Of a DNA stretch of 63,361 bases, positions 1-63,361 are shown one piece after another. The notes below the pieces were generated by a model, which worked only from the letters and a program-made list of their open reading frames with translations, did no database searches and had not been told where the DNA came from. This DNA comes from a virus (taxonomy: Duplodnaviria; Caudoviricetes): IMG/VR virus record IMGVR_UViG_3300027974_000039, positions 1-63,361 of that record, one strand, 5' to 3'. The translations under genes were made by a program, and so were the position numbers. The stretch's first letter is position 1. Each line of letters opens with the position of its first letter.

Positions 1-1
1 T

Positions 2-94
2 AATCTAATTCTCAATATTTATAAAGAAAAAGAATCTGATGCTTTAAAAATTTATTTATCTCTAAAAGAAAAATTAGATAAGGAACTAATATAA
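2..94 (+). CDS. 3' end of an upstream hypothetical protein (partial)
   Basis: Open frame from the window edge (NLILNIYKEKE...DKELI) to TAA at 92-94, 1 nt before the next ATG. Confidence 0.4.
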   Translation, partial: NLILNIYKEKESDALKIYLSLKEKLDKELI

Positions 95-95
95 A

Positions 96-758
96 ATGAA
101 AAACATATACATGCTTAGCGATTGTCATTTGTCTAGAGCAATTGAACACTACTATCCAGAAAAATATGAAGTAAATTTTATTCCTTGGCCTAAAGCTGGT
201 CTTAAAATGCATGGATTTAATATTGAGTCATTAAAAGAAACAGATGAGTTATCTTCTGGTGTTGAAATTCAAAGGACTGTTAACCATGAGCCACAACCAT
301 TTTCAATTATTAAAGATGATGGTGTGTTAGTTATTTGGATGGGATATGTTGACATTAGAACATTCTTGTCTAGATATGAAAATGCAGATGAAACAGTAAA
401 AAACTTTATTGACGATATAAAAAAGAACTTTCCTGGTTCACAAGTTGTAATCATAGAGCCATTACCTCAGTTTACTGAGATGCTTTTAAAGCATGAAGGA
501 ATTAGTCCATATTACACACATGAGCAAAGATTAAATCAAAATAAATTGGTTTTGTCTGCACTACATAAGTATGCAAAAGAAGCGGGATTTGAAATAGTGA
601 TTACTCAGCAAGATATATTAGATGCATTGGGAGTTCCTGAGCTAACTCCATCTATGACGCATACAGATGCACCACATCCAGTAGACGGATTACATCCTGA
701 TCATATGGTCAAGATATGGAACCTATTTGCTGAAAAATTAAGTCCGTTAGCTATCTAG
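96..758 (+). CDS. SGNH/GDSL hydrolase-fold protein
   Basis: Block I-like LSDCH near the N-terminus, block III-like MGYVD, C-terminal DGLHP (DxxH). Confidence 0.55.
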   Translation: MKNIYMLSDCHLSRAIEHYYPEKYEVNFIPWPKAGLKMHGFNIESLKETDELSSGVEIQRTVNHEPQPFSIIKDDGVLVIWMGYVDIRTFLSRYENADETVKNFIDDIKKNFPGSQVVIIEPLPQFTEMLLKHEGISPYYTHEQRLNQNKLVLSALHKYAKEAGFEIVITQQDILDALGVPELTPSMTHTDAPHPVDGLHPDHMVKIWNLFAEKLSPLAI

Positions 759-1383
759 TTATTACTAAAATACCAGCAGGCAAGGTTTGAATATCTTTAC
801 CTATTGAAGCAGCTAAATCTTGTACAGCTTTTACGGCACCAGTAGAATAGTTATCGTGTGTATCTACCATTAAAATACCACCATCTACAATTTTATAGAA
901 TAAATTTTCTAGTACATTTTTTGTAGGCTCATATGTAGAAAGGTCTACATAAAGCAAAGATATTTTTTCTACTTTATCTAGTTCTGCTAATGAATTTACA
1001 GATACATTTTCAAAAGTAGATATGTTTTTATCAAAGATTTCGCGGTTAGGCTTAAAGGTATGTTCTTTATAAAATTCGTTATCAAATTCTCCTACATTTG
1101 TTATTCCTTCAAAAGAATCAAACAGATATACGGTAGATTTTGCGTTACTTGCTATAAAGAAAGATTGTTCTCCATTGTGTACTCCACATTGAACAAAGTT
1201 ACCTTCAATTGATTTAACTTGTTTAATTGCGCTATAGAGCACATAGTATCTTTCCCATTCTGGAAATGATTTAATATCAGCTTTGCCAATTATTTCCATG
1301 GCAACTTCAGCTTGCTTGTCTACAATAGACATAAATTCTGGATCAAGTACTTTGTCAGCCCATGGCTCAATTGTATAGTTCAT
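751..1383 (-). CDS. TylF/MycF/NovP-family O-methyltransferase-like protein
   Basis: GNFVQCGVHNG, FDSFEG, ISLLYVD..YE, GGILMVD match TylF family blocks. Start moved to ATG 1383, which has TATAAT 6 nt upstream. Confidence 0.75.
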   Translation of the reverse strand: MNYTIEPWADKVLDPEFMSIVDKQAEVAMEIIGKADIKSFPEWERYYVLYSAIKQVKSIEGNFVQCGVHNGEQSFFIASNAKSTVYLFDSFEGITNVGEFDNEFYKEHTFKPNREIFDKNISTFENVSVNSLAELDKVEKISLLYVDLSTYEPTKNVLENLFYKIVDGGILMVDTHDNYSTGAVKAVQDLAASIGKDIQTLPAGILVITR

Positions 1384-1446
1384 ATAACTATTATACAGTA
1401 TAAAATTACTAGTCAACTAGAATATTATGTATAGTATAATTACTAT

Positions 1447-1584
1447 ATGATTAAAAAATATTGTAAAAGGTTTATGATACCTACATTGATATTCTTTTCT
1501 GTTAGTATATTCATATATGATCAGATTAGAAAAATTGGCGGGATAAAAGATCTCTTTGACATAGAGGACGATAGTGAACTATAA
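1447..1584 (+). CDS. Small membrane protein (45 aa)
   Basis: MIKKYCKRFMIPTLIFFSVSIFIY... with one hydrophobic segment; TATAAT 6 nt upstream of the ATG; below the ORF-track cutoff. Confidence 0.5.
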   Translation: MIKKYCKRFMIPTLIFFSVSIFIYDQIRKIGGIKDLFDIEDDSEL

Positions 1585-1783
1585 TAAGTGGAAAGCATAT
1601 ATATTCCTAATTAGATTCTCCTTGTCGCTTATGAGTCTATATCTTGTCCTACTTGCTACTGGGAAAATTTAGAATATTACCGTAACGGGTTATTTTGGCC
1701 CCTCCCTGTCCTTGGGTAGGCAAATAGCCTAGTAAAGGCTTAGAGAGCCTCTAGAGGCTTTATACGGGGTATATCAGATAAGA

Positions 1784-1799
1784 TGTTTCACGTGGAACA
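1784..1799. promoter_or_regulatory. parS: parS (ParB-binding centromere-like site)
   Basis: TGTTTCACGTGGAACA; the reverse complement TGTTCCACGTGAAACA matches the bacterial consensus TGTTNCACGTGAAACA; intergenic. Confidence 0.8.
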
Positions 1800-1892
1800 A
1801 TATGTTACAGTTGACTAGAATGTGTTCTTCTCGCCGACGCACTTTTTTTCGCACTATATTACACTGAATTTAGGGAAAGGTATAATAATAAT

Positions 1893-3389
1893 ATGGATAA
1901 AAAGAATATAGTTATAGTTGGTGGCGGAACCGCTGGCTGGCTATCTGCTTTATTTGCTCAGCAAAGATACCCTGATCAAAACGTGGTACTGGTAGAGAGC
2001 GAAGAGATTGGAATCTTGGGCGCTGGAGAAGGAACTGTACCACAGCTCTTAAAATTACTACAAGCACTTGGCATTAGCCTAAGAGATTTAATTGCTAACA
2101 CTAAATCAACTATAAAAAATGGTATTGTATTTACAAACTGGTCTAACGACGGCGGCAAGTACATGCACGGGTTTACCTTTGAGCAAAACATATCCCCTTT
2201 TATTAAATCAATTGAATTTAAAGACAAACACTTTCTTAACTCAAGAATATTTGCTTATGCCAACAAAATGGCGCATGAAGATCATTGCTACTATACTATG
2301 ATATCTGATCAAAACCTTGTTCCATATGGTAATGCAGATTTAAATTATGAATATTACTCACAACACGCTTTTCACTTTGATGCTAGAGAGATGGCAAAAT
2401 ACTTAAAGTCTATAGCGACAGAAAGAGGCGTGGGGCATATTGAAGGCAGAGTAATTGATTGCGATATAGAGGGCTTAAACATAAATTCAATTACCCTAGA
2501 AGACAAAACAAAGGTTCCTGTAGACTTTCTTGTAGATTGCACTGGGTTTGCTAGATACTTTATTAAAAAGATGGGTGGTAAATGGATTAGTTACTCCGAC
2601 ACCCTTCCAGCAAACTCCGCACAAGCATTCTTTTTAAAAATGGAAAACCCAGAAGAAATAGAGCCATATACAGAATCTACTGCTACCGATTTTGGATGGA
2701 CTTGGAAGATTCCTTTGCAGCACAGATACGGGTGTGGGTATGTTTATGATTCAAGACTTGTTTCTAACGAAGATGTAAAGAAAGAGATTTTAGAAAAGTA
2801 CGGAGATGTACAGTTTGTAAAGCATTTTACATTTGACCCAGGAACATTTGAAAAAATTTGGATTGGAAACTGTCTTGCTGTTGGGTTATCTGCTGGTTTT
2901 GTAGAGCCACTAGAGGCAACATCGTTACAGATGACTGCGACAACCTTAAGTAGAGTCTTTCATTCAGAAGTAGATATCTTTAACCCATTTGGCATGAAAG
3001 AAAGAATTAATGATCGTGCTTTTAAAGATTCTGAATCAGTAAAAGAATTTATATACTTACACTATATGACAAATAAAACAAACAACAGTTTTTGGAAAGA
3101 TTTTATTTTAAACAACAAAATGCCAGAGGCTTTAAAATCTGTATACGATGATTTTATAAATGTTAAACTTATCCACGACTATGATTTAATGTGGCCAGAG
3201 TATAGCTACTACATAGTTGCTTATGGCAACGGTATAATGGATCAGGAGAAACTAATAAAGTTTTCCAATGAAAACCTAGAAAGATTCTCTGATCAAATAT
3301 ATGCAAACTTTAAGTTAAAAAAAGAGCTTGCAAATAATAGTGCTAAACATTTCGACTTCTTAAAGTTTAACGGGGGATTTAATGAGTAA
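1893..3389 (+). CDS. Tryptophan halogenase-family flavin-dependent enzyme
   Basis: GGGTAG FAD motif, GEGT, TIKNGI (catalytic Lys position), WTWKIP (WxWxIP), FVEPLEAT. Confidence 0.9.
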   Translation: MDKKNIVIVGGGTAGWLSALFAQQRYPDQNVVLVESEEIGILGAGEGTVPQLLKLLQALGISLRDLIANTKSTIKNGIVFTNWSNDGGKYMHGFTFEQNISPFIKSIEFKDKHFLNSRIFAYANKMAHEDHCYYTMISDQNLVPYGNADLNYEYYSQHAFHFDAREMAKYLKSIATERGVGHIEGRVIDCDIEGLNINSITLEDKTKVPVDFLVDCTGFARYFIKKMGGKWISYSDTLPANSAQAFFLKMENPEEIEPYTESTATDFGWTWKIPLQHRYGCGYVYDSRLVSNEDVKKEILEKYGDVQFVKHFTFDPGTFEKIWIGNCLAVGLSAGFVEPLEATSLQMTATTLSRVFHSEVDIFNPFGMKERINDRAFKDSESVKEFIYLHYMTNKTNNSFWKDFILNNKMPEALKSVYDDFINVKLIHDYDLMWPEYSYYIVAYGNGIMDQEKLIKFSNENLERFSDQIYANFKLKKELANNSAKHFDFLKFNGGFNE

Positions 3390-3660
3390 CATAAAGTATG
3401 TTTTGTCGCAGATGGGCAATATGTCTTATTGGAACAAGGTTAATTTTATAGAGTTTATATCCTTTATGACTAAGGTCACCATTATTGTGCCAGGTCTTCT
3501 TTTTGGGAAACAGTGGTGGTGGCTTTATATATTTGCATTAATTTCCAGCATGTCTCTTATTTGGACATCAACTAAAAAAACTTTGCCAACTATTATTATA
3601 TTTAATATAATTTGGTGCTGCTTAGCTGCTTCAGCTATCCTTAAACACTTTTTGCTTTAG
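3382..3660 (+). CDS. Small integral membrane protein
   Basis: 92 aa with about three hydrophobic segments; overlaps the halogenase stop. Confidence 0.65.
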   Translation: MSNIKYVLSQMGNMSYWNKVNFIEFISFMTKVTIIVPGLLFGKQWWWLYIFALISSMSLIWTSTKKTLPTIIIFNIIWCCLAASAILKHFLL

Positions 3661-4505
3661 TGTTCTTTAAACTCGCCCATAAATGCATCAGAAAGAGCTT
3701 CACCTTCTAATCCAGAAGATTGATAAAGCTTAATTCTATCTTTTGTAAATTGAGGATTTTCTTTTAATGGTCTATTCCATATATTTACAAATTCTTTCAA
3801 GGAAAGAGTGTCTTTATCTTTAATTTGTTCATAATATTCTGGAGTTTTATAATTGTAAAAAGTTCCTGGATTGTCTTCTGCCTTTAAAACAAAATTTGAA
3901 AATGCATATCTTTTACCAGAGGAAACTGGCTCTACTCCATGTGCATGTGGGGAGAATGCTCCATGTATAACTAAATCTCCTCTTTCTGGTTTAATGGTTA
4001 AACGATTTTCTTCCGTTACTGCATCTCTTCTATTTCCATCTTGATCAATATTTACGTAAAATATTTCTCCGCCTGTAAAATCTCCAAAATATCCGACTAA
4101 ACCAAAATCTAAATCGCAACAAGTTTTCCATACATCTACTTGAGAAAGTCTATGACATTCTCCCTTTCCAGGAGAATCTGAATGTGTAAACATTCCTTCG
4201 TTCATTTCTGGAGTTATAATTAATACATTGCCCTGTGGATGCATTACGTATTCTGGATATAAAAGTTCGCTAGCTTTTTCCCAAAGTGGGTGCATTGATT
4301 TAAGAGATGGACTTACTTTATTTGCATACCAGCTTATAAGAGTGTCTCCATATTTATCACTCATATCATAATCTTTTAATTCATCTTCTACAGTTTTGCA
4401 TTCTTCATCAGTATAAAATCCTTTAAAAAGAAAAACTCCGCTTTGTGTTCCATAATCATCTGGGAAAAAAGAAACTTTAATACAATCTTCTCTATCATAA
4501 AACAT
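3657..4505 (-). CDS. 2OG-Fe(II) oxygenase (prolyl 4-hydroxylase-like)
   Basis: HSD ... FTGGEI ... HGVEPV..GKRY. Confidence 0.85.
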   Translation of the reverse strand: MFYDREDCIKVSFFPDDYGTQSGVFLFKGFYTDEECKTVEDELKDYDMSDKYGDTLISWYANKVSPSLKSMHPLWEKASELLYPEYVMHPQGNVLIITPEMNEGMFTHSDSPGKGECHRLSQVDVWKTCCDLDFGLVGYFGDFTGGEIFYVNIDQDGNRRDAVTEENRLTIKPERGDLVIHGAFSPHAHGVEPVSSGKRYAFSNFVLKAEDNPGTFYNYKTPEYYEQIKDKDTLSLKEFVNIWNRPLKENPQFTKDRIKLYQSSGLEGEALSDAFMGEFKEH

Positions 4506-4639
4506 TATTTTTTACCAACCTTTTCTAATATTTTTTCCAATAAAGATTTATGCTTGTGATGGTTTTTAATTTTGCATGTTTCATCGCAATTATGATTAAA
4601 TTGTGGACTTGCCATCCACTTTGCAAAATGATGTGCCAT
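4505..4639 (-). CDS. Small His/Cys-rich protein (44 aa)
   Basis: MAHHFAKWMASPQFNHNCDETCKIKNHHKHK...; stop overlaps the next start; TGCTATAAT upstream. Confidence 0.55.
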   Translation of the reverse strand: MAHHFAKWMASPQFNHNCDETCKIKNHHKHKSLLEKILEKVGKK

Positions 4640-4660
4640 AGTAATTATATTATAGCATGC

Positions 4661-4694
4661 AAAACCCCTACAGAGGCGGATCCGTAGGGGTTTT
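4661..4694 (-). terminator. Intrinsic terminator (potentially bidirectional)
   Basis: AAAACCCCTAC-loop-GTAGGGGTTTT inverted repeat. Confidence 0.7.
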
Positions 4695-4766
4695 GTGCAT
4701 TTTCATGCATACGCCAGGATTTACTCAACTAGCGTAATATCATTTTATATTATAATTGATAAAATA

Positions 4767-4958
4767 TCAAGATGTTGTTACAATATTTTTTTCTTCAAGC
4801 TGTTTTAAAACTTCTAAAAGCAAATAATTTACTGCAACTGTGCTTTTTTCAATACTTTCATCTGCATCTGTTTCACTCATACCGTTTTGTAGGCAAAGTG
4901 TTTTATTAGCTTCATCAAAAGCCAGATGCATTGTTTTTAATATTTCTTCTTTATTCAT
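4767..4958 (-). CDS. Hypothetical protein
   Basis: 63 aa ORF in a packed minus-strand run, SD-like GGAG upstream. Confidence 0.65.
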   Translation of the reverse strand: MNKEEILKTMHLAFDEANKTLCLQNGMSETDADESIEKSTVAVNYLLLEVLKQLEEKNIVTTS

Positions 4959-5163
4959 TGTCTTCTCCTGGTTTAAAAGAAGGGACTGGCCCTAGTAGGT
5001 ATCCCGCTTGATGATATTCTATCATTTTTTCAACTTCTTGTGAACCCACTACCTTGTTTGCAATAATTGATAGTAGGTCATAAATTCTATGTAGCATTAT
5101 ATAAGTAACCATTGGTAGGTTATCTTCTAGATTACTCGTTTCCGCCTTTTGGTCTTCCTGCAT
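4951..5163 (-). CDS. Hypothetical protein
   Basis: 70 aa ORF overlapping the next gene by 8 nt. Confidence 0.6.
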   Translation of the reverse strand: MQEDQKAETSNLEDNLPMVTYIMLHRIYDLLSIIANKVVGSQEVEKMIEYHQAGYLLGPVPSFKPGEDNE

Positions 5164-5222
5164 CTAACCACCATATTTCTCTACCCATAGCATCCGTTTC
5201 GGAAACTACTCCTGATTCAAAT

Positions 5223-5438
5223 TCAAACTCTTTTTTGTTCATTTACTAATTTTACTATATCTTCATACTTAGACAGACCCATGGTATTTTTATAATTGCA
5301 TTCAAGGCAGTATAGGTATATTAAAGATTCTCCGTCGCCATTGCATAAAAGAGAACCTTGATCCTGTGGGCATAAAAGCTTAGGAACAAGGCCCTCTTCC
5401 GAAAGTTTAATGTAAGTAGACACATACTGTATCTTCAT
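5223..5438 (-). CDS. Small zinc-ribbon-like protein
   Basis: CPQD...CLEC motifs; AAGGAAG upstream. Confidence 0.65.
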   Translation of the reverse strand: MKIQYVSTYIKLSEEGLVPKLLCPQDQGSLLCNGDGESLIYLYCLECNYKNTMGLSKYEDIVKLVNEQKRV

Positions 5439-5450
5439 TACACTTCCTTT

Positions 5451-6005
5451 CTAACTATTTGGGAACTTTAAATAAAATTCCTGCGCTCTTGGGGTTAAAC
5501 CCTTCCAAGCTGACCAATCAGTTCCGCCATTGGTCATATAATACGCTATCTCTGCATTTGTAGTTGGGTCAAACAATAACTCGTTTGACTTTAAGCTAAA
5601 TTTTTCTTTACGATCTGTGCCGAGTTCACCCAACATATTGATCTGAAAAATTCCGTAAGAACTGTCTCCAGTATTCCTGTTACCATTGTATGCTAGTGGT
5701 CGTCCATTGGACTCCCTCTTAGCAATGGCCCAAGCCGTTTTAAGGGCTTTTCCTTCAAAACCTACTGCCCACAAAAGATCTTTTAAATCTTCATCTGACA
5801 GAGCCTGAGAAGGCTTGTAAACAGTATTGCTGTACTTCTCTAAGGTTTCTTTCTTAAGTTGTACTTCTGTCTTTGGTTGTACTATTAAAGCTTGTGCATA
5901 TGTTGCATTAACTGTGTTGGAAAACAAAAACATTACTGTTAATGTTATCGCAGCATATTGATGAACAATATCGCTTAAGCTTTTCTTTATATTCTCCATT
6001 GGCAT
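5451..6005 (-). CDS. Lysozyme-like/lytic transglycosylase with N-terminal signal or membrane anchor
   Basis: AIAKRESNG (catalytic Glu), SYGIFQIN, LFDPTTN, DWSAW; hydrophobic N-terminal stretch; GGAGG immediately upstream of ATG 6005 (ATG 5999 is also possible). Confidence 0.85.
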   Translation of the reverse strand: MPMENIKKSLSDIVHQYAAITLTVMFLFSNTVNATYAQALIVQPKTEVQLKKETLEKYSNTVYKPSQALSDEDLKDLLWAVGFEGKALKTAWAIAKRESNGRPLAYNGNRNTGDSSYGIFQINMLGELGTDRKEKFSLKSNELLFDPTTNAEIAYYMTNGGTDWSAWKGLTPRAQEFYLKFPNS

Positions 6006-6104
6006 TTCCTCCTTTAGAGATAGCGAACTATAATCATACCATTGTAACAAAGAATATGTCAAATACTTTTTCTCTTGACATAGAATATCTATTTAGTATA
6101 ATTC

Positions 6105-6240
6105 CAATAGGGGGGTCGGGGGGTCAGCAAATCAACAAAAATCAACATATATTATATATATGTATATATAGAGTATTATATATTATAGTTAACTAAAAAA
6201 CAATCATAAAAATCTTTTTTCTTTTCTTTTATAAAAAAGT
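6105..6240. other. AT-rich divergent intergenic region (promoters, possible origin)
   Basis: GGGGGTC twice, then a long alternating TA tract and A/T runs between divergent genes. Confidence 0.35.
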
Positions 6241-6302
6241 TTGATACACTTAGACTTCACTTAAAAAATAATCAATCCGTCAGGCGGAAGAAAAGGCGAC
6301 AC

Positions 6303-8237
6303 ATGAAAAATACTATCGAAAACCCATATGAAAATTTTATTGCACTATCTAGATATGCTAAATGGGTAGAAGCAGAAGGACGCAGAGAGACATGGGGAGA
6401 AACAGTAGATAGATATTTTTCTTTTATTACAAACCATTTGCAGCAAAACCACAATTACATTCCAGATGAAAAGCTTGTTGCGGAATTAAAAGAGTTTGTA
6501 TTTCAAAGAAATGTAATGCCGTCCATGAGATCTGTAATGACTTCTGGCGCTGCACTAGATAGAGATAATGTTGCTGGATACAATTGTGCGTTCCTGCCAG
6601 TTGATTCTCCAAAATCATTTGATGAAACAATGTACATTTTGATGTGCGGAACTGGCGTCGGATTCTCTGTTGAATACAAGTACATTAACAAGCTTCCTCC
6701 AGTCCCAGAAACTTTGGAAAAATCAACTACAGTTATTACAGTAGAAGATTCTAAACAAGGTTGGGCAAAAGCATACCGTGAGTTGCTTGCATTATTATGG
6801 TCTGGACAAATTCCATCAATAGATGTTACTAAAGTTAGACCAGCTGGAACAAGACTTAAGACAATGGGTGGTAGATCATCTGGTCCACAACCACTTGTAA
6901 ACCTTTTTGATTTTACTATTGCAAAATTTAAAAACGCCACTGGTAGAAACCTTAAACCAATTGAGTGCCATGATATTATGTGCAAAATTGGAGAAGTTGT
7001 AGTTGTTGGCGGAGTTAGACGTTCTGCAATGATTTCTTTATCTAATATTAATGATATTGAGATGGCACAAGCAAAATCAGGAAACTGGTGGGAGCAAAGC
7101 CCACAACGTGCATTATCAAATAATTCAGTTGCATATTCTCGCAAACCAGAAATGGAACAGTTTATTTCTGAATGGAAATCTTTATATGATTCTAAGTCTG
7201 GGGAACGTGGTATATATAATGTAGCAGCAGCACAAGCACAAGCTGCAAAGTATGGTCGCAGAGATCCAGATATTCATTATGGAACTAATCCATGTTCTGA
7301 GATTATTTTGCGTCCTTATCAGTTTTGCAATCTTTCAGAAGTTGTATTGCGTGAAAATGATACTAAAAAAGATATTCAGCGCAAGGTAGAGCTAGCAACT
7401 ATTCTTGGTACATGGCAATCAACTCTTACAGATTTTAAATATCTTAGAAAAATTTGGAAAGATAACACAGAAGAAGAAAGACTTCTAGGAGTTTCTTTGA
7501 CTGGGCAATTTGGTCACAAATTCATGTCTGGTAAAGAAGATTTAATTTCACTAGAAGCATTCTTAATGACATTGCGTGAAAAAGCAAGAGAAGTAAACAG
7601 AGAAGAGTCTGGAAAAATTGGGATTCCAGAATCTGCAGCAATCACATGTGTTAAACCTTCTGGAACAGTATCTCAATTGGTTGGGGTATCTTCAGGAATG
7701 CATCCTTGGCATTCTCCATACTATATTCGTACAGTTCGTGGTTCAAAGGGAGATCCAATTTCAACATTTTTAAAAGAAGTTGGAATTCCAGTTGAAGATG
7801 ATGTAATGAAGCCAAACGAGACTTATGTGTTTTCGTTTCCAGTAAAAGCACCAGAGGGTGCAATTGTTAGAAATGATTTGACAGCAATTGATCATTTAAA
7901 TATATGGCTTGTATATCAACGTGCATGGTGTGAACACAAACCTTCTATTACTGTATCAGTTAAAGAAGATGAATGGATGGAAGTAGGAGCATGGGTATAT
8001 AAAAACTTTGATGAAGTTTCTGGTATTTCATTTTTGCCTCATTCAGAGCACACATATAAACAAGCCCCATATCAAGAAATTTCAAAAGAAGAATATGAGA
8101 CTTTAGTGGCAAAAATGCCTAGTAATATTCGCTGGGAAGACTTGTCATTTTATGAGACAGAAGACGGAACTTCAACAAATGCAACACTGGCCTGTAGCTC
8201 AGATGGAAATTGCGAACTTGTAGATATTTCGGCTTAA
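6303..8237 (+). CDS. nrdJ: Class II (adenosylcobalamin-dependent) ribonucleotide reductase
   Basis: YNCAF, GGVRRSA, TNPCSEI (thiyl radical Cys), CNLSE, TCVKPSGT, C-terminal Cys pair; no small-subunit gene adjacent. Confidence 0.95.
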   Translation: MKNTIENPYENFIALSRYAKWVEAEGRRETWGETVDRYFSFITNHLQQNHNYIPDEKLVAELKEFVFQRNVMPSMRSVMTSGAALDRDNVAGYNCAFLPVDSPKSFDETMYILMCGTGVGFSVEYKYINKLPPVPETLEKSTTVITVEDSKQGWAKAYRELLALLWSGQIPSIDVTKVRPAGTRLKTMGGRSSGPQPLVNLFDFTIAKFKNATGRNLKPIECHDIMCKIGEVVVVGGVRRSAMISLSNINDIEMAQAKSGNWWEQSPQRALSNNSVAYSRKPEMEQFISEWKSLYDSKSGERGIYNVAAAQAQAAKYGRRDPDIHYGTNPCSEIILRPYQFCNLSEVVLRENDTKKDIQRKVELATILGTWQSTLTDFKYLRKIWKDNTEEERLLGVSLTGQFGHKFMSGKEDLISLEAFLMTLREKAREVNREESGKIGIPESAAITCVKPSGTVSQLVGVSSGMHPWHSPYYIRTVRGSKGDPISTFLKEVGIPVEDDVMKPNETYVFSFPVKAPEGAIVRNDLTAIDHLNIWLVYQRAWCEHKPSITVSVKEDEWMEVGAWVYKNFDEVSGISFLPHSEHTYKQAPYQEISKEEYETLVAKMPSNIRWEDLSFYETEDGTSTNATLACSSDGNCELVDISA

Positions 8238-8306
8238 TGGTAAACTTATAGGATTGGGTAACACCAAAATTCATGGGCAAACCAGCCCACGAGGAGATGA
8301 TAAAAA

Positions 8307-8549
8307 ATGGCTATCAAAAAATTTGATAAAGCTGATTTAAATAAAGATGGGAAAGTAACTATGCAAGAACAAATCTTAGCAGCAATAGGAACTTACGGAA
8401 GAGCATTTTTGGCAGCAGCCACGGCTCTATATATGACTGGCAATACAAATCCAAAGGATTTAATTGCGGCTGGAGTAGCAGCAATTGCCCCAGTAATCCT
8501 AAAGGCATTAAGCCCAAGCAATAAAGAGTTCGGATTTACATCCAAGTAA
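8307..8549 (+). CDS. Holin-like membrane protein with N-terminal EF-hand motif
   Basis: DLNKDGKVTMQE EF-hand loop, two hydrophobic helices, C-terminal P..KEFG resembling actinophage holins. Confidence 0.65.
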   Translation: MAIKKFDKADLNKDGKVTMQEQILAAIGTYGRAFLAAATALYMTGNTNPKDLIAAGVAAIAPVILKALSPSNKEFGFTSK

Positions 8550-8565
8550 TTATTAGTCAATTGAG

Positions 8566-8606
8566 AATGCCCTTATGCTAAAATAGTGTAAGGGTATTTT
8601 CTTTTT
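8566..8606 (+). terminator. Intrinsic terminator overlapping an extended -10 element
   Basis: AATGCCCTTATGCTA-AAA-TAGTGTAAGGGTATT then T-rich tail; contains TGCTAAAAT. Confidence 0.55.
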
Positions 8607-8617
8607 AGGGGTAAAAA

Positions 8618-8962
8618 ATGGCAGCTCAAAAAAATTTTCAGGTAGACGAGAATGCAACGTTTACTTTTGAGGTGCAATATCTTGATGAAGACAATCAACC
8701 AATACAATTAAACCATCACACAGCAAAAATGCAAGTAAGAGATACACAAGGCGGTAAGAAATTAGCATTTACATTATCTGATGTAGATGGAATAACAATT
8801 ACACCTTCACTTGGAAAACTTTCAGTTTCTGTTTCAGCAGAAAGAACTAAAAAACTTTTTTATCCAAAATCTGCATATGATTTAGTTTTAATTGACCCTA
8901 GCGTAAATGTAACAAGACTTTTAGAAGGATATCTAACATTAAATAGGGCGGTGACACTGTAA
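8618..8962 (+). CDS. Virion beta-sandwich protein (fibre adaptor-like)
   Basis: ATF...AKMQVR...YDLVL...RLLEG pattern typical of small fibre-anchoring Ig-like phage proteins. Confidence 0.65.
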   Translation: MAAQKNFQVDENATFTFEVQYLDEDNQPIQLNHHTAKMQVRDTQGGKKLAFTLSDVDGITITPSLGKLSVSVSAERTKKLFYPKSAYDLVLIDPSVNVTRLLEGYLTLNRAVTL

Positions 8963-9399
8963 TGGCAACCCGCCTGATTGTAACCGAAAATAACCCCCTA
9001 GTAGTAGTAAGAGCTTCTGGTGCCCCTGGAAGAACAATTATCAGCGGAGAAGGAAACCCAATAGATTCCCTTGGAGTCCCTGGGGATTTTTATTTTGACA
9101 CACTTACAACAAGATTTTGGGGTCCAAAGTCTGCATTGTCTGACGAATGGAATATTGAAGAGAGTTTTATCTTAGATAAACAAATTTCTTATATGTATTC
9201 TTGGGAAATGGCTCAAGTTACTGGACCAATACAGGGTATATATTCTGTGTCAATAAATCACAATTTGCAGTTCCACCCCAACGTATCAGTCAAGTCAAGC
9301 TCTGGAGACTTGTTAGAAACTGGAATAGACTATAATAGTATTAACCAAATAACATTGACAATGGCTCAGCCATTTTCGGGGACAGCATACCTGTCCTAA
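8962..9399 (+). CDS. Virion structural/fibre-associated protein
   Basis: G.PGDFYFD...WGPK and INHNL.FHPNVSV...FSGTAYLS fibre-type motifs. Confidence 0.65.
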   Translation: MATRLIVTENNPLVVVRASGAPGRTIISGEGNPIDSLGVPGDFYFDTLTTRFWGPKSALSDEWNIEESFILDKQISYMYSWEMAQVTGPIQGIYSVSINHNLQFHPNVSVKSSSGDLLETGIDYNSINQITLTMAQPFSGTAYLS

Positions 9400-9413
9400 A
9401 AAGGAGATAAAAA

Positions 9414-10385
9414 ATGGCAAGAAAATTTTTAGTTAGCATTGATCTTAACAAAAATGAGTTACTCAATGCTAGAATTCAAAACTTAGGCGCAGCGCCTTCC
9501 AGTCCAGTATCAGGTCAGGTTTACTACAATACTGGCGATAATATTCTATATTTCTGGAATGGTACCGAGTGGATATCCACATCTGGTTCTCTAGAAGTAA
9601 TTACAGACGCAATTGGGTCATATGTAGAAGGCGGAATTGGTTTAACAAAAGTATTTAATGATAGTACAAATGTAACAACAATAGATTTAGATAATACCGC
9701 AGTAACAGCTGGAACATATGGATCAATAACAAAAGTACCAACATTTACAGTTGATCAGCAAGGTAGACTTACAAGCGCAAGCGAAGCAAATTTAGTAATT
9801 CCACTTAGCACACAAACAACTGGAGACTATGTTGCAACAATTGTTGGAACACCAAATGAAGTTACAGTTTCTCCAAATAGTGGACATAATGCAGCAGTCA
9901 CAATTGGATTACCAGATGATGTTGAAATTACTGGAAACTTACAAGTTGGCGGAAACTTAAATGTAATTGGAACAGTTAACTCTGTAAATACAACACAGAT
10001 TAATATAGAAGATAATAAGGTAAAACTTAATAGCAAATTTACTGGTGCGCCTACAACAGACGCAGGAATTGTTGTTGAACGTGGAACAGAAACAGATGTT
10101 GAAATTTTATGGAATGAAACATCAGATAAATGGACATTAACAAATAACGGAACTAATTACCATGCAATTGCTAGAAAATATGCAGAAACACTTGGTTCAT
10201 CAGCAACATCTTATACAGTTACACATAATCTTGCAACAACAGATGTAACTGTTCAAATATTTGAAGCAGCTACGCCGTTTGCTCAGGTTGAAGCAGATGT
10301 TCAAAGATCAACTGCAAATGCTGTAGTAATTAACTTTGCTTCTGCACCAGCTGCTGGAGAATATAGAGTAGTTGTAGTAGGCTAA
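9414..10385 (+). CDS. Fibre-like structural protein
   Basis: GQVYYNT, VTAGTYGS...TVDQQGRLT, VTHNL motifs; AGGAG SD. Confidence 0.7.
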   Translation: MARKFLVSIDLNKNELLNARIQNLGAAPSSPVSGQVYYNTGDNILYFWNGTEWISTSGSLEVITDAIGSYVEGGIGLTKVFNDSTNVTTIDLDNTAVTAGTYGSITKVPTFTVDQQGRLTSASEANLVIPLSTQTTGDYVATIVGTPNEVTVSPNSGHNAAVTIGLPDDVEITGNLQVGGNLNVIGTVNSVNTTQINIEDNKVKLNSKFTGAPTTDAGIVVERGTETDVEILWNETSDKWTLTNNGTNYHAIARKYAETLGSSATSYTVTHNLATTDVTVQIFEAATPFAQVEADVQRSTANAVVINFASAPAAGEYRVVVVG

Positions 10386-10387
10386 CA

Positions 10388-10843
10388 ATGTCAAGACAAA
10401 TGCTAGTACCACTAAAACTGTTAGCTTTGTCAGCAGACCCAGAGTTTGGACAGGTTGGCGAAATTTATATAAACACAAACACCAAAAATTTGCGTGTTCA
10501 TAATGGAACAACATGGATAGAACTTACTCCACCAAGTACTGACCCAACTCCATTTTATATGCATACCCATACTTTTGATGGTGATGTACATACAATTGAC
10601 ATTCAAAATCAAATTGATTTTAAATCAATGTCAAACCCAAATACACCAAATTTAGTTCTACCACAAATAGTAGGTTATGATGGCGGAGATCCTAATAATA
10701 ATTTATCTAATCCTACATTTGTTAATGAAAATTTATTTGATGCAGGGTTTTTTGATGGATCAGAAGTAGTAATAGATACAGAAGCAGGGGGAGGCGGCTC
10801 AGCAGATTTTGATGCGCCATCGCTTGACGGAGGAGGATCATAA
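10388..10843 (+). CDS. Fibre-associated hypothetical protein
   Basis: GEIYINT...NGTTW motif; acidic DGG-rich C-terminus. Confidence 0.6.
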   Translation: MSRQMLVPLKLLALSADPEFGQVGEIYINTNTKNLRVHNGTTWIELTPPSTDPTPFYMHTHTFDGDVHTIDIQNQIDFKSMSNPNTPNLVLPQIVGYDGGDPNNNLSNPTFVNENLFDAGFFDGSEVVIDTEAGGGGSADFDAPSLDGGGS

Positions 10844-12387
10844 TGGCATTAAAAATTCAATTAAGAAGAGATATATCAGCAAACTGGACAGCAAACAATC
10901 CATTACTTTTGAATGGTGAAGTTGGTATTGAAACAGATACACTTAAGCTTAAAGTTGGTAATGGTACACAAAGATGGAATAGTTTGCCAGGATATATTTT
11001 AAATCCAGGGATGCCAGGAGGAGTTGCAACACTTGATAGCCTTGGCAAAGTGCCATTATCACAATTACCAGATCAAGTTTCGTTAGATGCAGAAGCTGCA
11101 ATAGCAGTTTCTAATGCAATAGGAGTACTAACAACTTCAAGTATTGCTGAAGGAATAAATAAATATTTTACAAACAATAGAGCAATTACTGCTGTAGAAG
11201 GTTTGTTTGATTCAAAAGGATCAGCTACACAAGCTTTATCATCTGCTAATGCTCACACAGCAGCAAAATTTACTGATGCAATTAATGAATCAACTGCAAT
11301 TGCAACTACTAAAGCAAATCAAGCACTTTCTTTAGCTAATCAAAATTCAGAACAATTTACAAATACAGCAATTAATCTTCTTACAACATCTGATATAGAA
11401 GAAGGCTCAAGACTTTATTTTACTACGCCAAGAGTAGAAAATATTGTTGGCCCACTTATTTCACAAACAAGATCATATGTAGATCAAGAAGTTACTGAAG
11501 CTAAAACATATGTAGATTCCGCTTTAACAAATTTTACTGCACCATCTGCAATTTCATCAACATCTGAATTGCCAGAAGGATCTAATTTATACTTTACTAA
11601 TTCAAGAGCAATTACTGCAACAGCTGCTGTAAGAACAGCGCAACTAGGTGCAGCACTTGGAGCAGTAGATGATTTAAGAACTGAAATTCAAAATGATTTA
11701 ACTAATTATGTACCATTATCTGATATTAATGTTTCTGGAGGAGTAGCTGGTTTAGATTCAAATACTAAAATTCAAGATAATGTAATACCATCTACAATTG
11801 CAAGAACCTCAGATATAACAGCTGCTATAGCTAACGTTGTAGCTGCAGCACCAGCCTCGTTTGACACACTTAAAGAAATTTCTGATTATATTGCTGCAGA
11901 CCAAACAGCATCTTCTGCTATAACAACTTCGCTTGGAACAAAATTAAATATAACTACGGCAGCATCAACTTATGCACCTAAAATTTCTCCAACATTTACT
12001 GGTACTGTTACAATGCCATCAGGAGCAATAATACCTGGTTATGCTACAACAGTTAACTTAACAACAGCTCTTACAGAAGCAAAAACATATACCGATACGG
12101 CTGTAAACGGAATAAATAACTCTCTTGGAGATTATGCACTTATATCAGACAGAAATATTGCAGGTGGTTATGCAGGACTTGGTTCAGACAGCAAGATACT
12201 AGAGTCTGCAATTCCAACCGCAATAACAACATCAATTGCAGCAGCCGCAACTCTTGCAGCATCAAACATTAATGGAACTTACACTAACGGAAGTTCTTCT
12301 TCTAATATAAACAAAATTACATATGGCACAAACATTACCCCTCCTTCAAGTGGAAATGCTGCTGGAGATATTTACATCCAATACTAA
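10843..12387 (+). CDS. Fibre protein with Mtd_N-like N-terminal domain
   Basis: IQLRR...W...NP.L..GEVGIETDT.KLKVGNG...WNSL; three EG.N/R.YFT repeats; DTLKEI and SPTFTGT fibre repeats; GDIYIQY end. Confidence 0.8.
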   Translation: MALKIQLRRDISANWTANNPLLLNGEVGIETDTLKLKVGNGTQRWNSLPGYILNPGMPGGVATLDSLGKVPLSQLPDQVSLDAEAAIAVSNAIGVLTTSSIAEGINKYFTNNRAITAVEGLFDSKGSATQALSSANAHTAAKFTDAINESTAIATTKANQALSLANQNSEQFTNTAINLLTTSDIEEGSRLYFTTPRVENIVGPLISQTRSYVDQEVTEAKTYVDSALTNFTAPSAISSTSELPEGSNLYFTNSRAITATAAVRTAQLGAALGAVDDLRTEIQNDLTNYVPLSDINVSGGVAGLDSNTKIQDNVIPSTIARTSDITAAIANVVAAAPASFDTLKEISDYIAADQTASSAITTSLGTKLNITTAASTYAPKISPTFTGTVTMPSGAIIPGYATTVNLTTALTEAKTYTDTAVNGINNSLGDYALISDRNIAGGYAGLGSDSKILESAIPTAITTSIAAAATLAASNINGTYTNGSSSSNINKITYGTNITPPSSGNAAGDIYIQY

Positions 12388-12399
12388 AAGGAGCCTGAA

Positions 12400-15300
12400 A
12401 TGCCGCTAAACATTTTTGATGGTTCTAATTGGAACCCACTCAAAAAAATACAAATTCATGATGGTTCATCATGGAATGAATCAAAGTCGGCATTTATATG
12501 GAATGGATCTGAATGGAAATCATTACTAGATTTAAAACCAAAAAATACATCTTTACCAACATTATCTATACAAGGTAACGCATTTTTTTATTCTGCACAA
12601 GAAACAGTTATATCAACCAATGGGCAATGGGAAAATTCACCTACATCATTTGAGTATCAATGGCAAAAAGCTGCTTATCCTACATCTAATTGGTCAAATA
12701 TACTTGACAAAACATCTAGTACTTTATTTTTAAATGAAGATGAATGGGATTTAAATCAATCTTTAAAGTATGTTGGATATGCTGTTAGATGCAAAGTTAC
12801 AGCAATAAATTCTGCTGGAAAAAATTCTGAAGATGTTTACACACTTTCTAGCCCAGTAATTGCGCCAGCTCCATTAGGAGAAATTAGCGTAAATGTAGTT
12901 TCAAACGGAATTGTCGAATTTACTTGGCAAAAAGTAAAAGGCGCCAATGATTACTATATGCAATATCAAGGACCCCAAGTTCCATTTACTGAAATTATGA
13001 GCATGGTAAATAATACAGATGCTTCAAAGGGAGTATATTCTATACAAGGAACAACATGTAAATTTACTATTGATACTGGTTCAGCAGCTGGAACACTTGG
13101 AATTTTAATAAATCCAATGAATACATCAAATGCTTCTGGTATGTCATTAAGTGGATATGGTAGAAATGCATCAGTAATGGATCTAAAACCAATTAAAGCT
13201 ACAGTAACAGCAACAATGACATCGTTTAGTTGGGGCGGAAGACTAAGTTGGTCTACAAATTTAATACAACAAACTGGCTGGACAATATATAATGAAGGAC
13301 AGCTATACGCAGGATCATTCATGAATGACCCACTAGCAACGTCTTATGATATAAGTGAACTTGGTGTAGGCGGATCAAAATTTGGAGCATTTACAGTACA
13401 AATTACTGGAACAGCACCTAGATATACAGAAACTTCATGGACTTCTTCTCCATCTCTATCTATTGAATATCCAACAGTTCCATTGCCAGTTAATGAAGGT
13501 GCTCCAACAGTTTCTTTAAATGGAAGAACAGTAACTTCAACAAATGGTACATGGACAAATCAAAATTCTATCTATAATTATCTTATTGAATGGTATTCTA
13601 ATGGAGTACCAATGACGTTTGGTGTTGGACAATCAGTAGATTTTAGTACTAACACATCTTATGATAATACTCAAATATCATCTTCTGTTCAAATTTTAAC
13701 TACTGATTTAAGATTGACAGAAAAAATATATAGCAGCAATTCTGTAACAATGCTACCTTCAGCTGCACTTTGTGATACTGCAGCAAAATGTTTAACTCCA
13801 GCATGTCAAGCTTGTGTACGTACATACAACATAAATACAAATGTTGCTACTAGCGTTTGTCCATCTGGAACAATGATTCAACAAGTTTGTATAACTCCAG
13901 GAGTTTGTGACAATAGAACTACAGATGTTGGTTGTGTACCAGTAGGAACAGAATGGTATTGTACTGAATCATATAATGGCGGAGGAATTGGCAATTGTGG
14001 ATATACCTTATCTTCATTTAATAATTCTGGGTCTGGTTCTGGATATTCAAGATCATGTGTTGCTGGTGGTCCATATCCAGCATGTGGATCTACTGGTCCT
14101 GCTACTTCAGTAACTTATTATATTGGATCTTCTGGATGTGATTTTCAAAATGGCACATATTACATGCCTCCATCAGTAAGCGGTCCATTTACTAATGCAA
14201 CTATGCCTGGAGATTATGATAGCATTGGAAGTAGAACTTTTTCTAAATTTGTATATAGAGCAACATCAGCAGAAGCATTAGCAGCAGTACAACAAGCAGC
14301 TTGTACGCCAGCAACTCCACCAGCAACTCCACCAGCAACTCCACCAACAACAGTTATTTGTCAAAATGGAGTTAATTGTAATGAAGCAGCTTGTCAAACT
14401 TGTGGACCATCAAGTTATACTAGTACCAGACCATCATCTGCTTGTCCATCTGGTATAACAAACACTTATGTCTGTTATACTCCAGGCTCTTGTGACAATA
14501 TAACTACAGATACTACTTGTGTAGCACCAACAAGTATTTGGTACTGCACCGAAAGCTATAATGGTGGTGGGGTCGGCAACTGCGGATATACAACATCAGC
14601 ATTTGATAATTCTGCATCTGGATCTGGATACTCACGTTCTTGCAATACTACTGGATACATATCTTGTGGATCTACCAATCCTTCAACTCCGCCTGCTACC
14701 CCACCTTCAACTCCACCAGTCGTAGATTGTACTTCATGTTCCCCAACACAAAGTTATGATAGCACCAGACCAAACGCAGCTTGTCCTTCTGGAACAGAAA
14801 ATTATCATGTTTGTTGGACTCCAGGAAATTGTGAAAATATAATTACAGCAACTGGTTGCGTACCTGTTGCAACTCCACCAGCAACTCCACCTTCAACTCC
14901 ACCAGTCGTAGATTGTAGTTCATGTTCTCCAACACAAAGTTATTCAAGCACAAGACCAGTAGAAACTTACATCTGTCCTTCTGGAATAGAAAACACATAT
15001 GTTTGCTGGACTCCGTCAGGTTGTCCAAATATAGTTACAAGCACTGGCTGTGTTCCAGCATCCACACCACCAGCAACTCCGCCTGCTACTCCACCTGCAA
15101 CCCCACCTACTTACGATTGTAATACATGTAATAGTTATGGCGGAGCTTGTGGAACTTATGGAAATGGAACTTGGTGTATAACACCAGGATCTTGTCCAAA
15201 TATATGTCAAGGCGATCATCCAGATTATTTTGCTCCACCGTTCTTCCCACCGAGCTTCTTTGCTCCACCGTTCTTCCCACCGAGCTTCTTTGCTCCACCC

Positions 15301-15828
15301 ATGTTCTGGTTTGCTCCACCGTTCTTCCCACCGAGCTTCTTTGCTCCACCAGGATTTAAGGGCAAGTGTCTATCACCAGACTCAGTAATATTTACTAATA
15401 TTGGTTGGGTAAAAGCAAAAGACATTAAGCCTGGAGATAATATTATTACAATTAATGGAAATGATATTGACATTGAATCCGTAACTTTAAACAAAACATC
15501 TAAACCGCTCCCAACAAATGTTGAATTTTCAAATTCACAAGTTGTTTCAGTAGAAACAAAGCTTTCAACATTAATAGGATTTAATTACAGAGGAAAAGAT
15601 TACTCAATTACTCAGCCAATATTTGTAAAAACCCCAGAAGGAATTACTTATAAAAATGCTGGAGATATCAAAGTTGGAGACGCAATAATTAGCGTTGATT
15701 CTCAAGGAGAAATTTCTGAAATTATAGTAGATTCAATTCAAATTGATGATTTAGAGTCTACAGTTTATGATATTAGAACTTCACCAGAACCTTGGTTTAT
15801 TGTAAATTCAACTATAGCTATAGCTTAA
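12400..15828 (+). CDS. Large adhesin/fibre protein: Ig-like domains, Cys-rich repeats, TPPA linkers, PPFF repeats, C-terminal Hint domain
   Basis: P.N...P...G.W...YQW Ig-like motifs; repeated CPSG/TPG.C modules; Hint from Cys990 (CLSPDSVIFT..GW..AKDIKPGD ... VYDI). Confidence 0.8.
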   Translation: MPLNIFDGSNWNPLKKIQIHDGSSWNESKSAFIWNGSEWKSLLDLKPKNTSLPTLSIQGNAFFYSAQETVISTNGQWENSPTSFEYQWQKAAYPTSNWSNILDKTSSTLFLNEDEWDLNQSLKYVGYAVRCKVTAINSAGKNSEDVYTLSSPVIAPAPLGEISVNVVSNGIVEFTWQKVKGANDYYMQYQGPQVPFTEIMSMVNNTDASKGVYSIQGTTCKFTIDTGSAAGTLGILINPMNTSNASGMSLSGYGRNASVMDLKPIKATVTATMTSFSWGGRLSWSTNLIQQTGWTIYNEGQLYAGSFMNDPLATSYDISELGVGGSKFGAFTVQITGTAPRYTETSWTSSPSLSIEYPTVPLPVNEGAPTVSLNGRTVTSTNGTWTNQNSIYNYLIEWYSNGVPMTFGVGQSVDFSTNTSYDNTQISSSVQILTTDLRLTEKIYSSNSVTMLPSAALCDTAAKCLTPACQACVRTYNINTNVATSVCPSGTMIQQVCITPGVCDNRTTDVGCVPVGTEWYCTESYNGGGIGNCGYTLSSFNNSGSGSGYSRSCVAGGPYPACGSTGPATSVTYYIGSSGCDFQNGTYYMPPSVSGPFTNATMPGDYDSIGSRTFSKFVYRATSAEALAAVQQAACTPATPPATPPATPPTTVICQNGVNCNEAACQTCGPSSYTSTRPSSACPSGITNTYVCYTPGSCDNITTDTTCVAPTSIWYCTESYNGGGVGNCGYTTSAFDNSASGSGYSRSCNTTGYISCGSTNPSTPPATPPSTPPVVDCTSCSPTQSYDSTRPNAACPSGTENYHVCWTPGNCENIITATGCVPVATPPATPPSTPPVVDCSSCSPTQSYSSTRPVETYICPSGIENTYVCWTPSGCPNIVTSTGCVPASTPPATPPATPPATPPTYDCNTCNSYGGACGTYGNGTWCITPGSCPNICQGDHPDYFAPPFFPPSFFAPPFFPPSFFAPPMFWFAPPFFPPSFFAPPGFKGKCLSPDSVIFTNIGWVKAKDIKPGDNIITINGNDIDIESVTLNKTSKPLPTNVEFSNSQVVSVETKLSTLIGFNYRGKDYSITQPIFVKTPEGITYKNAGDIKVGDAIISVDSQGEISEIIVDSIQIDDLESTVYDIRTSPEPWFIVNSTIAIA
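15226..15357 (+). repeat. Pro/Phe coding tandem repeat (PPFF and PPSFFA units), copy 1
   Basis: CCACCGTTCTTC and CCACCGAGCTTCTTTGCT units. Confidence 0.95.
15564..15665 (+). repeat. 102-bp exact direct repeat, copy 1 (within Hint domain)
   Basis: Identical to 22587-22688 by manual comparison. Confidence 0.9.
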
Positions 15829-15864
15829 TAATTATGCTATAATTTATAAAAAAGGAGATTAATA

Positions 15865-16095
15865 ATGCTTGATAATAAAGATTTTGACGGGGAAGTATTT
15901 ATGGTCCTTGTCGATGGAGAATATGCTGGGTGGTTTAGCGTACCTAAAGGAAATTTAGAAACAGAAATATTAAGATCTGGTTTATCTAGTAATCCAACAA
16001 TAGTAAATTTTACCGATTTGCCAATAAGCGTATCGGATTTTCCAGCACAAGCAGAGGGCTGGAAATGGGACGGTACATCATTTAAGAAGGATTAA
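15865..16095 (+). CDS. Small fibre-associated hypothetical protein
   Basis: AGGAG SD; C-terminal GWKWDGTSF motif common in small fibre-linked phage proteins. Confidence 0.65.
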   Translation: MLDNKDFDGEVFMVLVDGEYAGWFSVPKGNLETEILRSGLSSNPTIVNFTDLPISVSDFPAQAEGWKWDGTSFKKD

Positions 16096-16097
16096 AT

Positions 16098-16337
16098 ATG
16101 ACTTCAAGATGGCAAACAATAAAAGCAAATTTAGTTGATCCAAATGCAGTGAAACCTTGGGATATGTTAAACCCAAATACTGAATGGACAACAGATGAAA
16201 AAAAAGAAGAACGATATAGCATTTGTAAAGGATGCCCTGAATTTATATCAGCTACAACACAATGCAAGCAATGTGGCTGTATAATGAAAATTAAAACAGG
16301 AATGGAAAAAGCAGTCTGTCCTTTGGGCAAATGGTAA
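16098..16337 (+). CDS. Cys-rich DUF6171-like protein
   Basis: R..ICKGCP...CKQCGC.M..K......CPLGKW. Confidence 0.75.
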   Translation: MTSRWQTIKANLVDPNAVKPWDMLNPNTEWTTDEKKEERYSICKGCPEFISATTQCKQCGCIMKIKTGMEKAVCPLGKW

Positions 16338-16342
16338 AATAA

Positions 16343-17047
16343 ATGACTACTATCTTTGACCTTGAAAAACCAAATATTAGAATTATAAAAAACTTTTTAT
16401 CAAAAGAAGAATGTGATGAAATTTTAAAGGTTAAAGAAATGTCAGAAGTTTTATGGTCATTAGACTATGATCTTAATTATCCAAAAAAAGAAAATGTTGC
16501 GGGAAACCTTCAATACTCTGTATCTCAATGGGATGGAATGTGCATTAATATAACCCGTCCTGGATTTGCAGAAAGATATGGCATTAACCAAAAATATTAT
16601 GATTTATTGGCAGATAGAATGAAAATCCATATGGAAGAAAAATTTAATGTTACTGGATTACAAACAGAACAATATTTAATTAATAGATGGAGAATTGGAA
16701 GAGAACAGACCCCTCACCTTGATTATTTTTATGAAGAAGAACCTGACCATGACTATGAAAAACTTGCTAGACATAACATACCAAAATCCTTTTTAGATAC
16801 ATTTGGCCAGATGTTTCAAACAAAACATTATTCATCTTTGGTATACCTAAATGAAGATTACACTGGAGGCGAGCTTTATTTCCCAGAACACAACTTTATT
16901 ATAAAGCCAGAAGTTGGAACTTTAATATGTTTAAAGGGAGATGAGCACAGCTTGCATGGAGTCAAAAAAGTAGAGTCTGGAACTAGATATACGATATCAT
17001 TATTTTGGGAAGATTTAGAATATAAAAATAAAATTGGCGTCAAATAA
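16343..17047 (+). CDS. 2OG-Fe(II) oxygenase (prolyl 4-hydroxylase-like)
   Basis: NFLSKEECD, HLD, YLNEDYTGGEL, HGVKKV..GTRY. Confidence 0.9.
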   Translation: MTTIFDLEKPNIRIIKNFLSKEECDEILKVKEMSEVLWSLDYDLNYPKKENVAGNLQYSVSQWDGMCINITRPGFAERYGINQKYYDLLADRMKIHMEEKFNVTGLQTEQYLINRWRIGREQTPHLDYFYEEEPDHDYEKLARHNIPKSFLDTFGQMFQTKHYSSLVYLNEDYTGGELYFPEHNFIIKPEVGTLICLKGDEHSLHGVKKVESGTRYTISLFWEDLEYKNKIGVK

Positions 17048-17102
17048 ACTTTTGTAGGGTATAATTATCTAAGCAACATAATCACACATAGGGGGTAGTC
17101 AA

Positions 17103-17660
17103 TTGGCCACCAATTATCCAAACAGTATCGATCAGCTTGTTAATCCAAATGGTTCAGATACATTAGCATCACCATCTCATTCCCAACAGCACACCAATGC
17201 AAATGATGCTATTGAAGCATTAGAAACAAAAGTTGGCGTAAACGGTTCAACAGATCCATCATCACTTACATACAAAGTTTCAACTATTGAAACAGTATTG
17301 ACTGATCTAGGAAATAGCACAGATACAATCCAAGAGCTTTTAGGATTGGAAGGCAACAACGACCTTGCAGTTTATGGTATTGAGAATCCTACAAACGTAG
17401 ATTCCTTTGCAAAGAACACATGGAGAACTGCTAAGTATAACATTCAGGTGACAAAGGGTTCCGATGTGTATACATCAGAGATTCTTGTTTCTCACGATGG
17501 AACAAACATAATGGTTTCAGAAGCAAACATTATCTCAAACACAAACAACAACATATTTAGTTATACCTTTGAAGAAAACTCAGGTATAATTAGTCTAAGA
17601 GTCACCCCTGTTTCTGGTTCTATCTCAGTTAGATACGTCAGAACAGCGCTTAAAGCATAA
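17103..17660 (+). CDS. Virion structural protein
   Basis: MATNYP.SID...H...NDAIEALETKVG head motif; R.AKY.IQV..G...SEILV.HDG beta domain; TTG start. Confidence 0.7.
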   Translation: MATNYPNSIDQLVNPNGSDTLASPSHSQQHTNANDAIEALETKVGVNGSTDPSSLTYKVSTIETVLTDLGNSTDTIQELLGLEGNNDLAVYGIENPTNVDSFAKNTWRTAKYNIQVTKGSDVYTSEILVSHDGTNIMVSEANIISNTNNNIFSYTFEENSGIISLRVTPVSGSISVRYVRTALKA

Positions 17661-17689
17661 TAAAAAAAGCAACAAGAGGAGTCATATAA

Positions 17690-18601
17690 ATGGCAACAGT
17701 AACAAAAAACTTTAGAATTAAATCGGGCCTTATAGTTGAAGGTACTACAGGTACAATCAATGGCCAAAACATACTTACAGAAACAGGCGGGAATGCTTAT
17801 ATTCTCAATCTTGTTGGCGGTGCCACTCTTGTAAAATCTGTAGACGCAGGAACATTTGCAGTCGATGGTGCAGGCAATCTTACAGTAAAGCCTAATACAT
17901 TTGATGCATACGGATCCGCTTCAGCAGCTCAATCAGCAGCTATTGCAACAGCATCAGCAGACGCAACATCTAAGGCCAACGCAGCACGATCTGCAGCAGA
18001 AGCCACTGCATCAAGTGATGCAACAACAAAAGTAGCAGCAGAAGCTGCTCTTAGAGTATCAGGCGATGCAGCCTCAGTAGCGACAGCAGCAGCTGACGCA
18101 ACATCTAAGGTAGCAGCAGAAGCTGCTCTTAGAGTATCAGGCGATGCAGCCTCAGTAGCGACAGCAGCAGCTGACGCAACATCTAAGGCCAATGCAGCTC
18201 AGGCAGCAGCAGAAGTCACAGCAGCAAATGCTGTAAACGCATTAGCACAAGGAACTTCAAGATTCTCAGAAGTAAATATAAGCAACACAACTTCACAGAA
18301 AGCAACAAAGGCAACATTAACATCTGCTGGAAATGCAGTAGCTACAAGCTGGCTAAAAGCAGATTTCCCAACAGCTAAATTAATTGTTAAATTTGAAACT
18401 GCAACACATACTCAGGTTTCAGAAGTTCTTCTTTCATCAGATGCTTCAAACAACATAGCAATCACAGAGTATGCTTCAGTCGGTACAAATGGAGATCTGG
18501 GAACAACCTCAGCTTCATATGGACAAGGATACATCAATGTTGATGTTATCACAGTAAATCCAAATACTACAGTAACAGTAATGGCAACATTAATTAAGTA
18601 A
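17690..18601 (+). CDS. Fibre protein with Ala-rich coiled-coil stalk
   Basis: KNFRIKSGL N-terminus, AAADATSK repeats, C-terminal beta domain similar to that of the preceding gene. Confidence 0.75.
   Translation: MATVTKNFRIKSGLIVEGTTGTINGQNILTETGGNAYILNLVGGATLVKSVDAGTFAVDGAGNLTVKPNTFDAYGSASAAQSAAIATASADATSKANAARSAAEATASSDATTKVAAEAALRVSGDAASVATAAADATSKVAAEAALRVSGDAASVATAAADATSKANAAQAAAEVTAANAVNALAQGTSRFSEVNISNTTSQKATKATLTSAGNAVATSWLKADFPTAKLIVKFETATHTQVSEVLLSSDASNNIAITEYASVGTNGDLGTTSASYGQGYINVDVITVNPNTTVTVMATLIK
18032..18188 (+). repeat. 78-bp exact tandem duplication (26 aa)
   Basis: VAAEAALRVSGDAASVATAAADATSK twice; units start at 18032 and 18110. Confidence 0.9.
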
Positions 18602-18666
18602 TTAAATAAAAGGTATGGGGTCCTTCCAAAACCCCACAAAAACAATTAGGGGATATGTGAACTTAA

Positions 18667-19029
18667 ATGGCAACAGTAAATAAAAACTTTAAAGTAAAGA
18701 ACGGGTTAAACGTAGCAGGCACTGCAACGTTTGATTCTAATATTGTATTAGGAACAGCCCCACTATCTTTTGATGCAGCAACAAGTAGGCTACAAGTCCA
18801 GATCAATGGAACTTGGCAGCCTATAGCTTTGTATTCAGAAATTCCAAATGAGAACACAATGTTGTCATTTATGGATGTTGGACTAGCCATTGACTATAAT
18901 GGTCAGCCAACCTATATCATTCAGGCAAATGGAGTAACACCATCAGGAACAAGTAAATATGTTCTTGGAGGGGACCCTTCAACTACTGAATTTGGAATGA
19001 CTTTTGATTCAGGAGCATTAGTAGCATGA
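18667..19029 (+). CDS. Virion structural protein
   Basis: MATVNKNFKVKNGL N-terminus paralogous to that of 17690..18601. Confidence 0.7.
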   Translation: MATVNKNFKVKNGLNVAGTATFDSNIVLGTAPLSFDAATSRLQVQINGTWQPIALYSEIPNENTMLSFMDVGLAIDYNGQPTYIIQANGVTPSGTSKYVLGGDPSTTEFGMTFDSGALVA

Positions 19030-19090
19030 TGCTAAATTGTAATGGTTTAAATGCTATAATTTCAATATATCAAATTAAAGGGGTGGCATA

Positions 19091-21502
19091 ATGTCAACAG
19101 TAAGAATTCAAGTACGTAGAGGTTTATCTTCAGAATGGACCGCAGCAAATCCAGTATTGGCTGCAGGTGAAATGGGTGTTGAAACAAACACAAACAAATT
19201 TAAATTTGGTAATGGAACAGATGCATGGACTGCTCTTTCCTATGCGGCTTCAGATGCTGCAGCAATTGGTGAAATTTCCCAAGATGCTATCAATCAAGCA
19301 CTATCAGTAGGAGCAGGATTAACAAAGACTTATAATGATGGCGCAAATACAATTACTGTAACTGTAGATACAGATGTAGTTTCAACTAAAACATTTGCTA
19401 TTGCAGAAGCAACATCAAAAGCAGCCGCAGCACAAGCAGCAGCAGCATCCTATACAGATACTGCAGTTAGTGGAATAAATAACTCACTTACAGATTATTT
19501 AGAGGTTGCAGATAGAGGAGTAGCCAATGGAGTTGCTTCATTAAATAATTTAGGTAAGGTCCCAGAGGCACAATTAAATTTACAATCACTTTCAACAAAC
19601 GTAATTACTAGTGGTAACGTAACAGCAGAAAATGTAACAGTAAATGCTAATTTAATTGTTAATGGTACAACAACAACATTAAATACTCAAAATGTTTCTA
19701 TAGAAGATACACTTCTATATATTGCTGAAAATAATAATTCAAGCTCATTAGATTTAGGCTTTGTAGCTGGACATAACACTGGTGTATATAACCATACAGG
19801 ACTAGTAAGAGATGCTTCTGATAATAAATGGAAGCTTTTCAAAGATGTTACAGACGAACCAACAACAACAATAAATTTTGCTCAAGCTAATTTAGATAAT
19901 TTAGCATTATTTAACTTAGATTCAAATGCAATTCAGGCAGTTTCAATTACAGCAACTGGAACCGCAGCATTGCCAAATAGTTCAATTACAACCGCAAATA
20001 TTCAAAGCCAAGCAGTTACAGCAGAGAAGCTTGCAACAGATTCAGTTGAAACAGCAAAAATTAAAAATGGTGCCGTTACTGGAGCAAAATTAGAAGATAT
20101 GACAGTTACAGCAGCTAAGCTTGGAGCTTATGCAGTTACTAGCGGTAAAATTGAAGATGGTTCAGTTATTACAGGAAAGCTTGGAGCAGCATCAGTTACA
20201 GAAGATAAAATTGCAACAAATGCAATTACTGAACCTAAAATTGCAGCAGGTGCAGTTGTTGAAACAAAACTTGCATCAGGATCAGTAACATTAGCAAAGC
20301 TTGCAAGCGCTTCAGTTGATTCATCAAAGCTTGCAGCAGGATCAGTAACTTCTGCTAAAATTGCAGACAATTCAATTGTATTAGCTCACATGACAGATAA
20401 CTCTGTTGGAACTGTTGAAATTGTTGACTCAGCAATTACTGAGGCAAAACTTGCCGCAGCAGCAGTTGGCTCTACTAAAATTGCAACAGGCGCTGTATCA
20501 AATGCACATATTGCAGCGGAAGCAGCAATTGCAACATCAAAGATCTCAGGTCTTGATACAGCACTTGGATTACGGGCCCCACTTGCTTCACCAACATTTA
20601 CAGGAACAGTAGTTCTTCCAAGTACAACATCAATTGGAAATGTTTCCTCAACAGAGCTTGGATACGTAGATGGAGTTACATCTCCTATACAGACACAGCT
20701 TGCAGCAGGTACAACTGCTCTTGCAAATCACGAAGCAGATACAACAAACATTCACGGAATTTCAGATACTTCACTTCTAGCAACTACAGCAAATGTTGCT
20801 ACTGCTAAATCAGAAGCTATTACAGCAGCAGGTACTGCAGCAGATACAAAGGTATCTACAGCAGTGGCAGCACTTACAAAGTCTTCAGTAGGCCTTGCAA
20901 ATGTTGATAATACAGCCGATACAGCAAAGCCAGTATCTACAGCACAGGCTACAGCAATAGCAACTGCTAAATCAGAAGCAATTGCATCTGCAACAGCATC
21001 AGTCACAGCAGTTATAAATGGTGCACCAGCAGCATTTGATACACTTAAAGAAATTGCAGATTATATTGCAACAGATCAAAGTGCTGGTTCAGCATTAACT
21101 GCATCAGTTGCAACTAAAGCTCCTCTTGCCTCACCAACATTTACTGGAACAGTAACAGTTGGAGCAGCAGGGATTGTATTCTCTGATGGAACACAAACAC
21201 AAGCAGCAGTTCCTTCTATAACAACATTTGCATCATCTTTTGCAGCATCAGCAACACTTGCAGCAGGAGAACAAGATAAATTTGTACCAGTAGATGGAGC
21301 AGTAGTTATTACTCTTCCTGCAACAGGATATTCAACTGGACAGTCAATTGATTTCTACCAGGCTTCAGGCACAGGAGCATCATTTGCTTCAACAAACTCC
21401 GTAGTAGGAACACCAGGACTTAAGTTTAGAACTACAAACTCAGTTGTAACAGCAATGAAAACTTCAAGCGGATGGTTGGTCTTTGGAGACCTATCAGCGT
21501 AA
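19091..21502 (+). CDS. Fibre protein with Mtd_N-like domain and decapeptide repeats
   Basis: IQVRRG...W...NPVLAAGEMGVET; many V/I-T-x-x-K-I/L-A 10-aa repeats; APLASPTFTGT repeats. Confidence 0.8.
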   Translation: MSTVRIQVRRGLSSEWTAANPVLAAGEMGVETNTNKFKFGNGTDAWTALSYAASDAAAIGEISQDAINQALSVGAGLTKTYNDGANTITVTVDTDVVSTKTFAIAEATSKAAAAQAAAASYTDTAVSGINNSLTDYLEVADRGVANGVASLNNLGKVPEAQLNLQSLSTNVITSGNVTAENVTVNANLIVNGTTTTLNTQNVSIEDTLLYIAENNNSSSLDLGFVAGHNTGVYNHTGLVRDASDNKWKLFKDVTDEPTTTINFAQANLDNLALFNLDSNAIQAVSITATGTAALPNSSITTANIQSQAVTAEKLATDSVETAKIKNGAVTGAKLEDMTVTAAKLGAYAVTSGKIEDGSVITGKLGAASVTEDKIATNAITEPKIAAGAVVETKLASGSVTLAKLASASVDSSKLAAGSVTSAKIADNSIVLAHMTDNSVGTVEIVDSAITEAKLAAAAVGSTKIATGAVSNAHIAAEAAIATSKISGLDTALGLRAPLASPTFTGTVVLPSTTSIGNVSSTELGYVDGVTSPIQTQLAAGTTALANHEADTTNIHGISDTSLLATTANVATAKSEAITAAGTAADTKVSTAVAALTKSSVGLANVDNTADTAKPVSTAQATAIATAKSEAIASATASVTAVINGAPAAFDTLKEIADYIATDQSAGSALTASVATKAPLASPTFTGTVTVGAAGIVFSDGTQTQAAVPSITTFASSFAASATLAAGEQDKFVPVDGAVVITLPATGYSTGQSIDFYQASGTGASFASTNSVVGTPGLKFRTTNSVVTAMKTSSGWLVFGDLSA

Positions 21503-21525
21503 TCGGATTAAAGGAGAATATATAA

Positions 21526-22851
21526 ATGTCAAAACAAGCAGGTAGAATGAGCCAAGGAGCTAATGACTTCTTAGCTCCGTATGCTCCAACAATTGGTACA
21601 GCAACAAATGTAGGCTCAAGTAGAGCTTTCAATAATGGACGGGCAGATGTAACTTTTACAGCTGACTCAAGAAATGCTGCAGATTCATTTACTGTTACCT
21701 CTTCTCCAGGAAACTTTCTTGGAACTGGGGCATCATCTCCAATTTCAGTTACAGGCCTTCAGTCAGGAGTTGCTTACACATTTACAGTAACCGCAACAAA
21801 TGCAGCAGGAACATCAGCTCCATCTGAAGCATCTAATTCTGTTACAGCTACAACTGTACCTCAAGATCCACAAAGTGCAACTGCAACTGCAGGAATTAAT
21901 CAAAACACTATTTCTTGGACAGCTCCAAATAATGGTGGATCAGCAATAACAAATTATTATATTGTTGGAAATGATGGAACATCTGGTAACACAGCATCTA
22001 CATCAATAGTAATTGCAGATACTGCTAATACTTCTCAATATTATAATATTTATGCAGATAACGCTAATGGTAGATCAATTGCTTCAGGTAATACAGCCAC
22101 TATTACAACTCTAGCACCGTTCTTCCCACCGTTCTTCCCACCGTTCTTCCCACCGAGCTTCTTTGCTCCACCGTTCTTCCCACCGTTCTTCCCACCGAGC
22201 TTCTTTGCTCCACCGTTCTTCCCACCGTTCTTCCCACCGAGCTTCTTTGCTCCACCGAGCTTTTTTGCTCCACCGTTCTTCCCACCGTTCTTCCCACCGA
22301 GCTTCTTTGCCCCACCAAGCTTCTTTGCTCCACCAGGATTCTGGTTTGCCCCACCAAGCTTCTTTGCTCCACCAGGATTTAAGGGCAAGTGTTTATCACC
22401 AGACTCAGTAATATTTACTGCAGATGGATGGGTACAAGCTAAAAATATTAAAGTTGGAGATGCAATATTAACTATTGACGGAAGTCATATTAATCTTGAA
22501 TCAATAACTTCAAATAAAATTTCTGAATCACTTCCAGAAAATGTTAAATTTACAGATGGTCAAGTTGTTTCTGTTACAGAAAAAACTTCAACATTAATAG
22601 GATTTAATTACAGAGGAAAAGATTACTCAATTACTCAGCCAATATTTGTAAAAACCCCAGAAGGAATTACTTATAAAAATGCTGGAGAAATTGAAATAGG
22701 AGAAATAATCCTACATGTTGATTCTGAAGGATCAGTATCAGAGGTTCCAGTAACTTCAATAGAAAAGGATGAAGCAGAATCAACTGTTTATGATGTTAGA
22801 ACATCTCCACAGCCATGGTTTATAGTTAATTCCTTTATAGCAATAGCATAA
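21526..22851 (+). CDS. Fibronectin type III protein with PPFF repeats and C-terminal Hint domain
   Basis: GL.SGVAYTFTVTATNAAGTS and SWTAP.NGGSAITNY FN3 motifs; Hint from Cys289. Confidence 0.85.
   Translation: MSKQAGRMSQGANDFLAPYAPTIGTATNVGSSRAFNNGRADVTFTADSRNAADSFTVTSSPGNFLGTGASSPISVTGLQSGVAYTFTVTATNAAGTSAPSEASNSVTATTVPQDPQSATATAGINQNTISWTAPNNGGSAITNYYIVGNDGTSGNTASTSIVIADTANTSQYYNIYADNANGRSIASGNTATITTLAPFFPPFFPPFFPPSFFAPPFFPPFFPPSFFAPPFFPPFFPPSFFAPPSFFAPPFFPPFFPPSFFAPPSFFAPPGFWFAPPSFFAPPGFKGKCLSPDSVIFTADGWVQAKNIKVGDAILTIDGSHINLESITSNKISESLPENVKFTDGQVVSVTEKTSTLIGFNYRGKDYSITQPIFVKTPEGITYKNAGEIEIGEIILHVDSEGSVSEVPVTSIEKDEAESTVYDVRTSPQPWFIVNSFIAIA
22114..22380 (+). repeat. Pro/Phe coding tandem repeat (PPFF and PPSFFA units), copy 2
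   Basis: Same 12-nt and 18-nt units as 15226-15357, in a longer array. Confidence 0.95.
22587..22688 (+). repeat. 102-bp exact direct repeat, copy 2 (within Hint domain)
   Basis: Identical to 15564-15665. Confidence 0.9.
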
Positions 22852-22859
22852 ATATCTAT

Positions 22860-22893
22860 AAAAGAGGGGTGGCCTACAAGCTGCCCCTCTTTT
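22860..22893 (+). terminator. Intrinsic terminator
   Basis: AAAAGAGGGGTGGC-loop-GCTGCCCCTCTTTT. Confidence 0.8.
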
Positions 22894-22932
22894 GCTATTG
22901 TCTTTGTAAATTCAAAATGATACAATAAAGGT

Positions 22933-23646
22933 ATGACTACTACAAACAGCCCATATGGATTTTCATCAAAAGAAGAACTTTTCCCAGGAGTCTGGGTATA
23001 TAGAGATGTAATTAAAAAAGAATTAAATGTAATAGATAGACTTAACTCAATTGGAGAAGCATCTATCAGAGACAATGAATCAAGATTTAGTTGGACTTTT
23101 GGATTTGTTGGATACAGCGAAAAAAGACCTTCATACAGAGATTGTGAAGATATTAAAGTTGGAGAAATAAATAATCCAACAAATGAAACTCAAACGCTAG
23201 TTGCTGATTTGTGGTCTGATTTAAAAAAAGTACAAGATGTTGCAGTTCAAGATTATTGTAATAAATACAATGTAAAAATGAATTTTTGGGAAGTTATGAA
23301 TTGCATACGATATGGCAAAGGACAGCATTTTCAAGAGCATGCAGATCATGGATTTTCATATAGTGCAACAGTGTCTTTAGTAGCATATATAAATGATGAT
23401 TATGAAGGCGGTAATTTGTTTTTTCCTAAAATTGGCTTAGACATTAAGCCAAAAGCTGGAGACCTATATATTTTCCCATCTACCTATTTGTTTTCTCATA
23501 GAGCAATGCCAGTAATTGAAGGACAAAAATTTTCTATAGTTACGATGCTTGATTATAATGATCATGCCCACAAACAAGAGTTTTTTGAAGCAAGAGCCAG
23601 ATGGGTTGAAGAAGACGCAAAAACTGGCAAAAATTCTTATGCATAA
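22933..23646 (+). CDS. 2OG-Fe(II) oxygenase (prolyl 4-hydroxylase-like)
   Basis: HAD, YINDDYEGG, HRAMPV..GQKF. Confidence 0.9.
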   Translation: MTTTNSPYGFSSKEELFPGVWVYRDVIKKELNVIDRLNSIGEASIRDNESRFSWTFGFVGYSEKRPSYRDCEDIKVGEINNPTNETQTLVADLWSDLKKVQDVAVQDYCNKYNVKMNFWEVMNCIRYGKGQHFQEHADHGFSYSATVSLVAYINDDYEGGNLFFPKIGLDIKPKAGDLYIFPSTYLFSHRAMPVIEGQKFSIVTMLDYNDHAHKQEFFEARARWVEEDAKTGKNSYA

Positions 23647-24352
23647 AATTAAAGCCTATACTATAAGAGAAGGCTACGGAGAAGTTACGCCTCTTTCTAT
23701 TAAAAGAGAGTGGATGGATAATACTTATGATGCACATGCATACAAGTGTTTTCCAGTAGGCCTTACAAATCAATTAGGATGGGGAATATCTTTTCCAGAA
23801 GATATATCTTTTATATGGGATGGTATTTGCGATAGTACTCCAGATCATGTGAAAATTTTATCTGGAGAAAAATATGCTTATTCTGGAAGAGCTAATGGAA
23901 CAATAAGTTTTAATACAGGCTTAATGTTTGTTACAGATGAAAATACAAGTCTTTTATCTATGCCTGTCCCAAATTTATTTTTTGAAGGTGCTGTTCCATT
24001 TACAACTTTAGTAAGTACATCATTTTTCCCTGGGGAATTGCCGTGTGCTTGGATGATAACAAAAGCAAATGAAATTATAACAATTAAAGCGGGGACTCCA
24101 ATAATTGCAATATTACCTATAGATCTAGAAGGACTTCAAAACTCAGAAATTAACTTTGAGCCTATGTCATCGGCACCTCAGCAAAAATTTGATTCAACTG
24201 AATATTCAAATGTTGTTTATAATCTTAATAGATCAGCTACTTGGTCTAATTTTTATAGAGATGCAGTAGATCATTTAAAAAACAGTATAGGGAAACATCA
24301 AATTAAAGCAATAAGACTAAAGGTAAATAATGAAAACAATACAAGTTTATAA
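23639..24352 (+). CDS. DUF6065-like protein
   Basis: REWMD....HAYKCFP...N.LGW.I.FP....FIWDG; start placed at ATG 23639 overlapping the previous stop. Confidence 0.75.
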   Translation: MHKIKAYTIREGYGEVTPLSIKREWMDNTYDAHAYKCFPVGLTNQLGWGISFPEDISFIWDGICDSTPDHVKILSGEKYAYSGRANGTISFNTGLMFVTDENTSLLSMPVPNLFFEGAVPFTTLVSTSFFPGELPCAWMITKANEIITIKAGTPIIAILPIDLEGLQNSEINFEPMSSAPQQKFDSTEYSNVVYNLNRSATWSNFYRDAVDHLKNSIGKHQIKAIRLKVNNENNTSL

Positions 24353-25025
24353 AACAGGCGGTCCAGAAACAATTTTATCCCCACTTGAAACAGATAGAGA
24401 GTGGATGCATGAAAATAAATATGGCTATAATTGTTTTCCAATAACTCTTCCAAACAAAATGGGTTGGGCAATATCTTTTCCAAAAGATATATCTTTTATT
24501 TGGCATGGTAGCAATAAGCAAGGTCCCGATGGTGATATAGAAATTTTATCTGGAGAAGAACATTGTTATTTTGAAAGAGGCGGTGGAGTTATTGGATTTC
24601 CCACTAATCTAGTTTTTAAAACAGAAGAAGACTTAAGCATAGTAACAATGCCAGTTCCAAATCAATTTATAGATGGAGCTCAATGTTTTACATCAATTTT
24701 ATCAAGTTCATTTTACACTGGAGCACTACATGTAGTTTGGAAAGTAACTTCTCCTAACAAAATTATAACAATAAAGGCTGGCACCCCTGTTGCAGCCGTA
24801 TTGCCAATTTCACTAAAAGAGATAAATAATATAAAGGCAGTTATTTCAGAAGAATCAATTTCAGATACGGTTCATGATGGAGATTACGTTGATGCCATGA
24901 CCAAATATGGAATGGATAATATGAGAACTTCAGATTGGTATAAAAAAGGAATAGATCATAAAGGTAATATAGTAGGAAAACATGAAATAACAAGCTTTAA
25001 ATTTGAAGTAGAAGAAAGAAAATGA
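24330..25025 (+). CDS. DUF6065-like protein (paralog)
   Basis: REWMH....GYNCFP...N.MGW.ISFP.DISFIW.G; ITIKAGTP shared with the preceding gene. Confidence 0.75.
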   Translation: MKTIQVYKTGGPETILSPLETDREWMHENKYGYNCFPITLPNKMGWAISFPKDISFIWHGSNKQGPDGDIEILSGEEHCYFERGGGVIGFPTNLVFKTEEDLSIVTMPVPNQFIDGAQCFTSILSSSFYTGALHVVWKVTSPNKIITIKAGTPVAAVLPISLKEINNIKAVISEESISDTVHDGDYVDAMTKYGMDNMRTSDWYKKGIDHKGNIVGKHEITSFKFEVEERK

Positions 25026-25080
25026 TTATATGGTAAAATTAGATAAACAGCACTTTTTATGTATTATGAAGAGGAAATAA

Positions 25081-25755
25081 ATGAAACCGTCAAATGCTTG
25101 GTCACATGAACCACCAAAGTCTATAACTCCATCTGGATTTTTTGGAAACTCAATAGATAACATTGTTGAAATAAAAGATTTTTTAAGTTTAGATGAACGC
25201 AAGCGTCTAATGGACTTTGCTCTGAATAATAAAATTTGGGATATAACTGAAACTCACAGAGATGCAGATGGATTAGTTTTGTATGATCACACTGTTTGGG
25301 AAGACAGAGTATGCACTTATAATTCTTTAATGGCTTCAGATCCTTCTATATTAGATTTGATTTATAGCATGATTAATAGATTAAAAATAGAAGTAGATGC
25401 ATTTTTTAATGTTGATGCAAAAGAAACTGGACCTGCAATTGTTAGATGGCCCATTGGAGCTCGTCAGGAACCACACGCAGATAAAGAATTTCATTCTGGC
25501 CCAGAAAAAGGAAGAGCAAATGACTTCCCTTGGTATGACCTAGCTGGACTATTTTATTTTAATGATGATTATGAAGGTGGAGAATTATATTTTCCACAGC
25601 ATGGAATTGAATTTCAGCCAGTTGCAGGAGCAGCATATTTTTTCCCAGGTGATATGTATTATACACACGGTGTCCGCCCAGTAAAATCTGGAAATAGATT
25701 TACATCGCCATTTTTTTGGACGATAAATAAACATACAGGAGAAAAACAGCCATGA
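25081..25755 (+). CDS. 2OG-Fe(II) oxygenase
   Basis: HAD, YFNDDYEGGEL, HGVRPV..GNRF. Confidence 0.9.
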   Translation: MKPSNAWSHEPPKSITPSGFFGNSIDNIVEIKDFLSLDERKRLMDFALNNKIWDITETHRDADGLVLYDHTVWEDRVCTYNSLMASDPSILDLIYSMINRLKIEVDAFFNVDAKETGPAIVRWPIGARQEPHADKEFHSGPEKGRANDFPWYDLAGLFYFNDDYEGGELYFPQHGIEFQPVAGAAYFFPGDMYYTHGVRPVKSGNRFTSPFFWTINKHTGEKQP

Positions 25756-26603
25756 GTGAATTAAGCTATATAGAACTTTATCCAAAAATTGATGTATACA
25801 GAAATGTATTAGAAGATCCAGAAGCTTTATATAAAACTATGAATAAATCTGAAAAAACTTCTGAAGGCAAATATTTTTTAAAGACTTGGGATCCATGGGC
25901 ACATTTTGGAACTTACACACAAAAAAAAGATATAAGAGAAGTTGCTGATGATGTTTTGTCACATGAAATGTTTATTGAAGAAAAAAAGTTTGTTGAAGAT
26001 GTAGAGTCTGCATATAATAAAGTTATTTTAGATTATGTTGAAAGACATAAAATTAACCTTCCAGAAGGGTGGAGATTTAGCGGAGCTTCATATTCTAAAT
26101 ATAATGCAGGAATAAATAATTTAAATAATAATTTAACAATGCAATATCATACAGATCATATTACATCACAAAGAGATATGCCTGGAGATAAATTTTTTAT
26201 AACCTGTACAATGTATATAAATGATGATTATGATGGTGGAGATATTGAATTTTATATTGATGGGACAATAATTAATCATAAGCCTAAGCCTGGAGACATA
26301 TTGGTATTTCCATCTACTCAACCATATTATCATGGTGTTAAAACAATTAACACAAATGAAAAGTTTTTTGTTAGAAACTTTATTATGACTCCTCACAATG
26401 GAACAGAAGAATGGCTTGCAAACCAAAGAAAATTTGGTGCTTACAGATGGGCAAAAATGGAACAAGAAAGAATAGACAATGAGGATAAAAGAAATATGCT
26501 TTATTTTAATGATGGCGTATTAGTTTCTTACGAAGATCATATTAAAAAACAATTTGGTAGCGAAGAAAAATTACATGACCAGTATCCAAAGGAGATGATG
26601 TAA
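25752..26603 (+). CDS. 2OG-Fe(II) oxygenase
   Basis: HTD, YINDDYDGGDI, HGVKTI...EKF. Confidence 0.9.
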   Translation: MSELSYIELYPKIDVYRNVLEDPEALYKTMNKSEKTSEGKYFLKTWDPWAHFGTYTQKKDIREVADDVLSHEMFIEEKKFVEDVESAYNKVILDYVERHKINLPEGWRFSGASYSKYNAGINNLNNNLTMQYHTDHITSQRDMPGDKFFITCTMYINDDYDGGDIEFYIDGTIINHKPKPGDILVFPSTQPYYHGVKTINTNEKFFVRNFIMTPHNGTEEWLANQRKFGAYRWAKMEQERIDNEDKRNMLYFNDGVLVSYEDHIKKQFGSEEKLHDQYPKEMM

Positions 26604-26604
26604 C

Positions 26605-27357
26605 ATGGAAAGAGATATGATTATAACAAGACATAAGTCAGATATTGTAACTTATGAAAACTTTCTTACTCCAGAAGAATGCAAATCTGTAATTGAAGTT
26701 TTAGCAATTAAAATGGAAAAAGAAGAATTAAAATGGATGCCAATTTCTTTTTATGAGTCTTATTCTTCTGGTATGCCAGAAGTAAATGACCCAGATACAA
26801 TTGCATGCGGATTACCAGGAGATTTTTTTCAAGTATTGAGACAGCGAGTCATTGATGCAACAGCAGATATGGCAGGTAAAAATCCTGAGCAGATGTCGCA
26901 AATAAGCTGGCACTCTCAAAGATGGGCACCTGGAGCATTTGCTAATATGCACTCAGATAATACAGACAATGAAGGAAAATCTGGTGCATTTACTAGAAGT
27001 AGATATGCAACATTTATTTATTTAAATGATGACTTTGAAGATGGCATATTAAACTTTAAACATGGTCTCACCATTGTGCCAAAAACTGGGTTAATGGCAA
27101 CATTTGCTGGTGGATTTGAAAATACTCATGAAGTTACAACAGTCAAGAAAAATATTAGATATACGCTGGGATCTTTTTGGGATGATAGAGAAGAGTCAGA
27201 TTATCCACAAGAAATAAGAGATGCTTGGGCCACAGAGCTTGCAGAAGTTAGAGCTCATCAAAAAATAGAAGCTGTTGAGTGGGAAGAAATTCGTAATAAA
27301 GGATTAAGAATAACTAATGCTGGAGAAACTTATCCAGCTTCAGAAGTGGAGAACTAG
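26605..27357 (+). CDS. 2OG-Fe(II) oxygenase
   Basis: NFLTPEEC, HSD, YLNDDFEDG, HEVTTV...IRY. Confidence 0.9.
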   Translation: MERDMIITRHKSDIVTYENFLTPEECKSVIEVLAIKMEKEELKWMPISFYESYSSGMPEVNDPDTIACGLPGDFFQVLRQRVIDATADMAGKNPEQMSQISWHSQRWAPGAFANMHSDNTDNEGKSGAFTRSRYATFIYLNDDFEDGILNFKHGLTIVPKTGLMATFAGGFENTHEVTTVKKNIRYTLGSFWDDREESDYPQEIRDAWATELAEVRAHQKIEAVEWEEIRNKGLRITNAGETYPASEVEN

Positions 27358-27358
27358 T

Positions 27359-28009
27359 ATGGAAAATAATATTGAATTTAAACAATTTCAAATGTTTGAC
27401 CTAAAACCACTTTCAAATGATATCTGGTATTGGGAAAATGTACTAAGTTTTCCAGAAGACCTAAAAAAATTTATTGATACTATAGATGATGAACCAGAAT
27501 CTTATTCAAGAATATCAAAATGGGAAAATTGGACGGCAAGCAATGATAGTAGTCTTGTATATGGCAAAACAAAAGTTATCAACAAAGATAATTTAAAAAT
27601 TTCTACTGGGTCAGACTCTATAGATAAAAGAACATTATACATTGCTAATAGTATTTTAATGGCATTTGAAATGTGCACAGAAAGATATTTAGCTATACGT
27701 AATTTAGATAAAAATAATTATAATTTAAATCTTGATAGAATTACTATTAAAGCATGGAATGAAGGACAGTCCATGGGCCCACATTTTGATGGTCAAGATG
27801 GAAATAAAGATTTGGCATTTTCTTTGGTTGCATATATTAATGATGACTATGAAGGCGGAGAAATTAGCTTTCCAAATCATAATATTACTATTAAGCCAAA
27901 GGCTGGAAGTTTAATAATGTTCCCATCGCAAGAGCCATATATTCATGAAGTAAAACCAATTACATCTGGTACTAGATATATGAGCCCTGCACACGTATAT
28001 ATTAAGTAG
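27359..28009 (+). CDS. 2OG-Fe(II) oxygenase
   Basis: HFD, YINDDYEGGEI, HEVKPI..GTRY; start placed at ATG 27359. Confidence 0.9.
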   Translation: MENNIEFKQFQMFDLKPLSNDIWYWENVLSFPEDLKKFIDTIDDEPESYSRISKWENWTASNDSSLVYGKTKVINKDNLKISTGSDSIDKRTLYIANSILMAFEMCTERYLAIRNLDKNNYNLNLDRITIKAWNEGQSMGPHFDGQDGNKDLAFSLVAYINDDYEGGEISFPNHNITIKPKAGSLIMFPSQEPYIHEVKPITSGTRYMSPAHVYIK

Positions 28010-28029
28010 ATCGGTGGTATAATAAAAAA

Positions 28030-29145
28030 ATGACTAACACAGGTATAAATAACTGGCGTTTCCCAGACTATACAGACACCCCAGACGTCCCCAGAGACCT
28101 TGGAAACCTTGGTACTGACATAGCCGCATACATAGCCTCTCATCCAGGCCCACAGGGTCCTTCAGGCACCTTATCCGTAGGTACTGTAACTACTGTTAGC
28201 GCATCTACTCCAGCATCAGTTGTTAATGTTGGGACATCTTCTAATGCTATATTAAACTTAACATTACCTAGAGGAATAGATGGAATTATTGGTGGCCCAG
28301 GCCCATCAAATGTTTTAGAGATTGGCACCGTTACTAGTGGAGTTACTCCAAATGCTACCATAACTGGAACAAGCCCAACACAAACATTAAATTTAGTTTT
28401 ACCACAAGGTCCTCAAGGAGTGCAGGGTCCGCAGGGTCCGCAAGGCCCAACAACAGTAGCCGTTGGAACTACAACAACAGGTGCTGCTGGAACAAATGCT
28501 TCAGTAACAAATACTGGAACAGCAACAAATGCTGTGTTTGCATTTACAATTCCAAGAGGCGCAACTGGAGCAACTGGCGCACAGGGAATACAAGGCATAC
28601 CTGGTTCTAGCGCAACAATTGATCCAATTCCAACTACAATAAGTTTAAATATACCAATTTCATCTGGCTATGGAGTAAACTCTAATTGGTATCCATTTGC
28701 AAACAATTTGTATTCAATTGGTCAGCCAATTGATGCTGGCTCAGGAGTTACATCAAACAGATTTTGGAAAACAATATATTCTAACACTGGAACTATAAAT
28801 ACTTCTGATCAAAGATTAAAAACGGATGTATCTGTATCTACACTCGGCCTTAATTTTATAAATGATTTAAATCCAGTAAGCTATAAGTTTATTGAAGGTG
28901 GCAAAGAAATAGTTGACGGCGATCTAGTTTCTATTCCTGGATCAAGAACTCATTATGGACTTATTGCACAAGAAGTAAAAGAAGTTTTAGACGCATCTGG
29001 AGTATCTGACTTTGCTGGTTGGGTAAAGATGGACATGTCAGTAGAAGATTCAATGCAAGGACTTAGATATGATCAGTTTATTGCTCCACTTATTAAAGCA
29101 GTACAAGAGCTTACAGCGAGAGTTAAAGCCCTAGAAGAGCAGTAA
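28030..29145 (+). CDS. Collagen-like fibre protein with C-terminal intramolecular chaperone (peptidase S74)
   Basis: GPQG repeats alternating with VGT.TT...A.V.N.GT domains; TSDQRLK...GLIAQEV...LIKAVQEL. Confidence 0.85.
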   Translation: MTNTGINNWRFPDYTDTPDVPRDLGNLGTDIAAYIASHPGPQGPSGTLSVGTVTTVSASTPASVVNVGTSSNAILNLTLPRGIDGIIGGPGPSNVLEIGTVTSGVTPNATITGTSPTQTLNLVLPQGPQGVQGPQGPQGPTTVAVGTTTTGAAGTNASVTNTGTATNAVFAFTIPRGATGATGAQGIQGIPGSSATIDPIPTTISLNIPISSGYGVNSNWYPFANNLYSIGQPIDAGSGVTSNRFWKTIYSNTGTINTSDQRLKTDVSVSTLGLNFINDLNPVSYKFIEGGKEIVDGDLVSIPGSRTHYGLIAQEVKEVLDASGVSDFAGWVKMDMSVEDSMQGLRYDQFIAPLIKAVQELTARVKALEEQ

Positions 29146-29148
29146 GAC

Positions 29149-30954
29149 ATGTCATATAAATATACTGTCTTAAAAGATAATCCACTTTCATTTTTTTTAC
29201 TAGATGAAGTTCGTTCTGGTGCTGCTGGCGTATACAGTAATTTAACATCATTATTTTCAACATACGCAGATTTAAGAGATAATGGGATTTCATATGCAGC
29301 AGTAAGTGGTCTGCCAATAAAAGATTATTCTGGTAATGCAATGGAAGGATATGCAATTGATGCTTCTGCCATGGAAGTATTGCCCATAGTTGGAGCGGGT
29401 ATTAGAGGAACAGAAATTAATGAAAATATAGACCTGTCTTTAAAAGCTTTAGGAATTGCTACTTCTAAAAATCCAGATAGCCCATTTGCATTTGAGATAT
29501 GGTTTAGCCCAGATATATCTGATTCAGAAGAATATTTAATACTTGGAGACGCAACAAATAAAATAGGACTATTTTATAATAATGAAAATGTAATATTTAA
29601 ATGTACAGAACAAGAAAAAATATTTTACAAAGTAACTAAAAATCAAGTTATGCATATAGTAGGTACATTTTCTAAAGACAAAATTTCATTATACATAAAT
29701 GGAGTCCTTGTTTCTGAAAAATTAATCACTTCAGGATTTAAATTTATCAATGAGTCACTTGCAATAAAAATTGGTCCAGCTAATACTGGTAAAAAATTTA
29801 TAGTAGATTCTGCAGCAATTTATAATTATGAAATTGAAAATACAAAAATTTTATCTCATTATATGGTTGGATATAAAGAAACAAAATACTCACAAATTGT
29901 TTATTCTAAAGATGGCACATTATTCTCATTAAATTCTGTGTTTATAAAACCAGATGTATCCTACAGATATCCTGGATTAAAATCTTTAGATTCTATAGTT
30001 TCGGGAGATGCATACTATAATCCAACCTATAAAAGAATAGAGTTTGCACAAACAATATTACCAGAAACAAAAACTTTTATATTTGAAGAAAGGCTTTATG
30101 TTCCTAATCCAGAAACAATTGTTTCTTCTAGAATATCTTATGGCCAAGATGTAGAAAATATATTAGTAGAAGCTAAAGTTCCAGGACAAGAATGGAAGGC
30201 ATGCAAAAATAATTCTGTTTTACCATACTACAACAAAAATGAAAATTTAATTGGGCCAATATTAGATATTCGTGTGACAATGACGACGCTTGATTCTTCT
30301 TCTGATTTGCCTTATTTTGATAAGCTAGAAATTGATTTATATTCTAACAAAGACTTTTATTCTGACAGTGGTGGAGGAAAAGTATATTCGGACTATGACT
30401 ATTCACTTGGATATTACAATTACCCAGTAAGAATGCAAAATAAATATAATGGTCTTTCCATGATTTCAGGACATGGATTCTCTGTAGATCTTGCAATACA
30501 GCCAAGAACCATTGAAATGTTTTTTACCCCAAGAGAAGGAAAAAATGTTTTATTCTCATCAAATGCTGCATCCTTTAAATGGACTAATGCGGGGGCAATA
30601 ACAAAAAATGGAATTAGCGCAATATACGTTAATGGTATAAATAGAACTGCATCTACAAATATATCTGAATTCCTTTTAAGTGGAGTTTCACACCATATAC
30701 TAATAGTCTTAAGCGCAGTTGCTACAAGCATTAAATTTAATCAGAGTCAAAACGGATCAGAATATGGTGGATCTAATACCTATAGCAATTTAGCATTCTA
30801 TGAGACTCCATTTACCGCTTCACAAGCCTTAAAGAATTATAATCTATATTGCTCAGATAATTCATTTACAGTGCAGGACCCAGGTATAAATTTTTCAGAA
30901 AGTGCTAATGGTCAAGACAATACAGCCTACTTCATCAGATCTTTTGACGTATAG
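29149..30954 (+). CDS. LamG/concanavalin A-like domain virion protein
   Basis: Y...VL.DNP..F..LDE start; FAFEIWF, HIVGT....ISLYING, AAIYNY. Confidence 0.75.
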   Translation: MSYKYTVLKDNPLSFFLLDEVRSGAAGVYSNLTSLFSTYADLRDNGISYAAVSGLPIKDYSGNAMEGYAIDASAMEVLPIVGAGIRGTEINENIDLSLKALGIATSKNPDSPFAFEIWFSPDISDSEEYLILGDATNKIGLFYNNENVIFKCTEQEKIFYKVTKNQVMHIVGTFSKDKISLYINGVLVSEKLITSGFKFINESLAIKIGPANTGKKFIVDSAAIYNYEIENTKILSHYMVGYKETKYSQIVYSKDGTLFSLNSVFIKPDVSYRYPGLKSLDSIVSGDAYYNPTYKRIEFAQTILPETKTFIFEERLYVPNPETIVSSRISYGQDVENILVEAKVPGQEWKACKNNSVLPYYNKNENLIGPILDIRVTMTTLDSSSDLPYFDKLEIDLYSNKDFYSDSGGGKVYSDYDYSLGYYNYPVRMQNKYNGLSMISGHGFSVDLAIQPRTIEMFFTPREGKNVLFSSNAASFKWTNAGAITKNGISAIYVNGINRTASTNISEFLLSGVSHHILIVLSAVATSIKFNQSQNGSEYGGSNTYSNLAFYETPFTASQALKNYNLYCSDNSFTVQDPGINFSESANGQDNTAYFIRSFDV

Positions 30955-31035
30955 CCTACAATATATTAAAAATATTGTCACAGACTAGTACAGAAGATGG
31001 ACTTTTGCTAGGAATAATGGTAAACTGGGTTACAT

Positions 31036-31374
31036 ATGGAAATCTTAAATCAAAAAAGCCAAATTATTGAAGAGACACGCCTAGGCATATACGTATGGGA
31101 AATGCCAGATGGCCGATGGATCGGTGACGATGATGGCAATTTTCTTTCTATAACATCTACAAAAGGCAACAGATCTAAAATTGCCGCACTTGCAGATGCT
31201 GTTAGACATTATGGCATTAGCGAAGGCCAACCTAAATTTCTTTCAGGTAAAAGAAAAATTGATGATGAAGAATTTGAACATCAAAACCAAAGACTTAAAT
31301 GGGGACTTACTCCAGATCCACTTGATATTGGAGAATATAAAGACTCAGTCTTAAGAGGGGGAGCAGTAAAATGA
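31036..31374 (+). CDS. Hypothetical protein preceding portal
   Basis: 112 aa ORF coupled (ATGA) to portal; TGGTAAACT upstream. Confidence 0.75.
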   Translation: MEILNQKSQIIEETRLGIYVWEMPDGRWIGDDDGNFLSITSTKGNRSKIAALADAVRHYGISEGQPKFLSGKRKIDDEEFEHQNQRLKWGLTPDPLDIGEYKDSVLRGGAVK

Positions 31375-32954
31375 CACAATTTTTAGAAGATGGACCAGAA
31401 GATACATACGAGGTATCTGTTAAAAATAGCTCAGACCTATTTTCATTTAAGAAAGAAAAAGAACACGTAGACCCATTTGCTATTGGTATAGATGACCTTA
31501 AGAAGGTAAGAGGCCTAGGCACAAATTTTAAGAGAAAAATAAATAGAGATTTTGCAAAATCATTTACTGGTAAAGATGGAGCAGGTACACAACAGAATCT
31601 ATTACAGTCAGCAGTTACTGGATATGCAATGTTTGACCTTGTTCAACCAGTATATAATTTAGAATACCTTTCTCAAATATATGAAGTTTCAACATACAAC
31701 TATGCAGCCATTAATGCTAAGGTAGCAAACATTGTTGGTCTTGGATACTCCTTTATGGAAACAAGAAAAACAAACGATGCAATTGATGCAATAACAGATG
31801 ACAAGCAGTTAGATAGAGCACGTAGAAAGCTTAATAAGTTAAAGCAGGATCTTCAAGATTGGTTAGATGCAACAAATGATGAAGATACATTTACTGAAAC
31901 ATTAATAAAAGTATATACAGACCTAGAAGCAACTGGTAATGGCTACTTAGAGGTAGGTAGAACTACAGGCGGAGACATTGGATATATTGGACATATCCCA
32001 GCAAAAACTATGCGTGTAAGAAGACTTAGAGATGGATTTATGCAATTGCTTTATGGCAAGGCTGTATTCTTCAGAAATTTTGGAGATACAGAAACCATTA
32101 ATCCAATTGGTGATTCAGAAGATAGACCAAATGAAATCATTCATTTAAAGAAATATACTCCAATGAATAATTATTATGGTATCCCAGATATCGTAGCAGC
32201 ACAGATGTCGCTTGCTGGAAATGAATTTGCTGGCAGATATAACCTAGATTACTTTGAAAATAAAGCGGTTCCAAGATATATTATTACGGTTAAAGGAGCA
32301 AAGCTTTCTCCAGAGTCAGAAAGAAAATTGCTTGAATTCTTCCAGGTTGGATTAAAGGGAAAGAATCACAGATCACTATATATCCCTCTACCAGCCGACA
32401 CTCAAGATAATAAGGTTGAATTTAAAATGGAGCCAGTTGAAGCTGGTGCTCAAGAGTCTTCATTTAATATTTATAGACAATCAAATAGAGATGAAATTCT
32501 ATTGGCACACAGAGTTCCAATTAATAAAATTGGTGTCCCAGAAGGTGTATCTTTGGCAAATGCTAGAGATGCAGATAAAACATTTAAAGAGCAGGTTTGC
32601 CGACCAGCTCAAATGAGACTTGAAAAAAGAATTAATTCAATAATTGAAGAAAAGACAGATGCATTAAAAATTAAATTTGAAGAGTTGACTTTAACTGACG
32701 AAGACACCCAAAGTCAAATAGATGAAAGATATTTAAGAATGCAGGTTATTACTCCGAATGAAGTTAGAATTAGAAAAGGAATGATTCCTGTTGACGGCGG
32801 AGATGAAATGGTTGAATTAAAGCCACAGCAAGCTGCTGATCAAAAAGCAACTGCTGGTAAAACTAGGGCCAGGGATTCAGAAAGATCTGCTGCATCTTCC
32901 GATAAAGTCGGAGAAGGCAGAAATGCAAAAGGTGATGGAAAAAAGGTTGACTAA
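31371..32954 (+). CDS. Portal protein
   Basis: D...TGNGYLEV, EIIHLK......YYGIP, YFEN.AVP, I..AHRVP, TPNEVR. Confidence 0.95.
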   Translation: MTQFLEDGPEDTYEVSVKNSSDLFSFKKEKEHVDPFAIGIDDLKKVRGLGTNFKRKINRDFAKSFTGKDGAGTQQNLLQSAVTGYAMFDLVQPVYNLEYLSQIYEVSTYNYAAINAKVANIVGLGYSFMETRKTNDAIDAITDDKQLDRARRKLNKLKQDLQDWLDATNDEDTFTETLIKVYTDLEATGNGYLEVGRTTGGDIGYIGHIPAKTMRVRRLRDGFMQLLYGKAVFFRNFGDTETINPIGDSEDRPNEIIHLKKYTPMNNYYGIPDIVAAQMSLAGNEFAGRYNLDYFENKAVPRYIITVKGAKLSPESERKLLEFFQVGLKGKNHRSLYIPLPADTQDNKVEFKMEPVEAGAQESSFNIYRQSNRDEILLAHRVPINKIGVPEGVSLANARDADKTFKEQVCRPAQMRLEKRINSIIEEKTDALKIKFEELTLTDEDTQSQIDERYLRMQVITPNEVRIRKGMIPVDGGDEMVELKPQQAADQKATAGKTRARDSERSAASSDKVGEGRNAKGDGKKVD

Positions 32955-33007
32955 ACCTAATCAACTGCTATTTGCATTATAGTAGATAAACCATTAAAAT
33001 TAAGCAT

Positions 33008-34351
33008 ATGAACATTGAAAAAGCCCAGTGGTCCACCGACGGCCAAAACATTCATTTAGCTGTCCCATTCACAAAGGTGAATAGGGAGAATAGAACTGTT
33101 TCTGGATTTGCTACACTAGATAACGTAGATCAAACAGGCGATGTTGTAACAGCAGAAGCAAGCATGAAAGCATTTGAAAGTTTTAGAGGCAATCTTAGAG
33201 AAATGCATCAGCCACTAGCTGTAGGTAAAGTAGTTTCTTTTAAACCAGAAACATACTACGATCAAAAGTCAAAAGAGTTTTATAATGGAGTGTATGTTAC
33301 ATCATACATCTCAAAGGGTGCACAAGATACATGGGAAAAAGTTCTTGACGGAACACTTTCAGGTTTCTCAATTGGTGGAAAGATTAAAGAGTCAGACAAC
33401 GAAATGAATAAGTCAACAGGAGAGACTGTAAGATTTATTAAGGATTACGATCTAATAGAATTATCAATTGTTGATTCACCAGCAAATGAAATGTGCAACA
33501 TCATATCAATTGAAAAGATGAACGGTCAACTTGTATTTAAAGGAATGGCTGCAGATGTAGTTACAGAAAATATTTTTTATTGTGAAGAAAGCGACTCTGT
33601 TTTTATCTCGACAGACAAAACATATGCTTCTCCAGTTACTGGAAAAGAAGCTACGCTTATTGGCTGGGTTGAAAGCTCAGACATAAACAAATCAAAAGAG
33701 ATAGATAAGATTCTTGCTTCATTCAAGAAGTCAAGAGTTCCGTTGCCTGGAATACAAACAATAGCAAAACAGGTAAACGTACAAGGAGGTAATGAAGTGG
33801 AAAAACTAAACGTAACAGCTGAAGATTCAGCAGTAGTAACTGCAGAAACAGCAATCGTTGAAGAGACCGTAGTTGCATCTGATGCACCTGCAGTCGAAGA
33901 TGCACCAAACGCTGATAACTCAGTGGAAGATGCAGACTCTGCTTCTGTAGATGTCTTTAAGTCAGTTGATGCTCCTCAAGCAGAAGCTGCAGTTGAAGAA
34001 CCTGATTTTGCAAAAATGTTAGTAGACCTAAAGGGATTCTTTGCAGATACTCTTAGCAAGGCTACAGAGGCAAATGCAGTACAGGTTTCAGAAATCAAAG
34101 AAACTGTAGAGACTTTTAGCAAGAGCGTAAATGCTCAAATTACAGAGTTAGCAGAAAAGCACAGTGCACTTAGTGCCGCTGTCACAGAAATAAAGGGCAC
34201 CATTGATGGTGTTCAAAAGCGTGTAGATGCCGTAGAAGGCGATACAGCAATCAAGAAGTCCTCAGACCTTGGCGGGTCTGTTGCACCAGCAGTAAACAAA
34301 TCAAAATGGAACGGTTCTTTCCTCGGTTCCGTAAACGAAATATTTAACTAG
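33008..34351 (+). CDS. HK97-type prohead protease fused to scaffolding domain
   Basis: VSGFA....VD..GD, EMH, GFSIGG, ELSIVD.PAN; acidic coiled-coil C-terminus. Confidence 0.9.
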   Translation: MNIEKAQWSTDGQNIHLAVPFTKVNRENRTVSGFATLDNVDQTGDVVTAEASMKAFESFRGNLREMHQPLAVGKVVSFKPETYYDQKSKEFYNGVYVTSYISKGAQDTWEKVLDGTLSGFSIGGKIKESDNEMNKSTGETVRFIKDYDLIELSIVDSPANEMCNIISIEKMNGQLVFKGMAADVVTENIFYCEESDSVFISTDKTYASPVTGKEATLIGWVESSDINKSKEIDKILASFKKSRVPLPGIQTIAKQVNVQGGNEVEKLNVTAEDSAVVTAETAIVEETVVASDAPAVEDAPNADNSVEDADSASVDVFKSVDAPQAEAAVEEPDFAKMLVDLKGFFADTLSKATEANAVQVSEIKETVETFSKSVNAQITELAEKHSALSAAVTEIKGTIDGVQKRVDAVEGDTAIKKSSDLGGSVAPAVNKSKWNGSFLGSVNEIFN

Positions 34352-34365
34352 GGTAGGTGAATTAT

Positions 34366-35415
34366 ATGAGCAATGAAACATTAGAAAAAGCAATCGCAGC
34401 AGGCACAACAGCCTCAACTGGTTTTGCATCAACAGCAGGTGGAGCAGGAGTACACACAGCGTCTGAAAACGGCAACGGTGGTCTTCTAAATCCAGAACAA
34501 TCAGCTCGCTTCCTAGACTATATGTTCGATTCAACCGTAATTGGAAAAGTCGCACGTACAGTTCGAATGAAGTCAGACACAACAGAGATTGATCGTATGT
34601 CAGTAGGAGAAAAGCTTGTTAAGCTTGCATCCGAAGGAGACAACACAGGTGTTAACTCAGCTGTAACTTTCTCAAAGATCTCTCTAACAACAAAGAAGCT
34701 TCGCATGGATTGGGAACTTTCAACTGAGTCTCTAGAAGACAATATTGAAGGTGCCGATCTTGAAGATCACATTGCACGTTTGATGGCAACACAAGCAGGA
34801 AATGACATCGAAGATGTTATTCTTAACGGTGATGAGTCACTTTCAAGCGATGCACTATACAAGTCATTTAATGGTGTTGTAAAGAAGGCTAAGACCTCTG
34901 GTCGTGTAGTCGATGCAGCAGGTGCGGGAATTTCCCGTGCTGTATTTAACTCAGCGCTAAAGGCTCTTCCACGTAAGTACAAGCAACGTCGTACAGACCT
35001 TCGCTTCCTTGCAGGATCAAACTTGATCCAAGATTACTTATACTCAAACTCACAGAACATACAGAATGTTACTCCACAAGATATTGCCTCTGGCATTATC
35101 CGTGGTGATGTTCCTGTTCTAGGAGGTCCTGCAGGATATGTAGCTCCATACGCATTTGGTATTCCAATCGTTGAAGTTCCACTTCTTCCAGAGACACAGG
35201 CTGGTACATATGCAAGCCCATCAGGATCACACGGAGATGTCCACTTGACATTCCCTAACAACGTGGTAATTGGTGTAAAGCGTGACGTAACAGTTTACCG
35301 CTTCTTCTGGCCACGTAAGGACTCAATCGAGTACACAATGTATACTCGTGTTGGTGTTCAAATCGAGCAGGCAGACGCTTGGGTCGTTGTAAAGAACGTT
35401 AAGGTTGCTTCCTAA
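34366..35415 (+). CDS. Major capsid protein (HK97 fold)
   Basis: GGLLNPEQ..RF, LTTKKLR, ILNGD, FGIPIVEVP; position after the protease; strong terminator follows. Confidence 0.92.
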   Translation: MSNETLEKAIAAGTTASTGFASTAGGAGVHTASENGNGGLLNPEQSARFLDYMFDSTVIGKVARTVRMKSDTTEIDRMSVGEKLVKLASEGDNTGVNSAVTFSKISLTTKKLRMDWELSTESLEDNIEGADLEDHIARLMATQAGNDIEDVILNGDESLSSDALYKSFNGVVKKAKTSGRVVDAAGAGISRAVFNSALKALPRKYKQRRTDLRFLAGSNLIQDYLYSNSQNIQNVTPQDIASGIIRGDVPVLGGPAGYVAPYAFGIPIVEVPLLPETQAGTYASPSGSHGDVHLTFPNNVVIGVKRDVTVYRFFWPRKDSIEYTMYTRVGVQIEQADAWVVVKNVKVAS

Positions 35416-35434
35416 TTAGGAATTAATCTCGGAG

Positions 35435-35468
35435 AAGCCCCCAATTAATTTTGGGGGCTTTTCATTTT
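35435..35468 (+). terminator. Intrinsic terminator
   Basis: AAGCCCCCAA-loop-TTGGGGGCTT then T-rich tail. Confidence 0.85.
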
Positions 35469-35514
35469 AATTATACAATGCTATAATGGTTTTACCTAGA
35501 AAAAGGAGTAATAA

Positions 35515-35910
35515 ATGTCTTTTGACACATTAAAAGTCGGAGAGCTAAAAGCAATTGCAGAAGATTTTGCAGTTGAAACAGAAGGACTTAAGAACAAGCA
35601 GGACATAATTGCAGCACTATCAGAAGAAGGTGTTACATACGCAGTGTATGCTAAGACACTAAAAGATATAGAAGATGCAAAAGAGGAAATTGAAATCCTC
35701 CCAGTATTTGATCCAAAGGCAGAACGTACAGAAGATACTGTGCTAGTTAGAATGACAAGAGCAAACTTTAGGTATGACATTTTGGGGCACACGTTCACAC
35801 AGGACCACCCATTTGTAGCAATGCATAAAGATGCTGCTCAATCAATTTTTGATATAGAGGAGGGGTTTCGTTTAGCCACACCAAAAGAAGTACAGGATTA
35901 TTACGGCTAA
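35515..35910 (+). CDS. Hypothetical protein with HeH/Rho-N-like N-terminal motif
   Basis: LKVGELKAIA......GLKNKQDIIAAL. Confidence 0.65.
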   Translation: MSFDTLKVGELKAIAEDFAVETEGLKNKQDIIAALSEEGVTYAVYAKTLKDIEDAKEEIEILPVFDPKAERTEDTVLVRMTRANFRYDILGHTFTQDHPFVAMHKDAAQSIFDIEEGFRLATPKEVQDYYG

Positions 35911-35925
35911 TCTTAATCGCAAAAA

Positions 35926-36906
35926 ATGGAAATTATAGTAGGAACAAATGCTCCAATAAAGCAAAGAGTCTTTTGGAAAGGCGGCATATCCAAAGCAGAC
36001 TCATTGCCAACAGTTAAGTTTTATGACATAACTGAAGACCCAGCAGTTGCTCCATCTATTAATCCAGCAACTCTTTTACATACACAAACAGCAGAAGAAA
36101 TAGACACAGACTTTGGAGTATACAGTGTATACCCACCATTGTCTCTTACAAATAGACCTAGATCATTAAAATTGGTTTGGGAATATGAAGTAGAAGACCA
36201 ACCAGTAATAAAAGAGCATAAGTTGTTTGTAGTTAAACCATATACTGATTTAACTCAAGCAGCAGATGCATTAGGATTTGGTTTTGATCAGTCTGACCCA
36301 AATTATAGAACATTTGCAGATCTTACTGCTGCAGAACGCTATGCAAGAAAATTAATTGAAAACTACACGGGTCAACAATTTCATTTATATGATGATGTAA
36401 ATGTTGTATATTCTACTGGTTCAGATACCTTACCTTTGCCATATAAAATTAATGAACTACATGAACTTTATTTAAATGATATGCTTTTAATAGATAACAT
36501 TAATCATATAAATAATTTTGCTTTGCCAATTTTTATATCTGATAGTGGTTTCGGATTAAGAGTGGATAGATCAAAAGCTTTAGATAACATCGTTTACTAC
36601 GCTAATGGAATGGTCCCACCAAGCATTAATGATGCTGGAAGAGGCGTATTTATAAATGGCGGTACTTACAGAGTTGCTGGCAGATATGGATGGGAACATG
36701 TCCCAGACGAAGTAGAGCTTGCATGCATTGAATTAATGAGAGATTTTTTCTCTAAAGATAAAGAATGGCGCAATAAATATATAAAGAGCATACAGACATT
36801 TGATTGGCAGTTCCAATATGATACATCTGCATTTAGCGGAACAGGCAATAACTATGCCGATCAACTATTGCTTCCATATGTAACAAACAAAATGGTAGTT
36901 ATTTAA
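35926..36906 (+). CDS. Head-to-tail adaptor
   Basis: A...IENYTGQQF, YGWEHVPDEVELAC, TGN.YADQLL.PY; synteny. Confidence 0.8.
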   Translation: MEIIVGTNAPIKQRVFWKGGISKADSLPTVKFYDITEDPAVAPSINPATLLHTQTAEEIDTDFGVYSVYPPLSLTNRPRSLKLVWEYEVEDQPVIKEHKLFVVKPYTDLTQAADALGFGFDQSDPNYRTFADLTAAERYARKLIENYTGQQFHLYDDVNVVYSTGSDTLPLPYKINELHELYLNDMLLIDNINHINNFALPIFISDSGFGLRVDRSKALDNIVYYANGMVPPSINDAGRGVFINGGTYRVAGRYGWEHVPDEVELACIELMRDFFSKDKEWRNKYIKSIQTFDWQFQYDTSAFSGTGNNYADQLLLPYVTNKMVVI

Positions 36907-36907
36907 G

Positions 36908-37336
36908 ATGAACAACCTAGTTGATTCTATTTTCAATATGAAGGTAGATGTATATCTGCAAGAAGATTATCAGGACCAGAATACTGGTGCCATTAAGAAA
37001 TCTTGGATATATGAAAAAACTATCCCATGCTTTGCAAAAGGGGTTATATCAAACTCAGCTACTGCAAGAAATGGAGATAGCCAGTCTATATCAACTAAAT
37101 ATAAAGATACTCAGACAATAGAAATTAGAACACAAACAAGACTTACATATAGACAAAAAATAACTAACGTTAAAGATTCTTCTAATAATGTAATTTGGTT
37201 TGAATTAAATTATCCAAATGATACACCAACAGTATTTGAAATTATAAGCTCAACTCCTATTACAGATCCTTTTGGAACACTTATGGCATATAACTCAGTT
37301 GCCAAAAGGTCGGAGAATCAAATAATTGGAGACTAA
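36908..37336 (+). CDS. Head-to-tail stopper/head closure protein
   Basis: Size, beta-rich sequence and synteny. Confidence 0.65.
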   Translation: MNNLVDSIFNMKVDVYLQEDYQDQNTGAIKKSWIYEKTIPCFAKGVISNSATARNGDSQSISTKYKDTQTIEIRTQTRLTYRQKITNVKDSSNNVIWFELNYPNDTPTVFEIISSTPITDPFGTLMAYNSVAKRSENQIIGD

Positions 37337-38120
37337 CGGAGTAGCACTATTACAAGCAGCTTCTGGCCTAGAAAGATTAATGGTCGGTTCAGCTGCCGCT
37401 GGAGTTCTCAAAGACAGTAACGTAGCACAGATATCTGCATTCTTATATTACCAAGCAAATGTAGCAGCAAAGCTTACGTCAAATAAAGCATTTCAAAGAC
37501 TTTTTAAAACTACAATATTTAATCAAATAGACCAAGACTTTGGATTATTCATAGACTCTCAAGCACGTACAAAACCAAAGTCATTACATCATGTATACGA
37601 ATGGAATAAGACTGGGCAAACCACTAGCAGATTATTTAAGTTAAATAGAATGGATTCAACAGGACTTTCATTTAAGATTAACTACGATCTAAAATTATCT
37701 AAGTCTTCAGTTCCTACAAAAAATAGAAAACAAAAAAGCAGATATGTTTTTGCAAATAAAGCTGCGGTCATGGAAAAGGGTATGCCAATTATCATTAGAC
37801 CAAAATCAGCTGAAAGGCTTGTATTTGAGATTGATGGAGAAGTTGTATTTATGCCAAAGGGGAAGTCAGTTACAGTAAGAAGCCCAGGCGGTAGAGCATC
37901 TACTAATCAATTTGACCTTGCGTATAGTAGATATTTTAGCGGACCTATGGTATCTCATTCTATTAAGGCTTCTGGATTTCAAAATATATTTGGGTCTAAG
38001 TTTGAAAAAGCAATGAGAGTTCCTTCTTCTATATCCAAGGTGCGTTATTCTTTTAGTCCAGGTACAATTAGACTACAAGCGGACTCAGCATTAACTGAAC
38101 AATTTGGAGGAGCAGCATAA
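37326..38120 (+). CDS. Neck/tail completion-like protein
   Basis: Basic protein between stopper and terminator; TTG start. Confidence 0.55.
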   Translation: METNGVALLQAASGLERLMVGSAAAGVLKDSNVAQISAFLYYQANVAAKLTSNKAFQRLFKTTIFNQIDQDFGLFIDSQARTKPKSLHHVYEWNKTGQTTSRLFKLNRMDSTGLSFKINYDLKLSKSSVPTKNRKQKSRYVFANKAAVMEKGMPIIIRPKSAERLVFEIDGEVVFMPKGKSVTVRSPGGRASTNQFDLAYSRYFSGPMVSHSIKASGFQNIFGSKFEKAMRVPSSISKVRYSFSPGTIRLQADSALTEQFGGAA

Positions 38121-38626
38121 TGGCAAATTATAATATAGATGCAATGTATGAAATTAGAAAGCACTTATGGCAGGAACTAATATTAAATAGTTTAGTAGAC
38201 CCTAATTCATATTACAGCGACAACTTAGGCGAATCAATAATTCCAATTATCCCAGTCCAACAGGCTCCAGAAATGAATCAATTTTTAAGCGGCAAGACAC
38301 ACATTGTTTATGACAAGATAGGAAGCACCTACGAAGAAAACTGGATGATATGTTGCGAAAAGATATCGTTTACAATCTACTCGGTAGACCATGCCGAAAT
38401 AAATGCTATTAGAAATATGATGATGGATGTATTTAGAAGAATGGACGATTCTGCCAAAGACCTAAATAACTCTAAGTCCACGGATAAAATAATATTTCAC
38501 AACACAATGATTGTAGACATGTCTCCTACAGAGCCATCCGAGGAGCTAGCAGGTTTTCTGGCGGCAGACGTTATATTAGAGGTCAAATACTCTAGGACAG
38601 TTGGAGATAAAGGCAGGTTTGATTAG
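38120..38626 (+). CDS. Tail terminator-like protein
   Basis: Synteny directly before the major tail protein. Confidence 0.6.
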   Translation: MANYNIDAMYEIRKHLWQELILNSLVDPNSYYSDNLGESIIPIIPVQQAPEMNQFLSGKTHIVYDKIGSTYEENWMICCEKISFTIYSVDHAEINAIRNMMMDVFRRMDDSAKDLNNSKSTDKIIFHNTMIVDMSPTEPSEELAGFLAADVILEVKYSRTVGDKGRFD

Positions 38627-38739
38627 TTTGCCTTTTGGTTGATTGTAAGATAAAATTATACCAAGAGGAAATGAGCCTAGCCAGCTTGATTTAAAGTAAG
38701 TCAATATATATATATTTATTTAACAGGAGGTTTTACAAC

Positions 38740-39453
38740 ATGGCAGTACAAAACGTAGGTAATGCTAAGAATATTCTAGTTGGTGCTTCACCACTATTTA
38801 TTTCAAACTTAGACGTTACAGCAGCAAAGTACAAAGCTTCTGAGCCAGGTGCCACCGATGGTGTCGCATATGTTTCAGGAACATCTTATACAACAACTTT
38901 AAATGCAATTGATCCAAAATTAAAGTCAGGCGTACCAACACCAACTTTAGACTTTGCATACCGTAACGTAGGTTACACAAACAATGGTCTTCAGGTTACA
39001 TACAATCCATCATACGGTTCAGTAACAGTAGATCAGCTTCTTGATACAGCAAAGCTTTTCAAGGAGTCAATGGAAGTTATGATTGCAACAGAAATGGCAG
39101 AAGGTACTCTTGAGAACGTTCTAGCAGTATTTGGACAATCATCATCAACATTAGTAGAAGCAGGAACAGGCTTAACAGCAACCGATACACTTGGTCTTGC
39201 TGGTGGTGCACTAGGAGAAGCTCCAACAGAGCGTCAACTTATTGCAGTAGGTCAAGGTCCAACAGCTGATGCAACAAGAACTGAGCGTGTATATTATGCA
39301 CGTCGTGTTCTTTCTGTACAACAGTCACAGTTCTCTTTGGCTCGTAACGCAGCATCAACATTCCCAGTAACATTCCGTTTGCTTCCATCTGGTGACTCAG
39401 CTCACGCAGGCAAGGAATATGGTTTTATTGTAGACCGTGTTCTAGTAGCATAA
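38740..39453 (+). CDS. Major tail (tube) protein
   Basis: NILVGA, VGYT.NGL...Y.P......VDQL, FPVTFRLLP; AGGAGG SD; followed by a terminator. Confidence 0.88.
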   Translation: MAVQNVGNAKNILVGASPLFISNLDVTAAKYKASEPGATDGVAYVSGTSYTTTLNAIDPKLKSGVPTPTLDFAYRNVGYTNNGLQVTYNPSYGSVTVDQLLDTAKLFKESMEVMIATEMAEGTLENVLAVFGQSSSTLVEAGTGLTATDTLGLAGGALGEAPTERQLIAVGQGPTADATRTERVYYARRVLSVQQSQFSLARNAASTFPVTFRLLPSGDSAHAGKEYGFIVDRVLVA

Positions 39454-39472
39454 TTAATATAAATTAATTAGT

Positions 39473-39502
39473 AAAACCCCCCTAAGAAATTAGGGGGGTT
39501 TT
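39473..39502 (+). terminator. Intrinsic terminator
   Basis: AAAACCCCCCTAA-GAAA-TTAGGGGGGTTTT. Confidence 0.85.
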
Positions 39503-39565
39503 ATCATTGTATTGGTAATTCTGATATGATACAATAATTAAGACGAGATCCTAGGAGGATTTAAA

Positions 39566-39898
39566 TTGGCAACAACAGTATATGATGTAGAAGAAATTCA
39601 ACTACAAAATGGCGCAACCGTAAAGTTAAAGCCTTTAACAATTAAAGAGCTTAGAAAGTTTATGGCAGCTATTGCAAAGACAGCAGAAGTAACTACAGAA
39701 GATGAGACGCTAACCATCCTAATCGATGCTTGTGCAGTAGCATTAGAAAAACAGCTTCCAGAATTAGTGGCCGACAGAGATGCATTTGAGGACGTATTAG
39801 ATGTACCAACAATTAATCGCATCCTTGAAGTTTGTGGTGGTATTAAGATGGACGATCCAAATTTGCTAGCAGCAGCGGTTCTAGCTGGTCAGAACTAG
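39566..39898 (+). CDS. Tail assembly chaperone (G)
   Basis: Between tail tube and tape measure; AGGAGG SD with TTG start. Confidence 0.8.
   Translation: MATTVYDVEEIQLQNGATVKLKPLTIKELRKFMAAIAKTAEVTTEDETLTILIDACAVALEKQLPELVADRDAFEDVLDVPTINRILEVCGGIKMDDPNLLAAAVLAGQN
39859..39865 (+). other. Programmed -1 frameshift slippery heptamer
   Basis: A AAT TTG (X XXY YYZ) in the G frame; the -1 frame is open from 39847 to 40224. Confidence 0.75.
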
Positions 39899-40224
39899 AT
39901 CTAGCTGCATTAGAAGGAGAAGTATTCTTAATAGGAAACTATAAGAATTACGAAGAATTAGAAGACAGTCTTTCAATGCCAGAGTTAATTCAAACCTTCT
40001 CAGCAATGCAAAAGACTGAATCAGAAAAAAGAAAGTTTCTGGCATCCATACAAGGCATAGAGCTTGACAGTGGAGAACAAGAAGAAAACAAGAGTTTTGA
40101 AGATGTAAAAAGAAAAGCTCTTGGAATAACTGCAGATGCATCTGATATTGTTTCACTACAAGGTCAGTTTGCTTCAGAAGCAGGGTTCGGTATCGGGGCA
40201 GGACTCGGATACCAAAAGGAGTAG
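39865..40224 (+). CDS. Tail assembly chaperone frameshift extension (T part of G-T)
   Basis: -1 frame reads ASSSGSSWSELDLAALEGEVFLIGNYKNYEELEDSLSMPEL... and continues into ORF 39976..40224. Confidence 0.75.
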   Translation, partial: ASSSGSSWSELDLAALEGEVFLIGNYKNYEELEDSLSMPELIQTFSAMQKTESEKRKFLASIQGIELDSGEQEENKSFEDVKRKALGITADASDIVSLQGQFASEAGFGIGAGLGYQKE

Positions 40225-40228
40225 GTAG

Positions 40229-43200
40229 TTGGCAGATCAAAATATAGTTACCAACATAACTGCGACGGCTAATTTTAGTAGCCTAACAGCGCAGTTACAA
40301 GCGGTGACCTCTCAACTTCTAAAACTTCAAGCTACAACAATTGGTTTAAATAAAAATTTAACTAGCCAAGTTGGAGTAATGAATCGTCAGTTTGACGAAA
40401 CCATGCGCTCCACTGGCCAGTTTGCCAGACACTTTGTAACACTAACTTCAGACGTATCTAAGTTCGGACAGAACCTAGATAGCGGAAGAATGAAGCTAGG
40501 TCAATATTTTCAAACATGGCAAGGACACACAAGAAAAACTAGCACATTAGTTAAAGAGCTAGCTAAACAGCAGGTAATGCTTGAGAATGCAATTATCCAA
40601 CCACTAGGTAAAAATGCTCAAGGATTAATGCAATATAACGTAATGGTTCAATCTGGACTAGATGCAACAAAGAATAAATCTGCACTATTAAGACAAGAAC
40701 TATCTATCATGAATAAGGTCATGAATGATGGGGCGGGCCAATTAATTAACTGGGGTAAAAATACACAGTGGGCTGGTAGACAGCTTACAGTAGGACTTAC
40801 TGTACCATTAGCAGCATTTGGTATGGCTGCAGCAAAAGCATTTAGACAAGCAGACGAAGAGCTTGTTAGACTTACAAAGGTTTACGGCGGGTTAACAGCA
40901 ACATCATCATCAGATTTATTAAAAGTAAGAAAAGATGTAGCTGCTTTATCTAGAGAATTAGCATCTGGCTTAGGTGCAAACTTTACAGAGACTATTGGAT
41001 TAGCAGCTGACATTGCTGCAACTGGAAAAGAAGGAAATGCACTTCTAGAATCAACTAGACAAGCAACAAGACTTTCAGTTCTTGGTGAAGTTGATAGGCA
41101 AGAGGCAATGAAAGCAACACTATCAATTCAGACAGCTTTTGGACAAAACACAGATCAGTTAGCACAATCAATTGACTTCCTTAACGCAGTTGAAAACCAG
41201 ACATCAACGAGCCTTGCAGATTTAGTAGAAGCAATTCCTAAAGCTGGACCAGTTGTAAAAGCATTAGGTGGAGACGTACAAGATTTAGCACTTTATTTAA
41301 CAGCAATGCGAGAAGGCGGAATCAATGCTTCAGAAGGAGCAAATGCATTAAAATCTGCATTAGCATCTATCATTAATCCAACTAAGGTTGCAAAGGGTAT
41401 GTTCATGGATCTTGGTATAGATCTTGGCGGTATAGTTGAAAAAAATGCTGGAAACTTAACTGGAACAATAATGGCATTAAAAGATTCACTAGATACATTA
41501 CAACCACTAGAAAGAGCAAGAGCAATTGAGCAGCTATTTGGTAAATTCCAATTTGCAAGAATTAATGCATTATTTGAGAATCTTGGGAAACAAGGAAGCC
41601 AGACACTAAAAGTATTAGATTTGATGAAAGCTAGCACATCAGATTTAGCTAGTATATCTGATCGAGAATTAAAAACAATGACTGAATCTGCCTCTGGTAA
41701 ATATAAGAGAGCACTTGAATCTGTAAAAGCAGACCTAGCAGTAATTGGAGAACAATTCTTAAAGGTTGGAACATTTGTATTAAATGCAATTGATGGAATT
41801 GTTAAATTTATTGGGCACCTTCCAGGACCAATTAAAGCAGTACTAGGATTTATTGGAAGCCTTACAGCAATTGCTGGACCTATTATTATGTTAACTGGTG
41901 TGCTTGCTAACTTCTTTGGATATATTATTAAGGGTATTTTTGCTTTAAAGAATATTGGTAAAGGTGGAACAGGATTTAAACTTTTAACTCCAGAATTGAT
42001 GGCAGCAGCAGAAGCTGGCAAAAGTGTAGAGCAATCATTCTATAGCGATACAAAGGCAGCAGCCACATTCTCTGATGCAGTATTAACATTAGCAGCTTCA
42101 TTTGAAAAACTAAAGCAAAGCGCAATGTCTTCCACTATTGCAACTAATAATAGTATGTCTACAGTTGCTGGTAGCCCAGTTATGCGTGGCGGAGGAAGAA
42201 TTGTAGATAAAGAAAACCCTCTTGTTGGAAGACCTTATTCAAGAGATATGTCTCATGTTATTCCAACTGGATCAAAGACTGCAGAACAAAGAGCAAATGA
42301 AACAATATTTTCTACTGTTCCTGGCCCTAAGCCAGTAAACTTAAGACTTTCAAATTCACCACAAACATACATGAGTGAAGATCTTCCAAGAATTCCTGGA
42401 GTAACTTCAGTCAATGGAGTATCTAACGGTATAGTTGCAGCGGAAGCAGCAAAATGGCATTCTATGACAGCAGCACTTGCTATGCAATCAAAGGCAGAAA
42501 TAGCATTACTTAAAACTGAAGTAGCAGCAACTGGAACAGTAACTGCCTCACTAGCAGATTCCTATCAAGCATTACTTCCACAAATGACAAAAATAACTAC
42601 TTTAGCTGCAGAAGAAACAGCACTAATAGTTAATCAATTACAAGCTGGCAAGATTACAGTAGAAGCAGCAAGGGCAAAGATATTTGCATTGAATGCACAA
42701 GTAGAAGCTATGATGGCTCAAACTGCACAAGGAGTTGCTACAGCTCAAGCAAGAAGCATTAGTTTAACTACAGTTCCATTAACTAGCCAGCCAGTTGTTA
42801 GCGCAGCTGGTAAATCAAATATGAAAGAGCTTTTTCATAAATCAGAAACTTCTAAATTAGTAGATTCAATAGCACGTGGCCTTGGCGTTAGAACTTCTGG
42901 AGCTGGATATAGCATTCAAACAACAAAGCCTAGATTTAATACTGGTGGAAAGATTGAAAACTTTGGTCAAAACAAAACTCGGGTAAGCGGTCCTGCATCT
43001 GTAACATACGATGATCGAATGGGCAGCGTTCCAGTAGGTGGATATGTATTAAACCAAGCAGCATCTATGGATCCAGCAAATGCTCAATTAGTAGCAGCAG
43101 CTCCATCAACTCATAAAAATAGTGGTGGTAATATAACTGCACTCCTTACACCAAAAGAAACAGTATTTGGTCCAGGCATTCAAGATAATCCAGAACTTTT

Positions 43201-46200
43201 TGCCGCAGTAGATGCAGCAAATAATGGAAGGCCAGTTGCAGGACATATGGGTGGCGGAAGAATTAGTCTTTCAAAATCTAATTACGGAGTAATGGGCCCA
43301 GCAGTAATGGGTAAAATTTTAGCACAGCTATTTAAGCGCAATCCAAAACTTTCAAGAGAGATGCTACTAGGAAGAGACATGTCTTTGTCTGGCGCAGAAG
43401 CTAGAGCATATCAAGAAAGTGTATTTGGTTCTGCAGTTAGATCATCATCTAAAGAATTAAGTAGACAATATTATTATGTAGGAAATTGGGGCGGAAGGCT
43501 AAGATCAAGTGTTAATACAGCTCTTTCCCATGGTGCTGCTAAAAAAGCTGATGTTGTAAGCGATTTAATGCATGGATCATCACAACAAGCACTTCCTTCA
43601 CTTACAAGATTTTTGCAAGTAAATAAAATATCTGCAGATAAAATACAATTGTTAACTGATCGTGCTAGAGCAAATATAGTTTCTGGTTTATCTGGAACTG
43701 GTAAAATTGGAGAAGCAGAGTGGTCAAGACTTCAACACAAAGAGTATCTTGCTATAGCAAAAGAACTTCGATTAAGAAAAGAATACTTAGAAAGTTTAAA
43801 TGTTCCAGGACAAAGAAGAGCTCATTCAACTGATCCAGCTGCAAGAGGAATTCAAGCAGAAACTGCTTTAAATCCATATGGCAAAACAGATTTAGAAAAA
43901 CTTATTGCCGCAAATGATGCAAATGGAACAAGATACATGGGGTCATACCGTAATTATGGAATAGAAAAAATTAATGGAGAACCAACAGCGCTAGCGCATA
44001 TGATGCCTAAATTCAATTATGGTGGCAAAATAAGACCAGGAAAGTCTAATTACGGAAAGCCTATGTTCCTTGGAATGCCTAGAAGAATTAAGGATATAGA
44101 GCAACAAAGACAATCTAGACTTCACATGGAAGAAATTAGTGCTGGTCTTAAGAACAGCAGATTTGCAGATGTGCCACCAACAGATTTTGGTAAATTAATA
44201 ACACCTACTTCTGGAAGAAGTTTCCCAGTTCCAGGTATTGGTGGATTATATGAAAAACCAGATGGCACTAGAGTATTTGTTAAGCCAGTAATGGATGAGA
44301 CAGCAGCGTTAGCCGAACAACGTGCAACAATCATTGCAAGAAATGCACATGGATTACATTCACCAATGCAATCAATTAGGACCATGATAGACCCAACTGA
44401 TCCAGCTGGTAAAAGAAAACTTCTTGTTTTAGAGTCCCCATACGATAAAGCATTTGCACAATCTTCTGGAGAATTTAGCAGGAAAGATTATTTTAAACAA
44501 TTAGTAGCCGCTAATTTAAGAGGAGATAAAGATTTAGGGGCAGGCAATCTATATGGTGGGACACTTGCAGATGTAGGAACTGCTGGCGTATTTAAGATGG
44601 CTTCTGGCAAGAGAACATATGAAACAAATATGCCTTCAATGTCAGATCAAGCACGTATTAATTTGCTTGGAGTAAAAGGTGGAGCCAAGAAGTTCTTTGC
44701 AGAATCTACTTTAAATATACCAAAGGGAATGACACCTAAGCAATATCATGAAACAATGATTGCTGAGATAGACACTGTTCTTCCAGCTTTAAAGAAAACA
44801 ATATCAGAATTTAAATTAAATGCAGAAGAATTAGCTATATATAATGCAATGATTAAAAGACTTGAAGATGGCAGAAATGTTAATTGGCAAGAATTTCATG
44901 GCATCCATTCTGCAGTAAAACCTGCAGCGGCTAAAGCGCTTACCCCTGCAGCGTTAAAGAAATTAAAAGACGAAGTAGATTTAAGAATAAGACAAAAAGG
45001 ACATGCAATATCTTTAAGCGATAATTCATTTAAAACGCCTCTTAATGGATTTAATGGAGGCGGAGGAATTGGTAATGTCTTAAAGGGATTAGCTATGAGA
45101 AGAATTGGTGCAGGCTTTGGGCCAACAGGTGCACCTAAACCTAGTACATATGAATCAGCTCCATGGGGAGTTAACTCACTATCTATTGAAATGGCAAATA
45201 CATTATTTGCAAATTCTGGATTAAGAAAGCATACACAAAAACTTCTTTACGATAAGTTTGCTGCTGCCTTGGCAAAAGAAAAACCTTATGGATACGTTAA
45301 AGATGCACAAGGTTCTTTAAAGAATGCACTTGAGCCAGCATCACTAGATGCAGTAATTAGACAAGCTGCTAGCGATTTAGTTGGCGATAGAAATCTATTA
45401 AGACAACTATCTCCAATAGATAAAGACATTCTTAGAAACAAATATTTAAATTGGGATTCAAGAAAAGATACCCCAATGACTGCAGAGCTAAAGAAAAAGA
45501 TATTTGGCATTGATGGTAAAAGAGAAATGGGTGGACCAGTATCTCCAGGACAAAATTATGTTGTTGGAGAAAAAGGCCCAGAAATATTCAGTCCTTCACA
45601 AAGCGGAAATATTATTCCAGGATATGAAGTTGGCGGAGTTATTAGATATGGTAAAGATTCATATGGAGTAAGTGGTAATCCAGCAAAACGTGCAGCAGAA
45701 GCAGCAGCTAAAGCAGAACGTATTGCAGCTTCTCAAGCTGCAGCAACTGCAAACCCAGAATATAAAGAAGGACCGCTTTCTGTAGGTAAAACTACAATAG
45801 TTGGAAATGGCGGAGTAAGAACAAATGCTTATGGCCTGCAGGGGTCTTTCCCGTATGCTCCAGGATTAAAGCTTCCATTAAGAGGATTTAATGCAGCAAT
45901 AGATTCAGCTATATTATCAATTTCAAGTAATTTAAAGGCAGCATCAAATAGATTAATTACTAGCACAAGAATGATTGGCGATCAGATAAACTCATCTTTA
46001 AGAACATTATCTGATGGAGCAAAAAGATTTGGAACATCAATTACAGCATCAACTAAAACACTTGTTTCTTCATATAAGCATGGTGGATCTGAAATATTAA
46101 AATATGGTGCCCCTGGAGCGTTTGTTGGAACTAGAGAAGATCGTAACGCTAGAATGCTTGGTTCATTTAAAGCTAATGCTGCATATTCAACTGCAGCAAT

Positions 46201-48865
46201 AATGCATCCACTTCAATATTTAAAGCAAAAGGGTGTATTGGGAATGGATCCTAATAAGCCAGCTCTTGGAACTGGTGCCCTGGGCAGTACTGTTGGAATG
46301 ATGGGTGGAATGGCAGCTGGAACTGCAATCGGTGCAAAATTTGGAGGACAACAAGGCGCAATGATGGGAAGCATGGCTGGAATGATGGCTGGTCCAGCTT
46401 TAATGTCAGGTGCTGGTAAAGCAGTTTCAATGATGGCAGCCAGATCAGTTACCATGGGAGTTGCATCAGCTGGACTTGGAGCAACAGCAGCTGGAATTGC
46501 AGGCTTAGTAGCACCACTTGCTGCAGTAACAGCTGCAGTTTATGTTGGATACAAAGCGTGGAAACATTATAAAGAAGGACAAACTCTTAATATATCTACA
46601 TTTGGTCTTACTGCAGAAGCAGCTAAAAAAGCTAATTTAAGATTTACAGACTTTGGTTCAAAAATAAAAGATACTATTCAGGATTCAAAAGATTTGGCTG
46701 CTGCAAATAAACTTGTATATGAAAGCATGAAAGATGGCGGAACTCCATTTCAGATGACAATTGCAGAATATAAAAAACTAAAGGTTGAAGTAAAAGAAAC
46801 ATTTGGCGAGCAGATTAAAGCATTAGATAGACAACCGTCTACTAAAGTTCCAGATGCAGTCCGAAGAATTAAAGAACAGTTAATAGCAGCTGGAATGTCT
46901 GCTGAAGAAGCAACTAAAAAAGTATATACAATGCTTCAGCTTTCAAATAAAAAAGATCAATCAATTACTGCAACAATGGGTAACGCAGACTTTAAAGCAA
47001 TTACAGATCCTCAAAGCGCTGCAGTTTCTGCAGTCACAAGTTTTGGTAAAGACACAAAAGATCAAGGAAATAAAGAAAAAGCTGCATCATTAAATACAGC
47101 TCTCATGGCAACTGAAACTGGAATTAACGATTTAATTGCAAAGAGAGAAAGACTTGTAGCAAAAGATTTGACTGGAAAGACTAAGTCATTAACATATGCA
47201 GAAGCCGAAAAACAAATGATAGATCAGATAAATAAATCTAAAGAAGCTGGCACAGTAATTACTCAGGGCACAATTGATGAAATGGCAAAAACAAATCCAG
47301 AAGTTAAAAAAATGATTAATGGATCTGATACAGTTGTAAGCGTATGGCAAAAAATTAGATTGCAGGCGCAAGGATTTACTGGTGATCTTTCTAAATTAAA
47401 TTCATCTCAAACAAAACTAATTGCTGATTCTTTTGCTGCTATAGCAACATCTGTTGTAGCAACTAATTCAAGTAAAGATGGACTTCTTTCAAAACAATAC
47501 AGTGCGCTTGGAAAATTAGAAGACAAGATTAAATCTTATACTAAAGCATTAAAGGGTCAAACAGTTTCTCAGCAGATATCTGATAGGGATAAACTGTCTG
47601 CACTTAATAAGCAAATTGAGGCAAATAATAAACTTGCTGAGGCCAGAAAGAAAGCACTTACTGCCGCACAAGCAGATGCTGATCTTGGCAGAGAAATTGA
47701 AAAGACTAGACTTGCAATGCAAAATGCTTCAGCTACTGGAGATACAGTACAAGCACAATCATTGAGAATTGATTTAGAATCATTAACATCTCAGCAACAA
47801 ACAGAGTCTCAAACAAAAGCTATTGATAAAGCAACTGAAGCTGCTAATAAGCCGCTACAGGATGCTATTAAGGCTATGAATGATAAGCAGCAAGGTCTTG
47901 CAGACAGTGCAGCATTAGCTGGAGAAAGTTTAGACAAGGTCCGCACTAAATATGATGAGCAAAAAGCAGCTATAGATAAAGTAAATAATTCAATGACTGC
48001 ACTTTATGGAAATGCAGCAGCAGCTGGTAAATCAATAGAAGAATATGTTAAGACAAATAAAGAAGCTGCAGCAGGATTAGTAGCAGCAACAGAAGCAGCT
48101 ACTGGTACAAAGATGGAAAGATATACTGAAACAAAAGCTTATGAGGGTGGACAACTAGTAACTAAAAAAGTTCCAGTTTCACCACAAGCAAATGCACTAT
48201 CAATACTAGCAAAAGCAGGAGCGGGATCTGCTGTTAATGACGCACTTGCAAACAGCATTAAGGGTGGAGCAACACTTAAAGATGTTGTAAATGCAGTAAA
48301 GGGTGGCGTTGCAGGAATAAAAAGAAAAGATATTGCAGTATCTGGAGATTACTCTAAAGCAATGGAAGAAAAAGAATTTAATGGAGTTAAGACAAAAGTT
48401 TTAAATGCACAAGCTAGAAGATCAATTGCACAATCACAAGACTTACAAATAGGAGAAACTTTTATTTGGAATGGTCAAAGATATGGGAAAAGCCAAAAAG
48501 ATGGCAACATTGTTTTTATGGGTAAAGCTGCAACTGGAGTACAAGGCGGAGCGGCAGGAATGTACCTTGTTGGAGAAAAAGGACCAGAATTTGTTCACTT
48601 AAAGAGTCGTGCTAATATTATGCCAAACGATGTTATGAATACATTAGCTGCAGCATCTCCAAGATATAATTTTGATAAAGCTCAATATAATATGAAAGAC
48701 GGAACTACTTCAGGTAATTCATATGTTGTAAATCAAAATATTTACGCATCTGAAGGAATGGATGTTGAGGCATTATCAAATATGATTGTTAAAAAAGCAG
48801 AAATTGTTATTGGACAAAAGGCCAAAGTTAATGTTAAAATGGTTGGACAGGGGAAGAATATATAA
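40229..48865 (+). CDS. Tape measure protein with inserted cargo domains
   Basis: 2878 aa; TMP core (G..LT.GLT.PL, EGANALKS, ..LFGK), hydrophobic segments, coiled coils, two GEKGPE motifs; follows the chaperone genes. Confidence 0.93.
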   Translation: MADQNIVTNITATANFSSLTAQLQAVTSQLLKLQATTIGLNKNLTSQVGVMNRQFDETMRSTGQFARHFVTLTSDVSKFGQNLDSGRMKLGQYFQTWQGHTRKTSTLVKELAKQQVMLENAIIQPLGKNAQGLMQYNVMVQSGLDATKNKSALLRQELSIMNKVMNDGAGQLINWGKNTQWAGRQLTVGLTVPLAAFGMAAAKAFRQADEELVRLTKVYGGLTATSSSDLLKVRKDVAALSRELASGLGANFTETIGLAADIAATGKEGNALLESTRQATRLSVLGEVDRQEAMKATLSIQTAFGQNTDQLAQSIDFLNAVENQTSTSLADLVEAIPKAGPVVKALGGDVQDLALYLTAMREGGINASEGANALKSALASIINPTKVAKGMFMDLGIDLGGIVEKNAGNLTGTIMALKDSLDTLQPLERARAIEQLFGKFQFARINALFENLGKQGSQTLKVLDLMKASTSDLASISDRELKTMTESASGKYKRALESVKADLAVIGEQFLKVGTFVLNAIDGIVKFIGHLPGPIKAVLGFIGSLTAIAGPIIMLTGVLANFFGYIIKGIFALKNIGKGGTGFKLLTPELMAAAEAGKSVEQSFYSDTKAAATFSDAVLTLAASFEKLKQSAMSSTIATNNSMSTVAGSPVMRGGGRIVDKENPLVGRPYSRDMSHVIPTGSKTAEQRANETIFSTVPGPKPVNLRLSNSPQTYMSEDLPRIPGVTSVNGVSNGIVAAEAAKWHSMTAALAMQSKAEIALLKTEVAATGTVTASLADSYQALLPQMTKITTLAAEETALIVNQLQAGKITVEAARAKIFALNAQVEAMMAQTAQGVATAQARSISLTTVPLTSQPVVSAAGKSNMKELFHKSETSKLVDSIARGLGVRTSGAGYSIQTTKPRFNTGGKIENFGQNKTRVSGPASVTYDDRMGSVPVGGYVLNQAASMDPANAQLVAAAPSTHKNSGGNITALLTPKETVFGPGIQDNPELFAAVDAANNGRPVAGHMGGGRISLSKSNYGVMGPAVMGKILAQLFKRNPKLSREMLLGRDMSLSGAEARAYQESVFGSAVRSSSKELSRQYYYVGNWGGRLRSSVNTALSHGAAKKADVVSDLMHGSSQQALPSLTRFLQVNKISADKIQLLTDRARANIVSGLSGTGKIGEAEWSRLQHKEYLAIAKELRLRKEYLESLNVPGQRRAHSTDPAARGIQAETALNPYGKTDLEKLIAANDANGTRYMGSYRNYGIEKINGEPTALAHMMPKFNYGGKIRPGKSNYGKPMFLGMPRRIKDIEQQRQSRLHMEEISAGLKNSRFADVPPTDFGKLITPTSGRSFPVPGIGGLYEKPDGTRVFVKPVMDETAALAEQRATIIARNAHGLHSPMQSIRTMIDPTDPAGKRKLLVLESPYDKAFAQSSGEFSRKDYFKQLVAANLRGDKDLGAGNLYGGTLADVGTAGVFKMASGKRTYETNMPSMSDQARINLLGVKGGAKKFFAESTLNIPKGMTPKQYHETMIAEIDTVLPALKKTISEFKLNAEELAIYNAMIKRLEDGRNVNWQEFHGIHSAVKPAAAKALTPAALKKLKDEVDLRIRQKGHAISLSDNSFKTPLNGFNGGGGIGNVLKGLAMRRIGAGFGPTGAPKPSTYESAPWGVNSLSIEMANTLFANSGLRKHTQKLLYDKFAAALAKEKPYGYVKDAQGSLKNALEPASLDAVIRQAASDLVGDRNLLRQLSPIDKDILRNKYLNWDSRKDTPMTAELKKKIFGIDGKREMGGPVSPGQNYVVGEKGPEIFSPSQSGNIIPGYEVGGVIRYGKDSYGVSGNPAKRAAEAAAKAERIAASQAAATANPEYKEGPLSVGKTTIVGNGGVRTNAYGLQGSFPYAPGLKLPLRGFNAAIDSAILSISSNLKAASNRLITSTRMIGDQINSSLRTLSDGAKRFGTSITASTKTLVSSYKHGGSEILKYGAPGAFVGTREDRNARMLGSFKANAAYSTAAIMHPLQYLKQKGVLGMDPNKPALGTGALGSTVGMMGGMAAGTAIGAKFGGQQGAMMGSMAGMMAGPALMSGAGKAVSMMAARSVTMGVASAGLGATAAGIAGLVAPLAAVTAAVYVGYKAWKHYKEGQTLNISTFGLTAEAAKKANLRFTDFGSKIKDTIQDSKDLAAANKLVYESMKDGGTPFQMTIAEYKKLKVEVKETFGEQIKALDRQPSTKVPDAVRRIKEQLIAAGMSAEEATKKVYTMLQLSNKKDQSITATMGNADFKAITDPQSAAVSAVTSFGKDTKDQGNKEKAASLNTALMATETGINDLIAKRERLVAKDLTGKTKSLTYAEAEKQMIDQINKSKEAGTVITQGTIDEMAKTNPEVKKMINGSDTVVSVWQKIRLQAQGFTGDLSKLNSSQTKLIADSFAAIATSVVATNSSKDGLLSKQYSALGKLEDKIKSYTKALKGQTVSQQISDRDKLSALNKQIEANNKLAEARKKALTAAQADADLGREIEKTRLAMQNASATGDTVQAQSLRIDLESLTSQQQTESQTKAIDKATEAANKPLQDAIKAMNDKQQGLADSAALAGESLDKVRTKYDEQKAAIDKVNNSMTALYGNAAAAGKSIEEYVKTNKEAAAGLVAATEAATGTKMERYTETKAYEGGQLVTKKVPVSPQANALSILAKAGAGSAVNDALANSIKGGATLKDVVNAVKGGVAGIKRKDIAVSGDYSKAMEEKEFNGVKTKVLNAQARRSIAQSQDLQIGETFIWNGQRYGKSQKDGNIVFMGKAATGVQGGAAGMYLVGEKGPEFVHLKSRANIMPNDVMNTLAAASPRYNFDKAQYNMKDGTTSGNSYVVNQNIYASEGMDVEALSNMIVKKAEIVIGQKAKVNVKMVGQGKNI

Positions 48866-49314
48866 TGGCAGCTTTAGTTTTACCAGTAGGCTCAGCATTG
48901 TTTATACAAGATGCCGCTGGAACATGGCAAAAACTAACTGAACATAATAGATCTCCAATATCTGTAGATGTACAACGCTTTGAGCAGACCTCTAGAATGG
49001 CCAATGGAAGCCTTAGAAAGCTGTTTATAGCCGATAAGAAGAACGTCTCTACCTCCTGGAGCATGGTTCCTTCATACTCTACCATGACCGTAGATGGCGG
49101 CTGGGGAGCGGAAGATATAAAAACATTTTATTTAAGCGCTAAAGGCCAAGGAACATTTAATGCCAGAATAGCATATAACGCAGCAAGGACCGAAGATTTT
49201 GTAGCAAGCTTTACTTCATGCTCATTTAATTTAATTAAAAGAAATGTAAAGGAAAAAGTGGCGGATACAGCACAGGCATTTTGGGATGTAACTATTGCAC
49301 TGGAAGAAGTATAA
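48865..49314 (+). CDS. Distal tail-like protein
   Basis: RMANG.LRK, W.V.IALEEV; directly after the TMP. Confidence 0.7.
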   Translation: MAALVLPVGSALFIQDAAGTWQKLTEHNRSPISVDVQRFEQTSRMANGSLRKLFIADKKNVSTSWSMVPSYSTMTVDGGWGAEDIKTFYLSAKGQGTFNARIAYNAARTEDFVASFTSCSFNLIKRNVKEKVADTAQAFWDVTIALEEV

Positions 49315-52300
49315 TGCAATCAGTAAGCCAAACAACTCTAGATAAACTAAATACATCTGCTTCATATTCAATGTCAGGTGGATGCTGGCTAGAATATAAT
49401 ATGAATGATTTAATTGATAAGGCAGCAGTTACAGCCACACCAGCTGATACTGCAACTCAAATAGATCCCATTACTGGTAAGACCTACCAGCCATTTAAAA
49501 AACTATTCCCCCTAACAAGTATAATAGATCCAAGAAGACCTGGAGTAGCAGGCATTAATTATTTTATATTAAACCAAAACGTTACTAACAGCATACCAAA
49601 ATATAATGTTTCATCAGACCTTCCAGTAAGAACTTATTTTTCTAGTCCTAAGAACCAATATAAATTTTGGGTTTCACCCAAATCTGGAGGAACAACTTTA
49701 GATAATTTTAGTTTTACTGTAGACTACCCAGTATCACAAACTGCTGTTGCAAATACAATAATTGTTAAATTTGAAACATCTTATTCTAAGCCATCCACAT
49801 GGTCTATAAAAATACAAGATCACGCAGGCACTGAAACAACAATATCGACAAATGGAGTTGTGCCAGACAATGGGGTATTTCAGTTATACTGGAATGGATC
49901 CTCATGGTCTACTACAAAATTTACAATACCTTCTGCTCCAGTTAATATTAAAAAAATTATTGTAGCAGTAAATACAATTAGCGTTGCCAACTCTTATCTT
50001 GGAGTAATAGAGGTTGGAGCAAGATATATTCAAGACGTATCAAATAGAATAGTTTCTTTTCAAGTTTCAAAAACTTCATCTGATGACTCATCTGGCATTG
50101 TTCCAGTTGGATCAGTAACCTCAAACGCTTTATCAATGTCACTAGAAGGATATGATAAAAAGGGTATTGAGTATGATAAGACGATGCCATTTAACAAAGA
50201 CAATATTAATCTATACAAGAATGTAAAGGTGTCCCCATTCAATAAAATAGGAGACGATGTTATCCCACAGGGAGTATTTTATATAGATTCATTTACATTG
50301 TCAGAGTTTGGAGACATTGACATACAAGGGCTAGACGGAGCAAAGTTTTTACAAGAGATCCTTGCTCCAGATATTGTAATTCAAAATGCCCCATCACAAG
50401 CAATAATAAGAAGACTTTTAGATAGCGTAGGATTTACTCAATATAATTTTAATACATATGGTAAGGGCAATACAAACAAAGTTGACTCTGCTACCATAGT
50501 CCCATTGTATTGGTTTACAGAAGATACAAAGACAGTGTGGCAGCATATTCAAGAGTTATGTAGAGATACGCAAATGATAGCGACATTTGATAATAATGAC
50601 ATGCTTCAATTCTATCCTAGAGATTATTTATTTGATAAAACAAGAACATCTAGTTTTAAATTTAGAAGCGAAACCAAAGGTACTAATATCCCCAACATAA
50701 TATCTTTAACTAAAGAAACAGTTCCATCTGTTAAAGCTGTAAAAGTAATATACACTCCAATTATTAGCACAAACTATCAGGGGTCTTCAGATAACCTTTA
50801 TGTTTCTCCACCAGCTGCTATTGGTGCAGCCGCATTACAGACTACTTTATTAGCAACTGCTCCAGCTGAAACAGATGCACTAAAAGGCGTAGTATCTTTA
50901 TCTCCTATAAGTGTATACAGCGAGTTGGCAGATACATCTTTTTATAATAAAGCTGGATACTTCCTGATTAACAATGAAATAATTGAATATGATGCAATTG
51001 AATTTCAATATGAACCTCTTTCTGCTCCTAATACAGTTATAAAGAAATGGATAACATCAGACTCAGACATTGCTAAATTTCTTGGGGAAAGCAAGATCAA
51101 TTCATTTAAGCCTACTCTTAGATATAGAATTAAAGAAAGAAATGCATTTAATGCAACTGGTAAAGGTATTGGTGTTGGAGAAAACCATTTAGTAAATATT
51201 GATTCATTAAAAGAAGAATGGACTGGGTCTAGGCTAAACTTAAAAGATAAAACAAATATTAGCGACGCAGCAGCATTTTCATTAAGACAAACAGATGGAT
51301 CTGGAACTTCAATATCTAGATCTTTGCTTACAATAGTTGCCCCTCAAGCATCTAAAGAATATTACTGTGCTTCAATTAATCCAGATATAAACTTTACATC
51401 ACAAAAATATTTTTCAATTGGGACAGCTTTATTTTTTAAACTAGCAAAAGCAGGAACAGGCAGAACAACTGGAGAGCAGTATGTATCTGCTGGATTAGGC
51501 ATAGGTCTTGACGCCAATAACTTAAATGGGTATATTTTAAAAATTGGAACTTCTCAAAATGTAGCAAACAAAGGATTAAACTATAGAGACGTACAGTTAT
51601 ATAAAATAGTTAATGGAGTAGAGACTGCAGTTTCTGATACTCAAAAAACAGAAGATGTATCAATTACTGGAGTATCTGGGGGAGAATTTTATAGAGTAGA
51701 CGTAAGAGTTTCTCAAGCAACAACTGGTAAAATAATATTTAAAATTAAATTTAATAATTCAGTTATAACAGCAACAGACTCTGAGCCAATAGCATTAGGA
51801 AATAAAATTGCATTAGTTGGTATGCAAGGCGAAGTAGCTTTTGACTATGCATATATCTCGTCATTAAAGAAAGAAGATTTTACTGGCTCTTATTCTTATG
51901 ACAACTATGGCTCATATGTTGGGTCAGCTACAGAGCTAAAAAATGTATTTGGTGACTTTATAGCTATTGGATCTGCCTCTACTATTCCAAGTCCATGGAT
52001 AAAAGAATTTGGTCCTGTTGCAAGAGAAATTAAAAAGATATCAACTAAATATGCAACTAGACCAGGGTTTGTAAAATACCCTCAAATAATATTAAACCCT
52101 AACGTAACATTATTAGGATATGATGCCAACTCATTTGGAATAGATGCTTATATTTTAAATAACACTGGAGCATTTGTTGATTTAGCAGACGGTGGACAAA
52201 AGAGTTTTATTGTAGTTGGAGAAACAGTTGCCCCATTAGATCCATTTGAGTATATTGATCCAGATTTATCTGCAACTAAAAATGATGAGCAGGTTGCATT

Positions 52301-52577
52301 TGAATCTATGTGGATACAAAAAGAGTCGGAAGCAATGGAGCTTTCTAAATGGATGAGAACACAATGGTCTAAACAGCAAACAGTAATTCAAATAGATGTA
52401 TTCCCTAATCCTATTATTGAAACAGGAGATGTGGTGGAGATATCTTATCCTAATAACTTGGTATATTCAACTGAGGATACTGGTAAAACGGCTGGCAAAT
52501 ATATTGTACTAGATATTGAGCAGGGGTATAGTCAGGCTCCATCTACAAAGCTTACCTGTAGGTCGATTTATGTTTAA
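49314..52577 (+). CDS. Tail tip/baseplate hub protein
   Basis: GVFYID, W..IQEL.......FD....LQF, NP.IE.GDVV; start placed at ATG 49314. Confidence 0.75.
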   Translation: MQSVSQTTLDKLNTSASYSMSGGCWLEYNMNDLIDKAAVTATPADTATQIDPITGKTYQPFKKLFPLTSIIDPRRPGVAGINYFILNQNVTNSIPKYNVSSDLPVRTYFSSPKNQYKFWVSPKSGGTTLDNFSFTVDYPVSQTAVANTIIVKFETSYSKPSTWSIKIQDHAGTETTISTNGVVPDNGVFQLYWNGSSWSTTKFTIPSAPVNIKKIIVAVNTISVANSYLGVIEVGARYIQDVSNRIVSFQVSKTSSDDSSGIVPVGSVTSNALSMSLEGYDKKGIEYDKTMPFNKDNINLYKNVKVSPFNKIGDDVIPQGVFYIDSFTLSEFGDIDIQGLDGAKFLQEILAPDIVIQNAPSQAIIRRLLDSVGFTQYNFNTYGKGNTNKVDSATIVPLYWFTEDTKTVWQHIQELCRDTQMIATFDNNDMLQFYPRDYLFDKTRTSSFKFRSETKGTNIPNIISLTKETVPSVKAVKVIYTPIISTNYQGSSDNLYVSPPAAIGAAALQTTLLATAPAETDALKGVVSLSPISVYSELADTSFYNKAGYFLINNEIIEYDAIEFQYEPLSAPNTVIKKWITSDSDIAKFLGESKINSFKPTLRYRIKERNAFNATGKGIGVGENHLVNIDSLKEEWTGSRLNLKDKTNISDAAAFSLRQTDGSGTSISRSLLTIVAPQASKEYYCASINPDINFTSQKYFSIGTALFFKLAKAGTGRTTGEQYVSAGLGIGLDANNLNGYILKIGTSQNVANKGLNYRDVQLYKIVNGVETAVSDTQKTEDVSITGVSGGEFYRVDVRVSQATTGKIIFKIKFNNSVITATDSEPIALGNKIALVGMQGEVAFDYAYISSLKKEDFTGSYSYDNYGSYVGSATELKNVFGDFIAIGSASTIPSPWIKEFGPVAREIKKISTKYATRPGFVKYPQIILNPNVTLLGYDANSFGIDAYILNNTGAFVDLADGGQKSFIVVGETVAPLDPFEYIDPDLSATKNDEQVAFESMWIQKESEAMELSKWMRTQWSKQQTVIQIDVFPNPIIETGDVVEISYPNNLVYSTEDTGKTAGKYIVLDIEQGYSQAPSTKLTCRSIYV

Positions 52578-52597
52578 TGAAATGGTAGAATCTTAGT

Positions 52598-53005
52598 ATG
52601 GCTACAAAAAAACCAAGAATAGGAAAGTCGCAAATTGCTGGCGGAGTTAAAGTCCAGCTACCAATAGACTCACCCCTAATTGGAGTATTAAAAACAGATC
52701 AATATGATATTGTAAATGTATATACCAATCAAATAGATAAGACATATATTGCTTCATCTCCAGACAACAACGATGACCCTGATGAAAATGATGATAATTA
52801 TCCAGACGATCCCATAGATACATCTGATGCACCAAATTTAGAAGATATAGTATTAATTGGAACTACTGGTAAAAGATATTCATCTGGACAAACAATAACT
52901 GACCCAGAAATATATTATGACGCAAACAATAACAGATTACTTAGAGTTACTTTCGAAGTTAAAAATAGTGTTGGAGAAACTGTAAAGGGAGTAATGATAA
53001 TATGA
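52598..53005 (+). CDS. Hypothetical tail-region protein
   Basis: 135 aa with an acidic linker; leaderless-type promoter upstream. Confidence 0.65.
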   Translation: MATKKPRIGKSQIAGGVKVQLPIDSPLIGVLKTDQYDIVNVYTNQIDKTYIASSPDNNDDPDENDDNYPDDPIDTSDAPNLEDIVLIGTTGKRYSSGQTITDPEIYYDANNNRLLRVTFEVKNSVGETVKGVMII

Positions 53006-53892
53006 TAACAAAATTTGGTAAAAGATTTATAACATCTTATTTAGCAAGTGGACTTAATTTTAATCAAAAAGATATTGCTATTGGAATAGGGTCACAAACA
53101 CCAACTCTTAATGACTCAGACATGCAGTTTGAATTTTACAGATCAGGAGTTTTTCTTGGGAGCTCTGACATACAAACAAATACAGCAACTGGAGAAACAA
53201 CATATTCTGTAGTTTATAAAACTACATTGCCTACAGATGTTGAAGGAATTATATCAGAGATTGGAATATTCCCTACTGGATTTATTCAGAATACAGACTA
53301 CTCATCCAAATACATATCATCATTTGAAGATACTACACAGTGGGCAGATTCAACTGGAGCTCAACCAACATCAGTATCAACGCCAACTCCAAGGATAGGA
53401 TCTTCATATTTTTCTGTTACAGCAACATCAGGACAATCAAAATCATACAGTTTAAATACTGTTTTTGATCTTTCTGGATATGGAGTAGAAGATTCTATGA
53501 CTCTTGCTTTTTATCAATCAGATTTAAATTTAGATTATATTTATGCTAGATTTTATAGCTCACCAACTAACTATAAAGAAATAAGATTTCCTGGATATTC
53601 AACAATTGGTCAAAAAATTTCATTACCAATTAAATTATCTAGTTTATTTAACTCAACATTTTCGTCTACTGGATCAACAGATTTTTCTAAAATTACTACA
53701 ATAGAAATAGGAGCCAAAGCTAAATCTTCAGGAAATGCAAATGTTTTATTAGATGGATTAAGACTAAACGATGAAGATAGATACAATAGTCAATATGGTT
53801 TAATTAGTAGATCTATACTTACTACGCCTATAGTAAAAACCCTTGGAGTAGAGATGGACATTGAGTATAAGATAGACTTAGGATTTTTATAA
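53002..53892 (+). CDS. Minor tail protein
   Basis: MIT..G...I...L, IAIG.G, L.FE.YR-like, ISEIG.F, IEY motifs of fibre-attachment proteins. Confidence 0.7.
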   Translation: MITKFGKRFITSYLASGLNFNQKDIAIGIGSQTPTLNDSDMQFEFYRSGVFLGSSDIQTNTATGETTYSVVYKTTLPTDVEGIISEIGIFPTGFIQNTDYSSKYISSFEDTTQWADSTGAQPTSVSTPTPRIGSSYFSVTATSGQSKSYSLNTVFDLSGYGVEDSMTLAFYQSDLNLDYIYARFYSSPTNYKEIRFPGYSTIGQKISLPIKLSSLFNSTFSSTGSTDFSKITTIEIGAKAKSSGNANVLLDGLRLNDEDRYNSQYGLISRSILTTPIVKTLGVEMDIEYKIDLGFL

Positions 53893-56408
53893 TGCCTGAT
53901 AAATATTCACCACCAGACTTAAGTAAAACAGCTGCAGGAGCTGCAGCAGCAGCTAATCAAACAACTGCAGATTCCTTTGTTATTAAAAAATCAGGATTAA
54001 ATGTTGTAATGAATGCTAAATATCAATTTTCATTTTCATATTTATATGCTGATCCAAATAATGCTTCAAACCTTATTCCTGGAACAAGATCTCCAAATTT
54101 TATTGTTACACTACAAACTCCTGATTTAACTCAACCAGTAACAAATTTAGTTGTTACTCCAGGACTTCTTTCTTACTCAGTAAAATGGGATTTAATAGAT
54201 AAAGCACTTACTGCTAATAAATGGCTAATAGATATACAAATATATGAAAGTTTAACTGGAGCATTTGCAGGAGAAGAATATTTAGTTTGGGACGGTAATG
54301 GAAGTTCTGCAACGATACTTGTTTCAAATACAGCAAACAGATGGATACGTGTAGATACAAGAGATCAAGATTATAGAAAGAAAAGTGCATTTTCTGGTAT
54401 GTTTAAAGCAACAGATCCAATTGTTGTAGACACGGTTGGTCCAGATAATGTTACTTCAGTTAGTTCTACTAGCGGTATTGATACAACTGGATATTTGGGA
54501 TTTAATGCATATGCAAATATATCTTGGCCAGCAGTAACAGGCAAAGGTATAAGAGGATATAGAATTAGATTTAGTAATGATAATGGAGCTACTTATTCCT
54601 ATGTTGATTCTCCAGGCACTGGAACAACTTATAAACTTGCAGGGCTTGCTATTGGATCAACATATAAAATAGCAGTTGCAACATATGATGAATACAATAA
54701 TACATCATCCTCATATGTATCTGGATCAGATGTTACAGTTACGGGAACACCATCTGTATCAAATTATATTTCTGGAGGTCCATTTCAATTTGGCGTAGGT
54801 GTAGGATCTGTTTCTACAAATAAAGGATTATATTTTGACGCTAGCAACTACTGGTATGTTAATGCTACCAATAGCGCAAGACTTAAGGTTGGCGGAGCAT
54901 CAAGCAACTACCTTTTGTGGGATGGCTCAACTTTTGCGATAGACGGAAATATTACTGCAAGAGGCGGAACGTTTAGCGGAAACATATTTATGTCTACTTC
55001 TGGTGCATCAATTTATAATGGAACTATTGATGCCACTACTGGTAATTTAACTGGCAATGGGTTTGCATTAAATTCAACAGGACTTAAAGTAGCTAATGGA
55101 ACTAACTCAGTAACAATCGCAGCAGCAACTGGAACTATTACTGCAAATGCAGGATCAATTGGTGGATGGACTTTAAGCGGTAATACCCTTTCTAAGAATA
55201 ATGTTATATTAGACAGTACTGGTCAAATACAAGTTGGTTCATCTGCAACATCTAGCATTTATTTAAACTCATCTAATGCTAGCTTTCTTATGTGGGCTGG
55301 CAATAATACTCCAGATTCAAATGCAAAATTTAGAGTAGGAACAGACGGAACTTTATATGCTAGAAATGCAGTGTTTGGAGCAGGAACATCTGTAGAAGGC
55401 TATGCAACTTCTGGACAATTAAGTGCGGTTGATACAAAAGCTACTAATGCAGCATCATCTGCATCAACAGCATCAACAAATGCATCTACTGCATTAACTA
55501 ATGCACAAACTGCAGCAACAGATGCCAATACAGCAAAAGTTGCAGCTGCCGCAGCAAAAGCAATTGCAGACGCAGCTCTTCCATCAACAAGTTTTGATCG
55601 AGCTGCTATTGTTGCAAAAATAAGCACTAGTACAGATACAACAAGAATTGATGGCGGATTATTAAAAACAGGAACTGTTTCAGCCGATGCCGTAGTAACA
55701 GATTTTATTTCTGCATTTTCAATTAATGCTAGCAAGATTACTACGGGAACTATATCTGGAATTAAAGGCATATTCACAGATGGAGAAGTTGGCGGGTTTA
55801 CATTAGGTAATGCAGACTTAACTGCAAGTACTTCAAAACTTCCCAGAATAATTTTTGGAAACAAAGTATTACTTGGCTATGATTCAAGTAACGGAGTATA
55901 CACATTAAATGCTGGAAATCCATATACAGATTCGGGTGGCTCATTCTATGTAAATACAAACTCAAACGTATTTAGATTTGCAGCAGATTCAGCATCAAGA
56001 TCTTATGCAGCTGAAATTAGAAATACTGTAAGGGCAAGAACCTTTAGATATATAGTAGAGTCTGTACTAGATAGCTCGTCTAGAAGATTCAAAGAAAATA
56101 TTGTTGATGTTCCAAAACATTACTATGAAAGAATATTAAAGGTTAAACCTACTTTTTTTACTTATATAAATAATCACCCAGAGACACAACCTGAAGTATG
56201 GGGAAATCATGGAATGGGTCCAATAGTTGAAGATTTGGAAGAGGCAGGACTAGGAATATTTGTTGAAAGAAATTTAAATGGACAACCAACCTCACTTAGA
56301 AATCCACAAAATATGGCATTTTTACTTATACCAGTAGTTAGAGATCTTAAAGCCCAGGTTGATACGCTTGAGGCAAGGCTAATAGAATTGGAGGGGAATA
56401 ATGTTTAA
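53892..56408 (+). CDS. Tail fibre with FN3 domains and C-terminal S74-like chaperone
   Basis: ISWP...GYRIR...GL.IG.TY.IAV..YD FN3; G.IGGW repeats; SSRRFKENI. Confidence 0.8.
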   Translation: MPDKYSPPDLSKTAAGAAAAANQTTADSFVIKKSGLNVVMNAKYQFSFSYLYADPNNASNLIPGTRSPNFIVTLQTPDLTQPVTNLVVTPGLLSYSVKWDLIDKALTANKWLIDIQIYESLTGAFAGEEYLVWDGNGSSATILVSNTANRWIRVDTRDQDYRKKSAFSGMFKATDPIVVDTVGPDNVTSVSSTSGIDTTGYLGFNAYANISWPAVTGKGIRGYRIRFSNDNGATYSYVDSPGTGTTYKLAGLAIGSTYKIAVATYDEYNNTSSSYVSGSDVTVTGTPSVSNYISGGPFQFGVGVGSVSTNKGLYFDASNYWYVNATNSARLKVGGASSNYLLWDGSTFAIDGNITARGGTFSGNIFMSTSGASIYNGTIDATTGNLTGNGFALNSTGLKVANGTNSVTIAAATGTITANAGSIGGWTLSGNTLSKNNVILDSTGQIQVGSSATSSIYLNSSNASFLMWAGNNTPDSNAKFRVGTDGTLYARNAVFGAGTSVEGYATSGQLSAVDTKATNAASSASTASTNASTALTNAQTAATDANTAKVAAAAAKAIADAALPSTSFDRAAIVAKISTSTDTTRIDGGLLKTGTVSADAVVTDFISAFSINASKITTGTISGIKGIFTDGEVGGFTLGNADLTASTSKLPRIIFGNKVLLGYDSSNGVYTLNAGNPYTDSGGSFYVNTNSNVFRFAADSASRSYAAEIRNTVRARTFRYIVESVLDSSSRRFKENIVDVPKHYYERILKVKPTFFTYINNHPETQPEVWGNHGMGPIVEDLEEAGLGIFVERNLNGQPTSLRNPQNMAFLLIPVVRDLKAQVDTLEARLIELEGNNV

Positions 56409-56604
56409 ATTTTTTTGTTCTATATGTGCAGACGATAAAGATCTTTATGCTGAAGAGCTAGATATGAGTTATGCTTATGCAATATGCCCAGATTGTGGTA
56501 ATACTTTAAAAGAAACTTATGCAAGGCATGATAATATTACAGAGTCTGAAATGACAACTGAATCATACTTTTCCAATAATGGACTAGACACAAATACCCC
56601 ATAA
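56401..56604 (+). CDS. Small zinc-ribbon protein
   Basis: CSIC...CPDCG. Confidence 0.65.
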   Translation: MFKFFCSICADDKDLYAEELDMSYAYAICPDCGNTLKETYARHDNITESEMTTESYFSNNGLDTNTP

Positions 56605-56635
56605 TGGTATACTGTAAATCTATCAAGGAGATATA

Positions 56636-56785
56636 ATGGATAATAAATTAGAATTAGTAATAACAGCATTGCAGCAACGCATTGGAGAGCTTGTCTCACA
56701 ATATGAGACACATATTGCATTGCTTCGTGCAGAAATTACACAGATCCAGCAAGTACAAAATCCTGTGGAGTCAGAGGAGAAATAA
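56636..56785 (+). CDS. Small coiled-coil protein (49 aa)
   Basis: MDNKLELVITALQQRIGELVSQYETHIALLRAEITQ...; AAGGAG SD; not in the ORF track. Confidence 0.7.
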   Translation: MDNKLELVITALQQRIGELVSQYETHIALLRAEITQIQQVQNPVESEEK

Positions 56786-56786
56786 A

Positions 56787-57209
56787 ATGGCAGAACAATT
56801 ACAACCAATGCCTGTAAATCCAGGGGATCCAATAACATCAGAGTTGTTGTCTAACATTGTGTCTAATATTAACATAATAAATAGTTTATCTAATAGTCTT
56901 AGCAGTAGCCCAACAGCAGATCCTACCCCTGCTGCTAGTGCAATACAAATTCAATCTGGACGAATAAAGATTACGGCTAACAAAGACGGCAAAACTGTTA
57001 CCGCAGTGAAATTTAAAAAAGATTTTGATGCTCAACCAAATATTGTGTGCTCAATTTGGCAGTCATCTGGAGCAGCAATATTAATCAATAAATATCAACC
57101 AATAGTAACTGCTGCATCAAATACAGGATTTTCAATACAAGCTCAAAATGTAGGAGCAACCGCTGGAGGTTCTTTTTACGTAAATTGGATTGCTTGTAGT
57201 ACAACATAG
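56787..57209 (+). CDS. Short fibre/H-type lectin-like domain protein
   Basis: GDPIT...L..I..NI head; V.F...F...P.IV...TGF......VNWIA; start placed at ATG 56787 after GAGGAG. Confidence 0.7.
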   Translation: MAEQLQPMPVNPGDPITSELLSNIVSNINIINSLSNSLSSSPTADPTPAASAIQIQSGRIKITANKDGKTVTAVKFKKDFDAQPNIVCSIWQSSGAAILINKYQPIVTAASNTGFSIQAQNVGATAGGSFYVNWIACSTT

Positions 57210-57212
57210 GTA

Positions 57213-57240
57213 TTGACATTATGTAGCATTATGCTACAAT
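57213..57240 (+). promoter_or_regulatory. Housekeeping-sigma promoter of the replication module
   Basis: TTGACA-16 nt-TACAAT with extended TG. Confidence 0.7.
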
Positions 57241-57252
57241 TTTATTTATACT

Positions 57253-57278
57253 ATAGGCCATGAATATTCATGGCCTAT
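57253..57278. repeat. Perfect 26-bp palindrome (operator or 5' hairpin)
   Basis: ATAGGCCATGAATATTCATGGCCTAT. Confidence 0.85.
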
Positions 57279-57294
57279 TAACATTAAGGTAAAT

Positions 57295-58095
57295 ATGACA
57301 AACGATTTAAAATGGATGCTCTCGTCAGATCAACAGTTCCCGTATCAAGATGATAAGATGATTGAGCTATGGTTTAAGGTCATGAAATGGTTTAAGCCAG
57401 ATGTTGTTGACTACCTTGGGGATACAGACGACCAAGCATGCTATAGCAAATATACAGAAGGACGCTCAGCAGAATTTTTAAACTTTCATAAAACAGATAG
57501 CAGGGACCTTATCGTTCCAATGATGCGACACGAAGCAAAAGGCGCAAGAGATTTTTATGCAAAGACAAGAGATATGCTTCCAGAGGCTCAGTTATTTTCA
57601 GCACTTGGTAATCACGATGTAAGAATCTTTAACTATGTTGATGCAAAACTTCCAGACTACATAAATGAAGTTACACCAGAAGCATTATGGGGACTTGACT
57701 CATTAGGATATGAATATATTTATTATGATGAACTACCTAAGCGCCGCTTTGGAGATATTCACGTTCACCATGGACTTTCAATTGCAGCAACAGGATCTGC
57801 AAGAAAAGATATGGAAGACATGCAGGTATCTTTAATTCGTGGTCACTCACACAGAATTGCTTCTCATATGGTAACATACGAACTTAGAAACAATGGCGCT
57901 GGAGAAACTCTTCGTGGATACGAGATTGGTCATATGTGTGACGAAAAGGGTCCAGGAATGAAATATACACAACACCACGATTGGCAAAAGGGATTTGCTG
58001 TTGCACATATTGTTAATGACTATCCTCACATTCAAATGATCCACGTGTCACCAGATTACTCTTGCGTGGTGGATGGAAAGTTTTTTCAAGTATGA
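57295..58095 (+). CDS. Calcineurin-like metallophosphoesterase
   Basis: SD, LGD..D, GNHD, HHG, GHSH motifs. Confidence 0.88.
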   Translation: MTNDLKWMLSSDQQFPYQDDKMIELWFKVMKWFKPDVVDYLGDTDDQACYSKYTEGRSAEFLNFHKTDSRDLIVPMMRHEAKGARDFYAKTRDMLPEAQLFSALGNHDVRIFNYVDAKLPDYINEVTPEALWGLDSLGYEYIYYDELPKRRFGDIHVHHGLSIAATGSARKDMEDMQVSLIRGHSHRIASHMVTYELRNNGAGETLRGYEIGHMCDEKGPGMKYTQHHDWQKGFAVAHIVNDYPHIQMIHVSPDYSCVVDGKFFQV

Positions 58096-58280
58096 TCAAG
58101 TGTAATAAATGCGGAGGAAGAGTATTCGTTGATAGAGTATTCTCTCAAAAAATGCATATGGAACTATTTTGCATCATGTGCGGTAAACGCTGGATGATGA
58201 ATAAGCATACAAATAGGATGGGTAAATGGCTAGAGACACTAGAAGAAAATCACTCAAAGAAGTACGGTATTTCTTCTTAA
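58092..58280 (+). CDS. Zinc-ribbon protein
   Basis: CNKCGG...CIMCG; start at the ATGA overlap, 58092. Confidence 0.75.
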   Translation: MIKCNKCGGRVFVDRVFSQKMHMELFCIMCGKRWMMNKHTNRMGKWLETLEENHSKKYGISS

Positions 58281-58708
58281 ACGAAAAGATACACAAGACT
58301 CTTAGTCTATCTAGAGCCAAAGATCAGCTTATTGCTTGGTCTTATTTAGATAAGAAAAGAATGCTTTACCCATATTCAGAAGTAGATAAAAATATGGGGA
58401 GTGCTTATAGTATTGTTCAGGTTGCCTCAATGTTAAATAAGCATAGGGTTACAATACAAGACTACATTCTAGAAGGCAAAATAAAATCTCCACAAAAGAT
58501 TTATCCTATTGGCAGCGCTTCAGAAGATACTTGGTATAAGTATATGTTTAGCGACAAAGATATATTAGATCTACACCAATATATATTAGAGGCTGGACAT
58601 TCTAAAAATGTTCCATCTAAGGCAGAATTATTGGCTCTTCTCAAACACAGCTTTATATTGTATACTAAGACCGTAGACGGTTTTGTACCAGTATGGAAGG
58701 CGGAGTAA
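58226..58708 (+). CDS. Helix-turn-helix DNA-binding protein
   Basis: YSIVQVASMLNKHRVTIQDYILEGKI MerR/excisionase-type HTH. Confidence 0.75.
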   Translation: MARDTRRKSLKEVRYFFLNEKIHKTLSLSRAKDQLIAWSYLDKKRMLYPYSEVDKNMGSAYSIVQVASMLNKHRVTIQDYILEGKIKSPQKIYPIGSASEDTWYKYMFSDKDILDLHQYILEAGHSKNVPSKAELLALLKHSFILYTKTVDGFVPVWKAE

Positions 58709-58839
58709 TGAGTTACAACGCAATATATACACTTGAGACTGGCGCTTCTAAGAAGCGTAAGAGAGAAAAAGAAGTTGAGGAATGGAATTCAAAGAACGGC
58801 CCTGTTGTAGTGAAAAAGGTGGAAGATGGAAAAAAGTAG
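58708..58839 (+). CDS. Small basic protein (43 aa)
   Basis: MSYNAIYTLETGASKKRKREKEVEEW...; TAATG coupling. Confidence 0.55.
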   Translation: MSYNAIYTLETGASKKRKREKEVEEWNSKNGPVVVKKVEDGKK

Positions 58840-58939
58840 GGTAGTTACTTGTGATATTTGTAATCGGGATATAGAAGTTCGTTGGGGCATATTTGCCAGT
58901 GATACACTAACTAGACATAAGAAGGCGGAACATAAATGA
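58826..58939 (+). CDS. C2H2-type zinc-finger microprotein (37 aa)
   Basis: MEKSRVVTCDICNRDIEVRWGIFASDTLTRHKKAEHK; ATGA-coupled to the next gene. Confidence 0.65.
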   Translation: MEKSRVVTCDICNRDIEVRWGIFASDTLTRHKKAEHK

Positions 58940-59142
58940 CAACGAGAGTAAAGGTCGATCTTTCTTTTACTAGAAATCTTGGTAACTATGAAAGCATTAG
59001 GATTAATGTTGGCGTAGAAGATGATGTTCGTTCTGGGGAGACAGTTGATTCTGCCACCGAAAGGGTATACGCATTTGTAGAAAACAAGCTTGTTCAAAAG
59101 ACAAGCGAAGTAGAGGAAGAGCTTAAGAGTGGCAAACAATAG
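58936..59142 (+). CDS. Conserved-type phage replication-region protein
   Basis: TRNLGNYESIRI motif. Confidence 0.75.
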   Translation: MTTRVKVDLSFTRNLGNYESIRINVGVEDDVRSGETVDSATERVYAFVENKLVQKTSEVEEELKSGKQ

Positions 59143-59449
59143 AGAGCCATATATCCTTATGACAAATTACCAGAATCTTTACAAAGAGAAATATGGTAGA
59201 CTTCCTACACTAAACAAGTTTAGAGAAAAGTGGGCTATGCAAGATGTAATTGATAGCGTAGGATTTCATAAGGCAAATGATCTATTAAACTATTATTTTA
59301 GTCTAGAAAAAACGGGCCACCCACTGCAATTTTTTTATTATAACTTTGACAAAATGGAAAATGCTAGAATAGAACTACAAAAGGATATTGAGACACGCCG
59401 ACTACTGCGAGAGTCTACTAAGAAGATGGTGGAAGAGGGCGGGCTATGA
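59129..59449 (+). CDS. Hypothetical protein (helicase-associated)
   Basis: GTG start, coupled to the helicase gene. Confidence 0.65.
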   Translation: MANNREPYILMTNYQNLYKEKYGRLPTLNKFREKWAMQDVIDSVGFHKANDLLNYYFSLEKTGHPLQFFYYNFDKMENARIELQKDIETRRLLRESTKKMVEEGGL

Positions 59450-60693
59450 ATACAGAAGCAACACTAATCTCTGCTATATGCAAGAATAAAGACATTAGCA
59501 CCGTTATGGCAGAGAATGTAGATGAACTATTTACTTCTCATGGAGATGTTTGGGATGGATTAAAGTCCTATTATAATAAGTTTAAGGCAATACCAGAAAT
59601 TGGAATCCTACAAGAAAAGTTTAAAGACTTTGAGCCAGACTTAAATGCAACAGCAGAGACTGCATATTATCTAGATAACCTTAAGAATGAGTTCTTATCT
59701 AGCAGACTAAAGAGTATTTTAATTCGTGGCGGATCCATGCTAAAAGAAGATGCAGCCTCTAGAGTAATTGGCGAACTTCAATCACAGCTTTCTAGTTTAA
59801 ATAAATATACTAATAATGTGCGTGACTTAGATATAACTGATGCAGATAATGCCATTAAGCATTTAGAGGCTCTGAAGGTCCGTACAGCCGAGATGGGCGG
59901 TTCTCCAGGCATCAAGACAGGGTTCCAGTCAATTGACCTTGCATACCCCACTGGAATGGCTCCAGGGCACCTTATAGTGGCCATTGGGTGGCCAGGACGA
60001 GGTAAGACATGGTTCACATCATATCTAGCCTGTAAAGCTTGGGAGCAGGGATTTAAGCCAATGATTGTTTCTCTTGAGATGACTCCTGAAAATATGCGTG
60101 ACAGAATTTATACTATGTTGGGGTCTGGCCTATTTAAAGCAAGCGACTTTGCTAAGGGTGATATTAATATTGATGATTTTAGAACTTGGTCTGGAAAGAA
60201 ATTTGCGGACAAGAATAAGTTTATCTTAGTTTCAAATGAGGGTTCTGGAAACGTAACTCCAAATGCTATTCAGGCTAAGATAGATCAGCATAAGCCAGAT
60301 ATTGTTATTCTTGATTACCACCAGTTGTTTACTGACAATAATAATTCAAAGGCACCAACAGAACGTAACATGAATATCTCTCGTGAGTTTAAAAACTTAG
60401 CGGTGAGAAATAACATTCCTATTATTGATATTACTGCTGCTACTGCAGACGATATTACAGATCAAGATAACCCACCTATGATGAGCCAAGTTGCTTGGTC
60501 AAAAGCAATTGAATACGATGCTGATATGGCTATGGCTATTCATAAATACAAAGGAACTGACATGATTGAAATTGTTTCCAGAAAGAATAGACACGGACAT
60601 GACTTCGGTGTATTCTTAGATTGGGATATTAACAGGGGTATAGTCAAAGAGATTTACGAAAATCCGTTTGCAGATGACGCACAAAAGAATTAA
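59446..60693 (+). CDS. dnaB: Replicative DNA helicase (DnaB-like)
   Basis: Walker A GWPGRGKT, SLEM, ILDYHQL, IEYDAD, KNRHG. Confidence 0.93.
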   Translation: MNTEATLISAICKNKDISTVMAENVDELFTSHGDVWDGLKSYYNKFKAIPEIGILQEKFKDFEPDLNATAETAYYLDNLKNEFLSSRLKSILIRGGSMLKEDAASRVIGELQSQLSSLNKYTNNVRDLDITDADNAIKHLEALKVRTAEMGGSPGIKTGFQSIDLAYPTGMAPGHLIVAIGWPGRGKTWFTSYLACKAWEQGFKPMIVSLEMTPENMRDRIYTMLGSGLFKASDFAKGDINIDDFRTWSGKKFADKNKFILVSNEGSGNVTPNAIQAKIDQHKPDIVILDYHQLFTDNNNSKAPTERNMNISREFKNLAVRNNIPIIDITAATADDITDQDNPPMMSQVAWSKAIEYDADMAMAIHKYKGTDMIEIVSRKNRHGHDFGVFLDWDINRGIVKEIYENPFADDAQKN

Positions 60694-60976
60694 AAGATTT
60701 CAAATTGATGTTGAGTTTAATGACGATAGTCAGATTATAAGCTTAAGACCTCAATACGAAAACTTATTAACACAAGACATGCGTGGCAAGGGATACATAA
60801 GAGTATTAGATATTGATCCAGCTTTCTCAATAGAGTTTACTGGAGAAACATGGAGATTCTTAATGACTCTCCATGGGGTATATGTGGGAAGGAAAAAGGC
60901 ATGGCAATTCGAGGGTACAACTCAAAACAAATTGATACCAAGGACTACGCCCCAAGCCACATTAAATCAGTTCTAG
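60674..60976 (+). CDS. Hypothetical protein
   Basis: ORF bridging helicase and primase. Confidence 0.65.
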   Translation: MTHKRIKRFQIDVEFNDDSQIISLRPQYENLLTQDMRGKGYIRVLDIDPAFSIEFTGETWRFLMTLHGVYVGRKKAWQFEGTTQNKLIPRTTPQATLNQF

Positions 60977-61896
60977 CTGAAATAGGACTTAATGTTGTTG
61001 GTGCTACAGGCAATGACTTTCTATGCTACTGCCCATTTCATTCCAATAGACATACCTCTAGCTTTAGCGTAAGCCAAACATCTGGTGCGTTCATTTGCTT
61101 CAACCCTGCTTGCGGAGAGACTGGCACTCTAATTGATTTAATTAAACGCACTATGCACAAAAATGATTTTCAGTCTTTAAGATTAATAGCAGCAAAAGAA
61201 ACAGAAGCGCTAGACAACTTTGATGAAATTATGGAAGACATGCTTGAAGAGAAGCCAGCCTTTGAAGAATTTTCGCAAGGCATATTAGATAGGCTTCACT
61301 CCGACCTTGCTAGTAATTCTAGTGCCAGATCATATCTTGAGTCTAGAGGAATTAACATAGAGTCAATGAAACATTTTGGACTTGGCTATTCGCCAGCAAT
61401 GAATATGGTAGTCACTCCAGTGCATAGCCCAGACGGAATGCCAATTGGAATAGTCGGCAGATCTATTGAGGGAAAGACTTTTAAGAATAGCACTAGCCTT
61501 CCAAAAAGTAAAACTCTATTTAACATTCATAGGGCAAAGAAAATTGGAGACCAAGTAATAGTTTGCGAATCAAACTTTGATGCAATAAGAATTCATCAGG
61601 CTGGTTTTCCCAACGTTGTTGCAACTCTAGGTGGATTTTTGTCTAACGAACAACAATCTTTATTGAATAGACATTTTAATAAGATAATAATTATGACAGA
61701 TGCTGATGAAGCTGGCAGAGAATTAGGCAAATCTATTTCTGGCAAGCTTAGGAATAAAGATATTTCTTGGGCCTCCTTTGGATATCGTGAGATATATCCA
61801 AATAAGGCTAAGGATGCGGGTGATTTGACTGAAGAAGAAATAAAAACATGCATAAAAAAATCAGTATCAGATATTGAATATCGCTCATGGATATGA
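60901..61896 (+). CDS. dnaG: DNA primase (CHC2 zinc finger + TOPRIM)
   Basis: CPFH...SFSV...CF...C, CESNFDA, VATLG, DADEAG, KDAGD; start uncertain. Confidence 0.92.
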   Translation: MAIRGYNSKQIDTKDYAPSHIKSVLAEIGLNVVGATGNDFLCYCPFHSNRHTSSFSVSQTSGAFICFNPACGETGTLIDLIKRTMHKNDFQSLRLIAAKETEALDNFDEIMEDMLEEKPAFEEFSQGILDRLHSDLASNSSARSYLESRGINIESMKHFGLGYSPAMNMVVTPVHSPDGMPIGIVGRSIEGKTFKNSTSLPKSKTLFNIHRAKKIGDQVIVCESNFDAIRIHQAGFPNVVATLGGFLSNEQQSLLNRHFNKIIIMTDADEAGRELGKSISGKLRNKDISWASFGYREIYPNKAKDAGDLTEEEIKTCIKKSVSDIEYRSWI

Positions 61897-61950
61897 TATA
61901 CTAAAACAACAGATGGATTTACACCATCAACTATATAAAAAGGAGATACA

Positions 61951-62628
61951 GTGGGTATCGTAAAAGGTCTAAAAGGATTAAATCAGGTTATGGACAAGCC
62001 TTCATACAGCGAAGGTGACGGAACAAAGGCACGTTGGGCAAAGCTAGAAGATGCAGAAAGCGTAAAAGTTCGTTTCTTGCAAGAACTAGATCCTGACTCA
62101 CCAATGTACAACGAAAAAAATGGTTTGGGTTTTATTGCTGTAGAGCATACTAACCCTAAAGACTACAAGCGCAAGGCACTATGTTCAATGGAAGATCAAG
62201 GCAAGTGCTATGGTTGCGAACAACACCGCAAAGATTATAAGGCGGGATGGAAAGGTCGTTCACGACTTTACATGAACGTATTAATTGATGATGGCAAGGA
62301 AGAGCCATACGTAGCAATTCTTTCTCAAGGTTCAAGTGGTAAGACAATCACGCCAACCCTTATTGAGTATGCTGGCGAGATGGGTTCTATCAGTAATTTA
62401 ATGTGGCGTATTAAGCGTACGGGCACAAAGACAGATACAAGTTATACAATAATTCCTTTAGCTAAGGATGAAACACCATTTGATTCCACAGCACTTGAAT
62501 TGTATGATTTGGAAACAACAGCAATTCGAGACTTGCCCTACACAGAGCAAGAAGGATTCTTTAATGGAGAAGGCGGAAGCCACGAAGCTCCTGCAGCTTC
62601 GGACTCAGACAGCAATTTAGTCTGGTAA
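61951..62628 (+). CDS. Single-stranded DNA-binding protein (T4 gp32-like)
   Basis: KVRFL, H...C....CYGC zinc site, KRTG...DTSY, acidic tail; AGGAG SD with GTG start. Confidence 0.8.
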   Translation: MGIVKGLKGLNQVMDKPSYSEGDGTKARWAKLEDAESVKVRFLQELDPDSPMYNEKNGLGFIAVEHTNPKDYKRKALCSMEDQGKCYGCEQHRKDYKAGWKGRSRLYMNVLIDDGKEEPYVAILSQGSSGKTITPTLIEYAGEMGSISNLMWRIKRTGTKTDTSYTIIPLAKDETPFDSTALELYDLETTAIRDLPYTEQEGFFNGEGGSHEAPAASDSDSNLVW

Positions 62629-62639
62629 CTATTTACAGT

Positions 62640-62673
62640 CAGGGGCAGTCTATTGACTGCCCCTGCTTTATTT
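62640..62673 (+). terminator. Intrinsic terminator containing the -35 box of the next promoter
   Basis: CAGGGGCAGTC-TATT-GACTGCCCCTG then CTTTATTT. Confidence 0.75.
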
Positions 62674-62687
62674 AGTAGAATAACATT

Positions 62688-62894
62688 ATGCTTACATATG
62701 AAATCCCAGATCCGTTTGAGACATTTGTTGCTAATAAATATAAAGACTATAAAGGAATGCTATACGACTTCTTTGCAAGGGAATGGTATTTAAAAACTGC
62801 ATGTTGTGGAGAAGATCTTTACGCACCAAACAAAAAGACTATGACTAAGATAAGACTTTATCATACAAGAAACGAATGCATGGGCGGGTATTAA
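62688..62894 (+). CDS. Small Cys/His protein
   Basis: 68 aa; leaderless-type promoter; TAATG-coupled to dnaE. Confidence 0.65.
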   Translation: MLTYEIPDPFETFVANKYKDYKGMLYDFFAREWYLKTACCGEDLYAPNKKTMTKIRLYHTRNECMGGY

Positions 62895-63361
62895 TGAGTT
62901 TTACACACCTACACGTTCATTCATATTATTCATTAATGGATGGACTGAATTCACCTAAAGAATTATGCCAAGCAGCGCTAGATGCTGGGCAAACTGCGAT
63001 TGCAATTACAGACCATGGTACTCTCTCTTCACACAGAGATATGCAAATTGCCGCAAAGGAAATTGGCATTAAGCCGATTCTTGGTGTTGAGGCGTACATT
63101 TCTCCAACCGATAGATTTGATAGATCTTCTAAGACAGATAAATCTATTCAGGCCTATAACCATATTATTTTGTTGGCGAAAAATAAAAAGGGGCTGGAGA
63201 ATATTAATGCTCTACAGGAGCTGGCATGGAACGAAGGCTTTTATCATAAGCCCCGTATTGATAGAGAGGTTTTAAATGATTATAGCGAAGGTATTATCGT
63301 TCTCAGCGGATGTCTTAATGGACTCATTAGTAAGGCTATCGATAAAGGTAACATGGAGGAA
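62894..63361 (+). CDS. dnaE: DNA polymerase III alpha subunit, N-terminal PHP domain (truncated by window end)
   Basis: MSFTHLHVHSYYSLMDG, AIAITDHG, IKPILGVEAY, HIILLAKN..G, FYHKPRID, LSGCL; absent from the ORF track because it has no stop in the window. Confidence 0.95.
   Translation, partial: MSFTHLHVHSYYSLMDGLNSPKELCQAALDAGQTAIAITDHGTLSSHRDMQIAAKEIGIKPILGVEAYISPTDRFDRSSKTDKSIQAYNHIILLAKNKKGLENINALQELAWNEGFYHKPRIDREVLNDYSEGIIVLSGCLNGLISKAIDKGNMEE

Follow-up and report, generated by a model that had tools for sequence, protein, structure and literature searches.

The window analysed here, the whole 63,361-nucleotide stretch spanning positions 1 to 63,361 of IMG/VR virus record IMGVR_UViG_3300027974_000039 (Duplodnaviria, Caudoviricetes), encodes a tape measure protein (TMP) whose middle third (aa 903–1830) is fairly probably an array of separately folding modules set on a conserved joint peptide, with a kinase-like domain among its cargo. 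Under the same estimate, the phage is probably a large uncultured freshwater siphovirus. TMPs are generally viewed as rulers that also form channels, with the length of the protein setting that of the tail, and enzyme-carrying examples are, to our knowledge, isolated cases confined to cell-wall hydrolases and the RNA polymerase of phage P23-45. The middle third comprises modules A to D, followed by element E, and the features of the gene are as follows.

40229..48865, + strand: TMP gene, a single open reading frame of 2878 aa with a TTG start (ORF search)
40955..41542, + strand: PhageMin_Tail domain (PF10145), aa 243–438
42935, + strand: joint FNTGG, aa 903, opening module A
42935..43243, + strand: module A, aa 903–1005, ∼100 aa between the first two motifs
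43244..43288, + strand: joint 2, HMGGG-x5-KSNYG, aa 1006–1020; 43 alignment ends at aa 1010–1025
43244..44011, + strand: module B, aa 1006–1261, with a folded helical core modelled at aa ∼1086–1190
44012..44056, + strand: joint 3, FNYGG-x5-KSNYG, aa 1262–1276; 53 alignment ends at aa 1261–1276
44012..45049, + strand: module C, aa 1262–1607, the insert bearing the predicted kinase fold
44168..44896, + strand: predicted atypical kinase fold in module C, aa ∼1314–1556, with candidate catalytic residues K1352, E1363, D1433/D1435, N1440 and D1448
45050..45064, + strand: joint 4, FNGGG, aa 1608–1612; 9 alignment starts at aa 1608–1612
45050..45520, + strand: module D, aa 1608–1764, with a strongly conserved Gly-rich amphipathic opening followed by a small helical core
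45521..45595, + strand: element E, REMGG...GEKGPE, aa 1765–1789 (REMGG at aa 1765, nt 45521; GEKGPE at aa 1780, nt 45566)
45623..45667, + strand: joint 6, YEVGG-x5-KDSYG, aa 1799–1813; 31 alignment ends at aa 1803–1816 and 19 more at aa 1819–1826
48530..48598, + strand: C-terminal copy, GG...Y-x-VGEKGPE, aa 2768–2790 (GEKGPE at aa 2782, nt 48572)

The 40229–48865 reading frame is a TMP by Pfam, PHROGs and gene order. PF10145 matches aa 243–438 with an E-value of 1.4e-27, scoring 97.3 bits where the cut-off is 33.2, and nine TMP families are matched in PHROGs, the best at 1.9e-116. The upstream genes include those for a portal, a protease, a capsid protein and an Ig protein resembling tail tube, and the gene is flanked by a tail-tube-like gene, chaperone-like reading frames and minor tail proteins, the last of these downstream. 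The start residue is common to relatives in the consensus of the alignment. A homology search with the module region as query returned 667 related proteins from many sources. The GenBank phage collection contained no DNA match, and protein matches there were confined to the N-terminal 21%. A single related locus was found in the genome collection, in a metagenome-assembled Acidimicrobiaceae genome, which is too little for naming a host; its 2912-aa TMP includes a kinase 50% identical to that of module C, but the flanking joints differ. Pfam searches with five whole relatives gave nothing beyond PF10145, and literature searches found no paper on this module-bearing TMP family.

The joints follow the consensus aromatic-x-x-G-G, often continued as x-[IV]-x3-K-x-N-Y-G. 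All seven motifs listed by the initial annotation were confirmed in frame within the one reading frame, and the inserts it had put at roughly 240, 330 and 150 aa correspond to inter-motif stretches of 241, 331 and 152 aa; module A, which its description lacked, has been added here. The longer form GG-x6-7-[SD][NS]YG occurs three times in the TMP, a count reached in 0 of 2000 protein shuffles, and the two copies of GEKGPE were likewise matched in 0 of 2000. Six copies of [FYH]xxGG are present, five of them within aa 890–1830, and six were reached in 9 of 2000 shuffles. The sixth copy, YKHGG at aa 1949, lies beyond the module array. Across 29 aligned sequences with identity down to 52%, the joints show little or no variation in their GG and NYG residues, and in the predicted structure the joints are disordered. 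That the pattern is a product of chance or of chimeric metagenome assembly is refuted by these shuffles, by the many sources of the 667 relatives and by contigs from sequencing runs of two other studies, which cover all 3001 bases of the stretch and differ from it at 40 and 90 positions. The arrangement of modules and joints is thus not an assembly artefact.

The inserts had been described as globular-looking, which is supported in part: each has a confidently modelled folded core. In module D the core reaches pLDDT values of 62–83 over aa ∼1652–1761. Module A, modelled with strands of low confidence, contains two short elements of the type GG...hydrophobic-(T/G)-P/G-x-E-x-V, whose likeness to TMP C-terminal motifs was judged by eye, and in many relatives the module is swapped for another small module opening with F-[AN]-x-GG-IVPGTG. 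Neither module B nor module D gave a recognisable fold or family by fold search, Pfam or PHROGs, and no stand-alone form of module B was found. The accompanying proposal that the inserts are effectors is supported for module C alone, with its predicted kinase fold and invariant candidate catalytic residues; B and D give no hint of an enzyme.

Module C was predicted to adopt a two-lobed kinase fold. Among the Foldseek matches listed, all are kinases or pseudokinases, the best with an E-value of 4e-4. A search independent of Foldseek gave scores of 8.2 for HipA, 7.9 for the kinase 7wcf, 7.8 each for CotH, CtkA and HipT, 6.8 for PI4KII-alpha and 6.7 for MavQ, which are borderline values, as the best Z of unmatched models in this search is typically 7–8. 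The Atlas gave leads to LepB_N, PI3_PI4_kinase and HipA_2 (scores of 0.91–0.92). Residues K1352, D1433, D1435, N1440 and D1448 are invariant in 114 of 114 sequences with overall identity down to 47%, and position 1363 is Glu in 106 and Gln in 8. An ATP-binding Lys, a helix-C Glu, a catalytic D-x4-N and a metal-binding Asp are therefore conserved, with roles assigned by spacing and order rather than from an inspected superposition, and with the catalytic-loop stretch modelled at a pLDDT of only 42–61 (mean of 52.6 over the 928-residue model). Pfam searches with each segment at E-values up to 10 gave nothing credible and no support for a kinase in C; in PDB, again at E-values up to 10, aa 903–1830 matched no sequence, and a profile built from 12 aligned C sequences returned 0 matches. 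Because of this, C is placed in no named family (HipA_C, CotH or PI3_PI4_kinase). When C was compared with proteins of 190–606 aa, 20 matches were obtained; 17 of these come from contigs no longer than 3.2 kb and for that reason are probably gene fragments.

Taken together, the predicted fold and the conservation identify module C as an atypical protein-kinase-like domain of the HipA/CtkA/CotH/PI4K structural class, and suggest that it is an active enzyme. Identities to HipA/HipT, Helicobacter pylori CtkA, Bacillus CotH, PI4KII-alpha, Legionella MavQ and LepB are 9–14% in structural alignments, with no sequence relation detectable, and the substrate may be either a protein or a lipid. Module C is neither a free toxin nor a secreted kinase, being embedded in a putative virion protein.

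The initial annotation had also proposed that the conserved linkers are swap points, and in relatives the modules are indeed lost or substituted precisely at the joints. Among the best 120 of the 667 matches, a sample biased by the use of this very region as query, the architectures are A-CD (46), --CD (33), ABCD (28), AB-D (9), AB-- (3) and -BCD (1). In the same 120, 139 of the 173 alignment ends within aa 881–1849 fall in joint windows covering 15.2% of the span, counts that are not independent events because the relatives are kin. All 79 replacement segments open with x-x-G-G, and 44 of the 79 have the longer GG...[YF]G form. Module C is present in 108 of the 120 and absent from 12. In nine of the latter the rest is kept, with B joined to D inside a joint; these junctions are of two different types (five and four proteins), both located at joint 3. 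Module D is absent from three relatives, in which another cassette replaces C and D together. It is thus at the joints that lineages trade modules, shed them or acquire new ones. Contigs of four runs contained no joined form lacking a module, which is uninformative, as contigs drop rare variants.

Five replacement cassettes gave nothing credible in Pfam, and in PHROGs these five together with B, C and D matched 0 families. An ADP-ribosyltransferase identity was considered for the cassette replacing C and D and was not established: an R...S-x-S...E-x-E-like order is visible by eye only, Pfam and PHROGs are silent, and the weak Atlas rows (0.85–0.86) are ones in which only 13–20% of members carry PF03496.

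Element E resembles a mapped maturation site. According to Linares et al. (2023, PMC10038345), T5 pb2 is cut after R1127 into pb2* and pb2C, which parts an enzymatic C-terminal piece from the ruler. When this site was located on the GenBank T5 sequence, the residues directly after R1127 (AEGG...GEHGTE) aligned with REMGG...GEKGPE of the window, R1765 facing R1127, with 11 of 25 positions identical to pb2 aa 1127–1151 (BLASTP, E-value of 3e-5 for a single comparison). The G-E-K-G-P-E of element E is invariant in 29 sequences, and the TMP family phrog_1538 matches the element near the end of its profile. The C-terminal GEKGPE copy, absent from the initial annotation, lies ∼100 aa from the end of the TMP, as in T5, and resembles pb2 weakly (9 of 26 identical, E-value of 0.027). 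The statement that F/Y-x-x-G-G and GE motifs occur near processed TMP C termini thus applies to T5, the one TMP checked, and the T5 site is the only mapped TMP cleavage site that we know of. T5 pb2 has one such element and one cut, whereas the window TMP has two full elements and five short joints. The T5 element has both motif halves; the short joints have only the first, lack the GExGPE half, and carry F, H, F, F and Y at the position of the T5 P1 arginine, which is Arg in element E only.

These comparisons bear on whether the joints are cut. It is unlikely that the TMP is a polyprotein in which each joint is cleaved, either as the tail matures or on entry, freeing A, B, C and D as effectors. 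The joints are strictly conserved and modelled as disordered, and by eye their GG-x3-PG/x-x-(N)Y half recurs in the element directly after the T5 cut; element E aligns with the T5 site itself, and the Ur-lambda paper has the T5 and lambda TMPs cut in mature particles. However, the sole mapped site carries the GExGxE half and the P1 arginine that the short joints are without, no protease is known, with the catalysis of the cut stated as unknown in the lambda paper, and the P23-45 enzyme is proposed to function without leaving its TMP. A tenable possibility, which we hold at clearly less than an even chance, is that the joints serve structure or assembly (for example chain register or tube docking) and are not cut sites, that the modules stay tethered, and that joints and swap points coincide only because junctions that keep a joint still assemble. 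This accounts equally well for the conservation of the joints and for the swap pattern. DNA identity between different joints of the gene is limited to a few codons, so selection on the peptide, rather than recombination homology, best explains their sameness, which favours an assembly role, as does the tethered P23-45 enzyme. Against it stand the alignment of element E with a real cleavage site and the lack of structure in the modelled joints, the latter a weak argument because a monomer model cannot show inter-chain contacts.

It is improbable that the inserts are length spacers or envelope-penetration parts and the kinase-like fold an inactive binding module. B and D are without an enzymatic signature, D opens with its conserved Gly-rich amphipathic stretch, and tail length follows TMP length, points that speak for this reading. 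Pseudokinases, however, usually lose ATP/Mg-binding and catalytic residues, and the five predicted ones in C are invariant in all 114 sequences; the clean loss of C from nine relatives that keep the rest moreover implies that the basic work of the ruler can proceed without C.

In the favoured explanation, a TMP with a jointed module array and kinase-like cargo, the array would enter the host with or ahead of the DNA, by analogy with general TMP behaviour, and the kinase of C might act on a protein or lipid of the host soon after infection begins. When long-tailed phages infect, their TMPs exit the tail, and each virion has only a few copies of them, so a catalytic cargo makes sense. Against this, folded domains of 250 aa in at least three copies would hardly fit the lumen of the tail tube, and the cargo would therefore have to travel unfolded. 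If cutting occurs, the two full elements of T5 type would be the most likely places (after R1765 and around aa 2770), in preference to every short joint; otherwise the modules might work while still part of the TMP, in the manner suggested for the gp96 RNA polymerase. A more far-reaching version is doubtful, in which the ruler would be a recombination-shuffled injection polyprotein, each joint a cut-down T5-type maturation site, and a tail-assembly protease would free the cassettes within the tube, so that a changing enzyme set (a HipA/CotH-like kinase here, other cassettes in relatives) would be fired ahead of the DNA, to disable translation or defence.

Enzyme-bearing TMPs and polyvalent proteins are already known, and the window TMP is a variant on these. 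Gp96 of Thermus phage P23-45 is a 5,002-residue TMP fused to a virion RNA polymerase, which in the authors' proposal is never released from the TMP that forms the pore (Chaban et al. 2024, PMC10770324). Like the window protein it is a giant enzyme-carrying TMP, and its enzyme is thought to enter with it and act at the start of infection; it differs in having one N-terminal enzyme, with no repeated joint peptide, cassette array or kinase described for it. Polyvalent proteins combine several unrelated domains, including kinases and ADP-ribosyltransferases, in one polypeptide, and are predicted to be injected with the DNA and processed, with cassette-like variation at some loci (Iyer et al. 2017, PMC5512222); the main text has 0 occurrences of "tape measure" or "tail tape". 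As described there, they have several activities, kinases of a truncated Ser/Thr/Tyr-kinase clade and processing ascribed to zincin-like peptidase domains, whereas the window TMP has one recognisable enzyme-like domain, module C, of a HipA/CotH-like fold, and no such peptidase domain was found in it. TMP-related effectors of the Sle1 type, from actinobacterial contractile injection systems (Nagakubo et al. 2026, PMC13277306), share with it a TMP-derived carrier and an exchangeable functional domain, Sle1 being packaged in a tail-like tube and ejected. As described, Sle1 is an effector with one C-terminal functional domain rather than a phage ruler.

The finding covers a whole freshwater phage lineage, in which the ruler has exchangeable modules that include a conserved kinase-like one, and hosts may receive finished enzymes through the tail. 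If so, the tail lumen would be a general route by which proteins are delivered and a place where an arms race drives fast evolution. Should the injection-polyprotein version be true, the tail would have, built into it, the phage equivalent of a polymorphic toxin system. A motif occurring up to seven times per protein offers a direct handle on the specificity of TMP cutting, and the joints may be of use as ready splice points where phage tails could be engineered to take up cargo.

The window (a virus record from IMG/VR; 63,361 bases; estimated completeness 59%; G+C content about 32–42%) carries one gene that is identified, from its sequence, as encoding the tape measure protein (TMP).

40229–48865, + strand, TMP gene, one ORF of 2878 aa with all array motifs inside it

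The ORF matches PF10145 at aa 243–438 (Pfam, E = 1.4e-27), and its N-terminal 600–870 residues match nine PHROG TMP families, with a best E of 1.9e-116. The proteins of relatives share its first residue, which confirms the gene start. Upstream come the genes for portal, head protease, capsid protein and a tube-like protein, as well as small chaperone-like ORFs; the minor tail proteins are downstream. Two Gly/Ala/Met-rich hydrophobic stretches, seen by eye at TMP aa ~530–590 and, as a long stretch after the cassette array, in the translation of 46256–46558 (+ strand; aa ~2010–2110), are likely membrane-inserting parts of the TMP.

Other ORFs observed in the window are as follows.

1893–3389, + strand, 498 aa, tryptophan halogenase (PF04820) over the full length, E = 5.4e-104
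6303–8237, + strand, 644 aa, match confined to a short segment (aa 141–215), ribonucleotide reductase (RNR) barrel and B12-dependent RNR insertion domain
10843–12387, + strand, 514 aa, begins with an Mtd_N domain, E = 2e-12
12400–15828, + strand, 1142 aa, weak PDZ match near the C terminus
19091–21502, + strand, 803 aa, begins with an Mtd_N domain, E = 1.5e-13
21526–22851, + strand, 441 aa, weak PDZ match near the C terminus, plus an fn3 domain and, weakly, an intein-splicing-like match

It is unusual for a phage to carry a flavin-dependent halogenase as an auxiliary gene. Mtd_N is known from the major tropism determinant of Bordetella phage, and the 514- and 803-aa ORFs are possible receptor-binding fibers; the 644-aa ORF could encode a divergent RNR or part of one.

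The array (aa 903–1830) consists of modules A (903–1005), B (1006–1261), C (1262–1607) and D (1608–1764), separated by short aromatic-x-x-G-G joints and followed by element E (REMGG...GEKGPE, aa 1765–1789). All seven motifs listed in the initial annotation were found exactly where it had placed them, inside one ORF, and the inserts it had put at ~240, 330 and 150 aa measure 241, 331 and 152 aa between motifs. Three more features are present: the ~100-aa module A, bracketed by the first and second motifs, another GEKGPE 97 residues before the TMP C terminus and an outlying YKHGG at aa 1949. When the TMP sequence was shuffled 2000 times, neither the three copies of the extended joint GG-x6-7-[SD][NS]YG nor the two of GEKGPE were ever equalled (0/2000 for each), and the six of [FYH]xxGG were equalled in 9. 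Runs belonging to two other studies yield contigs that span the 3-kb array stretch in full and differ from it at 40 and 90 positions, and the arrangement is thus real DNA rather than a chimera; runs containing the stretch are labeled freshwater metagenomes.

Of 7999 candidates scored in a homology search with aa 890–1830, 667 were related proteins, and module architectures were called by segment-wise BLAST in the best 120 of the 667, a sample biased toward sharing aa 890–1830.

Module architectures in the best 120 of 667 relatives (letters, modules present in order; dash, module missing or replaced)
A-CD, 46/120
--CD, 33/120
ABCD, 28/120
AB-D, 9/120
AB--, 3/120
-BCD, 1/120

To keep the chosen cut points from influencing the count, break points were taken from alignments that used the entire protein as query. 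In the same 120 relatives, 139 of 173 alignment ends within aa 881–1849 fall in six joint windows that together cover 15.2% of the span (nominal binomial p = 7e-81, which overstates independence because the relatives are kin). The 79 replacement segments form four sequence clusters of 55, 19, 3 and 2; x-x-G-G opens every one (79/79), with the longer GG...[YF]G form in 44, and the others begin F-[AN]-x-GG-IVPGTG, a variant standing in for module A. Module C is missing and B fused to D in nine of the 120, by two distinct junctions that both lie within joints: five proteins have one hybrid joint between B and D, and four keep joint 3 whole and continue directly into D. Moreover, contigs of one run match the window to base 42932 and then carry an F-A-K-G-G variant, indicating a co-occurring relative that diverges exactly at joint 1. 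The DNA common to different joints within the gene amounts to only a few codons, and the joint residues GG and NYG vary little or not at all across 29 sequences with identity down to 52%; the likeness is therefore maintained in the protein. Taken together, these sequence comparisons reveal module exchange delimited by the joints, as had been proposed when the linkers were read as swap points.

Longer relatives of 3500–4112 aa (P0020, P0028, P0057, P0064 and others) are extended by 600–1200 residues located after the coiled-coil part and before the C-terminal element, where more x-x-G-G and GPGTGTSDSIPA...GEYV-type motifs occur; this points to a second cassette site, unoccupied in the window. 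An OmpA-family domain (PF00691, precomputed annotation) occurs in two relatives, P0065 and P0079. In 3 of the 120, a ~290-aa cassette replaces C and D (contig L025, 11075–11959); its residue order R...S-x-S...E-x-E recalls, by eye, ADP-ribosyltransferases, a likeness met by weak Atlas leads only, and Pfam and PHROGs returned nothing for it.

The inserts had been described as globular. Structure modeling of aa 903–1830 on a 29-sequence alignment gave confident cores for B, C and D, with pLDDT below 50 at every joint and a mean of 52.6 over the whole model; the description stands in part, for the cores. Relative L023, which naturally lacks C and is about 90% identical, was used to model B and D together on a 33-sequence alignment; helical cores were obtained for both, with pLDDT 75–94 in B and 62–83 in D. 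A search of 1.84 billion representative proteins gave only five matches to module B, each 2297–3889 aa long.

All Foldseek matches listed for C in the PDB are kinases, pseudokinases or kinase-homology domains, including PAN3 (E = 4e-4), HipA and CtkA. A Foldseek-independent structure search returned HipA (8.2), the 7wcf kinase (7.9), CotH, CtkA and HipT (7.8 each) and, with lower scores, PI4KII-alpha (6.8), MavQ (6.7), a Fam20-type kinase (6.5) and actin-fragmin kinase (6.4). All of these alignments span 174–202 residues of model 390–655. The G-x-x-D-x4-N spacing in C is probably that of HipA-type catalytic loops. Language-model search leads were LepB_N, PI3_PI4_kinase and HipA_2 (scores 0.91–0.92), and in a viral structure library C weakly matched phage proteins bearing the name PI3/4-kinase as well as multidomain proteins with portal or ART fusions. 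No family was linked to C by any sequence method (Pfam, PHROGs, PDB sequence and profile searches). As modeled, C has a kinase fold with a conserved set of candidate catalytic residues, and it is called kinase-fold and placed in no named family. A 2912-aa TMP whose kinase module is 50% identical to C, and is without the same joints on either side, is encoded on a contig assigned to a metagenome-assembled genome of Acidimicrobiaceae (L029, 3245–11983); this binning is the only hint of a host, and a weak one.

According to the Ur-lambda paper, T5's and lambda's TMPs are the only ones known to be cut in particles, with the lambda site unmapped and its catalyst unknown. T5 pb2 is cut after R1127, which splits off an enzymatic C-terminal piece that remains in the tail tip (Linares et al. 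2023, PMC10038345). In the T5 sequence, AEGG...GEHGTE starts immediately past this cut, and the idea that such motifs lie near processed TMP C termini is thus true for T5. The post-cut element aligns by BLASTP with REMGG...GEKGPE, placing R1127 on R1765 (11/25 identical; E = 3e-5, single comparison), making element E a plausible place for a cut; for the C-terminal copy, the alignment with pb2 is weak (E = 0.027). In contrast, the short joints contain, by eye, only the first half of the T5 element and carry F, H, F, F and Y at the arginine position, and cutting there is conjecture. An enzyme can function inside a TMP, as in P23-45 gp96, whose authors propose that it remains attached (PMC10770324).

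No description of kinases or joint-delimited cassette arrays in TMPs was found in the literature, most subscription journals aside, and TMPs are absent from the main text of the polyvalent-protein paper (Iyer et al. 2017, PMC5512222). The array would leave the tail together with the TMP and reach the host, any cutting probably falling at the two full T5-like elements. Early in infection, the kinase-fold module may target a protein or lipid of the host; a catalytic cargo fits the small number of TMP copies per virion.

Follow-up and report, generated by a model that had tools for sequence, protein, structure and literature searches.

The window, by which we mean the whole 63,361-nucleotide stretch of DNA analysed here (positions 1 to 63,361 of IMG/VR record IMGVR_UViG_3300027974_000039, Caudoviricetes), contains one very long open reading frame that we confirm to be a phage tail tape measure protein (TMP). 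The product matches PF10145 (aa 243-438; E = 1.4e-27, 97.3 bits against a cut-off of 33.2) and TIGR01760 (E = 1.2e-28, 100.2 bits against a cut-off of 28.8), and nine PHROG TMP families align to aa ~10-870. The neighbouring genes form a siphovirus-type structural module in which the gene occupies the expected place, downstream of the genes for the tail tube and the putative chaperones and upstream of those for the distal tail. A public protein of 2879 aa is 99% identical to it. An earlier note on this DNA, made from the letters alone, had placed an atypical kinase-like domain inside the tape measure protein at 44200-44920. The assignment to a TMP is borne out by these matches and by the gene neighbourhood, and the range falls within the domain as we delimit it (Table 1). 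The two small ORFs immediately upstream match families of unknown function; their position suggests that they may encode tail assembly chaperones.

Table 1. Features of the tape measure protein gene and its immediate surroundings, with positions in the window.
Feature	Position	Strand	Basis or detail
Pair of small ORFs (110 aa, 82 aa) immediately 5' of TMP	39566..40224	+	phrog_10504, phrog_10474
Tape measure protein (TMP) gene	40229..48865	+	Single ORF, 2878 aa, TTG start
N-terminal TMP region, aa 1-880, conserved; contains PF10145	40229..42868	+	
Hydrophobic, membrane-segment-like stretch, aa 535-573	41831..41947	+	Kyte-Doolittle, 19-aa window, score >=1.6
Variable region between N-terminal region and kinase-like domain, aa 881-1311	42869..44161	+	
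Predicted atypical protein-kinase-like fold domain, aa 1312-1578 (~267 aa)	44162..44962	+	AlphaFold2 model, VIA-align, family
Long Gly-rich loop G1329-x-S1331 ... G1336-I-G-G-L-Y1341, before/into strand 2	44213..44251	+	
K1352, beta3 lysine equivalent	44282..44284	+	256/256 non-gap sequences; model strand 37-43
E1363, helix-C glutamate equivalent	44315..44317	+	252/260, remaining 8 Gln; model helix 46-61
Catalytic-loop equivalent R1431-G-D1433-K-D1435-L-G-A-G-N1440	44519..44548	+	After model helix 107-120
D1448-V-G1450, equivalent of metal-binding DFG	44570..44578	+	After the short hairpin of the model, 130-135
Block C-terminal to kinase-like domain, aa 1579-1800	44963..45628	+	Conserved in close relatives only
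Internal copy of TMP C-terminal-type motif, aa ~1751-1832, GEKGPE at aa 1780	45479..45724	+	
Second hydrophobic stretch, aa 2081-2108, ending a Gly/Ala/Met-rich region	46469..46552	+	Hydropathy scan, sequence

The TMP is divided into regions of very different conservation. The N-terminal region shares 30-35% identity with TMPs of Streptomyces and Gordonia phages and is present in 112 of 150 representative homologues, always N-terminal to the kinase-like domain. In most of the 38 representatives that lack this region the domain is too close to the N-terminus to leave room for it, which suggests truncated gene calls. The first hydrophobic stretch, within the N-terminal region, may have a membrane role. 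The variable region that follows is common to only 17 of the 150 representatives, has no match in Pfam or PHROGs, and at aa 901-1260 has a mean identity of 29-52% to nine close homologues, compared with ~85% in the flanks. On the other side of the domain, the block at aa 1579-1800 is 74-89% identical to the same number of close homologues and is found in just 19 of the 150 representatives; a search of the ESM Atlas with this block gave no named relative. For the internal motif copy there are matches to phrog_30701 and, in three PHROG TMP families, to the C-terminal end; a second GEKGPE occurs at aa 2782.

The five kinase-type motifs that the earlier note had read in order are each found once, in that order and within the single ORF: GIGGLY at aa 1336 (nt 44234), VFVK at aa 1349, ALAEQ at aa 1360, GDKDLGAGN at aa 1432 and LADVG at aa 1446. 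The Lys, Glu, Asp, Asn and Asp that had been assigned catalytic equivalence on this basis are the residues that prove to be conserved. The catalytic loop lacks the His known from the DxH/HRD motifs, and in the window a Gly stands two residues past D1435, in agreement with the earlier description of this His as replaced. The spacing from N1440 to D1448 is 8 residues, and canonical kinases have a longer Asn-to-Asp spacing than this. The long Gly-rich loop at aa 1329-1341 may serve as an ATP clamp.

Conservation was assessed in two alignments. In the first, of 35 sequences each less than 55% identical to those picked before (A1), the residues corresponding to K1352, E1363, N1440 and D1448 (K41, E52, N129 and D137 of the alignment) are invariant and those corresponding to D1433 and D1435 (D122 and D124) are conserved in at least 90% of sequences. 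Within the Gly-rich loop G18, S20 and G28 never vary, and 90% or more of the sequences have Y30. The second alignment comprises 274 related sequences, with gaps excluded from the counts at each position. Here G1339 is present in 256/256 sequences, the catalytic loop retains its Arg in 262/268, D1433 in 262/268, D1435 in 267/268 and N1440 in 268/268, and D1448 and G1450 are kept in 268/268 and 264/268. All 18 related viral loci in IMG/VR have an open reading frame through the domain and keep K1352, E1363, D1433, D1435, N1440 and D1448, all six. For the ten closest of these loci dN/dS is 0.11-0.20 at a dS of 0.8-1.3, which is near saturation, and the domain is thus shown to be under purifying selection. 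A minus-strand ORF at 44122-44385 (87 aa) that overlaps the domain was considered as a gene and rejected because it lies inside a conserved plus-strand coding region under purifying selection.

The structure of the domain was predicted with AlphaFold2, giving a model with pLDDT 95.4 and pTM 0.91 when alignment A1 was supplied and a poor one (pLDDT 41.8) when no alignment was used. The model supports a protein-kinase-like bilobal fold, with an N-lobe of five strands plus helix C and a helical C-lobe. Its elements (strands 11-15, 28-31 and 37-43, helix 46-61, strands 71-76 and 86-93, then helices) would place the Lys within the third strand, the Glu in the helix that follows, the Asp and Asn in a loop past two further strands and a helix, and the last Asp past a short hairpin, ahead of the helical lobe. 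The absence of a kinase fold from the predicted structure would have spoken against the original reading; the predicted model is instead kinase-like, and the structures nearest to it are atypical kinases.

These neighbours were identified by a VIA-align search of 48,161 representative PDB chains. All of the best 50 matches, which are those listed, are kinase-fold proteins. The top match is CotH (Z 11.8, 215 aa aligned, rmsd 4.0 Å), with PI4KIIalpha (10.4), MavQ (10.3), CtkA (9.8), Fam20 (9.2), Vps34 (9.0) and HipA (8.6) scoring lower and macrolide phosphotransferase (7.0) and WaaP (6.7) among the lower rows; Z values of 7-8 can be common, and just the top matches, at Z 10-12, exceed that level. 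A second look with the same method gave CtkA 11.3, LepB 9.9, HipA 9.6 and HipT 9.3. The matches have rmsd values of 4-5 Å and sequence identities of 8-16%. A Foldseek search, which the earlier note had suggested as a check, gave a divided answer: the PDB matches are again mostly kinases, but they are weak, with a best E of 5e-4, two matches at E <= 0.001 and TM scores of 0.23-0.36. The nearest named clusters in the ESM Atlas are HipA_2, LepB_N and PI3_PI4_kinase, each at 0.92, and serve as leads only. The best structural matches in BFVD include large phage proteins named portal, ADP-ribosyltransferase and 'PI3-/4-kinase catalytic domain'.

Comparisons at the level of sequence gave a different picture. 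The domain alone matches nothing in Pfam at E <= 10, has no significant match in PDB sequences (best E 1.5) and has none in NCBIfam or PHROGs, and the A1 profile finds only chance-level matches among PDB sequences, the best being a leucine-rich repeat protein at E 0.042. Against the HipA family HMMs one of the 35 A1 members gives a hit to HipA_2 at E 0.014, a value short of significance once multiple testing is taken into account. PF00454 (PI3K/PI4K) matches neither the domain nor its family members; the loop D1435-L-G-A-G-N1440 has Gly in place of the His of DRHxxN, which we take to be the catalytic-loop motif of PI3K/PI4K. With the CotH HMM PF08757 the window yields no hit at E <= 10, in a search that does pick up six control genomes. 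The earlier description 'HipA/PI3K-type' therefore stands as a statement of fold likeness, as seen in the model and the VIA-align matches, and fails as one of family membership, since the domain lies below the thresholds of the HipA, PI3K/PI4K and CotH families. On the present sequence and model evidence the domain appears to constitute a new sequence family, whose nearest structural relatives would be CotH, CtkA/HipA and PI3K/PI4K-type kinases.

Each of these relatives shares part of the architecture of the domain. CotH of Bacillus cereus (PDB 5jda, PF08757) has in common with it the atypical kinase fold and a helical C-lobe, at 8% identity. The CotH-family domains noted in phage genomes, as far as the pertinent part of PMC8008677 describes them, are fused to C-type lectin domains, in contrast to the TMP fusion seen here. 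The likeness to CtkA of Helicobacter pylori and to HipA and HipT (3akk, 4pu4, 8ezr; HipA_C, HipA_2) covers model residues ~1-250, at 12-15% identity and with 179-201 residues of the kinase core aligned. HipA and HipT autophosphorylate on a Ser in the Gly-rich loop, and the TMP domain has an invariant Ser, S1331, in its own loop. Unlike HipA, it is without the HipA N-terminal domain, the antitoxin partner and the catalytic-loop His, and is embedded in a virion structural protein. PI4KIIalpha, Vps34 (Z 9.0-9.1) and the Legionella proteins MavQ and LepB (PF00454, PF18640) share with it a D-x4-N loop followed by a D-x-G motif. It differs from PI3K/PI4K-type kinases in having no His two residues past the catalytic Asp, and no helical PIK accessory domain is seen. 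To our knowledge phosphoinositides are not general bacterial lipids.

The same idea has been published for the polyvalent proteins of phages and plasmids, whose kinase domains, packaged in the virion, are expected to target host proteins when the phage or plasmid enters (Iyer, Burroughs, Anand, de Souza and Aravind 2017, PMC5512222); here too a predicted kinase fold is fused into a packaged protein. The polyvalent-protein kinases, which occur in MuF-type or other polyvalent proteins, are described there as having lost the C-terminal subdomain and kept the His and Asp with an insert between them; going by that wording they would differ from the TMP domain, which has a predicted helical C-lobe and no His. 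The text of PMC5512222 contains no 'tape measure', and our literature searches yielded no account of a TMP bearing a kinase domain. According to the relevant parts of PMC12617516 and PMC6116005, TMPs leave the tail ahead of the genome, and some of them include peptidoglycan hydrolase domains. Those of TM4, T5 (pb2) and phiIPLA35 combine a TMP scaffold with a domain acting after ejection, as we propose here, and the TMP-related Sle1-type effectors of contractile injection systems have exchangeable functional domains (PMC13277306, in part). The cargo named for these TMPs and for Sle1 in the same accounts has peptidoglycan-acting or other non-kinase functions, as against the kinase fold predicted here.

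The family is large. It comprises 167 representative clusters at 50% identity and at least 953 at 90%, and nearly all members listed are proteins of 1600-4500 aa. Those with a source name are nearly all called TMP, with a few named hypothetical, OmpA-like or YoaH. Four of the listed homologous TMPs also have CHAP and LysM domains and two have OmpA-like domains, so TMPs of this clade carry further domain types alongside the kinase-like domain. No cultured phage with the domain was found by tblastn among 50,697 GenBank phage records (1e-3), and no close relative was found among 185,579 species genomes, by a method that detects close relatives only and therefore leaves room for prophage or cellular relatives. 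No clear stand-alone form was found among family members. A search for proteins of 141-506 aa returned 18 candidates, 15 of them on contigs shorter than 3.3 kb and the others on contigs of 6.6-11.2 kb; as free kinases these were rejected, all reading as fragments on short contigs.

By analogy with related enzymes the domain probably binds ATP and transfers phosphate. The loop at aa 1329-1341 and the K1352-E1363 pair would hold the ATP, D1435 would be the catalytic base, and N1440 and D1448 would bind Mg2+. On balance we consider it likely that the TMP brings into the virion, as one of its domains, an active enzyme of the kinase fold, and because the domain belongs to the TMP the tail of each virion would hold several copies. 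The TMP would be expelled before the DNA, with the hydrophobic stretches at aa 535-573 and 2081-2108 expected to lie in the membrane, and the domain that they flank would fold, or fold anew, and phosphorylate a host target with the cell's own ATP before phage genes are expressed. We know of no ATP available outside the cytoplasm. The lumen of a siphophage tail is ~4 nm wide, in which several folded ~30-kDa domains hardly fit side by side, and storage there would thus call for unfolded or staggered domains. Whether the domain acts once ejected into a newly infected cell strikes us as almost evenly balanced, with doubt slightly the heavier. A protein Ser/Thr substrate would be somewhat likelier than a lipid or sugar. 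The function put forward in the earlier note, that of a virion-delivered kinase which could phosphorylate proteins or lipids of the host ahead of phage gene expression and so serve anti-defence or takeover, is plausible as a hypothesis. The proposal in full, in which the giant TMPs of a large group of uncultured siphophages deliver an active kinase through the tail and host targets are phosphorylated within seconds of adsorption, ahead of all phage transcription, is a tentative one that could be right but that we rate as rather doubtful.

Other accounts of the domain can be set beside this one. Motifs as short as VFVK or LADVG are each common by themselves, and single-sequence searches found nothing, as might be expected if the motifs were a chance resemblance in an ordinary helical tape-measure stretch. 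The chance of this is negligible, and we regard the idea as refuted: the conservation of the residues in A1 and in the 274 sequences, the open loci and the low dN/dS, the high-confidence alpha/beta model and the kinase folds of all 50 matches listed show that the motif set exceeds chance. It is also very improbable that a kinase fold has been kept without kinase chemistry, either as a pseudokinase with a nucleotide-binding or structural role or as an enzyme putting ATP to another use, such as the AMPylation of SelO or the glutamylation of SidJ. The missing catalytic-loop His, the unusually short Asn-Asp spacing, the very long Gly-rich loop and the lack of a sequence match to any active kinase family would all suit such a module. 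Pseudokinases, however, usually lose at least one of the Lys/Glu/Asp/Asn/Asp set, which here is complete and kept in 252-268 of 256-268 sequences, and the dN/dS of the domain likewise speaks against such a module.

The two remaining accounts accept an active kinase and differ from ours in where or on what it acts. It may work in the phage-producing cell, by autophosphorylation of the TMP, modification of tube protein or tail chaperones while the virion is assembled, or an envelope change that excludes superinfecting phages, with the virion copy a mere passenger. The gene lies within the late structural module, and the protein is therefore made while ATP and phage proteins are abundant; Benler et al. 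reason along similar lines about a kinase of the HipA family whose gene stands between those of the portal and the capsid (PMC8008677, in the part concerned). In addition, a folded domain is hard to fit into the tail lumen. Yet an assembly-phase enzyme would not need the covalent fusion to the TMP that is seen in 112/150 representatives with no clear stand-alone form, and the TMPs with muralytic domains, as presented in sections of PMC12617516 and PMC6116005, show that cargo domains do act after ejection. We judge action in the producing cell to be quite unlikely. Unlikely too, though less so, is an active kinase whose substrate is a lipid, sugar or envelope precursor at the entry site, which would aid TMP channel formation or DNA passage as an envelope-breaching enzyme instead of a host-takeover effector. 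Lipid kinases account for several of the nearest structures (PI4KIIalpha 10.4, MavQ 10.3, LepB 9.9, Vps34 9.0), and Fam20 (9.2), macrolide phosphotransferase (7.0) and WaaP (6.7) are also among the matches. The top-ranked CotH and CtkA, and also HipA and HipT, are by contrast protein kinases, and fold likeness cannot separate the substrates. As there is no ATP in the periplasm or cell wall, an envelope-acting enzyme would still need to face the cytoplasm. Envelope action would match the CHAP, LysM or OmpA-like domains of homologous TMPs, the known TMP enzymatic domains, which act on the envelope (PMC12617516, PMC6116005, in the portions dealing with them), and the zeta-toxin-type sugar-precursor kinase that a passage of PMC5512222 describes in polyvalent proteins.

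A passage of Benler et al. 2021 (PMC8008677) counts only two phage protein kinases as characterised, T7 Gp0.7 and 933W Stk, and the enzymatic cargo reported for TMPs to date in the relevant parts of PMC12617516 and PMC6116005 consists of cell-wall hydrolases. If the domain is active and delivered, siphophage tails would serve to inject effectors that act in the cytoplasm, with a new candidate mechanism of pre-transcriptional host takeover or anti-defence, and one could explore the TMP as a modular enzyme carrier. Non-contractile phages would then have a tail-lumen route for cytoplasmic effector enzymes, provided by what would be a fifth, unstudied phage kinase family, with defence proteins, the translation or transcription machinery and membrane lipids as possible targets. 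At least 953 clusters at 90% identity belong to this family, whose predicted kinase-fold domain has an intact catalytic set and whose listed members, where they bear a name, are nearly always annotated simply as TMP.

Our analysis shows that a siphovirus tape measure protein (TMP) carries, as a covalent part of its chain, a conserved and selected domain with a predicted kinase fold and a full catalytic set. The protein itself is identified by sequence as a phage tail TMP, with matches to PF10145 (residues 243-438, E 1.4e-27), TIGR01760 (residues 192-546, E 1.2e-28) and nine PHROG TMP families (residues ~10-870). Its gene lies within a siphovirus-type late module, in which portal, protease, major head protein, adaptor and Ig-domain protein are followed by two small ORFs on the upstream side of the TMP; a 1098-residue minor tail protein and then more tail proteins lie downstream. 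By position only, the Ig-domain protein occupies the place of the tail tube, and no match to a PHROG sheath family was found.

Features of the tape measure protein and of the oxygenase array
Feature	Window position	TMP residues	Remarks
TMP open frame	40229-48865 (+)		single frame, 2878 residues
Conserved N-region		1-880	hydrophobic stretch at 535-573
Variable region		881-1311	
Kinase-like domain	44162-44962 (+)	1312-1578	
GIGGLY		1336	
VFVK		1349	contains K1352
ALAEQ		1360	contains E1363
GDKDLGAGN		1432	contains D1433, D1435, N1440
LADVG		1446	contains D1448
Post-kinase block		1579-1800	conserved in close relatives only
Motif typical of TMP C-termini, including GEKGPE	45479-45724	~1751-1832	ends the post-kinase block
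Gly/Ala/Met-rich hydrophobic region		ends at 2108	
Second GEKGPE	48572-48589	2782	in a charged, probably helical region
2OG-Fe(II) oxygenase domain genes (six)	22933-23646, 25081-25755, 25752-26603, 26605-27357, 27317-28009; 16343-17047		last one apart
DUF6065 paralogues (two)	23549-24352, 24330-25025		within the oxygenase array

The five motifs that the earlier note had read as a HipA/PI3K-type kinase-like domain at 44200-44920 are each present once in the TMP, in the order it gave, and that range falls within the domain as delimited here. Its reading of a replaced His was also correct, with Gly at the position held by His in PI3K and HipA. The canonical kinase catalytic loop is HRDLKxxN and that of PI3K/PI4K is DRHxxN, both with D-x4-N spacing; since D1435 and N1440 have the same spacing, they are likely to be the catalytic base and a metal ligand, respectively. 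D1448-V-G, just 8 residues past N1440 across a short hairpin, would be the equivalent of DFG. The stretch G1329-x-S ... G-I-G-G-L-Y1341 makes a long Gly-rich loop, whose invariant S1331 recalls, as a lead only, the loop Ser that is autophosphorylated in HipA and HipT. Judging by sequence order and secondary structure, an ATP pocket and a Lys-Glu pair appear to be present.

We aligned the domain with relatives cut from 127 fully covering matches, retaining 34 that were each <55% identical to those already picked (alignment A1, 35 sequences). K1352, E1363, N1440 and D1448 (K41, E52, N129 and D137 in A1) are invariant, as are A1 positions G18, S20, G28, P68, P78, S92, Q113 and Y227; D1433 and D1435 (D122 and D124) are conserved in at least 90%. 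Among the non-gap members of a wider set of 274 sequences, many so closely related that the A1 count is the more independent, K1352 (256/256), N1440 and D1448 (both 268/268) are without exception, while E1363 is kept in 252/260 (8 Gln), D1433 in 262/268 (6 Asn) and D1435 in 267/268 (1 Val). Each of the 18 IMG/VR loci found to encode the domain has an open frame and retains the six residues; for the 10 closest of them, dN/dS is 0.11-0.20 at dS 0.8-1.3, which is near saturation. Across nine close full-length homologues, residues ~1320-1800, including the domain, form a conserved block (74-89% identity) with far more variable flanks (29-34% for residues 1021-1260, 35-57% for 1801-2040). The former flank (43289-44008), shortly before the domain in TMPs otherwise ~85% identical, has no Pfam or PHROG match; it is apparently hypervariable or exchangeable.

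AlphaFold2 gave a pLDDT of 41.8 from the single sequence and of 95.4 with A1 (pTM 0.91; five models 93.6-95.4). In A1 numbering (TMP residue number minus 1311), the model has strands at 11-15, 28-31 and 37-43, the last bearing K41, a helix at 46-61 holding E52, strands at 71-76 and 86-93, a helix at 107-120 whose following loop carries D122, D124 and N129, then a short hairpin at 130-135, D137-V-G and a helical lobe at 160-250. The order of these predicted elements is that of a protein-kinase-like domain. The Foldseek comparison that the note had proposed gave a PDB list dominated by kinases (BAK1, p38, CtkA, HipA, CK1, LepB), though with weak scores (best E 5e-4, 2 matches at E<=0.001, TM-scores 0.23-0.36). 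VIA-align, run independently against 48,161 representative chains, found 20 chains at Z of at least 8, and all 50 of the 50 matches listed are kinase-fold proteins. They include CotH (Z 11.8; 215 residues aligned, 4.0 Å), PI4KIIalpha (10.4), MavQ (10.3), CtkA (9.8), the unnamed bacterial kinase 7wcf and Fam20 (both 9.2), Vps34 (9.0), HipA (8.6), actin-fragmin kinase (8.4), RIO (7.5) and Bud32, WaaP, NleH and OspG (6.5-7.1); among Foldseek's best 1000 chains CtkA reached 11.3, PI4KIIalpha 10.4, LepB 9.9, HipA 9.6 and HipT 9.3. Identities are 8-16% and rmsd values 4-5 Å. VIA-align itself cautions that Z 7-8 is common for unrelated models, and the case for the fold therefore depends on the highest values (10-12) and on how uniform the list is, rather than on any one match. 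An ESM Atlas feature search, a lead only, placed HipA_2, LepB_N and PI3_PI4_kinase nearest among named clusters (each 0.92). The structural interpretation is supported, and we consider a kinase-like fold with an intact site very probable. The nearest ESM Atlas clusters overall (0.96) are unnamed, of 300-320 residues and mostly from Spirochaetota, together with a 220-residue viral cluster; these could be stand-alone relatives or fragments.

The predicted domain would work like the atypical kinase group of CotH, CtkA/HipA and PI3K/PI4K. The fold part of the HipA/PI3K-type assignment is supported; membership of those families by sequence is not, the domain matching none of the CotH, HipA and PI3K/PI4K HMMs. 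Searched alone, it draws no Pfam match at E<=10, the best solved chain reaches only E 1.5, and neither NCBIfam nor PHROGs gives a match; a single A1 member (1/35) hits Pfam HipA_2 at a non-significant E of 0.014. By sequence it belongs instead to a large family of its own, a new one within the kinase-like fold. Among 1.84 billion representatives searched exhaustively with phmmer, 167 proteins match at E<=0.001 (142 at E<=1e-30); the majority of the 150 listed have 1200-4500 residues, the short ones being partial. A word-indexed search confined to lengths of 1582-5037 residues yielded 953 clusters at 90% identity, most with PF10145; the source name, where there is one, is nearly always 'TP901 family phage tail tape measure protein'.

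The N-region is common to 112 of the 150 listed representatives, always ahead of the kinase domain, whereas the variable, post-kinase or C-terminal parts are shared with 17-19 and residues 1801-2110 with one. In the 38 representatives lacking the N-region the domain lies mostly within the first ~700 residues, as it would in truncated gene calls, and 15 of the 18 short proteins (141-506 residues) from the profile search are on contigs <3.3 kb, while contigs of 6.6-11.2 kb carry the other three. On this evidence the domain has no clear stand-alone or non-TMP form within the reach of this word-based search, which distant forms may escape. Four listed homologous TMPs have CHAP and LysM domains and two an OmpA-like domain (P0235, P0238, P0247, P0256, P0233, P0246), so that this TMP clade combines the kinase with other domain types. 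The first GEKGPE-type motif corresponds to the sequence at the C-terminus of three PHROG TMP families, and the TMP may have arisen by addition of ~1050 residues behind an older end.

TMPs fill the tail tube, leave before the DNA and help to build a trans-envelope channel. Several bear muralytic domains active after ejection (PMC12617516, PMC6116005); Ur-lambda has six TMP copies (PMC12617516), and TMP-related effectors of contractile injection systems have exchangeable functional domains (PMC13277306). The kinase domain, between two hydrophobic stretches of the TMP, might be set free at the membrane, fold or refold, take cytoplasmic ATP and phosphorylate a host target ahead of phage gene expression. 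Such a virion-delivered kinase is plausible. By analogy with known kinases the domain is probably an active phosphotransferase; action after ejection is more tentative, somewhat short of an even chance. A protein is the favored substrate, by slightly better than even expectation; a lipid, sugar or other substrate is rather unlikely, and other chemistry or no catalysis the least likely. Against the proposal, three to six copies of a folded 30-kDa domain could hardly be accommodated in a ~4-nm tail lumen, and we know of no ATP outside the cytoplasm. In addition, a sequence-level link to any kinase family is absent, the fold is only a predicted one, the Foldseek statistics are weak, the loop His is missing, and the domain is absent from the cultured phages searched (no tblastn match in 50,697 GenBank phage records).

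Virion-packaged kinases have been predicted before: Iyer et al. 2017 described kinase domains in 'polyvalent proteins', which, compared by description only, lack the C-terminal subdomain and keep the His-Asp pair, and the accessible text does not mention tape measures (PMC5512222). Benler et al. 2021 counted four phage kinase families, two of them characterized: the T7 type, 933W Stk, CotH-lectin fusions and HipA-family proteins in 'Gratiaviridae' (PMC8008677). We found no description of a TMP-kinase fusion or a virion HipA-like kinase in the literature covered, which excludes most subscription journals. What is new is thus the kinase-fold family together with its carrier, and such a domain in a TMP would surprise a phage structural biologist. 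Kinase-fold cargo in virion proteins may be more general, because the structurally closest viral models in BFVD (E 4.7e-6 to 1.4e-4, TMq 0.34-0.53) include 'PI3K/PI4K catalytic domain' proteins as well as large phage proteins whose annotation is portal or ADP-ribosyltransferase.

Among cultured phages, those closest in the TMP N-region (40229-42868) are Streptomyces phages of ~130 kb and Gordonia phages (30-35% identity); a 601-residue protein encoded at 29149-30954, which may be the large terminase, also matches these Streptomyces phages, at 23-24%. The window has a G+C content of only 32-42%, and no tRNA genes were found in it. A metallo-phosphoesterase (phrog_221, E 1.2e-53; 57295-58095) is encoded between the tail and replication genes, ~8 kb downstream from the TMP. 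Four proteins at 10843-12387, 19091-21502, 12400-15828 and 21526-22851 include two that start with an Mtd_N (major tropism determinant N-terminal) domain and two large ones with weak PDZ matches, one also with fn3; they are probably fiber or receptor-binding proteins far from the tail module. The window also encodes a full-length tryptophan-halogenase-family flavoenzyme (1893-3389; PF04820, E 5.4e-104) and a tandem, paralogous oxygenase array that is unusually large for a phage, with eight genes at 22933-28009 and 16343-17047.
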